Shown: one piece after another, positions 1-64,000 of the stretch | Layout of the letters: every line of letters begins with the position of its first letter | How positions within the stretch are numbered: position 1 is the first letter of the stretch | Origin: Tubiluchus corallicola | Taxonomy: Eukaryota > Animalia > Priapulida | Direction: 5' to 3' | DNA: 64,000 nt | Assembly (NCBI GenBank): GCA_030141605.1 | Contig: JAQGDQ010000702.1 | Span: forward strand, 1-64,000 | Made by a program: the position numbers and the translations under genes | Notes under the pieces: model-generated | What the model was told of the DNA's origin: nothing | Databases searched by the model: none | Seen by the model: the letters and a program-made list of their open reading frames with translations, nothing else

Positions 1-299
1 ATACTTCTTTTTCTTCATTCTATAACCATTACTTCTATAACCATTACTGTACATTATACTAAAATGAACTTATTAGCACCAGAACTCATTTAACTTTATC
101 TAGTAATGCGACAGTTAGAGATTCTGCTGCTATGCATAAATGTTACATCACAGGTAACGTTTCGTGTTATTTTGTTTAAAGCACGAGAAAACCCTCCACT
201 TACACAATGCTTAAAACATTCGAATTTGAAATTTTATACCACTTACTTACTGTCTTTTTGCATGCAGGGCTTGCATCGGCAGTAATGCTGTATAAAACT

Positions 300-700
300 T
301 ATAATTTAAACTCCCGCGAAGACCTTTAGACGCAGCCATTTTTATGGTAGGTCGTCTGATACAAGTTTAGATAACATTGAGTAAAGTTTAAAAAAATAAT
401 TAGAGCGATCGTAGCACACATGTTACTAATTAAGTAAAATTTTAAGTTACTGCATTATATATGTCTAAATTACTATTTAATATAAGATGTTTTAGACTTC
501 GTTTATATTTAAAAATGGTATGTTCACATTTAATATAATCAGGCAAAGAATTCCATATTGAAGGATCATAAAATTTGATGAACTGCTTAGCAACATTGGT
601 GCTAACATACGTGACAATGTATTGGTTATAACGTGTTTTGGATATAGGCACGTGGTGCCTCCTTGTGTTTGTTTTTTGTAAATTTAGGCTGTTGATAGAC
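300..700 (-). mobile_element. Decayed 3' fragment of a CR1/L2-group LINE (ORF2 C-terminus plus 3' UTR)
   Basis: ORF 442-765 translates ...NTRRHH...FIKFYDPSIWNSLPDYIKCEHTIFKYKRSLKHLIL, the typical 'F...G..IWN.LP..IK......FK..LK' tail of CR1/L2-group ORF2; boundaries approximate. Confidence 0.6.
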
Positions 701-981
701 AGGTGAGCTAGGACAGGAAATAGGCCATTGGCGTCATTTTGCAGACTGGATAGGAAACAAGTCATTCTTGTTCAGTAAGTCGTGTCGTTTTATAACAAAA
801 TTTTGTCAGTCGAGTTCTCTTTAGCAAGTTAGTAAGATGCGGCAAAGATGTAAGTTTGATTTCTTCATATTTCATAATATTATTACACATTTTCATTATA
901 GCAGTTAATTATCTTTTTGACATTTGTTTAGAAAAAAGATGTTTTTATTTGCTTCAGATAAAACGAAGTGAAGTCGCTCAT

Positions 982-1033
982 AATCAGTCAGTCAGTCAGT
1001 CAGTCAGTCAGTCAGTCAGTCAGTCAGTCAGTC
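982..1033. repeat. (CAGT)n microsatellite
   Basis: Direct reading. Confidence 0.95.
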
Positions 1034-1668
1034 AAATAGGTCATGATGTGATACTGATTTTGGGATGAGACGATGAATGCCCATTTTGGACAATAAAAAA
1101 TCATAAATTACATCTAAAAGACTGTTGGACTTGTATTTAGTGCATGACGCGAACATAACGCGTATTATGAAATCACGTGTACTATAAAGTGTATCTACTA
1201 TAAAGTGCATCTCGAAAGTGCCAAAACGATGAACCTGCTAAGTGTTTAAAACGATGAAAAGTAGAATAGGCCTAACTCAGTTTAACTCTGCTGAGTGTGT
1301 TGTTGATTTACTGCGCCATCGTCTTCACACTTGAATTGTAAATTTCTCAGTTTGCATCAGTTTGATTTCTCAGTGGGTTTGTCGTGTGTGCACAGCCGTC
1401 GAATCTCACGCGATGCGAGGTTCATCACGATGATCAATAAGTTCTCATCATCCACTCTTCACGAACTTTATTGTACGCCATCCAGCATCTTCCAGCGTGA
1501 TATATGTGAAAATAAGCTTTTGCCCGTCAAGCTGTGTGGAAAGAATGACACGCAATTTCGTGAGTGGTAGTGGAAGCTTCTCTGAGTAATATTAGAAATG
1601 ATTATTGGATCTTTTCTGACTAAACGTTTCCGATGAGTTTGAAATTTCATGCAACTGCCTCATATGGC

Positions 1669-3990
1669 GTTTTGTTTACATATAGATACTCAAGAAGTTT
1701 TGTTTACATATAGATACTCAAGAAGTTTTGTTTACATATAGATACTTAAGAAGTTTTGTTTACATATAGATGCTCAAGAAGTTTTGTTTACATATAGTTG
1801 CTCAAGAAGTTTTGTTTACATATAGATGCTCAAGAAGTTTTGTTTACATATAGATACTTAAGAAGTTTTGTTTACATATAGTTGCTCAAGAAGTTTTGTT
1901 TACATATAGATGCTCAAGAAGTTTTGTTTACATATAGATGCTCAAGAAGTTTTGTTTACATATAGATACTCAAGAAGTTTTGTTTACATATAGATACTTA
2001 AGAAGTTTTGTTTACATATAGATGCTCAAGAAGTTTTGTTTACATATAGATACTCAAGAAGTTTTGTTTACATATAGATGCTCAAGAAGTTTTGTTTACA
2101 TATAGATGCTCAAGAAGTTTTGTTTACATATAGATACTCAAGAAGTTTTGTTTACATATAGATACTCAAGAAGTTTTGTTTACATATAGATGCTCAAGAA
2201 GTTTTGTTTACATATAGATACTCAAGAAGTTTTGTTTACATATAGATGCTCAAGAAGTTTTGTTTACATATAGATGCTCAAGAAGTTTTGTTTACATATA
2301 GATACTCAAGAAGTTTTGTTTACATATAGATACTCAAGAAGTTTTGTTTACATATAGATGCTCAAGAAGTTTTGTTTACATATAGATGCTCAAGAAGTTT
2401 TGTTTACATATAGATACTTAAGAAGTTTTGTTTACATATAGTTGCTCAAGAAGTTTTGTTTACATATACATGCTCAAGAAGTTTTGTTTACATATAGATA
2501 CTTAAGAAGTTTTGTTTACATATAGATGCTCAAGAAGTTTTGTTTACATATAGATACTTAAGAAGTTTTGTTTACATATAGTTGCTCAAGAAGTTTTGTT
2601 TACATATAGATGCTCAAGAAGTTTTGTTTACATATAGATGCTTAAGAAGTTTTGTTTACATATAGATGCTCAAGAAGTTTTGTTTACATATAGTTGCTTA
2701 AGAAGTTTTGTTTACATATAGTTGCTCAAGAAGTTTTGTTTACATATAGATACTCAAGAAGTTTTGTTTACATATAGATACTCAAGAAGTTTTGTTTACA
2801 TATAGATACTTAAGAAGTTTTGTTTACATATAGTTGCTCAAGAAGTTTTGTTTACATATACATGCTCAAGAAGTTTTGTTTACATATAGATACTTAAGAA
2901 GTTTTGTTTACATATAGATGCTCAAGAAGTTTTGTTTACATATAGATACTTAAGAAGTTTTGTTTACATATAGATGCTCAAGAAGTTTTGTTTACATATA
3001 GATACTCAAGAAGTTTTGTTTACATATAGATACTCAAGAAATTTTGTTTACATATAGATGCTTGAGAAGTTTTGTTTACATAAAGATGCTTGAGAAGTTT
3101 TGTTTACATATAGATGCTCAAGAAGTTTTGTTTACATATAGTTGCTCAAGAAGTTTTGTTTACATATAGATGCTCAAGAAGTTTTGTTTACATATAGATA
3201 CTCAAGAAGTTTTGTTTACATATAGATACTCAAGAAGTTTTGTTTACATATAGATGCTCAAGAAGTTTTGTTTACATATAGATGCTCAAGAAGTTTTGTT
3301 TACATATAGATGCTCAAGAAGTTTTGTTTACATATAGATGCTCAAGAAGTTTTGTTTACATATAGATACTCAAGAAGTTTTGTTTACATATAGATGCTCA
3401 AGAAGTTTTGTTTACATATAGATACTCAAGAAATTTTGTTTACATATAGATGCTCAAAAACAAAACAAAAACAAAACAAGAAGTTTTGTTTACATATAGA
3501 TGCTCAAGAAGTTTTGTTTACATATAGATGCTCAAGAAGTTTTGTTTACATATAGATGCTCAAGAAGTTTTGTTTACATATAGATACTCAAGAAGTTTTG
3601 TTTACATATAGATACTCAAGAAGTTTTGTTTACATATAGATGCTCAAGAAGTTTTGTTTACATATAGATGCTCAAGAAGTTTTGTTTACATATAGATGCT
3701 CAAGAAATTTTGTTTACATATAGATGCTTAAGAAGTTTTGTTTACATATAGATACTCAAGAAGTTTTGTTTACATATAGATACTCAAGAAATTTTGTTTA
3801 CATATAGATGCTCAAGAAATTTTGTTTACATATAGATGCTTAAGAAGTTTTGTTTACATAGAGACGCTCAAGAAGTTTTGTTTACATATAGATACTCAAG
3901 AAGTTTTGTTTACATATAGATGCTCAAGAAGTTTTGTTTACATATAGATGCTCAAGAAGTTTTGTTTACATATAGATGCTCAAGAAATTT
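1669..3990. repeat. 28-bp minisatellite, about 82 copies
   Basis: Unit AGAAGTTTTGTTTACATATAGAT(A/G)CTCA repeated head to tail; one A-rich interruption at ~3457-3479. Confidence 0.98.
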
Positions 3991-4852
3991 TTACATCTTT
4001 CGTAAAATCCCTTACCATTTCCTTAAAGCTTCGCAACACTGTGAACGCGTATTTTGTCATATTTTGTATGAATTTGCCAAAAAAATTAAACTAAAACAAG
4101 GTCATGTGTATTAAACCATAACAACGTTTACTTTAAATAAGTTTCTTCTCAGAACAAACCTGCGCTTTGCACAGCTGTTTACAGTTTTTAGCTACGTTTT
4201 GCAATAAACAACAAAACAATACTGCTCAGGTTACATTGATCAACAATTCACAATACAAAACAAATAATCAATACGGAAGTTTACTAAACTCCCTGTATCA
4301 TAAAAATAGTTTAACAGGATAGTAGTATTTGGCACCTCGTGTTGCAGTTTTCTGGAAATTCGGAAGTTCACTTTAGTCCACCCTGTATAAAATGATGCTA
4401 ATGACTAACAATATAACACAACGCAGCAATACAACAGCTGTGAGACAAGCAGTACGCACATTGTAACATAACACAAAACAATACATAATAAGACAACACA
4501 ACACGACACAAAATAGCACAACGCAACGCAACACAACACAGCATAGCACAATTAAAAGACAACACAGCACAAGAAAAGCACAACATACAGAAACACAATT
4601 GAGTCCAACTCACCGTAGTACAACAAAACAAGCTATAATTCATTTCAACAATGCATAGCACAACGCAACACAATATGACAATATAACATAACACAACACT
4701 ATATCACAATCCAGTAAAACGCAAAATAACAGCATAACATGACATGACACAATGCAACACAGCGTAGAATATTGCGATACAGCGCATTAAAACACAGTGC
4801 CACACAGTACAGCAGAGTACACCGCAACACAACACAAGACAACACAACACAA

Positions 4853-5210
4853 CCCAAAACAACACAAGACATCCCAGAATAACGCGACATAGCACATGAC
4901 AGTTAGCAGCCCAAAACAACACAAGACATTTGGCAATAACGTGACGTAGCACATGACAGTTAGCTGCCCAAAACAACACAAGACATTTGGCAATAACGTG
5001 ACGTAGCACATGACAGTTAGCTGCCCAAAACAACACAAGACATTTGGCAATAACGTGACGTAGCACATGACAGTTAACAACCCAAAACAACACAAGACAT
5101 TTGGCAATAACGTGACGTAGCACATGACAGTTAACAACCCAAAACAACACAAGACATTTGGCAATAACGTGACGTAACACATGACAGTTAACAACCCAAA
5201 ACAACACAAG
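4853..5210. repeat. 57-bp minisatellite, about 6 copies, continuous with a CAACA-rich low-complexity tract (4400-4850)
   Basis: Unit CCCAAAACAACACAAGACATTTGGCAATAACGTGACGTAGCACATGACAGTTA(GCTG/ACAA); explains the 19-aa periodic spurious ORFs. Confidence 0.95.
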
Positions 5211-5682
5211 ACGACACAACAAGCACACACGGTATGAAAACACTTAACTCTGCTTCAGATAAATCAGTCAAACAGGATATAACATGCACATTAATCGTCA
5301 AGAACACCAGCTTTCAGTTTTGTTACAAAAGGATGAGAATACAACATGTAGAGGCTTTGTAGGCCTAGTGATCTATGTATTTCATGTTTGCATTGTGATG
5401 TAAAAGCTACTGGTATTTTCAAGGCACGCAAATACGTGAAACATAGTTAAGGGTAAAAAAAAACAATAACTATTCCAAAAGTTAAATAAAAATTTAAAAA
5501 TAATAAGAAATAAATCGGAAAATCTTAAAACGGTGTAGCAAACGCAGACTCACAATATGATTTTGATTACAATATCACTTTTGCCTCTAATTTCTCAGTT
5601 TGCTGTTTTCAGTAATTTGACATTCAATATTATCGATGTACAGCTTAATATAAATAAACGCTGGAAGTTGTTTTTAGTAATT

Positions 5683-6070
5683 AACATCAATTATTAGAGG
5701 CTTATTTTACAAGCTCATTATACATTAAGTTAAAATTATCAAACAATTTTTGTAATTTGTACATTAATAACAAATTTTACATAGACAGGTTTAAAAACCG
5801 AATTTAAAATTATTTAAAAATCACAACAAAAAAGGAATAATAAATAAATTTTACTTTATATTAGGACATAGGTCAGTAAACATCAATTATTAGAGGCTTA
5901 TTTTATAAGCACAATATACATTAAGTTAAAATTATCAAACAATTTTTGTAATTTGTACATTAATAACAAATTTTACACACACAGGTTTAAAAACCGAATT
6001 TAAAATTATTTAAAAATCACAACAAAAAAGGAATAATAAATAAATTTTACGTTATATTAGGACATAGGTC
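5683..6070. repeat. Tandem direct duplication of ~196 bp
   Basis: AACATCAATTATTAGAGGCTTATTTT...TTAGGACATAGGTCA occurs at 5683-5875 and again at 5879-6070 with few substitutions. Confidence 0.93.
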
Positions 6071-6167
6071 ATGTTTTATAGGCCACACATTAAATAGTTA
6101 GTACTAGGTAGTACGTTAGTACAAACTGTTTTTAGTTGCAGAACAAACAATTTTGAGAAGGCTTCGG

Positions 6168-8006
6168 TTACCGATCAAACGGGAAAATGTTGAAGCTTCC
6201 TAACATCTCCCGAGGTCCATAGTCGCCCATGAACTTTCTTAGTGGATCGTTATTGCTAACTGGCTGCTCTACTGTAAATATATTTGGTACGTCAAATGCT
6301 AAGCCATATCCTCTAGGTACGTTACCAACTGAATAATGTTCAACTTTTGGTTTGGTGTATTTTACTCGAGTTTTCTGGGCACGCTCCAAGTACTTCACAG
6401 CTGGCCCTTTAAATGCGGGTGGATGGTAGTCGTTGGGAGGGCGGGGTACTGTTGTTGGAGGCGAAGCTCTTAATTTGAACCCTTCTGATTTGTCTTGAAG
6501 CCCTGAATATGGTCCTGAATCAGGACTACCATAAGCAGGAACTGCGTACCGGTTACTGGTCTCGTGCCTAGGCGATGTAGAATGGGGTACGTGAATTTCA
6601 TCATTAACCTGTTCATTTCCAAGAACATGAGCTTGAAGAGGTGCATTTGGTTTTGGTGGAGAACGTCCACGACTTTCCTTCACACTTACAGCTACTGAAG
6701 ATGGTATCTTATTTGCTGACGGTCCAGAAGGCGCAGAATTTCTCACCGGCAATGAACGTTCAATTCCAGTACCTGCAGGTTGTACGTAGCTTATTCCTAA
6801 TGGAGGATCCTGAGGATGTGCTGGTCGTTGCGGAGGACCTGGAGGACTTCTATATTGCTGGTATGGCATTGTCGGTTGCACCATGGGAACTGTTGGAGCT
6901 TGTGGACGGTTTGCTACAACATAAGGTGGTTGTCGAACCATCGGCCTCTGTGCCGGACTTGCATAAATTACACCGGGCGGTTGCTGGTTTGTTGGTCGAC
7001 CTGGCAGATTTGAAGGTGCTAGTCCCGATTGTTGTCGATTAACAGGTATTTGCAAATGATTTGGATGCGGCACTCTCGGTTGCAATGGAGGTGCTGTTAG
7101 TGGAGGAGACCGATTGATGGGGACGCTGGGTGGTTGCTGGTTTGTTGGTCGACCTGACAGATTTGGTGGAGGCGGTCTTGATGGCTGTTGATTTACAGGT
7201 ATTCGCAGATGATTTGGATGCCCCACCCCTGGTTGCGATGGAACTGCTGTTAGTGGTGAGTGCTGAATATTTCTCCCTGACACTGGAGGTTGGTGAGGTG
7301 GAAATGCAAACTGTTCTGGGTGTTTAACAGCTCTTGCTGGTGGGACTGAGCTTCTAGGGGGGTAACGAGAGCCATACCTGGGAGGAGGATACCTTGCCTT
7401 TGTCGGTGGATGCAGTGATCGTGGTGGTGCATGTGTATTTATCATAGGATGTCCTAATTTAGGTTGCTCTGGCTTCCCTTTTACTGGTATCGCCACTTTA
7501 GTTTTTGGCGGACTGTTCATTGATGACGGTGCTGTTTGCACTCTAGGGTTCTTTATACCAGGTTTTGGTGTTGGTGGTCTACCATTTACCTGTGCTGGTA
7601 AAGGCCCGCTAGGATAATAATTTCCAGATGGCGTTCCGTAGCCACCAACTCCTATACCTCCATCTCCATAGTAAGCACCGCCACGTGCAACTTTGTTCAC
7701 TTTCTGGTGATCAACGCGAGCATTATCTCCTATGTTCCTGTTGTAAGCTTTACCTCGATGGATACCGCCTTGTTCACGCGAGGTGTAGCCTCCCGAAAGT
7801 CCAATGCCATAGTTCTTATGGCCAAACCTATTATCTAGAATAATAGCCTTGTCCTCATTTATGTAAGCGTTATCTTGTCCGAATTCTTCTTTGAAACCAG
7901 TGTTAAAAGATTTCACATATCCACGTGGTTGATAAGCTTGGGCGTACATGTAACCTCTGGTATGATAAGGTACGTCTTGATGCAGATATCCATGGCCCAT
8001 ATACGT
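6168..8006 (-). CDS. Terminal coding exon A: conserved Tyr/Gly/Asn-rich domain plus long Pro-rich tail (secreted structural-type protein, unnamed family)
   Basis: 612-codon open frame; acceptor ctttctttatatttcag|ACG TAT ATG (AG at 8008-8007), phase 0; contains AYQPRGYVKSFNTGFKEEFGQDNAY and GAYYGDGGIGVGGYG shared with the three paralogous exons. Confidence 0.9.
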   Translation of the reverse strand, partial: TYMGHGYLHQDVPYHTRGYMYAQAYQPRGYVKSFNTGFKEEFGQDNAYINEDKAIILDNRFGHKNYGIGLSGGYTSREQGGIHRGKAYNRNIGDNARVDHQKVNKVARGGAYYGDGGIGVGGYGTPSGNYYPSGPLPAQVNGRPPTPKPGIKNPRVQTAPSSMNSPPKTKVAIPVKGKPEQPKLGHPMINTHAPPRSLHPPTKARYPPPRYGSRYPPRSSVPPARAVKHPEQFAFPPHQPPVSGRNIQHSPLTAVPSQPGVGHPNHLRIPVNQQPSRPPPPNLSGRPTNQQPPSVPINRSPPLTAPPLQPRVPHPNHLQIPVNRQQSGLAPSNLPGRPTNQQPPGVIYASPAQRPMVRQPPYVVANRPQAPTVPMVQPTMPYQQYRSPPGPPQRPAHPQDPPLGISYVQPAGTGIERSLPVRNSAPSGPSANKIPSSVAVSVKESRGRSPPKPNAPLQAHVLGNEQVNDEIHVPHSTSPRHETSNRYAVPAYGSPDSGPYSGLQDKSEGFKLRASPPTTVPRPPNDYHPPAFKGPAVKYLERAQKTRVKYTKPKVEHYSVGNVPRGYGLAFDVPNIFTVEQPVSNNDPLRKFMGDYGPREMLGSFNIFPFDR

Positions 8007-10589
8007 CTGAAATATAAAGAAAGAGATTTACAAAAACTTACTTCCTAATGTACAATTAATTTTTAAAACACAAAGCAATTCAGATTACTTTATGGATTAC
8101 TTTATGTTTGTCATCCTACACTAGTTTGATTTACCTATTTTTTCAAGAAAGGTCTTACATACAAATAGTCGTTTATAGTATACAAGAAAGCAGTAGTATG
8201 TAAGTATGTATATTATGTAAGTATGTATGTATAGTATGTAAGCAAGAAACTCTTCCTGTAAACTTTCTAAAAAAACACATATATATCACATTCATGCACA
8301 CATTACCATAGTATCAAGGTAGAAGCATTTCACTTTCATTACGTTATCCAATCTGATTACGTAGCCCCAGAATCTCATTAGAATAACAAGTCATTGTAAT
8401 CATTAACAGAATTGTATATCTATGTACAAAATTTATAGCTAGTTTATACCTAAAACTAGTTTTATCAACTAGCACAGATACGCATTATAATAGACAACGA
8501 AGCAAAAAGAAAAGTGGAAATCAGAAAAACTTAGTCGCACCTTTTCTAAAACGTTTTCACATTCTTACCAAACCAACGACAGCGAGACTGACCGACTGAC
8601 TGACTGACTGTGACGCTCACGGTGATGATACTAACAAATACAGTAAAACACTAACAACATTAGCCACGAACATGAATGATCAAACTGACAAGACACAACC
8701 TATAAACAACAAACAAACAAACAAAGATGAGATCAGACTGAAATAGAGAGTAGTGTAGACGTTTACTTGTGGGTACGTCACGTGACAAATGACGTTTCAG
8801 TCATTAATAACGCGATGTCCTTGTAAGTAAACATCCACACTACTCGAAATCACATCAGAGTTACAGTTATTAAATACGCCATTTTTACAATCATCTATTA
8901 CAAACTAAAGTATCTGAAATGAAACATTACTTGATGGAGCTTTATATGCTTCATTTTTGAAGAGAAATAAATCAAAAACCATGAAAACCCAAAGTGATTT
9001 TACATTCCTGCTTTTGGCAGACATGCTTCCATGTACTGGAGGGGGATTTATACACAGTAAAATTTTGAACACATCAGTTGGTGTTAGTCTCAACGCCTGG
9101 AAAGTAGGCGTTCAATCAGGAGATGGTCAGAGAAGCTGTGATCGCTTAAAGGCCCGAGGCAGGAGCCAAAATGTTACAATTAGGGCAAACTGCTCAGTCG
9201 CTCATGAAAAACCGCACTGGACGAGACATAGTCAAGCGATAATAGTCACAAGCGCTCAGCACAGTGGTTAGTCACATATGACAAAACTACATTGCACCTG
9301 GCACAGTCAAATGATAAACATGAGTTGATGTTTGTGGTTGTTCATGGATTTGGATATGAATTCATTTATTATGTCAAGTGAGAAATGCTGTCATGCTCGC
9401 GGATTTGAATCAGAATGCCATTCAGTCTTGTTTAAATGTACCTCAAAGATACCTAAAGAATAAAAATAAGTGGCCTTTAATGCAGCGTGTTTTAGATATC
9501 TTAGCAACATTCGCATGAATATTCTTTAAAGACATTCACGCGGTTATGCTATCACACGTGCAAAACAATGGGAAAAATGTTCAAAATGTCATTTGTAAAT
9601 GCTTATCCAACTTTTATTTTGCTATTTTAAAAGCATGTTTAATGTTCCTACTTCCATCTTGCACGCACAGTTATTGCTACGATTCCCCTGACAGCAAGCA
9701 CACGAAAAATAGGCGCACTTTCATACCTGCGTTTTCTACGGGAAACTCATTTTATCTTTATCGAGGCATATTCTTTCCGGCCATTGTGTTTTTGCATTGC
9801 TGGCTTGCGAAGTAACTCTATAATACTGTCTATTTCGCCTTGAAGCTATTCTCCTTGTCCGTGTAATAAGTTTTTTAGCCAGTTTTTATAATGTGACGTC
9901 AAACGATTCTATAGCAATGATAAACAGCGTCCTTAATCGAAGAAGAAACGAATTAAATAACCGGAAATAATGGACTTTTAAATGACATATTTAGTTTTTT
10001 CTGCCCAATCGGCTGGATTTGTTGTTTAGAACTCCATTATTCATGTCATGAATTCGCTTTTTCCTGGATGTCCCATTTAGAACACCGTTATCAATTCTGT
10101 AGAATCCGTTTTAGCGGAAAAATTTGGGACTAGTTCTAATAAAAATAAAAATATGCCAAAAATTTTTAAAGAATGGATATGAATATTGTCTTTTATTTAA
10201 ATTGTGGGTATTTAAAAAAACATAAAGTAATCAAAATTATAATGAGTTAATATGAGGCAGTGGTTAATGAAAGTAAAAACAAAAAAGAAATATTAATGTT
10301 AAACTAGCAGAACTTTGAATAACATTGGCGAATGTTAGAATACTAGACATCAGTTAATGGAAAAATGAATGAACTGTTTGAAGAATTAATAAATTAACGT
10401 CTGTTACATACATTGTAAATATAAATAAATAGCATGAATGATGAATAATTAATGCATAGGCCCACTTTATAACACGAAAATAAATATAATACTGAGGAAT
10501 TATTTTGATTTAGTATTCCCGCCAGTCACGGCTTTCCCTGAATAAATGCAGTGTAGATTATTCATTGCACTTTGTACAGCATAAACTCG

Positions 10590-12296
10590 TTAATTGTTCA
10601 TTCCACTCACCATGGTGGAAACTGGTACCAACAAACGACTAATATAACCAGTCACAGTTATGTCCTTATCGTGTTGATTAAATCCTTTATTATTTTTCTG
10701 CAACTCTTTTCGATGATTTTCATATTTTGGATCTTCTACACTTTCTTCATCGGAGTGGAACACATTCTTCTGCACACTTTCCTTGTTTTCGTTTTGTAAT
10801 ACCTGCTCATCATTCTCTTTAATTTCTATTTGAAACGCGTTCTCATTTTCCTGGAATTGTCTCTTACTTGATTCGTGTTTTGGTCTATCCAGATTTTGCT
10901 TAGGATTTTGAATGTCGCCTTCATTTTCCTGGTTTTGCTCTTTGTAATTGTTCTCATGTTTTCTGTCTTTTACGGTCTCTTTATCAGAGTGTTGAAATTT
11001 GCCTTGCGGTTGTTCTTGATTGCCTTTAGTTGGAGACTCGTCCATGTTTTCCTTGTCAGCGTGTTGAAGTTCGTCTGTCAGTTGTTCTTGATTCTTTTCA
11101 TTTGGAAACTCTTCCACGTTTTCTTTGTCAGTGTGTTGAAGTTCGTCTGTCAGTTGTTCTTGATTCTTTTCATTTGGAAACTCTTCCATATTTTCTTTGT
11201 CAGCATGCTGAAGTCCGTCTTTCAGTTGTTCATGATTGTCTTCATGATATGTTTGTTGTGTTACCGCCTCCTCTTCAGAATACTGATTTCTTTGTCCGTT
11301 TCCCTGGTGCAGTTCTTCCTTTAGTTCTGTGTTTTCCTTGCCAGTCTGTCCAAGCTGAACTTTACTATGCTGCTGTTGCTCTTTCTCTGCAAAGTTTTCT
11401 GCCCCTACCATGCCTTCCACTTCCGTTTCTTCTTCGTTACCAATATTACCAGTATTCTCTTCTTCAAGCTCAAATATAATTCTATCAAAATCGTTATCGT
11501 TTTCTTCTAAATGCACTACACGTTCATAAACTCTAGCTTCAGCAACCAGAGGCCTGTTGTAACCAACAACTGACAAAGGAGTGCGAGATGGTTTAGTCTG
11601 ATGAGTCCTCACTTTCAAAGGCATCGGCATACTGTAAACACTCGGTGAAACACCTTTGCTGTAAATTGATGACGGCTGTGTCGCCTGTTGTGATTTTGTG
11701 TCTACGTTTCGTGGACTGAGGTCGGTAAGTTTTGGATTTTCGTAACCAGCAGAGAGTGCTCCACTACCAGCTTGAATTCTCCTGGATGGTGATGTTGGGT
11801 CAAAACCGCCGTTGTGTATTCCATGACTGCCATATCTACCACCATGTGCGGGATACGCAGTACTAGTTCTGGTAACAGGAACGGCAAGATTACCATGTCC
11901 ACCAGCGCGATTGCTATAACCACCATTACCATAACCACCGTAACCAATTCCTCCATCACCGTAATAAGCTCCACCAGTTTGCTGCTTACCGTGGTATTGT
12001 TTTCTAGCTTGTCCCAAGTCGCCATAGTTTGTATTGTAAGCTCTATCACGACGGATATCACCATAAGCATTGTTGGCGTATCCGTTGGACAAACCGTAAC
12101 CACTGTTGTATTGCTGGAATCGATTATCCAAAATATTGGCTCTGTCTCTATTGTAGTATGCATTGTTTTGACCAAAGCCTTCTTTAAATCCAGTGTTAAA
12201 TGACTTCACATATCCACGAGGCTGATAAGCTTGGGCGTAGGAGTAGCCATTCAAAATGTGTCCCCCTCCTCCTCCACTACTGGTTACTTTGCAAAC
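10590..12296 (-). CDS. Terminal coding exon B: conserved domain plus Ser/Pro linker and acidic Glu/Gln/Asn-rich repeat tail
   Basis: 568-codon open frame; acceptor tgttgtatgtgtag|GTT TGC AAA GTA ACC AGT (VCKVTSSGGGGGHILNGYSYAQAYQPRG), phase 0; AATAAA on minus strand at 10192-10197. Confidence 0.9.
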   Translation of the reverse strand, partial: VCKVTSSGGGGGHILNGYSYAQAYQPRGYVKSFNTGFKEGFGQNNAYYNRDRANILDNRFQQYNSGYGLSNGYANNAYGDIRRDRAYNTNYGDLGQARKQYHGKQQTGGAYYGDGGIGYGGYGNGGYSNRAGGHGNLAVPVTRTSTAYPAHGGRYGSHGIHNGGFDPTSPSRRIQAGSGALSAGYENPKLTDLSPRNVDTKSQQATQPSSIYSKGVSPSVYSMPMPLKVRTHQTKPSRTPLSVVGYNRPLVAEARVYERVVHLEENDNDFDRIIFELEEENTGNIGNEEETEVEGMVGAENFAEKEQQQHSKVQLGQTGKENTELKEELHQGNGQRNQYSEEEAVTQQTYHEDNHEQLKDGLQHADKENMEEFPNEKNQEQLTDELQHTDKENVEEFPNEKNQEQLTDELQHADKENMDESPTKGNQEQPQGKFQHSDKETVKDRKHENNYKEQNQENEGDIQNPKQNLDRPKHESSKRQFQENENAFQIEIKENDEQVLQNENKESVQKNVFHSDEESVEDPKYENHRKELQKNNKGFNQHDKDITVTGYISRLLVPVSTMVSGMNN

Positions 12297-14691
12297 CTAC
12301 ACATACAACAAAATCTAACAACAACTAGACATTCAGGACAAGACGCTATTAACAAACATTTACTACAATTTACCACGAACATCAAACGATTCACCCAACA
12401 AGACAGATTTAAGCTTACTCAACAACTGTTGAACATAACTATTAATTAACAGCGTTCAGTAATAAAGAATTTTTAATCCACGTTTTGAAAGGCCAAAATC
12501 CAAAACTAACTGTGGCTTAGTTGCTGTAATCATCTTTTTCTTCGAGGAAGTGTAGTAAAGCAATAAGTTGCAGTGCAGCAGTTGCATCTGAATTTTTGTT
12601 AATTACAACCGCACATAGTTGTTGTCATAACCCCCCCCCCCCCCTTATGCGTGTCAGCTTATTTTGTAGCTGCCGCCATGTTTTCTGCTCACTCTCTTAC
12701 TTGCCTTCTGTTTCAGGCGCTCTGTTTAATCTTGCTGTTGCAGTTGCGCTGCAAGTCATAATCTTGTAATAAATTTCACAATATACATCCCACGTTTCTA
12801 CAAGATAGCTTGAAATCCAGATATAGCTTTAAGACTACTTAGGGTGAATCAACTAGAAGACCAAAATCCCTTGGTTTGTCGTAACAGTAAGTTCGAAGAT
12901 TTCGTTGCTTGATCTTTGTTAGTTTTTGATGATGGGAATACTGCATGCAGGACGAGGAATTTACCAAATCGGTTGATACGTGAAAACTTCAATGAATTTG
13001 TGTAAATTCTTCTAATTTTCTTCTGAAAATTTGGAAATAACTCATTTTCCATTGATCACAAAAGCAAAACGTTTCAATGAATCAGTGCTGTTTGATTAAA
13101 GTGTAGAAGCAGTAATGTTGTGTAAAGTGTTGCAGTTGATTACCAACAGAACCACCACCTACAGCAAGAAATCATTAAACAACTTTGTTAAAACTATGCG
13201 CTTAAAATGTTTATTGTAAAAACAACAACAACAACGACAACAAAAATGCAAAAAATGTCAAACTTAACAGATTAATATTTGCCAAATAATTATTATAACA
13301 ATTTTCTATCAGGCTTTCAGGTCCTTTTAGAAGAGAGAGAATTTTGTAAGATGTCTGGGCCCGTGTGAGAGTACCTTCAATGGTAATTAAGATGGAACCA
13401 GGTTACACAACATAGTGCATAATGTCATGTACTCAAAGGAATGCAGTTGTCAGCTTTGATGGTTTGTAACAGAAGTTTGAAAAACTAAACGTAAGATAAT
13501 ACAGAACACAATTAATTCTAAATCTAGTAACAAAAAGTAACAAAAAGACGATAAGAAACAATGACGAGTGCACACTGACTTGATACAGCACATCTACAAA
13601 TACAATGCAAAAACACTTCCATAAAACAATGTTCTTAAAGGCAACATTACGGAACAAACATACGCACTAGCACAACCAGCAAATAGTGCTTATAAAAGGC
13701 ATGACGTTGAGACAAACAAAAAAAACACCCCTAACAAACACAGACAAATTGTTTACGAATATATAAAAGCACAAATGACGTTATACAAAATACTTACAGG
13801 AATGACAATGTTGCAAGCTAGCACAAAAAGGATTAAGTGACAGTGGAATTAAAGTACAGATTTCTTATTTAAAAACCTCGTATTTACATATAGTATAAAT
13901 CGCAACCGTGCTGTTACGGGAATCTATATAGGGAGATCACAGATACGCTATTTAACACAATCTTACAATACAAACACTATAGTACAATACGTTACAATAC
14001 AATATAAACAGTCTACACACACGCGCGCGAACTCGTACAAACACAAAAACGTATATCGTAATAGAAAACTATATACAAAACTAATACAGCTACGAACAAC
14101 TAAACTACGTTCAAACTTTGGTAGACTCTTACAAAATATTTGCAGCTTGCAGTGACAAAACGTAATACAAATTACACGTGTACTTGTACAACACTACATA
14201 TGATATACTAACAGGAATACACAGTTCACAAGCACAAGAGACAGTTTTCACAGTTCGACTACCAAACATTGTTGACAGAGTAAAAACACATTAGTACACG
14301 TTTTTACAAATGACAGAAGTACTTACATTAATTAACACGCGACAACGTCAAATTACCAACAACAAACTACTTTATGTAGCAAGTACATAAAATTCAACAC
14401 TAAACATTTAAATATCGTACAACTTTTCACAAAGAACAACATGAGAACAACGTACAGACAACATACACAGAGCATACAAATAACATACAGGCAGCGTACA
14501 AAAAATACATACAAATATTTGCGTGATGGCAAGCCAATTTGTATTTGGATAACAAAACAAAACAAAACAAATTACAACACTAAAACTAATCACCCAGGAA
14601 ATGCCCACGGCTGGCATAATACAAACACCTTATTATGATTTTGGTGCCAATAATTAGACCAGGAGGTTCATTAGGAGTTGAAAGAGATTGT

Positions 14692-15132
14692 TTATTTTCC
14701 ATATCCACCACCGCCACCGCCACCGCCGAAACCACCATATCCACCGCCGTAGCCACCGTATCCAATTCCTCCATCGCCATAGTAAGCTCCGCCGGTTTGC
14801 TGCTTGCCGTGGTATTGTTTCCTTGCTTGTGCCAAGTCGCCATAGTTTGTATTATAAGCTCTGTCACGATGGATATCACCATAAGCATTGTTGGCGTATC
14901 CGTTGGACAATCCGTAACCATTGTTGTATTGCTGGAATCGGTTATCCAAAATATTGGCATTGTCACGATTGTAGTACGCATTGTTTTGACCGAAGTCTTC
15001 CTTGAATCCAGTGTTAAATGATTTCACGTATCCACGGGGCTGATACGCTTGGGCGTAGGAGTAGCCATTTAAAAGATGTCCAGCTCCTCCTCCACTGATT
15101 CCGCCAAACGCAGCACTGAATACTTTCGTTAC
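14692..15132 (-). CDS. Terminal coding exon C: conserved domain plus short poly-Gly tail ending GGYGK
   Basis: Acceptor tctgttattatag|GTA ACG AAA GTA TTC AGT (VTKVFSAAFGGISGGGAGHLLNGYSYAQAYQPRG), phase 0; the in-frame TAG of the acceptor means an intron is obligatory; domain nearly identical to exon B. Confidence 0.9.
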   Translation of the reverse strand, partial: VTKVFSAAFGGISGGGAGHLLNGYSYAQAYQPRGYVKSFNTGFKEDFGQNNAYYNRDNANILDNRFQQYNNGYGLSNGYANNAYGDIHRDRAYNTNYGDLAQARKQYHGKQQTGGAYYGDGGIGYGGYGGGYGGFGGGGGGGGYGK

Positions 15133-16456
15133 CTATAATAACAGACGTAGAGACAATGACGACAAACAGACACGTGAAATGTCACGAAAAACACAAAACA
15201 GAAGTTGACACAAAAAACAATGTTAATCACCAAGAAAAAATGAAAATTCAGTATAAGAATTACAGAATCTTTCACACGAAAACAGTGATTTTATACAAGT
15301 CAGTAACAGTGAACGCAATGCAATTACACCAGTTAGAAACACATTTGAAGTATAGAAGCCAATAAGTGATTAGATATTCTGTTGAATTTCTCCAAAGTAC
15401 ACTGCCCTTGGTTCTTTCCTATGCGTTTCCATTTTATATTTCCCAGAAAATGTTTCTGTCGCGTAACTTCAATCAACCATGCAATTTCATGTGGTGTTTG
15501 TATGTCACTTATTTTGCTTAATAGTTTGATAACCTTTGCTTAAATGCCATGGCACTGTTTGGTATTTTTATCGGTTTCGCGTTTTTGCATGTTTTTTGGG
15601 AAGGTAACTTTCAGGGAAATAACGCTTCCATCCTGCCTTATCTCGCGTCTAGCCTTGATGATCCCCCATTAAAGATGTGTGGACAGTTTTGAAACTATTG
15701 GTTGCCATAAGCAGACATGCTTACAGCATAGCAATTTATTTTACAGTATTAACAAGCAGAATTTTTGTGTCGATGTATATTGTCAATGCAACACATACTT
15801 ATTCAACGCATTATTGCATCTGTTGTTTTTATTAGAACTACCATAGTTTGAACTGCCTCGCAGCGTACAACCGTGAGAGGTGCTGCTCTTTAGGGTAAGT
15901 CTGGTACGACCATTCGCTTTCCAAACAGACAAAGACACAACACGTATTATAGACATCAACTCATAACAGATACTATACCAGGCACAAAAGTGAAAAAAAT
16001 GCAACAAGAGTAGTGTAGATGAGTCTACAAAGGACACAGCACGTAGGAAAGACGAACGACATGCATTAGCAACACACGTATTACTAGAAATTTCTTTACG
16101 ATTTAGCCAAGATCTTTTGTGATATCGTCAGAACTTTCCATGTCAAGACTGCAACGTCTCATTGTATCCCATCTGGAAATGAACTTGGTGATCTAATGAG
16201 GATGCATTTTCCATGTGAAAATTTTACGCCAAGCTCTAGCGTTATACTGAGCAAAGACCTCATAAAATCCTCCTATTGTATGACGTATTAGCTGTCATGG
16301 TACAAAAACGTAAAAATTCACAATAAACAGGTTCGTTACGATGATTATGCACAAAGTAAATTTAAAAATGATAGACTTTACAGTTGGACATTTCGACATT
16401 TCGACTGTTTAAAAGAAAACAGGATGATTTTCGTATTCTAGTCTATTATGAAGTAC

Positions 16457-16928
16457 AGCCTAGCCACTGGGGGGGGGGGGGCAAGCCAGCCCAACTCAGT
16501 GCCGGTCCCAAGCCCGGATAAATAGGGAGGGTTAGGGTCAGGAAGGGCATCCGCCTGTAACAACTGCGCCAAAACCTTCTATGAATGAGTCGCTTAAATG
16601 TAAAGGTCAGATCCGCTCTAATCTATGGGCTGGAAGCAGCTTCTCTAAAGAAGACCGAAGAGAAGAAAATGGGTGTGGTGGAGATGAGGATGTTGAGATG
16701 AATGGTGGGTATAACAAGAAGAGATAAAATTAGAAATAATAATATCAGAGGAACAGTAAAAGTAGTGGAAGCCTCGCAAGATTGCGATGGTATGGCCACC
16801 TGAAAAGAAGAGTCGGTGAAGATCTTGTGGGAAGGGAAGACATAAATGAAGAGATGGTCAACAACAGGAATGCGTGGAGAAGACTCATTCAAAACGAATA
16901 GGGAAAAGCTGGGAAGAAGAAGAAGAAG
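16457..16928 (+). mobile_element. Internally deleted non-autonomous RTE-clade retroelement with target-site duplication
   Basis: TSD AGTCTATTAT(G/T)AAGTAC at 16440-16456 and 16929-16945; RTE-like 5' part (GGTCCCAAGCCCGGATAAA...GGAAGGGCATCC), ORF remnant YGLEAASLKKTEEKKMGVVEMRMLR*MVGITRRDKIRN, (GAA)n tail. Confidence 0.85.
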
Positions 16929-17410
16929 AGTCTATTATTAAGTACGATAAATGCATTTACATCTAGCATACATCTTAACACCTATAATAATGCCAAGTTA
17001 AAACATTATTAGTAATCGTCATCAGTATCTATCTAACGAGGAAATAGCAAAATGCATGTAATAAGGAAGAATTCGAAAGAAGGTCTTATAATCAGGAAGG
17101 TTTCTGTAGTTTTAATTCTTTTACGTAAGTCATTCATGAAAAAATATATATTTCCTCTCAGAGTTTTATAAGTTAAATTGTTTTGAGCAATATTTAAGAC
17201 TAGCCTGGGTTTTCCTTTGAAACAATGTGCCTAATGACGACCAATACGCATGATTTATGGATAAGTTGGATGCTTCAGATGAAATCGGCAACAATGGCAT
17301 AACGGAGGACCGTTACTCTGTTAGGAACCGATTACGAAATCAGAAGAATAAAAAACAAAGCATTTTCATGATTCTTGTTATCGTTTTTTTTTGTTACCAG
17401 TTTCATTTAA

Positions 17411-17872
17411 CCCTTTCATACCCGTTGTATCCCGTGGGATACGAGAACTTTTTCTGCATTTAAAATTAATAACATTCTAAAACTGACAGTTATTTGATCA
17501 GTTAATAGTTATTTTGATTTAAGCCAATAACAATAGACTTAAAACGGTGATAAAATGGCAAACTAGAAAATCTACATAGCATAAAAAACTGTGCAAGGTA
17601 CAGTAGTCTAGAGACGACTTTGTACAGATCAGCATAGCATGCTTACTAAATGTCTTAAATACTTTAAAAAATTATCAGCAGTTGCAATATGAAGCACATT
17701 TTATGCTTCCATTGAATCCCAATGTATCCCGTGGGATGCAGGATATATTTACCACACGGGCACAGGTAGAAAAAAATAATTATTATGTGTAAACAAGATG
17801 GACATACTGAACAAAAGTACCAAGCCAAAAAAGCGTTTTTCTTATTAAAAAAATAATTTGGGACTGAAAGGG
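17411..17872. mobile_element. piggyBac-type MITE
   Basis: TTAA|CCCTTTCA...TGAAAGGG|TTAA termini; related copy in opposite orientation at 50856-51149. Confidence 0.8.
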
Positions 17873-20097
17873 TTAACTACATGGCCACTAAGAAGTGCAA
17901 ATTTTCTTAATGTAATTCGAGAATATGGTTACTGATATCTTGTTTATGCTGAAGTCTAATTCTGTCTGAGGATGGTTTTAGTTTTCGGCTACAATTTCCT
18001 CAACGTTACCGCACAGTTTGCTGTAAGAAATGTGCCACTCGAGTAATAAAATTTTAATTCGTGAAAACTGTCGTCACGTTAAGATGATAATAATAATTTG
18101 AAAGTACAACTCCTGTAAATAATGTGGCAAAATTAAGTAAATCCATCCTGTAAATTTTGGGAAATTGAGAGGTGAAGGCTGGAAAGTTTTACTCTCAGGT
18201 TTGTAAACTCAACACATTTAAACTGTAAACCAATCTGTGATTCCCTTTCTGCCCCACGTTGCACGAACATTCTCGATTTCCAACACAGATTTTCAGTTTA
18301 AATACAATGAGCTGTAGCAATTCGCATAGTGAAAGTTTCCAGGCCTCATCATCCTCAGATAGATTTTTCCAGATAATTTAGGCTTCCAAACTTATTGTAA
18401 CTTATAACATGAGATTTCTCATGACTAGCATACATGAACTAGTCGACTGCAGGTGTTGGCGATTCGTAAAAAGGAGCTTATGTTTCTTAAATGATAATTT
18501 TAGTTTTTTGTGTGGAAAATAGACATCATTCAACAGATCATTGACCAACAACAGTAACAGTTTATTCAACGTTTAGATTAACAACAGATTATATGGCTCA
18601 TTAGTTGTGACATTAATGAATCAATAAATGTTTGGGCTATATTTTGAGGGTGCTACAGGGTGCTACAGGTGCTACAGGTGCCACCTAAACGTGATGAAAC
18701 TATAAGTGACCTTAATAACAGCAGTAATTGGTGAGGTTTGAAATTACAGTAGGTAGATCATAGATATGAGACACCTGTACAACAGCAAGGACGATTACAA
18801 AAAAACACTAATTACAGTATTTACATATATACAACACTTGCTACTTAAATTACGCTAATAGCGTGATAGATTTTGATACATGCTAAAACTTACTGAAACT
18901 TGTCTTAATTGTATTAACGTAGTAAATGATTCGTTTGATCTGCTTAAGTAATGTTTTGCTGATAATATACAAAAACAAAGCTTTAACCATCTATTGCCTT
19001 GGCTGCAGTTAACACAAAACAGGAAACAGGACACACGCTTTTTACAAAAAACAATTTACAATTTGGCACAACGTAAACAACACAAACACATAATAAAACC
19101 TGAAAATTCACATAAGGTAAAATAACAAAACAAACGCAGGTATTACACAACAAGAACAATGAACAATACAACTCAAAACGCGACAATACACGCACGATCA
19201 TTAATGACATAACATTAATACTGTTAACAACACTTGACATACAAAACACATATCACAAATACATAGTACGAACATAAAAACATGTTGAACAACTAATAAT
19301 TGCACAAACTTAAACGAGATCACAGTGCGCTGTTATGCGAAAATTATCAAAAATCAGTATAAATTAAGCAGGTGCTGTCATCTGTTGGTGGAAAGCTATA
19401 CTAAATAAACGACTTGTCAGAAATATGTTACGCTAAGATAAAATTAAAAGCAATTTAGGCCGCATAATTTCAGTTGCACAAAGATAGTGAGTAGTAGCTA
19501 ATCTGAAGGAAATGAAAATATGTCTATATACTTGTCGTTAAACTATCCCTAATTACACTTCTAGTTTTTCAATATGAAAAATGTTAAAAATGGCCTGATA
19601 ATATATATTGGCTACTCCCTAAATGTTTTCTTTACGAAAATATCACAGCTGGGTAAAATGAGGTAGTTTATTAACTTTGGTTTCCTCGCGTTAATATTAG
19701 GGTGCGTAGTAGATTAACATTCCTCAAGTATTTGTCTCTTTATACCTGTTTTGTGACTCTTTGGCTTAGAATTTTGAGCTAACATCTGACTTAATTTATT
19801 TCTTCCGTCATTCTTTGGCAAATCGACATTAAAAACTAACACGTGCGACGTAACACTGTATACTAAGTACAAACACAGATAGTACATGTAACGTATATGG
19901 AAACAAAACGTAAGTCATACGTAAGCACTAACATAATGCCTGTTGTACAGAATGCCCTAAGGAGGAGCTGCATTGTGTATGGAAATGCGTCATAATTGTT
20001 TTCGTAACGTGCCCAAGATGGCTTGAAATAAGTTAAAATGGTGGTGACGTGATGCTAACAATAAACATGGAGACGCAATTTTTATAGCGTTGCTGCT

Positions 20098-20583
20098 TTA
20101 GCGTCCGTATCCACCTCCATGTCCGCCACCCCCATAACCTCCTCCTACATGTCCGCCACCCCCATAACCTCCTCCTCCATGACCGCCGCCATAACCTCCT
20201 CCTCCGTAACCTCCAGCGGCCACGGGTCCTGGTCCCACACCGCCGTACAGGCCTCCATAGTAGATGCCATGCTTCCCATGTCTAGCTTGATAGTGTCCTA
20301 AATGCTTGGCTTGATCTCCATAATTCTTATTGTAGGCAAGGTCTCGGTGCAGTTTGCCCTCGTTGTTGTACTTGTGGCCGTAGCCGACTCCGTAACCGTT
20401 GTTGAGGTAGTTGTTGACGTTGTAGGCGTTCAGGGCGTTGTCACGGTTGTAGTAGGCGTTGTTCTGCCCGAAATCTTCGTGAAAGCCCGTGTTGAAGCTC
20501 TTGACGTAGCCACGAGGTTGATAAGCGTGAGAATACTTGAAACCACCAATGCCAAAAGCTTGCGACGAGATAGCTCGATGCAC
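20098..20583 (-). CDS. Terminal coding exon D: conserved domain plus Gly/Tyr/His-rich tail (GGGYGGGGH repeats) ending GGYGR
   Basis: Acceptor ttgctgtttag|GTG CAT CGA GCT (VHRAISSQAFG), phase 0, consensus branch point CACTAAC ~30 nt upstream; joins the 22540-22587 leader to give a 177-aa precursor MQPITLVTTTVVILASVHRAISS-QAFG...; AATAAA (minus) at 19795-19800. Confidence 0.92.
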   Translation of the reverse strand: MHRAISSQAFGIGGFKYSHAYQPRGYVKSFNTGFHEDFGQNNAYYNRDNALNAYNVNNYLNNGYGVGYGHKYNNEGKLHRDLAYNKNYGDQAKHLGHYQARHGKHGIYYGGLYGGVGPGPVAAGGYGGGGYGGGHGGGGYGGGGHVGGGYGGGGHGGGYGR

Positions 20584-22539
20584 CTAAACAGCAAGCAAAG
20601 CAAAGCAAGCAAATGTTAGTGTAAGCAAGCAAGCAAACAAGTAAGCAAGCAAAATATTTACAGCAACTTATAAGGAAGCAAGAAAGCAAAAAATTTAGAA
20701 AAAATGTAAAGTAAGGTTTGATTACAAGCAAATCAGCGTTAAACCAAAAGCATTGTTCACTAAGAAACAATAACAGTATTAAGCAATGCAAGCAATAAGT
20801 AAAATTTATGCTAATTTCTAAGCCCACTGTACTTTCTAAGTACAAGTGTATTAAAATTCAGTTAGTTCTGTAGGTTAACTCAGCAAAAAGGCAAAAAACA
20901 AGTACTAAATTGACGTACTATGAGAGTTTTGCTAAATGAAAGTTGAAGTCAAATGGGCCTAGAACACACTCTTGTTGAACTTTGTACGAAATAACTTATT
21001 CAAAACAAACAAAATTTTTAATCAGTTATGCGAAACAAAGTGCTAAGCATGGAGCGAGGTAAGCAAAGCGAATTTTATGCCAAAACACTGAGAATTAGCT
21101 CTAGGAAAGCTTGTTTTTACACAGCAAAGCATAAAAAGCAGCAATCATACGAGCAAAATATAGGCACCGTGGTCGCAACTTATCCGTGTAGTAAATCATC
21201 AGGATCAATGCGATGACAACAGTTTTGGTAATTGTAGTGGGTTTTTTGCCTTTATTTAACAAAATTAACCGAGCTTTTCGATGACTTCTCTCGAGAAGGT
21301 CTTGCGTACATCCTTGTCACGTTTTTAAGAATAATTTCGAAAATTTTCGCTGATTTTCTCGAGCGATTTGCTATAAACTGTTGTAAAATCTGCCCTGTTT
21401 TTATTGTACAATGACTCACAGTCCATTGCCAACTTGAGACACACAACTTACTCAGTACCTGACAGTTTACTCATTATACTTCATGCGAGTGTTTCGCAGA
21501 GGACTCATTATAATCTGGCATTTACACCAATACTAGGAGTATGAATTGACAAAAAAGAGAACGAAGTAGTCATTAGCTCTAAATTAACTTTTAATGTAAT
21601 TTAATGTTTGCAAATACATATAGCTCAATTTCTTCTTTCTATGATTAAACAGTTTGTTTATTTTTGCTGTTGTTGTTATTATTATTATGTCCTCTTTGTC
21701 ATTCGGGCGTAAATAAAATTTCTATACTTGAAAACGTACACGAGTAAGTAACTAATCATTATTTTACTTGCAGGTCAGTTATATTCTTGTCAATGGTCTG
21801 TTTTTGCTGTACCTGGCCTTGTAATTGTGACTATAATTTTGCAGCCTACATTGACTTTTTGTTCTCACAATACCATAAAATAATTTTAAACCATAAATTG
21901 TTTTCTAGAAAAAAACATAGTACAGCGTTGACATATATGAGTTTAAAATTAAGTTCAAACTTTTATCAACGCCATTTTGTATTTAAGGCATTGTCATGTA
22001 CAATCACTTTGGCTTTTAGGCATTGTCATGTACTATCGCTTTGGCTTTTGTTCCTAATATCCTAGTTACTCAGAATAAAGAAAGAACAATTCCTAACTTT
22101 ATTGTTAAATGCAAATCTTAAGACTCATTATGAAGGTAGTAAAGCGTTGTTTTATAAAGTTTGGGTAAACAGTATGAACCCGATTCTGGCTGGTCGAGTT
22201 TAGACGGGTACATGTCGGACTGGGTTGGGTAGAGCATAGGTCTTAACGCGCAGGTCTCTACTGCACAACTGAACTGTGAAATCATCGGTTCCAATTTAAC
22301 GTCGTACAATAAATACATGATTGACTGAACCATCGACTCGGATAGAAGGCATATAGGTGCTAAATCGTCTGTTATGCTAATTGATAATCGCTCTCACAGT
22401 GAGAAATGGTGACGATTATGACACGGTAACTGAACTTATTATGTCCCTGAATGAAGTGTTGCATCAAATCCGATTAATTCATTATCTTACAATTAAAATT
22501 CTATGCAATTAACATGATTAATCACAAAAATCAACTTAC

Positions 22540-22587
22540 CGAAGCCAAAATGACAACGGTCGTCGTCACTAACGTGATTGGCTGCAT
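22540..22587 (-). CDS. Leader exon encoding the first 16 aa of a signal peptide (MQPITLVTTTVVILAS); exon spans 22540-22593
   Basis: tttacag|GCAACA ATG CAG CCA ATC ACG TTA GTG ACG ACG ACC GTT GTC ATT TTG GCT TCG|gtaagt: canonical acceptor, ACAATG start context, perfect phase-0 donor; too short to appear in the ORF track. Confidence 0.85.
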
Positions 22588-23217
22588 TGTTGCCTGTAAA
22601 TTAAAAAGATAATTATTAATCATTAGGAACTAATTTTTTCCTGCATCAGATTCTACACAAAATGCAGCTGCGGAACTCTTTGCAGAATGCAGAGGCTAAT
22701 TGTCAATCTATTCAAAAATGATTTGATCAGAATTTGCTGCAAAACTTTTGTAAAGCTTTGTAAACTCCTGAAGCTTTATAACAAAGTACATTGAAAGAGC
22801 ATTTTATAGATTTGAAAAAAAAGCTAAGCTAAGATTCCTACTAACTTTGGCATAGGAGTCTTTCTATAACTGATGCATTTTCTGCGACTTTATTTCAGAA
22901 CAGTGAATAATTATAACAAATATCCAATTTTTTACTTTCACTTTTTAGGGCAACGAAATCACTATTTCACACAGGTGGTCAGTCACCTGGGTGACCTCGA
23001 TTCGCTCCATTTACCTGCCCTAGACTACGTGCTTAGAAAGCAAATAGTGTGAATCCACATTCTGTGTTGTTACACCTGTAATTTTAAACTTTTTTTATGA
23101 CAGGTAATTAACTTAACATGATGGTTTAAACATAATTTATTATAGGATTGGATCAGACAGTTTGAACAACATGATTTAGGATCCTCACCACAACAGACTT
23201 TATACACTATTTACAAG

Positions 23218-24253
23218 AACATTTACAGTAAGAATAGACTATAACTACACAAGCTGACAAGTTTTACTACAAGATTACATTAGACATTAGTAACATTTAC
23301 AGTAAGAATAGACTATAACTACACAAGCTGACAAGTTTTACTACAAGATTACATTAGACATTAGTAACATTTACAGTAAGAATAGACTATAACTACACAA
23401 GCTGACAAGTTTTACTACAAGATTACATTAGACATTAGTAACATTTACAGTAAGAATAGACTATAACTACACAAGCTGACAAGTTTTACTACAAGATTAC
23501 ATTAGACATTAGTAACATTTACAGTAAGAATAGACTATAACTACACAAGCTGACAAGTTTTACTACAAGATTACATTAGACATTAGTAACATTTACAGTA
23601 AGAATAGACTATAACTACACAAGCTGACAAGTTTTACTACAAGATTACATTAGACATTAGTAACATTTACAGTAAGAATAGACTATAACTACACAAGCTG
23701 ACAAGTTTTACTACAAGATTACATTAGACATTAGTAACATTTACAGTAAGAATAGACTATAACTACACAAGCTGACAAGTTTTACTACAAGATTACATTA
23801 GACATTAGTAACATTTACAGTAAGAATAGACTATAACTACACAAGCTGACAAGTTTTACTACAAGATTACATTAGACATTAGTAACATTTACAGTAAGAA
23901 TAGACTATAACTACACAAGCTGACAAGTTTTACTACAAGATTACATTAGACATTAGTAACATTTACAGTAAGAATAGACTATAACTACACAAGCTGACAA
24001 GTTTTACTACAAGATTACATTAGACATTAGTAACATTTACAGTAAGAATAGACTATAACTACACAAGCTGACAAGTTTTACTACAAGATTACATTAGACA
24101 TTAGTAACATTTACAGTAAGAATAGACTATAACTAAACAAGCTGACAAGTTTTACTACAAGATTACATTAGACATTAGTAACATTTACAGTAAGAATAGA
24201 CTATAACTACACAAGCTGACAAGTTTTACTACAAGATTACATTAGACATTAGT
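23218..24253. repeat. 74-bp minisatellite, 14 near-identical copies, derived from a LINE 3' UTR
   Basis: Unit AACATTTACAGTAAGAATAGACTATAACTACACAAGCTGACAAGTTTTACTACAAGATTACATTAGACATTAGT; reverse complement of most of the unit is seen at 63948-64000. Confidence 0.97.
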
Positions 24254-24513
24254 AGAAAATGACGGTTAGAAAATATTAATGTACGAACATTTAAGACTGA
24301 TGCATTTCATATCAGATAGAAACTACTGGAAGCGTTTAGTACGTAATATAAAGTAATGTATGCATTGGAATATTTTACAGTTAGCAACATAGTTAAATTC
24401 ATCTTTTCCGAATAATAACAACTTCAACAGATCATTATTTCCTAAGGCAGTTATATTAAGGTTTTCGGGCAGAAGTATTTCATTTAATTTATCAAACATA
24501 ACAATCCTAGCTA
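24254..24513 (-). mobile_element. LINE 3' fragment (same family as 63670-64000)
   Basis: Reverse complement aligns by eye with 63690-63947 (e.g. GCATTGGAATATTTTACAGTTAGCAACATAGTTAAATTCATCTTTTCCGAATAATAACAACTTCAACAGATCATTA). Confidence 0.85.
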
Positions 24514-24877
24514 GTTGATGTTAACTTAACATGTTAAACCAAAAAAGTTGTCTTGTACATGCAGCTATAGATGCGTGTAGACGCAAAAACAAATTTACAG
24601 TGCTCCATTTTAGTATGTTCTCTACTGTGAATTTTAGAGACTAATGCTGTTTTACAGCAACATACTAGTATGCTACGCACTACGAAAACGTGCATTTCCT
24701 AAATTTTAATTTATATCCGTAGATAAAAAGATGAACAGCTATCTATTAATGATTTTGAAAAAACACTTGACAAACGCGAATTTATTAGATCTTTGTTCCA
24801 TAATGTTGAGCCATTTGCTATTCTGATTATGTTATACAGCATCTATTGTAATATAATTATATTATTTGGTAACTGCT

Positions 24878-25003
24878 AGCCTAACTGGACCCAATTTTAG
24901 CTTAACTGGGCCCGATTGTAGCATAACTGGACCCGATTGTAGCATAACTAGACCTGATTGTAGCATTACTTCACCCAATTGTAGCATAACTGGGCACAAT
25001 TGG
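24878..25003. repeat. Degenerate 21-bp tandem repeat, about 6 copies
   Basis: Unit approx. TAGCATAACTGGACCCGATTG. Confidence 0.85.
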
Positions 25004-25177
25004 CATCTAAACTTGCTTTTTCCGTACAGTCGATATCTAAGTTTAACTTTTAACTTTTTTATGCTCAATTGTACAATTAACTATTTTACATTTTACATAT
25101 AAATAAAACAGTGTATTAAAAATTTGACTTTCTTATTTTTTCTTATGTTAGACTTCGTTAGATGATTCCGCCCAAAA

Positions 25178-25378
25178 CTTTATAAATACAAACAAATAAA
25201 CAAATTGCTGGTTTGAGTTATAAACACAAACAAATAAACAAATTGCTGGTTTAACTTTATAAACACAAACAAATAAATAAATTGCTGGTTTGAGTTATAT
25301 ACACAAACAAATAAATAAATTGCTGGTTTGAGTTATATACGAAAACAAATAAATAAATTGCTGGTTTGAGTTATATAC
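25178..25378. repeat. ~39-bp tandem repeat, about 5 copies, abutting the first splice donor
   Basis: Unit approx. TTATAAACACAAACAAATAAA(C/T)AAATTGCTGGTTTGAG. Confidence 0.9.
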
Positions 25379-25382
25379 GCAC

Positions 25383-25454
25383 CTTTACTATGCTGATATA
25401 ATTGTTTTGTCCACCTCTGTCGTGTGCACACTTTAACAACCAAGCTCTTATACT
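25383..25454 (-). other. Predicted non-coding first exon of the minus-strand structural-protein locus
   Basis: Starts at the A of an Inr (caTTCAGTa, 25454); ends AAG|gtgcgt at 25383; the leader exon at 22593 has an acceptor just 6 nt before ATG and so requires an upstream exon. Confidence 0.6.
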
Positions 25455-25486
25455 GAATGCGATGTGTCAAGTTGAACGATTTTATA
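25452..25486 (-). promoter_or_regulatory. Core promoter: TATA box plus initiator
   Basis: TATAAAA beginning at 25486, 32 nt upstream of a TCAGT initiator (A at 25454), canonical spacing. Confidence 0.65.
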
Positions 25487-25595
25487 TCGAGTTGTCATTC
25501 GAACTGACCCACAAAATCCGCCAAAATCGGTGGCTGTCTGAGTTGACCCGCTTTTCTGTGTCCACCAATCATTGCATCAGCGGAGGGAGGATCCA

Positions 25596-27519
25596 TGACT
25601 GTTATTGCTCATTTAACTCTTAGAAATATGAACATCAATGACTGTTATTGCTCATTTAACTCTTAGAAATATGAACATCAATGACTGTTATTGCTCATTT
25701 AACTCTTAGAAATATGAACATCAGTGACTGTTATTGCTCATTTAACTCTTAGAAATATGAACATCAGTGACTGTTATTGCTCATTTAACTCTTTGAAATA
25801 TGAACATCAATGAATGTTATTGCTCATTTAACTCTTAGAAATATGAACATCAGTGACTGTTATTGTTCATTTAACTCTTAGAAATATGAACATCAGTGAC
25901 TGTTATTGCTCGTTTAACTCTTAGAAATATGAACATCAGTGACTGTTATTGCTCGTTTAACTCTTAGAAATATGAACATCAGTGACTGTTATTGTTCATT
26001 TAACTCTTAGAAATATGAACATCAGTGACTGTTATTGCTCATTTAACTCTTTGAAATATGAACATCAATGAATGTTATTGCTCATTTAACTCTTAGAAAT
26101 ATGAACATCAGTGACTGTTATTGCTCGTTTAACTCTTAGAAATATGAACATCAGTGACTGTTATTGTTCATTTAACTCTTAGAAATATGAACATCAGTGA
26201 CTGTTATTGCTCGTTTAACTCTTAGAAATATGAACATCAGTGACTGTTATTGTTCATTTAACTCTTAGAAATATGAACATCAGTGACTGTTATTGTTCAA
26301 TTAACTCTTAGAAATATGAACATCAGTGACTGTTATTGTTCATTTAACTCTTTGAAATATGAACATCAATGACTGTTATTGTTCATTTAACTTTTAGAAT
26401 ATGAACATCAGTGACTGTTATTGCTCATTTAATTCTTTTAAATATGAACATCAATGACTGTTATTGTTCATTTAACTCTTAGAAATATGAACATCAGTGA
26501 CTGTTATTGCTCATTTAACTCTTTGAAATATGAACATCAATGACTGTTATTGTTCATTTAACTCTTAGAAATATGAACATCAGTGACTGTTATTGTTCAT
26601 TTAACTCTTAGAAATATGAACATCAATGACTGTTATTGTTCATTTAACTTTTAGAATATGAACATCAGTGACTGTTATTGTTCATTTAACTCTTAGAAAT
26701 ATGAACATCAGTGACTGTTATTGTTCATTTAACTCTTAGAAATATGAACATCAGTGACTGTTATTGTTCATTTAACTCTTTGAAATATGAACATCAATGA
26801 CTGTTATTGTTCATTTAACTCTTAGAAATATGAACATCAATGACTGTTATTGTTCATTTAACTCTTAGAAATATGAACATCAGTGACTGTTATTGCTCAT
26901 TTAACTCTTAGAAATATGAACATCAGTGACTGTTATTGTTCATTTAACTCTTAGAAATATGAACATCAGTGACTGTTATTGCTGATTTAACTCTTAGAAA
27001 TATGAACATCAGTGACTGTTATTGTTCATTTAACTCTTAGAAATATGAACATCAATGACTGTTATTGTTCATTTAACTCTTAGAAATATGAACATCAGTG
27101 ACTGTTATTGCTCATTTAACTCTTAGAAATATGAACATCAGTGACTGTTATTGTTCATTTAACTCTTAGAAATATGAACATCAATGACTGTTATTGTTCA
27201 TTTAACTCTTAGAAATATGAACATCAGTGACTGTTATTGTTCATTTAACTCTTAGAAATATGAACATCAGTGACTGTTATTGTTCATTTAACTCTTAGAA
27301 ATATGAACATCAGTGACTGTTACTGTTCATTTAACTCTTAGAAATATGAACATCAGTGACTGTTATTGTTCATTTAACTCTTAGAAATATGAACATCAGT
27401 GACTGTTATTGCTCATTTAACTCTTAGAAATATGAACATCAGTGACTGTTATTGTTCATTTAACTCTTAGAAATATGAACATCAGTGACTGTTATTGCTC
27501 ATTTAACTCTTAGAAATAT
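25596..27519. repeat. 43-bp minisatellite, about 45 copies
   Basis: Unit TGACTGTTATTG(C/T)TCATTTAACTCTTAGAAATATGAACATCA(G/A). Confidence 0.98.
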
Positions 27520-29780
27520 AAGAAGAAGCGATAAAGAGTGAAAAATGGAAGGAGAGAGGGAGCGAGCTGGAGAGAATGAAAAAGAATGAAGGGGTGAGAA
27601 CAAAAAGGAAGGCAGAGAATGAAAAAATGTGTAGTTGAAAAAATAGAAATGAAGGAAAAAGAAGAAAAAGGGAAAGGAAAATGAAAAAGACCTACAGCCT
27701 AAGGCCGCATTCACACGCGCCTACTAACTGCAGCGGTTATTGCCTTGGTTATTGCAATTTCCAGAAATAATGCTTGATTCGTGATGCATAAAACTCACAT
27801 ATTTGCAATTGCTACCTGCATTAATTACTTAATGTGGTTGGACGCCTGGGACTCGAAAAAAGTGAAACTAGAAGGGACCGAGGAATCATAAACTTTCTCC
27901 ATGATTAAAAGAAAACTCAGAAAAAAGACCCTCCCTTTTGTCGTCTTCTTACATCCGCCACGCCTTCCTATGCCGCTGGTCATGTGATCAGCAAAGTGAA
28001 AGGGCAAAGCAGAAACTTACTTTATCAATTCTGTCACATGAACTGACACAGTAACTAAGCAAGAATGTAATTCGTCTATTTTGTCTCAATTTGTTCTGCA
28101 GGTTTGTAAAATTACACAATAAATACTCACCTTTTTGCCCTATATCATTAATTACTACTAGTCTTGACCTTACAAAGCAATTTGCATTCGTAAGTCTGTC
28201 ACACTTCTTACGTGTTCTTTGAAGTAAACCACCAAAAAGAGAAAATTATATGAACATGACATTTCAGATAAGCTTTAGTTTTTAGTTTAGTTTTATTAGT
28301 TTTAGTTTTAGGTATTCGTTTTTTTGCAGAACTACTTCTACATGAACTTCTTTTCCGGATTTTGAAATTGATTACTAACTTACCCAGTAGCACTTTTTAT
28401 GGATTTTCTCGGATGAATGCAGTTACTAACTTAATTTCATTGCTTTTGAAGAGCGGCTGACGTTGGTGTTTAAAAATAATGGTGTTACTATATTAGGAAA
28501 TTATATTTCACGGCTATTATTATGTTTAATGACACCTAGGTCACCCCATTGTAATTATATCACACTGTTTGGCTGTTATATCATAGATTTGTTTCGTACT
28601 TTTATCAAATAAATTGTTGCAAATAGCAGATAAAATAATTATGATCCGATTTTTCAATAGTTATAATTTTTTAAAACTAAATTTTGCGTATTTTATGCCA
28701 ACTTACCACAATTTTACATTTATATGAATTCAAAATTCTCTTGCCACTTTCGTGTTTGGCACGACCAAACATTTAGCCTTGACGTATAAAAAGCAGAAAG
28801 TATGCAATGTAGCAGGTACCAGTCTGTGCTCTGTACCACCAGCGTTGTTTATGCGGTCGTTTACTTATAGGAGAATGCTGTTTTATGGTTCTAAGTGACT
28901 CGTGTTTGGATAGTTGTGGGTTAAGATGATGCAGCAGACCTCGTGGTGCCAATGTGTTCTAGGCACGCGACGTAAATTATCTTTAATGCTTAGTACTGGA
29001 ATTCTAAGTGTTGTTACAGATGTTTGTTACGCAGGTTCTGACTGACTGACTGACTAAATGACTGACTGACTGACTGACTGACTGACTGACTGACTGACTG
29101 ACTGAACAAATGAATAAATGAATGAACAAATGAGCAAAATGCACGAACGAATGGAAAAGCAGACAGCCGAACCAACCAATACACCAACCAACCAACAAAT
29201 CTTCCAGGAAAAGAACAGACGAACAAACAATTACACCAACAAGCGAATGAATCAGCGTTTTTGAATTGCTTTGATTTCACGATAAGTTATAATCAGAGAA
29301 ACAGCTTGGGGATATTGGTTTACTGTAGCAATACAAACTAATATGAAGAAAAAGAAGAAATGTTTGTTTGAAATTTGGCTTAGTCTTTAAAACTTAGTGA
29401 TATTTTATGTACGCATGTTGCCTGTTTTATATTCAAACATTTTAATGGCATGCTTCCTAGTACTTTCGCATTTTATTTAGAGCAAACAATGTACTCTATA
29501 GTACTAGGCAACTCAATAATTACCATATTCCGAAAATAAGAACTGACCTTATGAAACTTTTTATTGTTTATGAAGGTCTTGTTTTATGGAATAACTTAAT
29601 ATGTAATGTTAAAGAACTTTTTTTTGAAAAGAAAATCAAAATTATGAATATTTTTTATAATGCCTAACAACATTTATTGTCCATCTTGTTTATGTTAGAA
29701 AAATTTGGCTTAAAATCTCGTGACTTCGTTGCCAGCCATAATTAAGTTCTTTATTTGAACAATGAAGATGATGTATTTTA

Positions 29781-30266
<486 letters not shown>

Positions 30267-30622
30267 AGAATTATAACAAAAAGGAAAAATGAGAGAAAGT
30301 GATTTTCATAAAAGATCTCTATTTAAATGCACCAATAATTGAGCAGTCTGTAGTAATAATATCAAAACGTTTTGTCGTTTTATTTTCACGCCGATGCCGA
30401 TTAGTTACTTAGTTACGAAAAGCGTTGCTTAGTAGTACTTTCACATCAATTACTATATCATTACTATTGCATTGTGATAATTAATATATAGCCTTTTGTT
30501 CATTATATAAATTACTTGTTCCAACACATCGCATATCACCCGCAGCACGCCTAGATTTATCTACGCCACCTTTCTGAAAGCTTCAAATGTAGTACTTTAC
30601 TAGTCTATAAACTACCAACGTT

Positions 30623-30935
30623 ATGAAAACAAATCAGTTTTTCTTTGCGGCAGTAATGATTACAATCACGCAGGCGAATTACCGGTATAATTTATATCAC
30701 AAGAAGCTATCACTGCGTGCTTTAAGAGGTTGTGTTCTGGAGACGTTTGTAGTTTCCAGTGTCACAGAATGTGGTCAACGCTGCTGGAACGAACTCTGGT
30801 GCGTGGGTTTTAATATAGGAGCTGCGATCCCCATGAGTGGGCAGGATAGGCAGTGCGAACTAAGTGCCTGTGGAACTGATGACACGAGTCTTGCAACCAT
30901 CGATGAAGTTAACAACTTTGATTACTATGAAAGAG
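30623..30935 (+). CDS. PAN/apple + C-type lectin protein, exon 1 (signal peptide and PAN/apple-like domain)
   Basis: MKTNQFFFAAVMITITQA signal-like start; SSVTECGQRCWNELWCVGFNIG...CELS fits the PAN C-x3-C-x5-C-x2-F-N...C-x-L pattern; donor AGA G|gtataa, phase 1. Confidence 0.8.
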
Positions 30936-31578
30936 GTATAAACCATCGTAATTATGAAAGTATTTATTAACATACTTAACTGGGTTAGGACGCTTTTGTT
31001 ATAGCTGTAATTTCCCAGACTGCAACTCTTAAATTTAATCTCGTAGAGAGTTTATTTTTTTATTTTTTAAATTTTCTCAAACTTGATTATACGTTGAACA
31101 ATAATGCAAAGTTAATGTAAGGTTAGGACGACTAGTTTCGCTGTATGAGGTGTACTAATAGTGTTACCGTGTTCCGCTGAAGATATAAGTGTTTTGTCTC
31201 CTTGTCACCTCTATACAGGGACGGATTCAGAGTTTTAAAGGACCTAAGGCTATCAAACAAACAAAGACTCTAAACGTAAGGATAGTCGCAAATATAAAAA
31301 AATCTCATCCAATTGTGCTGTACTGCTGACCCTGAAATTAATTCACATGATATTTGGCAGCACAAAACTAAATCAATTTGGTTAGAATATAAATTTAAAA
31401 TTAAATATTAGATTCATGCACAGGTCAGATTGCCATTAAAATAGAAATGGTTTTGATTGTCACGCCTTTCCGCCTTGTTTAACTAAAAGGCGAGTTGCTG
31501 TTTGTTACTGAGTCTACCTCAGTTTCATTTTAAAATTACCCATTACCACCAAATAAATGTCGAAGTGATGTATTACAG

Positions 31579-31979
31579 GTAACACAGGACATTGTCCAGC
31601 TGAGTTTGAAGAGTTCCGTGGAGCTTGCTACTTCTTTAGTTATAATTCAACTGGCACTTGGAGTGAGACACGGCAACACTGCTTGGACAAAGGCTCAGAC
31701 CTGGTCAGCATTGAAACACCAACCGAGTTGTCTTTCGTACACAGTAAAGATCCGACTCTCACCTGGATGACCAGCGGAACAGATAAGGATGAAGAAGACA
31801 CTTGGATATGGTCTGCGACCGGACGACCAGTAGGAGAGGGCGGATGGACAATGTGGGGTGATGGCGAGCCGAACAATTCTGGAGGAGAAGAACATCATCT
31901 TCAGATAGTGCCATCAGGACACTTTAACGATATAAATGAAAATTGGATCATGTCGTATGTGTGCGAACGATTTCCGTAA
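31579..31979 (+). CDS. PAN/apple + C-type lectin protein, exon 2 (C-type lectin domain, EPN type)
   Basis: Acceptor tattacag|GT AAC (phase 1; second in-frame acceptor 9 nt later); CPAEFEEFRGACYFF...TWSETRQHCLDKGSDLVSIETPTELSFV...W..G.D...EDTWIWS..G.....WTMWGDGEPNNSGGEEH...FND...YVCE is a clear CTLD. Confidence 0.9.
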
Positions 31980-32074
31980 ATCACTTTAAATTATCGTGAG
32001 AGCAATTTTTATTAGAAATTTGTTCTCTTGGTTTGACAAAATCTTTTTAAAATAGAAATTTTGTTTGTATGTTA

Positions 32075-32571
<497 letters not shown>

Positions 32572-33575
32572 TACATGCAATTATATACAGGTATACACAA
32601 TTACATGTATCTTATTGTATATTACATGTATATACTTTATACATGCATATAAAAATACTCAGTGTCGCTATACATTGTAAAAATACTAATACTTAAAAAG
32701 CTCGATTAATTCGAAAAACCGACGATTTTACAAAACCAAAATCATACACACTATAACTTCCTAAAGAAAAGTCTTAAAATTTTAAATTAAACAATAAAAA
32801 TAAATGTCTATTACATAGCACGGGGCTTGACTATGTAAAAAATTAAATGCCAGCAGAGCAATTTTGAATTTGATTCTAGATTGTATCGGAAGTCAGTGCA
32901 AGGCCCGTAATGTTGGAGTTATGTGATCACACTTGCGCAAATACGTGATCACTCTAGCTGCAGAATTTTGATTTTTCTGTAGTTTGTTTACAGAGTTTTT
33001 TGAAACATTAAAGAGTAATGCATTACAGTAGTCCAGTTATAAAGGAATGAATCAGGGATTCAGTAGATTCAGTAATGATCTAATGATCTCAGTTATAGCT
33101 AAGATTTGGGTGTTTTGTATCTTCATAATTATTATTAATGAAGGTATTGTAGTTACATATTTACTAACATAAGTTTTTTCTTAATCGTACTATTCAGAAT
33201 CTTAGCGAACAGGTCCTATAAGTCATACTTTTGTATATATAGGCTGTATGATACGAAATGTATGTTTATTGACTACAGATTTCAAATTCATCTAAAATCG
33301 CTTTGTCTAAACTACGTAAATTTTACCCGAATTGAAATTTTGGTAATTTAAAAAATTCACGTGAAATAGAGAAAAAATTTGTTTTCCTTGTAAATCTTTA
33401 GGTCTTCTATTTGTAACTTTTGAACTTTTAAGTACATCGCTGTGGAATCATTTGTTTTGATTGTTACAAAATCGATTCATTTAATTTTATTTGATTTTAC
33501 AATTAATTTGACAATCAATTTTGCAAATTGATCATATAATCTAACACGACTATTTACAATTAGTATAATTTTGTG

Positions 33576-34012
<437 letters not shown>

Positions 34013-35142
34013 ATGCTTATTATGTTATGCTTATTATAAAAATAGGAATTAAGTTCGATTGTTTGCTGAGCCAATAATCATTCATCAAAATAAATGCTAA
34101 AAATATTAATTATAATATTTATTTTACAATTACATCAATAACACATTTTTAAGTAACCTCTACATTTCCTTAGTAAATTGCGCACTACGAATGCTCTGAT
34201 CGCTTATTTTTCAAAATGGTTTCATATAGTCAATACACTGTTAAAATGGCTGAACTTAGCAATCGTCTTGGAAGACTAAATTTTCAAGTTTTGTACAATG
34301 TTGCTGCTAATACAAGTTCTGTACAAATAAAATAGGTGATGCAAAATTTCAAGATGCCTTTTTTCGGCTTTATGTAAGAACAGTGTTTTCTGTGCTTTAA
34401 AACAATCTTTTGTTTAGAGGAAAAACCAAACCTCGAACAACGACAACTGTAAATATACAATAAAAAATATCAAAATTACCACTTCATATACACAAATAAA
34501 ATGCCTTGCTTGAAAATGCAAAGAAATTTAAACCATTTTTCTCTCTCGCCAAACGAAATTTGCTGCCAACATATTTGAAAAAAAAGACGCAACCTGCTGG
34601 ATAGCAAAGACATTTTACATAACTTTTGAAAAAATTCTAGGCGTTGGCTTTGTAGGCGTTGGCTTTATTTTATTTACAGGTTAACTCTGTGAAGTAGCTC
34701 ACGTACAATACGTGCTGGGTGGTGAGGTCGTGGGCTACCTGGTTTATAGAGTTCAGGGTTTAGCTTATAAAAGTAATTATTCTATTACTTTGTCGGCATA
34801 AACTATCTGAGCAGGAGGATGTTATACTACTGTCAGTAACTGGATTTCATCACATAGTGTGCATCAAGAATCATCAAAAAGTAAAAAATATGCATAGTAT
34901 TAGTGTCGCTTTGCTTAAGCAACTGGCAGGATAAGTGTTAATATTGCATAGTAACCAGATAACGGCAGTTCTGTTCAAAATGAGCGAGTCCAACTGAAGA
35001 GTAAACTGATCTGGACCTTAAATTGATTCGACTAATTGCACAAGGCACATAACAATTCTATTGCTGAAGCTGCCTGACATTTTTTTCAGGTATTACAACT
35101 AACTCAACTTCCTGAGAGACTTGGCTTTTTCTTTAATCTAAT

Positions 35143-35597
35143 TACATACATATATACATACATACATACATACATACATGCATACATACATACATACATA
35201 CATACATACATACATACATACATACATACATACATACATACATACATACATACATACATACATACATACATACATACATACATACATACATACATACATA
35301 CATACATACATACATACATACATACATACATACATACATACATACATGCATGCATGCATACATGCATGCATACATACATACATACATACATACATACATA
35401 CATACATACATACATACATACATACATACATACATACATACATACATACATACATACATACATACATACATGCATGCATGCATACATACATACATACATA
35501 CATACATACATACATACATACATACATACATACATACATACAAACATACATACATACATACATACATACATACATACATACATACATACATACATAC
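35143..35597. repeat. (ACAT)n microsatellite
   Basis: Direct reading. Confidence 0.98.
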
Positions 35598-36842
35598 ACG
35601 CGATGCTAAAAATTTTTCCTAAAAGTATACATATTGATCACGTATGTTTATGTGGAATTTTTATTGTTTTTTCACACGAAACACTCATTTTTCATTTACA
35701 TTTGCTAATTTTGCTAATATAAATGTACTTTGTAAGTATGTATGGATGCTTTTTACGACAATAACATAATGTTTTTATGAGAATAAATTTAAACTTAGAC
35801 AGGTATTTAGACATATTTGTGTGGCTCTATAACGGAATGAAATCTGAATCACATGCAGGTAATGTTTGGTTCCTCACAGCTCACACCCAGCTGGTGACGT
35901 CGCCTCGATTTCTCATTTGTTCACTCGCCTAATCAAATATCCGGTATGTGAAAGGGCCTTTAGCCAGTCTCATCCACTACACCCCACCTCTTCGTGGGTC
36001 CGTCTCACACATGTGTATTGTTCGTCGTAGTACCCACCTTCAACTTTTTGGACCTTACCTAGGTCATGTGCAATTTTATGAATTATGCAATTAAGAATGT
36101 GCAATTTTAATTATACACTATTGGACCCTACCTGTGCCAATATTCTATAAAATTATGAATGTGCAATTTTAATTACACATTACGAATGTAAATCAGTGAA
36201 TGTCAAACGTCAGTGAATGTCAGCATTTCGGCCCACAATCCGACAGCAGAAAGGGTTACTGACTACAGTTTAAGTTGAAATTTTCTACAATGTGAAATTA
36301 AGAAATGATTGCAGTTCACCGCTTTGCCGCCGGCATAATCGTACAGTAAGAAACTTTCGCTACAATAATGTCACGATGGTCACATAACCCACTGGCTTAC
36401 TTGTTGCATTGTCTAGCGACCTGTCGCCTAACTTTTACTGTTCTCTCGATTCTGCTAAGCTAGGTCATAAAGCGAGTAAAAGTTTAAAGTTAACTGGTTG
36501 GCCTCGTTTGCGTCGAAAGTGAAGAGAAATTCTTACTTTAGCAGAGAGAATGTTCCACAAACTGTTGCGTGTTGAAAGAGCGTTAAGCTTTTAACAATGA
36601 TAATAATGCAATTCAGTTACGGATCACTGTTATGAGAACAGTTTCGTGCTGTTTCAGAGAATATTTAAAAATATGAACTCATAATTATCACGTGATGGTA
36701 AGCTGTGGTGCGTCATTAGCTTGAACATGAGATAGCGCCCTTTTGTAACTTGACGTGGTCATAATCACATTACGTCTCAATTTATTTTTATTTTTTTATT
36801 TTTTTTTAATTTAATTTTATAATTTAATTTAATTTTAGAAAC

Positions 36843-37269
36843 GTTAGAAAATTTTCTATTAAATACAATGGCCCCTGCATATGGAATTCAATTGCTCCAG
36901 CTATTAAAAATGCCAACTCGCTGTCCATATTTAAAAAAATATAAATTAAACTTACTTGAAACATATAACTGATCACTCAATCATGATTTGTTGTTTTTCA
37001 TTTTCAAAAACTTCCCCTCTAGTATAATAATATTTTTATTACTTCCCACCCGTATTTATATTTGTATATATTGTAATATTGTATCTGTATATATTGTAAT
37101 TTTTTTTCGTAACTAAATCTAGTGGCCTAGCATAAGCTAGCTTCTTAGGTCTCTAGCGTAGAATTCATGAATTGTATCATAATTTTGTATTAACCAAAAC
37201 TGATTATCGATGGACATGTAATGTGTATGTTTACTGCGAAATAAATCTATTAAATCTAAAATTAAATCT
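36843..37269 (+). mobile_element. 5'-truncated CR1/L2-group LINE 3' end, copy 1
   Basis: Encodes FSIKYNGPCIWNSIAPAIKNANSLSIFKK; near-identical to 43764-44193; ends AAATAAATCTATTAAATCTAAAATTAAATC. Confidence 0.8.
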
Positions 37270-37775
37270 TTTATTTTATAAAAAATATTTTTTTACTGGA
37301 GCTTTAGTCTTTCATGGTCTTCGTCAACAGTAAGTTAGAGATACAATAATAAAAACTATGACAAATTACAGGTAAAACTATATGTAAATTGTAAACTAAG
37401 TATACAATGGTACCCCTTATTTTAATGTCATTGTATACTTTGTATACTTACACTTTACATGTAGTTTTAGCTGTAATTTTTATCATTCATATTATTGTAC
37501 CTATCATTTATATTATGTGGTCGTTTCTTCTCCTCTCTTCCTTCCTCCTATCCCTAATCTTACTCTTTTTTTCCATTCCATGTCTACTAACCCTAACCAT
37601 TCTTTCATTCACTCATTTCTGCCACCCTAACAAGCCAAGCTTGCAAGATGTCATACAGTAACTCTTTTATTTGGTTAATTTGACTTCATCAACGTTTTTT
37701 TACCTATACTGTTTCTTTTTGTTTCAATAATATTGTATGTTGATGTATTGTATATGTATTGCTGGAGTGAAATAA

Positions 37776-38204
<429 letters not shown>

Positions 38205-38876
38205 CATCTAACTTACAGTTCACGGACTTCTTCAGCTGTAAGTTAGAAATACAATAATAAAAATTACTTACACGTTTTTAATTGCAAGATCTTCTATTTT
38301 AGTATTTTAGTAGGAAAAGCTGTCTATCTCCTTTCTTCTTCACTTCTCTCTCTCTTTCTATCTCTTTGTCTCTTTCTCTCACTTTCTCTTCTCTCCTTCT
38401 CTACCTCCCTGCTGCCTCCCTGTCCTCTCTCTTTGCCACTGTCCCCGTCTCTGTCTCGCTTTTATTCAGATGCAATAAAGTAGATAATATAAAAAGAATG
38501 CGTTTCATAGAAATAGCTGATGCAAATTATGCACGTAATATTAAGCTCCAATCTTCAATTATTATTTTCAACCTGATAAAAATTTAATAATGGCTTTTAC
38601 TAACCTGATCAGAGATAGTTTTATACTAAGTATTAGTTAATTTAGGCCCACTCGAGTATACAAAAATAAATTATGTAGGTGTGTAAAGTTAATTTGTGTG
38701 TATAATACTTGTGAATCATTTGAAATTAAATCTAATTTAAGTATAATATGTTATTCGTTGTACATAGTGTGAAACTGGAAATATTTAAAAGATTTGTTAT
38801 ATGAAAATGTAAATTGTTGATCTGAGCTTGCAAAAAGAGGCACCTTTTTGTATGCGCGTTCATTTCTTTAATAAAG

Positions 38877-39085
<209 letters not shown>

Positions 39086-39304
39086 TATCTGTCTCGCTTC
39101 TCTGTCCCTCCTAAGTACTCAGTGCTGGGCGTACCCATATACAAAGATCAACATAAGAAGAGAGTCACTGGTTAAAGTTAATTTTTAGGTTAACTTTTTA
39201 GGTTACAGTTCATTTTATAGTTCAAGATAAAACAAATAACCAGCCAGTATAAACCGTCTAAGTAATTTCTGACGTCTTTTTTATCCATTAACGTTAGCTT
39301 AGAG

Positions 39305-39790
39305 CAGTGGTTCTTAACATGGGTTAGATCGAACCCTAGGGGTTCGGTGAGTCGATCTCAGGGGTTCAGCAAAGCCTCCGCCGCGGAGGTCCGGACTCAC
39401 TTGAATTATCGTCTAAATTCGTGTTACAACATATCTTTGTGAGCAATCCTTTTCGAGGAAGCTGGACATAAAAACGAAGAAAAGGGACAGACTTTGCTGT
39501 GAAAATAACATGAGAGTGGCACTTGCCAAGGTGAAGCCACGCATATCTGAACTGGTCTCTCAAAGGCAACAGCAGAAGTCACACTGATTTGCAGGTATGT
39601 AATTTGTTGTGAGTTTATGCATTGTGTTGGTTTTGTTCTTTGAACGGCTCATTTTGTGTACCAGTAAAAAACGTATCTATGTCTTGAATTTGAAAAAAAT
39701 CACATTTTATTTTTCACTAAAGAGGGGTTCGGTGAATGCGCATATGAAACTGCTGGGGTTCGGTACCTCCAACAAGGTTAAGAACCACTG
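39305..39790 (+). mobile_element. hAT (Buster/Charlie group) internal-deletion derivative / MITE
   Basis: TIR CAGTGGTTCTTAAC / GTTAAGAACCACTG; perfect 8-bp TSD GCTTAGAG (39297-39304, 39791-39798); transposase C-terminal remnant TTYLCEQSFSRKLDIKTKKRDRLCCENNMRVALAKVKPRISELVSQRQQQKSH*. Confidence 0.93.
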
Positions 39791-40356
39791 GCTTAGAGTT
39801 TTTATGTCGGAGTTTCCACTATTTTTGGTTAGAAATTTTGCTTGCGAAAATGTGACATCGGGAAACATCTAGTTACTGTCTTTCCTCAAACTAAAATGAA
39901 ACTAAACAATATTTTGATTTCTGTCACGAAGATGGCAGCACAGATCGATGTCAATGCTCGTCACAGCCGAATGGCGTAACAGTGTCTAGTTTTTCTGTTG
40001 GATTACTGCTGCGTTTACCTGTCTGAAGGCAGATTTCTTTTATTTTAGAATTCTGCCTGCCCAATGTCTACAATAGACATGACGGGCGTATGATGATGAT
40101 GTTGACTATGATGAGTATAGTGATGGCAAGGATCCGATGGCCAATGTATAGCCTGTCTCACGTTTTTAGATTTTTAGCAAAGTCAATAGAAAGCTTGTTC
40201 ATTGCTTAAAAAGTTATAAAGTATAACGTACGATCACGAGGCGTTTCGTACGTGCCCTTTACAATCGTGGTAATTAAATAATTAAATATATTTGTGGGTA
40301 ACTGTCTCACGTGGGTATTTGAATTTAACACCAATGCGCCTCACTTAAAATGTACG

Positions 40357-40700
<344 letters not shown>

Positions 40701-41334
40701 GCTAGTGAGTTCATTCATTCTTAGATTACTATCTCTCTCGGAGATTGCAGCTTATGTTGCCCTGCATATAGAGGATAATTATAAGATTCACATTCGTCAG
40801 TACCGCCTAATTAGCATCATCAGTATAAAGCTGCTTTGAAGTCCTACTAAATGAGCATTTGCTACTTTTCTTTTGAACTACTTTTTTCTGTTGTTACAGG
40901 ACATCAATGCGGCTTTAAGGCACCCAAGTGAGGTTAGGTAAATAATATTAGGTGGCATAGGAACAATACGATAACTAATAAAGTAATGTATACCAACAAT
41001 TTCAGATCATAAGACCTTTAAAGGGCAGCCTTATTCTGTGCACAAAATCAATACCGGTGTTCCACAAGGTTCCCTACAGAAACGTCAATGAAAGTTGAGT
41101 GATTCGGAGCTTCAATGTCTAAACTATGATCCTATTTTGAATTTTTTCTGTGTGACCTTGAATGTCAAGGCCTTCAGCTACATTTAGGACGCTCACTTAC
41201 TTGACAAGTTGTAATATCGTACAGTAGGTCTACCCTGCAATTCCTTGCTCATTGAAGATTTGTTGCTACATTAAACGTCTTTTCCAGTTCTCTAAAGGAA
41301 AATGCTTATCCGACTTACCTACCTCATGAGAAAT

Positions 41335-41630
41335 CTACCTTTTTTGTGCCTACCTAACTACCTACCTACCTACGTACCTGCCTACCCACTTACCTACCTA
41401 CCTACTTATCTGCCTAAACACCTACCTGCCTGCCTACCTACCCATCTATCTGCCTACCTACCTCCCTACCTACCTACCTACCTACCTGCCTGCCTACCTA
41501 CCTACCTACCTACCTACCTACCTACCTACCTACCTACCTACCTACCTACCTACCTACCTGCCTACATACATACCTACCTACCTACTTACCTACCTACATA
41601 TCTACCTACCTACTCACCCAACTACCTACT
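41335..41630. repeat. Degenerate (CCTA)n microsatellite
   Basis: Direct reading. Confidence 0.9.
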
Positions 41631-42119
41631 TAAATACATAAATAAATAAATAAACAAATAAAAATGAGTAAATAAATAAATACCCTTAGCCAATATTAAG
41701 AAGGATAAATATACACAGATAGGTTGGTAGGTAACTTATTTATTTATTTATTTATTTATGTTTCATTGGGTAATCCATCTATACTGTCTTAGAGCTCAAA
41801 ATGAAGAGATTTTTAGATCAGCTGTGTATATTTATTGTTAGCAAGTTTTCTGATTTGCAAAGGTAAAGGATTTCGTTGGGTGGTGTTAGCAAAATAAACA
41901 GAGAAATTTTTAATCCCATGTACATAGGTAAAGAAACTAGTTGGAGTTGAAAAAAGCTTTTCAGTGCAGTGAAACGATTAAAATGATTAATCATAACTAA
42001 TTTCATTGCTGCAGTGTTACTGATAACAGCCGGTCTTGCCACAGTTTTAATATATTTTATTCACAGGTTTGTGTAATTTGCATTTAATATTTAGGTCCAT
42101 ATTATCATTTGTTACACTT

Positions 42120-42161
42120 TCTTTCTTTTCTTTTCTTTCTCTCTCTCTGTCTCTTTCTCAA

Positions 42162-42212
<51 letters not shown>

Positions 42213-42258
42213 CTCTCTCTTTCTCTCTCTTTCGCTTTCTCTCTCTTCTTGTCTTTCT

Positions 42259-42302
<44 letters not shown>

Positions 42303-42494
42303 CGCACGCACGTGCACACACAAACACGCACGCACGCACGTACGAACACACACAAACACGCATGCACACACACACACAAACACACACCCACACACGCGCG
42401 TACACACACAAACACGCATACACACGCACACACACACACACAAACACGCACGCACACACACAAACACGCACGCACACTGACTGACTGACTGACT

Positions 42495-42545
<51 letters not shown>

Positions 42546-43180
42546 TGACTGACTGATTGACTGACTGACTGACTGACTGACTGACTGACTGACTGACTGA
42601 CTGACTGACTGACTGACTGACTGACTGACTGACTGACTGACTGACTGACTGACTGACTGACTGACTGACTGACTGACTGACTGACTGACTGACTGACTGA
42701 CTGACTGACTGACTGACTGACTGACTGACTGACTGACTGACTGACTGACTGACTGACTGACTGGCCGATTGCAATTTTTAATGCCTAAGCCTATACTATA
42801 CCATACTGTACCATACTATACCATACTATACCATACTATACCATAGCATACCATACTATACCATACTATACCATACTATACTATACTATACTATACTATA
42901 CTATACTATACTATACTATACTATACTATACTATACTATACTATACTATACTATACTACACTACACTATACTATACTATACTATACCATACTATACCATA
43001 CTATACTATACTATACCATACCGTACCATACCATAACATACCATACTATACTATACCATACTATACCATACTCTACTCTACTCTACTCTACTCTACTCTA
43101 CTCTACTCTACTCTACTCTACTCTACTCTACTCTACTCTACTCTACTCTACTCTACTCTACTCTACTCTACTATACTACA
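42120..43180. repeat. Microsatellite cluster (TC)n-(CA)n-(GACT)n-(TATAC)n-(CTCTA)n
   Basis: Direct reading. Confidence 0.97.
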
Positions 43181-43689
43181 TATTTATAATTCGCGAGAGG
43201 GCCACGGCGTCCCGTAACGGGCGTTTTCCCGGACCCAACTCGCGATTTTTTCGAAATTTTGACCAAACAGCCTGCGGAAAAAACGTTCTAGCGGCGCCTG
43301 GTGGGACTCTCGGAAGGAACTAAATAGCTCTTTAGAAAGAGGAAGAACGGGGCTACACGATGATGTGGGCGATATTTTAAGACACGTCAACTGAGAGGAG
43401 TGATGGCGAGTTAATTAGATGTTCTATTTTCGGCAAGTTTCGCTTAGAAAACTGCTGATGCAAAGCCATTGTTCTGACGTCATCCATTATACTCTGTAAC
43501 CTTATAACTTTAATTCAGTAAAAGCTGCTGCTGCTGGCTTTGCGTTATAAATGAGGACTATGTAGTTGTTCGCGTATTTTTGATTATACGTGTATTTATG
43601 CGCAAAACTTTTTGCGGGGCCTTTGCTAGTCATAAATAATGCATATACGCATATATATTGACATGTTTCAGACCTTCGAAAGGACTTTA

Positions 43690-44193
43690 GTTTATCTAAT
43701 TACAAACTTTCAGATGATGCGCACGCAAGCGCTGAACTATCACTACATACAGTGCAACACAAATGTTAGAAAATTTTCTATTAAATACAATGGCCCTTAC
43801 ATATGGAATTCAATTGCTCCAGCTATTAAAAATGCCAGCTCGCTGTCCATATTTAAAAAAAAATTATAAAGTAAACTTACTTGAAACATGTAACTGATCA
43901 CTCAATCATGATTTGTTGTTTTTCATTTTATAAACTTCCCCTCTTGTATAATAATATTTTTATTACTTCCACCCATATATATATATATATCTGTATATAT
44001 TGTAATATTGTATCTGTATATATTGTAATTTTTTCGTAACTAATCTAGTAGCCTACAATAAGCTAGCTTCTTAGGTCTCTAGCGCAGAATTCATGAATTG
44101 TATCATATATTTGTATTAACAAAAACTGATTATCGATGCACATGTAATGCATATGTATATGTTTATTGCGAAATAAATCTATTAAATCTAAAA
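43690..44193 (+). mobile_element. 5'-truncated CR1/L2-group LINE 3' end, copy 2
   Basis: ORF 43639-43869 ends NYHYIQCNTNVRKFSIKYNGPYIWNSIAPAIKNASSLSIFKKKL; 3' UTR matches 36843-37269; 5' boundary approximate. Confidence 0.8.
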
Positions 44194-44395
44194 TCGAAAA
44201 TGGATAAATTATATAACAACTGGATTTTTCATTCTTGCTGGTGTTTGTAATTTCTGCCATCTTCGTTTGATGTTGAAACGTCAGTTGTGAAATAAATCAT
44301 GTCTCATGTTCAAGTGGGTGATAGTGACTTGTTTTCTCGATATGAACTAAAACAATTTTTGTGTGTTTAAAATAACTAACTAGTTACTGTACCAA

Positions 44396-44690
44396 TCTTC
44401 TTCTTTTTCTTCTTCAATGAATCACACGCCCAGTGTCATGATTCTGTTCACCTCCCTATGCCAGGACTCCCTGCTCACCGCAAGGCCCCACGTGGATTTA
44501 TTTCTAATGATCAATGCTGAAGTGTTTAAGTCTTTCTGTGCAAAATCTAAATATGTTAACGTTTGTCCTCTTGCGTGTTTTTAGCTGGTTCTATGGCTTG
44601 TTGAAGAGCTATCTTCACTGGAATATCATCAGGTAGTCTAAGCATATGCCCAATCCATCTTAAACGGCGCCTTTTTATCGCATCACCTTG
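44396..44690 (-). mobile_element. Decayed RTE-clade LINE 3' fragment
   Basis: AIKRRRLRWIGHMLRLPDDIPVKIALQ matches the RTE 'RLRW.GH..R' motif; (GAA)-like tail at ~44396-44416. Confidence 0.7.
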
Positions 44691-44950
44691 AAACGTCACG
44701 CGTAAAACTCGCTGTGACGTCACAGAATTAACAGAATCACCCATGGAAACAGTTACTAACAGTAATAATGATCATTGGTTATATAAACACCACTCTTTAC
44801 CCAAAATGTGTCCTGTCAATATAATCCATAGTTGGCCTATTCGATTTCAACGATTTTTATTTTAGAAACCAATAGTGGAACTACCTTTCCGTAGACAATT
44901 GTGAATAATTATCATCCAGTTACCAGTTTTTGTGAGGTTTAAACAGAAAA

Positions 44951-45623
44951 ATGACCAATTGCTTACGTACGACTTTCGCATGTGTGTTCTTTATAACTGT
45001 TCGATCTTCAGCCAACAATTCAACACCAGTTGAAATTCAAATGGGATTTGTGAATTTCTTGGACCTCGAAGATCGTTCATTTTATGGCATCGAAAAAGTC
45101 GGGCCCGCAGTAGACATAGCCATTGAAGACATGGCTAGATTGTACAACATCAACTACGTCAAAACAACATTCTCTTGGAATGGCAGTTGCGATGAAGAAA
45201 AGGCCATGGGTGGAGTGTCTCAACTCATTTACAAGAACCATGTAGACGTGCTGATTGGTCCAGCTTGTTCATTTGATATTATGACAGCAGCTCGATTGGC
45301 TACGTATAACAAGATACCTATGCTAACAGGTTTCGGCAATCTGGTAAAGAATAGTCACATCTATCCCACGTTGACTCGCCTGTCATACAGCGTTGAAAGT
45401 GACTTGTCAAATTTTTTTATTTTGTTCCTTGATCATTTCAAATGGTATCACGTAGCCTTGATATATGACAAGAGCAACGTTTACACAAAATTTCTTGCTA
45501 CTTATTGGAAAGAGGCCATTAATGAAGACAAAAGATTTGCAAGAGCTTATGACATCTACTACTCAGAAGACAGAACTAACAATTGGGAACAAATGTTACA
45601 AAGAGCCAGCGAACATGCAAGAG
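44951..45623 (+). CDS. Natriuretic-peptide-receptor-like protein (probable receptor guanylyl cyclase), coding exon 1: signal peptide and start of ANF-receptor ligand-binding domain
   Basis: MTNCLRTTFACVFFITVRSSA signal; GPAVDIAIE, VDVLIGPACS, AARLATYNKIPMLT, YPTLTRL, FLDHFKWYHVALIYD motifs; donor AGA G|gtaggt. Confidence 0.9.
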
Positions 45624-46057
45624 GTAGGTATTTTATACTGTGGGCATTGCACATCGGATGACCAATCTCGAATGCTTCATCATGATCAGTTAATTCTTTC
45701 TGCAGTGCACTACATTCATCACTATCAAACAACTTTCGTACGAAGTATATAACAACTTTACATTAGTCATTGTTAAACAATAGATGTGTTTAGTCTATTG
45801 CGTGCTAATGGAATCGAACAACAGCAGAAACAACCTATATATCATGTGTATGTTGCAAAAGTTGCAATGTTAAAATTTTTCTGTGTTCATTATATATGGT
45901 CTTTAAAGTGTTTAACACTTAAATGTACATATACTTTTGTTGAATGTGTGAATAATTTTATTTGCGCTGATTTAGTGTACCAGTTTAGCAAATATACAAC
46001 TACCAAAGCAGCAACACCGAGTTTGGTATATTACTGGCTCTGAAAGGTCACGTGTCT

Positions 46058-46122
46058 CTGTGAAGTAATAGTTAGAATACCTGCCCAGAAAGTGAGCCTT
46101 AGGTTCGAATCCTAGTAGAATG
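46058..46122 (+). mobile_element. Degenerate tRNA-derived SINE head
   Basis: Perfect B box GGTTCGAATCC at 46102-46112 with a decayed A-box-like GTGAAGTAATAGTTAG ~40 nt upstream; no cloverleaf. Confidence 0.4.
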
Positions 46123-46614
46123 CAAAAAAATTCAGATTTTCTAATTTAATCGCCAATTGCCTTCGTGTGTTTACACGATTAATCTTGTACTACGATTCCC
46201 TCTTGGCAGACCTCTAATAGCTTATAGTGCAAATTTAAGAATGTGAAGTCAAGTGCCTCTATGTGACCTAAAGATCAGCATAACTAAGTTACAAGGAGCA
46301 CAGGCGCCCGTACGGAGTTGCAAATAGAACGTAATACATAGGGAATTTCACAAAAGTACACGCCAAAGCAAGGCCAATTGGAATTTCACAAAGTCACATC
46401 GAAAACCGAAAATTTGAGGCTCATTGCAGATTTTAAGGCTCTAAACTGCAGCTTGTGTACAATCTTGCTCTGATTATCCAAGCAGATGATAAATCAGCAA
46501 AAGTATCGAACTCGTTTACCTTTGCCCCGTTCGTTGTGAAGGTATAAGAATTCTCGGTAATAACTGACCCATAATGTCGTATCTTATGCCAAATGAGTAT
46601 TTACGAATTTTCAG

Positions 46615-46758
46615 TGATTTGCTTATTGGGTTTGTCGGATGACGTCAGAAGGCTGTTGCTACACGCGCATGCGCTTGATATGACAAACGGTGATTACGTA
46701 TTCATCGCTACCGGACGGTTTCAAGAAGATTATCTAGGAAAGTCTCCATGGTGGAGAG
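46615..46758 (+). CDS. NPR-like receptor, coding exon 2
   Basis: ttttcag|TG ATT...AGA G|gtaaaa, 144 nt phase 1-1; VICLLGLSDDVRRLLLHAHALDMTNGDYVFIATGRFQEDYLGKSPWWR. Confidence 0.9.
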
Positions 46759-47111
46759 GTAAAATTTGACGTTGTTGGGTTTTTTCATAAATTAAGCGTT
46801 TTAAAAATGAAAAATTAGGCCTGCTAAAACAGCCCACCAATAGCTTTTATAGGTATGTTAGCACTGAAAATAAATAAAAGCTATTAAAAACTAATATTTT
46901 AGTTGATGACACCAGCAGGCGTCATAACAATGCTATTGTAAATTTATTGGTAAGTCGTTACATACATTGTAAAGTCTAAGAAGTTAATCCAAGAGTGAGT
47001 TGTAACAACCTAGTGAGACACGATACTCAATAGATTTTACCTGCTTACTCACAGTCATTCTCAGCAGTGCAGGACAAACAGCTTTCAATTCGAATAAATG
47101 TCATTAATTGT

Positions 47112-48342
<1,231 letters not shown>

Positions 48343-48435
48343 ATGTAGAATAGCGTCAAAACGTTGATGGGTTGTAGCAATCTTCATGATTCTCGACAAT
48401 TTGTAATTGCATGGTTTAACAGTTTAATAAATTAG

Positions 48436-48584
48436 GTGATGAAAATGACATAGCAGCAAGAAAAGCTTATGAATCACTGATGGTGATCACACTGGCTGGT
48501 AATTCTGGACCAAAGTGGGATGCTTTCACGGTGGAGGTCAAAGAAAGGTCACTTAGAGACTACAATTACGCCTGGAAGGAACAC
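48436..48584 (+). CDS. NPR-like receptor, coding exon 3
   Basis: aattag|GT GAT...CAC|gtatgt; GDENDIAARKAYESLMVITLAGNSGPKWDAFTVEVKERSLRDYNYAWKEH. Confidence 0.88.
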
Positions 48585-48767
48585 GTATGTTTTTGCAGTT
48601 TTAATGCAGACCTCGTTAATTAACTTTGCTTTTCTGAGAGTTGCCATGGTCATAATCGTAAAGAAGTAAAATGCAAAAAATCTCAAAAAATTCAAAAAAA
48701 GTTCAGAAGAAAAAATAATTTTTTTAGATCTTTGGGCATCTCAACTTCTTTTACGATTAAGACTAGT

Positions 48768-49169
48768 TGTTGTTGTTGTTGTTGCTGTTGTTGTTGTTGA
48801 CATCCTTCTGTCTCGGAAGACAATGGAGTGTGCGCCAAGAGAGTCAGTTATTGATCACATTGATGGAGCTGCTGCGTCGACTGTGGCTGAGCAGTCCGAT
48901 CCTTGAACGTCTCCAGGGCGAACGCCTGGGCAAGGTGTATGGAGATCCTGAGTTGCCCGGACAACAGGAACCCCCTCTCTTCCTCCCTGGTGTAGTCCAA
49001 AGGAAAGCGGAGCGATACGTTTGGCACCAGGTTGGCTGCTGGAGCTGCAGGAGTCAGTGAGCATGCTGCACTGGTCCGCCTTCGGAGCTCCACTCCCGAT
49101 TTGGAAGGTTTACTATTCTACACATGGGTCACTTGACCTCCTCCGCCCTCTAGCCGGTGGCTGCATGTG
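48768..49169 (-). mobile_element. Non-autonomous RTE-derived element (5' UTR joined to 3' end) with TSD
   Basis: Perfect 14-bp TSD CGATTAAGACTAGT (48754-48767, 49170-49183); GC-rich body; RTE-like 3' end CACTCCATTGTCTTCCGAGACAGAAGGATGTC followed by a (CAA)n tail on the minus strand. Confidence 0.8.
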
Positions 49170-49314
49170 CGATTAAGACTAGTAATAACTTAAATGTACA
49201 GTTTCTCAAGCTGGACAAGAAGTGGACAATAACAATAATAATGAAGTAATAAATTGCAAGTCAAGATGAACCTGAAGAACAAAATTTAAAAGGAAAGTAT
49301 TGAAATATTTATAG

Positions 49315-49447
49315 GTTAACTATGTGGTTGGTTGTTTCTACGATGCGGTTTTGATGCATGCTCTCTCAGTAAGACTTCTACTAGATGAAGGAGAGCAACT
49401 AGAAGGATTAGCTGTTGCACAAAAATTGTGGAATTCCACTTTCACCG
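49315..49447 (+). CDS. NPR-like receptor, coding exon 4
   Basis: tttatag|GTT AAC...ACC G|gtaact; VNYVVGCFYDAVLMHALSVRLLLDEGEQLEGLAVAQKLWNSTFT (family motifs FYDAV and WN.TF.G). Confidence 0.9.
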
Positions 49448-50855
49448 GTAACTGTCTTTGCTTTAAATTTTGAACTTTCATTTAAAAGGAAAATCAGAAG
49501 CTGTTATTCTGTTATTTTATCATTACGCTTAACATAATTTGATTAAAGACTATTGCATATCTTTGTTTCATTATATTTTGTTTGAGTTTATCATGCATAT
49601 TTTGTTTCGTTCACTGATTTATTATTTATGTTTTATTTATTTTTTTTGGTTTGACTTTTCTCTAGTTTGTTTTATGTTTTAATCGGTTAGTTAAACGCTT
49701 TACATATTTTGTTAATCATCATTTCATATTTTTCATTTTATTTCTTTGTTGCGTAGCTTTTTTAGTTATTTCGCTTTCATGTTTAATGTATTCCCCCATA
49801 AATTCATGTTAACAGCAGCACTAGAAATTTTTTACAAGTTACACTAACCTGAGAAGGGTAGCTGACTCGATGACCAATTGATGATTTCGCTACCCTTTCT
49901 CCTACACCCCCTTAACTCTTTACTTTATGCTTAATTTATCCTTTTTAATCAATAACTATAAAAATAGTCAATTTGTATACAGGTGTAAATGAGGAGATAA
50001 ATAAAAATGTCTCTGTGTCTCTATCTGCCAAGTGCTGCTACGTATCAAAGAGTGTCAATTTTAGGTCGCGTTTTTTTATTTAATGTTTTACTTGCATAAT
50101 TATAAAACTGGTTACAATCGTTATAAATTCAAAAATTGGGAAAATCTTCAAATTAGTGGATTCCATTTCAGATTCTATTTCTAAGGTAGCGGGTATGTAG
50201 TACAGAAATACGAATCTTATGTGCACTCGTGTTTACTCACACCGTCAGTGTTGTACGGCTGAAACAGCTAAACAACAAGTATATTAAAAACTTATCAGTC
50301 TACTACAGAGTGTCTAGACAACTTAACAAATTGCACCTATTTCTTCTACTTTTTTGTACAAAGAGATTTTTGTACTCAATCCCTTTCAAACTATCCCCAA
50401 AATTCTCCCCACTCACAATATGGAGAACGATTTAAATCTCTATTTTCTGATATATAAACATCGATTTTTTTCGTGCATTCCCTTTTACATATAAAAACAT
50501 CGAGTCTTTTGAGCAATTCTTTCATTCTGAATCACTCTTTTGAGCAATTCATTCAAATAAGAACTTTATCAAAACACTAAAACCAAACCAAAAAAGCTTT
50601 GAAACGTTTCCACGGTAGCAGCTGGCATTCATCATCAGTGAACTATTTGTACTATGAAGCCATGAAGGTTTACCAAGGCCTATTGGCTTCAGTAAGTGTA
50701 TGTATAATTGGAAGCTATTGATGAGATATAAATAAGTAAATACAGCAGCTATTTAGACAGAAAGTACAGTAGTATTACGAAAGCAAAACCTAATGTAAGG
50801 AAATTGATTTGCCACGAGGTGGGATTTACTATTGTACATTGACAAATTTCTTTAA

Positions 50856-51149
50856 CCCTTTCAGTCCCAAATTATTTTTTTAATACGAAAAAAATTTTTA
50901 GCTTGGTACTTTTCTTCAGTATGTCCATCCTGTTTACACATAATAATTATTTTTTTCTACCTTCATTCTAACTACCTGCGTACACAACATTCTTTGTCAT
51001 GTGCAAAAAAACAAAGTTCGACTTCTTTAAAAACACAACAAAAGCAAAAAATATGCTTCATTTTGCAACTGCTGATAATTTTTTTTTAAATATTTAACAC
51101 ATTTAGTAAGTGTGCTATGCTGATCCGTATAATCACGGGTATGAAAGGG
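50856..51149. mobile_element. piggyBac-type MITE, shorter inverted copy of 17411-17872
   Basis: TTAA|CCCTTTCAGTCCCAAATTATTTTTT...CGGGTATGAAAGGG|TTAA. Confidence 0.8.
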
Positions 51150-51329
51150 TTAATTGTTTGTTTGAGTGATCACAATGATTATATCCTAGTAACGTATAGC
51201 AGTATGTCAGCATATTCAGAGGCAGAGATTTGGTCATAAATACTACATTTTGCTACGACTAAATAATAACTAAACACTAGGTGGATTTTTACATTTCTGT
51301 CCAGTAAAAACCGGTTAAATTTTTTCCAG

Positions 51330-51563
51330 GAATATCTGGTGAGGTAGTAATAGACGATGAAGGTAGTCGAATTGCCGACTTTTCTTTACTTGATATGAAC
51401 GATATTGTCGACGGAACGTTTCGTGTTGTCGCAGAGTACTATGGCACTCGTCGAGTGTACCATCCGGCAACTCATAGCCATCCACACTGGCCTGCTGGCG
51501 CCCCTCCACTGGATGTGCCTCCTTGTGGGTTCAAGGGCACAAACCCTGAATGTCGCAAAAAAG
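51330..51563 (+). CDS. NPR-like receptor, coding exon 5 (end of ectodomain, juxtamembrane Cys pair)
   Basis: ttttccag|GA ATA...AAA G|gtgatt; GISGEVVIDDEGSRIADFSLLDM...HWPAGAPPLDVPPCGFKGTNPEC, the 'WP.G.PP.D.P.CGF' signature of NPR/receptor guanylyl cyclases. Confidence 0.92.
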
Positions 51564-51816
51564 GTGATTTTTTACTTTTTTTGCAGTGTATCATTAATAA
51601 CAATTTTTCATCATCTTCTTTTATTTAACAGAAGTTTCGCGCCACGCACATCATTCTCAATGTTAATGCTAATTAGTAACCCAAAAGTGTAACACTGTTA
51701 CTTTGTTTCAAAATGAACAGGCAGCTGTGCAGTGCCAGCTTCTTTATCACCGCCATTGCACTTTCTACTACAGAGCATCCTTGTCGTGAAATGTACAGCG
51801 TTTGTGATTTTTTCAG

Positions 51817-51898
51817 GATTCCCAATTGCTGGATTAATCATTGCTGGGATTTTTGTACTACTTAATCTGATCGCAATTGCAGCATTTCTTATATACAG
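51817..51898 (+). CDS. NPR-like receptor, coding exon 6 (transmembrane helix); remainder of gene not found in window
   Basis: ttttcag|GA TTC...TAC AG|gtgatc; GFPIAGLIIAGIFVLLNLIAIAAFLIYR. Confidence 0.88.
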
Positions 51899-52066
51899 GT
51901 GATCCGCTGTCTTCTGTTTTAGCTGTTTAATCCCTTTTTCTTTACACTTTAACCTCACTGCTTATCGTTTTTTATTGCTAAAATACTTTCTCAATCTCTT
52001 TGCTTTCCCTGTCGCTCTCTCTCTCCCTCTCTCCTTCTCTCCCTCTCTCCCTCTCTCCCTCTCTCC

Positions 52067-52151
<85 letters not shown>

Positions 52152-52431
52152 AATAGCAGTGGTGTGTGTACATCGTCTCTGTCTATTCGAGCTAATTTAA
52201 TATATTTATAGTGAGAGTTGTAAAGTGAAACTTATATCATATTCTGCATGAATAAAAAACGCATCCAGTTTAATGATTGGTTGAATTCTAAGAAAAACGA
52301 TTGTCAAGATATTTCTGAAAAACTAAAATTCTGCAATAATTCTTTTGTGAAGTTTTGCGTTACTTACCTGGTAAAACGGGTTTTCTTCCATGTATCAGTG
52401 TAGGGGTGATATCACGCCTAATTAACAGACA

Positions 52432-53748
52432 ATGGCAACATGTATATTGTGTAGACGCAAGTATCCTGATGCGTCAAGCAGGATCGAATTTGGCTATCTC
52501 ATTCTTTGTAACAAATGTTACAACGCTAGAATATCAGAAAGCGCAGGTGCTATTATACCCATCCAAGTTGAAAATGTCCAGGAAAGAGGCTCAGTAAGCA
52601 AGAATGCTGTATGCAGTGACACAGACGATGACAGTATAAGTCTAATTCACAACGAACTGAATTACTTTGCTCAAAATCAGTTGGAGGCAGGAGTGCCATT
52701 TGTAGATTTGGCTAAGGTTATTCACGACTTTTATTCGGAGGAAAAATGTGATGAGGCGAAAGCGGTGCTTATTGGTCTTATACCACGCGACAATACAGAC
52801 AATCCAGAATTCGTGAAGAACAGAATCGGTCCATCCAAAAAGGCAAATGTGTGCAATGACATACTGAAGCTCTTGCAATACGGCCCTATAATAAATGCTG
52901 CGCCTGCACCGAGATTTGCGGCCGCTTTCTCTCAAAACATCCCGCCAATGAGTCTGAAATCAATGGATACATCAGTATTGTTAAAACAACTTCAAATTGT
53001 GCAGCAGGACCTAGCGGTATTGAAAGATAAATTCATAACGAAGGAGGACTTAAATGAAATATTAGACGCACGTTTTGCCAGCTCTAACATTGCCATAGCA
53101 AAGCAGAAGAGCTATTCTTCAGTAGTCCAGTCAGCAGGTGTGTTATCTTCCTCTGCAAAGTCTATCCCGCATAAGCCACCTACCACAAAGACGGTCACGC
53201 TGGGTGATTCAGATAAGGATAGTGATGGCTTCACTAAAGTCGTACGTTCTAGTAAACTCCCCAGACTTCCTTTAACGAAGCCAGCATCTAAGCGGGTTAT
53301 AACTGGCACTGCAACCAATAGTGAGGTAAAATCCAGCAAGCCGTTACGACAGTTGTTCGTTACGCGACTGGATCCGGACACTAACACTGGTGACATAGAA
53401 CGGTTAATTATAGACCAATGCGACATTAAGGTGACTGTAAAACAGCTGCAGACGAAGTACAATACGTATAGTTCATTTGTGGTTAGCTGCTTCGGTAATG
53501 AAGAGAAGGACCAGATAATGAATCCGGAGATCTGGCCAGCTGGGGTGCTTGTTAAGCCATATTTCCCCCCGAAATCTGCACCTGACGGCAAAGATAAAAA
53601 CGCTACAGCTAAGACAAGCGATCAGTCACAATCCGTGGCTGAGGCTGCTCAATCTACCGATGCTGGACATACAACGCAAGCGAGCTTGACACTCCTGGCA
53701 GCAAAGTCAACGTTCCTGGGGCTCAATGAGTTCTGTTGCTTCGAGTGA
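52432..53748 (+). CDS. LINE ORF1 protein (N-terminal CxxC...CxxC, coiled coil, C-terminal RRM-like domain)
   Basis: 438 aa; CILC...CNKC; LLKQLQIVQQDLAVLK heptads; LFVTRLDPDT...TKYNTYSSFVV...PEIWPAGVLVKPYF typical of invertebrate LINE ORF1. Confidence 0.88.
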   Translation: MATCILCRRKYPDASSRIEFGYLILCNKCYNARISESAGAIIPIQVENVQERGSVSKNAVCSDTDDDSISLIHNELNYFAQNQLEAGVPFVDLAKVIHDFYSEEKCDEAKAVLIGLIPRDNTDNPEFVKNRIGPSKKANVCNDILKLLQYGPIINAAPAPRFAAAFSQNIPPMSLKSMDTSVLLKQLQIVQQDLAVLKDKFITKEDLNEILDARFASSNIAIAKQKSYSSVVQSAGVLSSSAKSIPHKPPTTKTVTLGDSDKDSDGFTKVVRSSKLPRLPLTKPASKRVITGTATNSEVKSSKPLRQLFVTRLDPDTNTGDIERLIIDQCDIKVTVKQLQTKYNTYSSFVVSCFGNEEKDQIMNPEIWPAGVLVKPYFPPKSAPDGKDKNATAKTSDQSQSVAEAAQSTDAGHTTQASLTLLAAKSTFLGLNEFCCFE

Positions 53749-56639
53749 TGGAAAATCTTGACATGGATAGCGACAATGTGTTAAAAACTCTAAAAATTGT
53801 AAGTTACAATTGTAACTCAATTACTAATTCCGAGTCAAAGTTTGTCATAAGTGAACTATGTAATGAGTTTGATATAATTCTGCTCCAAGAAACTATGTTG
53901 CCTAAGCAGGACTTAGGTCACTTGTCTAAAATACATCCATCTTTTTATGGGAGAGGTGTATCACCCACTGATTTGTCTAAAGGGTTGCTTGATGGTAGAC
54001 CCCATGGAGGTCTAGCTGTTCTCTGGCGAAAATCACTGCCGGGTGAACATAATGTTCTGATATACGAAAGCGAATATAGAATAATGGGGTTTTCTATGAG
54101 ACTGCCTGGAAAACTTATGCCTCTTGTTTTTTATAACGTGTACTTTCCATGTGAATCTGATGGCAATTTAGATGATTTTAGACTTTGTCTTGGTAAACTT
54201 AATGCATATATTGAAGAAACTACGTCAAGCTATGTTTGCTGTATCGGAGACTATAATGCTCATCCAGCAAAGGCCTTTTTTCGTGAATTAGCTGATAATT
54301 GTTCGGCTAATAATTACTTTATTTCGGATGTTAACCAACTACCCTCAACAACCTTTACCTATGTTAGTGCAGCTCACAACACATGTACGTGGTTGGACCA
54401 CATTATATGCACCGAAGCAGCAAACAAGTTGATTAATATGATTAATATAAATTATGATCTGACTGTACGTGATCACATGCCATTAATTGCAGTTTTCGAT
54501 GTAGACAGCTTGGTTTCTGGCTGGTCAGACAGCCCTGTAAATACCAATTGTGCACTAGGCCTAAACGCTTCAAACCAAAATTATGTTGCAAAACATGCCC
54601 CGGATTGGAGTAATGCAACCAATGTTCAACTGGGTAATTATTATTCTATGACACATGCGGCTCTACTTGATGTATTAGTACCATACTCTACAGTCCTGTG
54701 CTCTGATATTCATTGTAGCAGTGATGCACACAGGCAAGAAATAACCAGTTTTCATGATGCAATAATTAACACTCTTAGTACAGCAGCTTCACAAGCTTTT
54801 CCCATTAATGAAAGAAAGAGAAACTCTTGGAACTCTGTACCAGGGTGGAATGAATTTGTTGCCGAAAAACACAATTATTCACGACAATGCTTTGTCAATT
54901 GGCGTATGCTAGGTAAACCTCGCAGCGGTCCTATTGCAGAAGAAATGCGTCGAGCTCGTGCTCAATTTAAATATGCCCTACGCGATTGTAAAAAACATCA
55001 GCAAAGCATTGTATCAGACAAAATTGCCTACCGTCTTATGCATTGCAACTCCTATCAGTTTTGGAAAACAATAAAGAAAGAAACAAATTCTAAACTTCCT
55101 CTTCCCTCTAGCGTTAATAACGTAACAGGGGAAAATAACATTTGTAATATGTGGGCGGAGCACTATCGCGTTCTTTTTAATTCGGTTGATAATGGAAATT
55201 TGGAGGAGCAGCTGCACCGGGCCCGTGCAGAAGATATGCATATTATACCCAAGTTTACTGTTAGAGAGGTGCAAGATGCAATCGGCACACTAACTTTGCA
55301 TAAATCTGCAGGTCCTGATGGTATACAGGCCGAACATTTTAAGTATTCTTCTTCAATGTTACCGGTTCTTTTATCCTTGTTGTTTAGCTCCTGTTTGATT
55401 CACGGCTTTCTTCCTGAATCGCTAATGATGTCTGTATTAATTCCTCTAGTAAAGGATAAAAATAAAGATATTACGGATGCAAATAACTATAGGCCAATTG
55501 CACTAGCTTCTATTGCCAGCAAAATATTCGAAATTTTATTACTTAACAGATACAAACAGTATATTCCAACAACTCCTAATCAGTTTGGCTATGTAGAAAA
55601 ACTTGGCACTGAAATTTGCATAAACACATTAAAGGAGATCATTGACTACTACATTAGTCGTGATAGCTCTGTTCACATTGTTTTTATCGACGCATCAAAG
55701 GCATTTGATAGGGTTAATTTCTTCAAGCTTTTTCTTAAACTCACAAAGACTTCAATCCTGAATATTGTAATCCGCTTGCTCACATTTTATTACACGCAGC
55801 AAGGCATGTCTGTCAGGTGGGGACATAGTCAGTCTACAACTTTTATTATTGGAAATGGAGTACGCCAAGGTGGCAAGATGTCACCTTTTCTTTTTAATTT
55901 TTATTTTAAAGATCTAAGTGTTAAGCTTTCATCCACCCAACTTGGTTGCAATGTGTCGAACATGGTTATGAACCACCTGATGTACGCTGACGATGTTTGT
56001 TTGTTAGCAACAACGATTACGGCCCTACAGCAACTACTAGACGTGTATAAATTGTATGCTGAACAGTATGACATAAAAATCAATGTAGCTAAAACTAAAC
56101 TTATGTCTGTTAATTCAAGCATCATGAGAGATTTTATGTTTGGTAACATCAAACTAGATAATAATGTTTTACGTACCTGTGATAATGAAAAATATTTGGG
56201 ACATATTATTTCAAATGATAACCGAGATGACCTTGACATTATTAATCAAAGATCCCTATACTATTGTCGTACAAACCAACTTATTAGAAAATTCAGCTAT
56301 TGTTCTGTTGATGTTAAAAGATATCTATTTAATGCTTACTGTAATACATTCTATTGCATGTCTACTTGGAGACATTTTAATAATGGTAATATCTTAAAAC
56401 TTAAAATTGCGCACAATGTGTCAAAAAGATTATTTTTCGGATATGCATATGATTACAGTGCTCGTGAGATGAGTGTTGAAATTCACGTGATGTATTTTGA
56501 TGTATTACGTAGAAAATCTGTGTTAAGTTTAATGAAAAGATTTGATACTAGTGATAATTTAATGTGCCAGAAAATTTTAGTAAGCGATGCCAAATTTACA
56601 TCGTACATAAGACAGCAATGGTGGAGACTATTATTGTAA
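53748..56639 (+). CDS. LINE ORF2: apurinic endonuclease plus reverse transcriptase
   Basis: APE motifs SYNCN, LLQET, GDYNAH, LDH, DHMP; RT motifs KSAGPDGI, NYRPIAL, NQFGY, FIDASKAFDRV, GVRQGG.MSP, YADD, KYLG; first ATG at 53748. Confidence 0.97.
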   Translation: MENLDMDSDNVLKTLKIVSYNCNSITNSESKFVISELCNEFDIILLQETMLPKQDLGHLSKIHPSFYGRGVSPTDLSKGLLDGRPHGGLAVLWRKSLPGEHNVLIYESEYRIMGFSMRLPGKLMPLVFYNVYFPCESDGNLDDFRLCLGKLNAYIEETTSSYVCCIGDYNAHPAKAFFRELADNCSANNYFISDVNQLPSTTFTYVSAAHNTCTWLDHIICTEAANKLINMININYDLTVRDHMPLIAVFDVDSLVSGWSDSPVNTNCALGLNASNQNYVAKHAPDWSNATNVQLGNYYSMTHAALLDVLVPYSTVLCSDIHCSSDAHRQEITSFHDAIINTLSTAASQAFPINERKRNSWNSVPGWNEFVAEKHNYSRQCFVNWRMLGKPRSGPIAEEMRRARAQFKYALRDCKKHQQSIVSDKIAYRLMHCNSYQFWKTIKKETNSKLPLPSSVNNVTGENNICNMWAEHYRVLFNSVDNGNLEEQLHRARAEDMHIIPKFTVREVQDAIGTLTLHKSAGPDGIQAEHFKYSSSMLPVLLSLLFSSCLIHGFLPESLMMSVLIPLVKDKNKDITDANNYRPIALASIASKIFEILLLNRYKQYIPTTPNQFGYVEKLGTEICINTLKEIIDYYISRDSSVHIVFIDASKAFDRVNFFKLFLKLTKTSILNIVIRLLTFYYTQQGMSVRWGHSQSTTFIIGNGVRQGGKMSPFLFNFYFKDLSVKLSSTQLGCNVSNMVMNHLMYADDVCLLATTITALQQLLDVYKLYAEQYDIKINVAKTKLMSVNSSIMRDFMFGNIKLDNNVLRTCDNEKYLGHIISNDNRDDLDIINQRSLYYCRTNQLIRKFSYCSVDVKRYLFNAYCNTFYCMSTWRHFNNGNILKLKIAHNVSKRLFFGYAYDYSAREMSVEIHVMYFDVLRRKSVLSLMKRFDTSDNLMCQKILVSDAKFTSYIRQQWWRLLL

Positions 56640-56821
56640 TTTTCATGTTTAACTAAGTTTGTGTGTGATTTGTTTGTAGTGGTTTTTTGTTTTTATGATG
56701 TTGTATGTTGTATATATGTAATTTATATTATGAACTTATGTTTGAAATAAAGAATTAAATCAAAATTAAATCAAATCTCTCTCTCTTTCTTCCTCCCTCT
56801 CTTTCTTTTGTCTGACCCTCT

Positions 56822-56895
<74 letters not shown>

Positions 56896-57245
56896 CCTCT
56901 CTCCAGCATCTTCCTCACTGTCTCTCTCTTTCTCTGCCCCTAGCAAAAAGCACAAGCTTGCTTCCACTATTCATACGGTATATTAGCAATATTCACATGG
57001 GACGGTAATTAATTTCTCTTCTTTTCAATCTACCATAGTTATTATCAGTCAGTTATCGGCACGTTCTTTCATTTTGCAGATTTGCTGTTGTTATTTGTTG
57101 TCTCTATTCATTGTCAAGACCTGCAGCTGCATCGATGATAAAGTTAATTAATATTATTAATCCCAGTTGATTAAACATACAATCAATAGCAGAAACTATC
57201 AAATCATGGCACAATGCTACATGTATTGTATCTGCGTTCAAGATC

Positions 57246-57584
<339 letters not shown>

Positions 57585-58117
57585 AGGGCATATCTTCATT
57601 AGCACGAATGACTGTGTATTAATTGCTTTGTAATTAAACTTCTTTCGCAGTTTGTCTATTTTGGCCACCTATCCAATCACTAGACAATCTCGACCTTGCC
57701 TAACTTTCAGCAATATTAAATTAAGCAGATCCCAAGATGCACTGCGCGTTAATTTAATGAGCCAGTACGGTGCTTTGGTTTACGCTAATTTGCATCCGGG
57801 AAATTCGTATATTTTTAATTAGCTGTCAATTAGTCTAGGATAACTGCAGGTTTTTCCAACAATTAAATTTCTTAGCTAGCCTAGAATGTCAGGAGGTTGC
57901 GCACGCAAGCAGAAACAGCAAAATGAACAACAGAGTAGGCTAGTTTACAAAGTGTTACAGAATTTCGTAGCTAAAAACATTCAGATTTCCATTCAGCTTG
58001 GCGCATTTATCTTCACGGTTTCGTGACGGACTATTTTAACCGTTTCGCACCGTTTGACATACCACAAAATTGAAAGGAAAGCCAAACCCTCTTTGTATTT
58101 AGTTTTATTTCAATATA

Positions 58118-58474
<357 letters not shown>

Positions 58475-59231
58475 GGTGAGAGAATGAAAAATGTTGAAAA
58501 AATGTGGTAATAAAAGCTGTTCGTGTATTTAGCAAAATCACATCGCAATGAAATCACAAAGCACCCATTTTTCCAACAATGACGTCATTCATCGCACAGT
58601 CAATTTCCTTCCGTCAAAAATATAATAAGTTTTTACATAAAAAGTGGCTAATTTTTTGGTGATTTTGCGTAAGCATTAGATAAGCTGCAGACGTTTGAAT
58701 TAATATAATCAGCGCGCGCTTACAGAAAGCCACGATGCAGTTACGAAAAGTCACGAACTACATTGCTTACGTCATTGAAAATTTCTATACACCGGTGGTA
58801 AAAAAACTTTATGCTTTGCAGACAGTTTTTTTGTTAGATTTTTTTTTTAAGTTTAAAGGACAACAGTAAAACAAATTCGACATGCTAAGTGGCTTTTCGT
58901 TAGATACAAATTTCAAATTTACCGTTTTGCTTATGCATGAGCAGTCGAACGTGTGCAGTTCGTCACAAACCAACACATCTGAACCGAAAGGTACATCACC
59001 TGTTTTTTGTGCAATGCGTTCCCGAAATGCAGGCGCTCATTCCCGTCTAACTAATGAATAGTGAAATGCATGTAACAGCGAAGAACTAGTGGCTCGAACG
59101 TGAAATTGTGTTTGTGTGATAATAATTCTTTCACGTAAGTCATTTTAAAAAAAATAGTATGTTTCGTTCAATATTTTAAAGAGCAAATTGTTTTGACCAG
59201 CAGTTCAACATTGGGTCCGGTTTTGCTTTAA

Positions 59232-59847
59232 CCCTTATAGGGTCCCGGGAGGTAGAAAATTACCCCCAGACCGGTTTTTTGCATTTTACCCTTTTACCAT
59301 ACTCATCCCAGTAAAATTTTTCTATGACTTTTTCTAAATATGTTTTGTGCACAAAATACTTTCAGTTATTTATTTTAGGCGCATTGTCTCACCACGAAAT
59401 AAAAGTGAAAATGCAATATGTCGATTTTTTTAAAATTGTCGAAACTTTACTTCGCTTGTCTATACATTATACGGGCGATGTATCTGATAAAACAAAATGT
59501 CAGTTACTCAAATTACTCCACCTAAAAGAAGAAAGTAGTAGACAATAAATTCAAAATAACAATGATTTTTGCACACGCGCTAGCAATGTCGGTTGTCTAC
59601 AGTTATTCCAGCATAGATAAGGGAACGTAACTAAGTGAATTTAAATTTCGTGTTACTAGTAAGTCACATGTCTTTAAGCAGAGGTATAATGTATCCTATG
59701 GTGGTCAGCATAACCACAAATTATGCTGTTGCTGTTTACTAATGAAACACGGCGGTTTATCAAAAGTAATTTACGAATTATGGTGAGGGTAATTTTTTAG
59801 GACCGGGGTACCAGAAACGGTTGTAAGAAATCGTGACCCTATAAGGG
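59232..59847. mobile_element. Second piggyBac-type MITE family
   Basis: TTAA|CCCTTATAGGGTC...GACCCTATAAGGG|TTAA: 13-bp perfect TIR with TTAA TSD. Confidence 0.85.
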
Positions 59848-60430
59848 TTAAAATGGCAGATCAGTAAATTTTTAAACGTGTTTAAACAATAGCAAGATAA
59901 ACTGGTATTAGCCATAAACTAAATAGTTTAAAACGCCTTGTGTTGATAGAAAACAATGTTTTAATAAATAACGTGACTGTCTTAAGAACCACTAAGACGC
60001 TGACCACTGAGAGATCGTTCAAGATCAACATCAGTGGCTCAGAACAATTCAGAACGTTTAGTTGATTTGATACTAAAAAGTCTACACTGTGCGTTAAAGG
60101 AAAACAGGACGATTTTTCGTATACTACCCAATTTTGAAGTCCGATAAAAGTATACATTTTAACACAATTAATACTGTAAAAGCATTTCGGATAATTAAAT
60201 AATAGATGAAAAACTTAATTAACAGTGGGCGAGCCCAACTATTAATGGCGTCACAAACTAACATAATTTTCAACAGCAAAAATATTCCACAAGCATGTTG
60301 TACTTGTTTGCGAAAGCGACAATTGAAGTATAGTGCCACTGGAAGGTATTCAGATAAAAATTCAATTTTACAGCTGTGCTCAAGAGTGAGCTGTCGAACG
60401 TGCGAAGATACAGCACCTGTTTTTTGTGCA

Positions 60431-60497
60431 ATGATGATGATCATGATGATGATGATGATGACGACGACGACGACGACGACGACGATTATGACGATGA

Positions 60498-60531
<34 letters not shown>

Positions 60532-60645
60532 GGTGGTGGTGGTGGTGGTGGTGGTGGTGGTGGTGGTGGTGGTGGTTGTAATGGTGATGGTGGTGGTTTT
60601 GGTGGTGCTGTTGGTGTTGGTGGTGGTGGTGGTGCTGGAGGTAGT
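60431..60645. repeat. (GAT)n/(GAC)n/(GGT)n microsatellite
   Basis: Direct reading. Confidence 0.95.
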
Positions 60646-61809
60646 GATGTTTTCTATTATCACTAGACCTGGTACAACTAACACTGAGGTACTGAAATAA
60701 AAAAGGTATACAATTCGATACACATTCATCACGGGAAAGGACCAAATGTGGTTGGTTGTAGCAGGACTGAAACCTGGCTGAAAATCAATCTGAAATGAGT
60801 CACTAAACCAGCAGGGGTATCATACGGGTCTAAACAGCCTCAATCAGCGTGATGAATGAAACTGCCCAAAGTGAGAAAAAGCCCACATTCACCATCCATC
60901 CATCCACCGACCAGCTTCAGTATTACTTACCTTCAGTCGCTAAACTCACGCCCTGACCACCATGACTATTAACCTATTATGACCATTAACCTGGCCCTTA
61001 CTTACTTCTTAACCTTATTAAGATTTCCTACGACTGCAAGATATTTCTCTACGACGATGATTTAAAGGAAAGGTATACGCTATTTTACCTTCCCTTCGTT
61101 CCTTAATTTCATTTATTTCTGATGGCAATCTTAGTAATGCTTTTTTGCTTGCTCGCAAGATGGCGTGAAAATTTGCCCCGCTTGAATAAATAACATTGAT
61201 TTGACAAACGCGGAGTGGCACAGATCATGGGACTACTTCTTTTCAGTTGCCAAGCATGCCCCTCAGCGTTTTGTTATTCGATAGTTTCTGCAAGAGATAG
61301 AATGATGACTTTACGCTTGGTTTGATACCGAAGGTCGAAATGTGGCTTTGTTTATTGACAGAAAATTGCTTATTGCACATTTGAACAAATGTCGTCGCAA
61401 TAGACACGCGGTAAGTACGCACGCATACATACGCTGCGTGCGTCGCACGCACTTTGGTCACAGTTATGTTATACTGAAGCTTGGCCACTGCACCTGCATA
61501 ATTTATATTCGTGTTTGCTTCATCTATACTTAAAGGGCAAGCAAAGGGAATTTTAGAGTGTATTCTGAGAACCTTTCCAAACAAGTTGTGCTACTCGGCA
61601 CAATATTTGCCTGCCTGATTTGAAATGTAATTGAATTGAAACTGTTGTGTAATTGAGAAAGATAATTCTTGAAATGTTCGCGCCAACTTGTGAAACGTTA
61701 TTGTATCAGCGTCCCAGTGTGCACCACTGATTCACCAGAAAAACACAATATTGATCTTACTGACAAGACAAAGTAATTAGTTAGCGAACACTGTGATACG
61801 AATTTTTTG

Positions 61810-63115
<1,306 letters not shown>

Positions 63116-63669
63116 AATTTATTTGTCTCTGAATGTTACAAAATAAACATAAACAAATGGTAAAAACTAAAATAAAGGCGGAAAAGAGACGGGGTGGCGA
63201 AAAGACCAAGGGTCAGCAAGTCAACCACCCCTATCCAAACTGAAGAAAATTAAGTGACCTGTCAAGTAAGGTATGTACAAATGAAAGAAATCAGCAACAT
63301 AACAAAACAAAAAAATGAGACAACAAGTTCAAACGAGTTTAAATTTAAAAACAGCAAATAAATTTGGCAATGAGAAGAGGCAAAATTTAAATTATAAAAC
63401 AAAACGGAAAATTTAAACTCATAAAAACAAAACTAATAATTACATATAAATCAAGAACTCAAACCAACAGAAGAAGTAAAAAATGAAGCAATGTCAAGTC
63501 GTGAGTAAATCATCACCGGGTCAAGTACCTCTATCCAAATTTAAGGAAAGTATATAAACCTGACAAGCACAGACAAGGGACCGAACTGTATTAAAAAATG
63601 TCCCTCATCATCATCATCTCCCAAAACCCAGCTTCCTGACAAAAGAATGTTTTCGTCTAACTCGTGTTT

Positions 63670-64000
63670 CATGCCCATTGTATCAACAAACTAGGGTTGT
63701 TATATTTGATAAATTAAATGAAATACTTCTGCCTGAAAACCTTAATATAGCTGACTCAGGAACTAATGATCTGTTGAAGTTGTTATTATTCGGAAAAGAT
63801 GAATTTAACTATGTTGCTAACTGTAAAATATTCCAATGCATATATGACGTTATATTACGTAGTAAACGCTTCCAGTAGTTTCTATCTGATATAAAATGCA
63901 TCAGTCTTAAATATTTGTACATTAATGTTTTCTAACCGACATTTTCTACTAACGTCTAATGTAATCTTGTAGTAAAACTTGTCAGCTTGTGTAGCTATAG
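63670..64000 (+). mobile_element. LINE 3' fragment (CR1-group-like ORF2 C-terminus plus 3' UTR), runs off window end
   Basis: CPLYQQTR...LLLFGKDEFNYVANCKIFQCIYDVILRSKRFQ*; homologous inverted copy at 23218-24513. Confidence 0.8.

What the first reader, a model, noticed from the sequence alone, without database searches (positions are those of the whole stretch)
6168..25486. Candidate single gene with four mutually exclusive paralogous terminal exons sharing one promoter and one signal-peptide exon
Seen: exons D (20583), C (15132), B (12296) and A (8006) all open at a phase-0 acceptor and encode only the tail of a signal peptide (VHRAISS-, VTKVFS-, VCKVTS-, TYMGHG-). The 16-codon leader at 22540-22587 (MQPITLVTTTVVILAS, phase-0 GTAAGT donor) joins in frame to any of them and gives a plausible cleavable signal peptide each time. 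Each exon has its own stop; B, C and D have a downstream or overlapping AATAAA. I could not find an equally clean ATG-plus-hydrophobic-plus-donor exon in the intervals before C, B or A. Inference: one transcription unit makes four secreted proteins (about 177, 162, 584 and 628 aa) with a constant assembly domain and exchangeable tails by alternative last-exon choice, the mirror image of clustered protocadherin/UGT1 variable-first-exon loci. Annotation pipelines would likely split it into four leaderless genes.
Basis: partly seen in the sequence, partly recalled or inferred. Interest (0 to 1): 0.85.

Follow-up and report, generated by a model that had tools for sequence, protein, structure and literature searches.

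The report
One leader, four structural-protein exons
An invertebrate gene region has one promoter-like site and one short exon for a predicted secretion signal, followed by four related intact exons that are likely spliced on one at a time (one likely also onto the next) to give several predicted secreted structural proteins with no known relatives; this layout is already known from insect genes, and no RNA confirms it here.

Summary
On the minus strand a 16-codon hydrophobic leader (22587-22540) joins in frame to four paralogous exons, giving 177, 162, 584 and 628 aa. Their shared core of about 105 aa is under purifying selection (B/C dN/dS 0.08). There is one TATA+Inr and one phase-compatible leader, and the intervals before B and C share no homologous block. 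One gene with alternative 3' cassettes is the best reading (about 0.72). No RNA junction could be tested.

(1) B carries the region's only perfect donor (10611, phase 0, seven codons before its stop), and A lacks the signal-peptide tail of D, C and B. A may therefore be spliced behind B (1,190 aa), at about even odds. (2) A leader-like exon lies before A (8699-8621), but it is phase 2 and within chance.

The layout is known: Locusta neuroparsin and Drosophila PGRP-LC, CG42235 and pip. Earlier unchecked notes of this scan report it for an octopus serpin and a sea urchin MCFD2 gene. The Gly/Tyr/Asn-rich protein family has no relatives in any search run; a cuticle or matrix role is inferred from composition only.

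The parts
25480..25486 (-). TATA box (TATAAAA), with a TCAGT initiator about 30 nt downstream (25456-25452); putative sole promoter
   Evidence: 1 of 21 minus-strand TATA hits in 4-26 kb is followed by TCAGT; 3 TATA+TCA[GT]T pairs in the whole window, both strands; function inferred
25383..25454 (-). Exon 1, non-coding (about 72 nt, no ATG), donor AAG|GTGCGT
   Evidence: inferred from motifs
22540..22593 (-). Exon 2: 6-nt UTR plus the 16-codon hydrophobic leader (ATG 22587), phase-0 GTAAGT donor; acceptor TTTACAG
20098..20583 (-). Cassette D: signal tail, core and Gly/Tyr/His-rich tail (161 codons; G 30%, Y 13%); AATAAA at 19800 and 19672
14692..15132 (-). Cassette C: signal tail, core and short Gly-rich tail (146 codons); AATAAA overlaps the stop (14696)
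10590..12296 (-). Cassette B: signal tail, core and acidic Glu/Asn/Gln tail (net -33) with 72-nt repeats at 10978-11245; 568 codons; AATAAA at 10197
10605..10613 (-). Perfect phase-0 donor (ATG|GTGAGT) seven codons before B's stop; would join B to A (1,190 aa with the leader)
   Evidence: highest donor score in 6-25.7 kb; only G|GT[AG]AGT in 16,372 nt; unchanged in run X1; use inferred
8621..8699 (-). Leader-like candidate exon (ATG 8673, MFVANVVSVLLYLLVSS, phase-2 donor); probably chance, rival private leader for A
   Evidence: 7-13% of local shuffles give such a candidate; no similarity to exon 2
6168..8006 (-). Cassette A: core and basic Pro-rich tail (P 21%, net +35) with a 153-nt duplicated unit; 612 codons; only variant poly(A) hexamers

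Best explanation
The locus holds one leader exon and four intact paralogous exons, and it is likely one gene in which the leader is spliced to alternative 3' cassettes to give several predicted secreted, Gly/Tyr/Asn-rich proteins that likely build an extracellular matrix such as cuticle. Shown: the parts, their compatible phase and purifying selection on the cores. Inferred, step 1: transcription starts at the TATA/Inr near 25454. Step 2: the single donor at 22540 is joined to D, C or B, and cleavage at that cassette's poly(A) site ends the message. Distal cassettes would be reached by plain competition between acceptors and poly(A) sites, since no docking/selector pairing was found. Step 3: A is reached either directly (628 aa) or, at about even odds, behind B through the donor at 10611 (1,190 aa, two cores, an acidic block then a basic block). 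Step 4: the conserved Tyr-rich core would mediate co-assembly and tyrosine cross-linking, while the tails tune the material.
For: One TATA+TCAGT among 21 TATA hits. Outside one microsatellite, only two ATG+hydrophobic+GTRAG exons exist on either strand of 64 kb, and only 22587 is phase 0. All four acceptors are phase 0. D, C and B begin V-x-K/R-V/A-x-S, with a (-3,-1) cleavage site after residue 22; they carry no hydrophobic core of their own, so they need a leader of about 10 or more codons. Cores are under purifying selection: B/C dN 0.030, dS 0.37; C/A 0.26; B/A 0.22. B/C DNA similarity is confined to the exon (90% over 350 nt). The intervals before B and C share no block above shuffles (64.5 against a null maximum of 69), whereas a leader copy at 11% divergence scores 114-150. 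Exon 2 and exon 1 match no interval above shuffles. For B-to-A: the only G|GT[AG]AGT in 16,372 nt is in phase 0 at B's end; at the window's density of 20 in 128 kb about 0.005 would be expected there, reckoned after the fact. Precedent: PMC4237046 section 17 and PMC6191721.
Against: No RNA evidence of any junction. B's acceptor is mediocre (rank 85 of 887). Distal use needs bypass of D's good acceptor and two AATAAA sites, and no helping RNA structure was found (12, 3 and 2 of 20 shuffles matched the best duplexes). The leader scan demanded GTRAG donors, and weaker phase-0 candidates exist in every interval. The B/C negative loses power if private leaders diverged like the first six codons of B and C (12 of 18 nt identical): at 35% divergence a copy scores 32-74, overlapping background. 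A leader-like exon precedes A. Secretion rests on hydropathy and the (-3,-1) rule, not SignalP. The matrix function rests on composition alone, and the organism was not identified here.
Confidence: 0.72

Rival explanations
1. A tandem cluster of separate genes: C and B (and A) have their own promoters and diverged leader exons that the scans missed, as in insect cuticular-protein clusters where an intron splits the signal peptide.
For: In Anopheles CPR clusters 86% of intron-bearing genes have a short first exon inside the signal peptide, and first exons are hard to annotate (PMC2259329 passages). Weak-donor hydrophobic ORFs exist in each interval. Gene conversion limited to the core could hide older, diverged leaders.
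Against: No TATA+TCAGT and no phase-0 GTRAG leader in any of the three intervals. No homologous block between the intervals before B and C. D, C and B need a long leader, not a 1-4 codon one.
Confidence: 0.13
2. D, C and B form one alternatively spliced gene, but A is a separate gene. It would use either the 8699-8621 exon (needing a 1-nt assembly error, or a weak phase-2 acceptor at 7956) or a bare ATG before the 10611 donor, which would give a non-secreted protein.
For: The 8699 acceptor ranks 4 of 887 and precedes a 17-codon hydrophobic ORF with a GTGAGC donor. A's start differs from D, C and B. The ATG at 10613 sits in a CCACCATG context.
Against: The donor is phase 2 and A's only strong acceptor is phase 0; 7956 scores -0.2 against 6.9. 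Such candidates arise in 7-13% of local shuffles. No similarity to exon 2. No TATA+TCAGT upstream. Run X1 did not cover 8572-8667, so an assembly error is untested.
Confidence: 0.11
3. Only D is expressed; C, B and A are leaderless duplicated exons that are no longer used.
For: No RNA shows their use, and listed X1 differences in the A and B tails are mostly non-synonymous (11 of 16 sites).
Against: Open frames of 146, 568 and 612 codons; B/C dN/dS 0.08 at dS 0.37. No stop or frameshift among the X1 coding differences shown (40 of 170 substitution rows and 12 of 39 indel rows shown).
Confidence: 0.04

Closest known systems
Locusta neuroparsin gene (PMC4237046, section 17 read)
   Same: Secreted products; five mRNAs share the first coding exons and each adds its own last exon, giving related proteins.
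   Different: Two coding exons are shared there and the products are Cys-rich neurohormones. Here only a 16-codon leader is constant, the whole mature protein is variable, and the tails differ about 10-fold in length and in charge.
Drosophila 3'-variable-cassette genes PGRP-LC, CG42235, pip (PMC6191721: abstract, passages and Discussion read)
   Same: Tandem duplicated 3' cassettes (3, 5-7 and 10) are spliced to a common upstream exon, coupled to poly(A) choice.
   Different: Those use validated docking/selector pairings, and none was found above shuffles here. The paper notes that simple scanning can suffice for 3' clusters. Their constant part is more than a signal peptide (recalled).
Arthropod low-complexity Gly/Tyr-rich cuticular proteins and CPR clusters (PMC2932725, PMC2259329, PMC2793513; passages)
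   Same: Signal peptide split by an intron, TATA+Inr promoter, tandem paralogs, conserved tyrosines, almost no Cys or Trp.
   Different: No R&R, GYR or YLP Pfam match. Those are separate genes, each with its own first exon.
Calcitonin/CGRP, mod(mdg4), lola, Or69a (recalled; one search found no paper on Or69a)
   Same: Common 5' exons with alternative, related 3' exons.

Membership tests
3'-variable-cassette genes (neuroparsin / PGRP-LC / pip type) | Tandem paralogous terminal cassettes, each phase-compatible with one upstream donor | tested here: met
3'-variable-cassette genes (neuroparsin / PGRP-LC / pip type) | Each cassette has its own stop and poly(A) signal | tested here: inconclusive
   Stops in all four; AATAAA for D, C and B, variants only for A; B also has an in-frame donor toward A
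3'-variable-cassette genes (neuroparsin / PGRP-LC / pip type) | No private promoter or first exon before the distal cassettes | tested here: inconclusive
   None found for C and B; one phase-incompatible candidate before A; limited power against diverged leaders
3'-variable-cassette genes (neuroparsin / PGRP-LC / pip type) | Transcripts join the common donor to more than one cassette | not testable with these tools
   No RNA holder listed; no joints at these sites in X1 or X2
Docking/selector-regulated 3' clusters (PGRP-LC) | One docking site complementary to selectors before the cassettes | tested here: not met
   Best duplexes matched by 12, 3 and 2 of 20 shuffles, and no site shared by the three best pairings; no second species for covariation
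Clustered protocadherin / UGT1 (variable first exons) | Many first exons with own promoters spliced to constant 3' exons | tested here: not met
   The layout is the reverse
CPR cuticular proteins | R&R chitin-binding consensus | tested here: not met
   No Pfam family at E<=0.1 for 4 of 4 exons; only sub-threshold rve_3 and SOXp for the cores
Low-complexity Gly/Tyr-rich cuticular or matrix proteins | Signal peptide with Gly/Tyr-rich, Cys-poor composition | tested here: met
   D and C: G 26-30%, Y 13%, no Cys or Trp; signal peptide by hydropathy and the (-3,-1) rule only
Low-complexity Gly/Tyr-rich cuticular or matrix proteins | Found in cuticle, or expressed by epidermis at the moult | not testable with these tools
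   No expression or proteome data

The most novel reading that the evidence does not exclude
One promoter encodes a whole kit of matrix proteins of a new family. Only the export leader is constant, and splice choice swaps the entire mature protein: two short Gly-rich forms, an acidic form (tail net -33), a basic Pro-rich form (tail net +35), and an optional 1,190-aa fusion of the last two. Splicing would then set the charge balance, and so the condensation and mechanics, of a secreted material such as a priapulid cuticle.
Probability: 0.22. Interest if true: 0.65.

Novelty: new variant of a known kind. Interest (0 to 1): 0.42.

Why it matters
If true, it extends 3'-variable-cassette splicing to an extreme case, where only the signal peptide is shared, and to an orphan family of likely structural proteins. 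It would show that a matrix-protein 'cluster' can be a single gene whose composition is set by splicing and poly(A) choice. It also warns that annotation would split such loci into leaderless genes missed by secretome screens. The architecture itself is known, so the surprise is moderate. One RT-PCR or long-read set would settle it.

Tried and rejected
No genome is held for this window, so other copies or a second species could not be examined.

RNA: no RNA holder was listed. X1 (kind not on record) covers introns and crosses D's acceptor and the 10611 donor unspliced, with no joint at any predicted site. X2 (guessed RNA) gave 4 short hits to Gly-rich or repeat stretches and none to the cores or the leader. 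Neither is evidence on expression. X1 contig depths are higher on the cassettes (17-124) than on most introns (about 3-13), and one contig ends at 19771, 24 nt past D's AATAAA. The tool states that contig depth cannot rank parts of a gene, so this was not used.

Homologs: none in the search for homologous proteins (80-256 aa only). One hit in 1.84 billion representatives, an unrelated Thr/Ser-rich repeat protein, was rejected. The Atlas gave only two arthropod hypothetical clusters at 0.77-0.78, and nothing among named clusters. PDB hits to Orf20 (E about 0.01) were treated as composition noise. Metagenomes: 0 of 86 pattern matches confirmed. A recalled likeness to DUF4779-type His-rich proteins found no Pfam support.

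Structure: AlphaFold mean pLDDT 38 from 4 sequences, uninformative; no fold search run. No internal repeat in the core (253 of 1000 shuffles).

Docking/selector: not above shuffles. The idea that B's end or the 8673 ORF is a relic of exon 2 is not supported. Two searches to place the taxon from the neighbouring receptor gene found nothing; 'priapulid' comes only from earlier unchecked notes. The bacterial promoter scan is irrelevant to this animal locus.

Literature: searches found no paper on a structural-protein gene with a shared signal exon and paralogous last exons (search listings only; the library lacks most subscription papers). Searches listed nothing on priapulid cuticle proteins. 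PMC12758981 passages gave only serpin splicing. No supplements were read.
Full report
Observation. The locus lies on the minus strand. The 16-codon leader 22587-22540 ends in a phase-0 GTAAGT donor and has a strong acceptor at 22593. Four AG acceptors (20583, 15132, 12296, 8006) are phase 0, and the joined frames are open at 177, 162, 584 and 628 aa. AATAAA follows D and B and overlaps C's stop; A has only variant hexamers. The four exons share a core of about 105 aa, 58-95% identical to C, and no fifth copy lies in the window.

Are the exons alive? Nei-Gojobori estimates on the core give B/C dN 0.030, dS 0.37 (ratio 0.08), C/A 0.26 and B/A 0.22. Pairs with D are at or near synonymous saturation, with dN 0.41-0.58. 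Run X1 differs from the window by a few percent. Of the differences shown (40 of 170 substitution rows, 12 of 39 indel rows), 16 fall in the A and B coding tails: 5 synonymous and 11 not. Two of the 11 lie in one codon; read singly one of them gives a stop, but together they give Glu (my reading). No listed indel falls in a cassette. So all four cores were kept under protein-level selection and need a start and, if secreted, a leader.

Where is the leader? Of 21 minus-strand TATA hits in 4-26 kb, only 25486 is followed by a TCAGT initiator. Such pairs occur 3 times in the window on both strands. An ATG-free exon of about 72 nt with a donor at 25383 follows. A scan for ATG + 10-26 codons + hydrophobic stretch + GTRAG donor over both strands returned one microsatellite, the known leader, and one candidate at 8673-8621. 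D, C and B open with V-x-K/R-V/A-x-S and give a (-3,-1) site after residue 22. They have no hydrophobic core of their own, so the very short first exons common in mosquito CPR clusters (PMC2259329 passages) would not suffice. B and C are 90% identical over 350 nt, but only inside the exon. Their upstream intervals share no block above shuffles (64.5; null maximum 69; 1 of 12 shuffles reached it), while a leader copy would score 114-150 at 11% divergence and 52-110 at 29%. The limits are real: at 35% divergence the copy scores 32-74 and would often be missed, the first six codons of B and C are about that diverged, and weaker-donor candidates exist in every interval. All splice scores are home-made.

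First, the highest-scoring donor in 6-25.7 kb is at 10611. It is the only G|GT[AG]AGT in the 16,372 nt between the leader donor and A's stop. It is in phase 0, seven codons before B's stop, and unchanged in X1 (0 differences in 10495-10750). Joining it to A gives an open 1,190-aa product. At the window's density of 20 such motifs in 128 kb, about 0.005 would be expected in phase within the last 30 nt of D, C or B; this was reckoned after seeing it. A is also the one exon without the signal-peptide tail. I put about even odds on A being reached through B, with or without a direct leader-A form. Second, the 8699-8621 candidate has a strong acceptor (rank 4 of 887) but a phase-2 donor. A's only strong acceptor is phase 0, and the phase-2 AG at 7956 scores -0.2 against 6.9. 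Local shuffles give such a candidate in 7-13% of trials, and it does not resemble exon 2. It is probably chance, but X1 does not cover it.

RNA. No RNA holder was listed, and the two laid runs showed no joint at a predicted site. This is no evidence either way. The central claim, that donor 22540 uses more than one acceptor, is therefore inferred.

Mechanism of choice. No docking site in the shared intron paired with the three intervals above shuffles (12, 3 and 2 of 20). [quoted passage not shown] I therefore favour plain competition between acceptors and poly(A) sites (inferred).

What the proteins are. No Pfam family and no credible homolog was found, and the model was uninformative (pLDDT 38). 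D and C are 26-30% Gly, 13% Tyr and 9-10% Asn, with no Cys or Trp. B adds a 433-aa acidic tail (net -33) with 24-aa repeats, and A a 477-aa Pro-rich basic tail (net +35). This composition, the split signal peptide and the TATA+Inr promoter resemble arthropod cuticular-protein genes (passages); PMC2932725 raises chitin binding and tyrosine cross-linking as possible roles of conserved tyrosines. Earlier unchecked notes call this genome a likely priapulid, and my two attempts to place it failed. A cuticle or other secreted matrix is the most likely role (inferred). The opposite charges of the A and B tails suggest co-condensation, as in tube-worm cement (recalled, untested).

Comparison and novelty. 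The layout works like Locusta neuroparsin (five mRNAs, shared first two coding exons, one specific last exon each) and like PGRP-LC, CG42235 and pip. Membership in that class is met for anatomy and untested for transcripts. It is not a protocadherin/UGT1-type locus and not a CPR. Earlier notes of this scan describe the same layout in an octopus serpin array and a sea urchin MCFD2 gene (not checked). What differs here is that only the leader is constant, the family is an orphan, the tails differ greatly, and one cassette may chain to the next. Five literature searches (listings only) found no structural-protein case, which is weak evidence given the library's gaps. Verdict: real features; one gene with 3' cassettes at about 0.72; a new variant of a known kind; interest 0.42.

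Noticed in passing
window:52426-56639 (+): Apparently intact LINE retrotransposon: ORF1 of 440 aa and ORF2 of 969 aa with endonuclease (PF03372) and reverse transcriptase (PF00078) domains, lying downstream of the receptor exons on the same strand.
   Followed up: partly
window:44936-45661 and 51308-51628 (+): Exons of a natriuretic-peptide-receptor-like gene (ANF_receptor PF01094, E 1e-15); assignment of the second exon is by eye only.
   Followed up: partly
window:30611-31979 (+): Small gene with a PAN-domain exon and a C-type lectin exon, divergent from the studied locus.
   Followed up: partly
window:1669-3991, 23218-24254, 25596-27519: Long, very homogeneous minisatellites flank and interrupt the locus: 28 nt x 83, 74 nt x 14 (in intron 1) and 43 nt x 45 directly upstream of the promoter.
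   Followed up: no
window:18900-20097, 13500-14691, 5300-6167 (-): U/G-rich stretches follow the cassette stops, strongest after C (T 44%); possibly long 3' UTRs or downstream poly(A) elements.
   Followed up: partly
window:5683-6071: A 196-nt tandem duplication (96-97% identical) just after A's stop doubles its variant poly(A) hexamers.
   Followed up: no
window:16166-17926: High-copy interspersed repeats in the interval between D and C (very high summed depth in X1); the 17475 ORF with a donor lies inside them.
   Followed up: no
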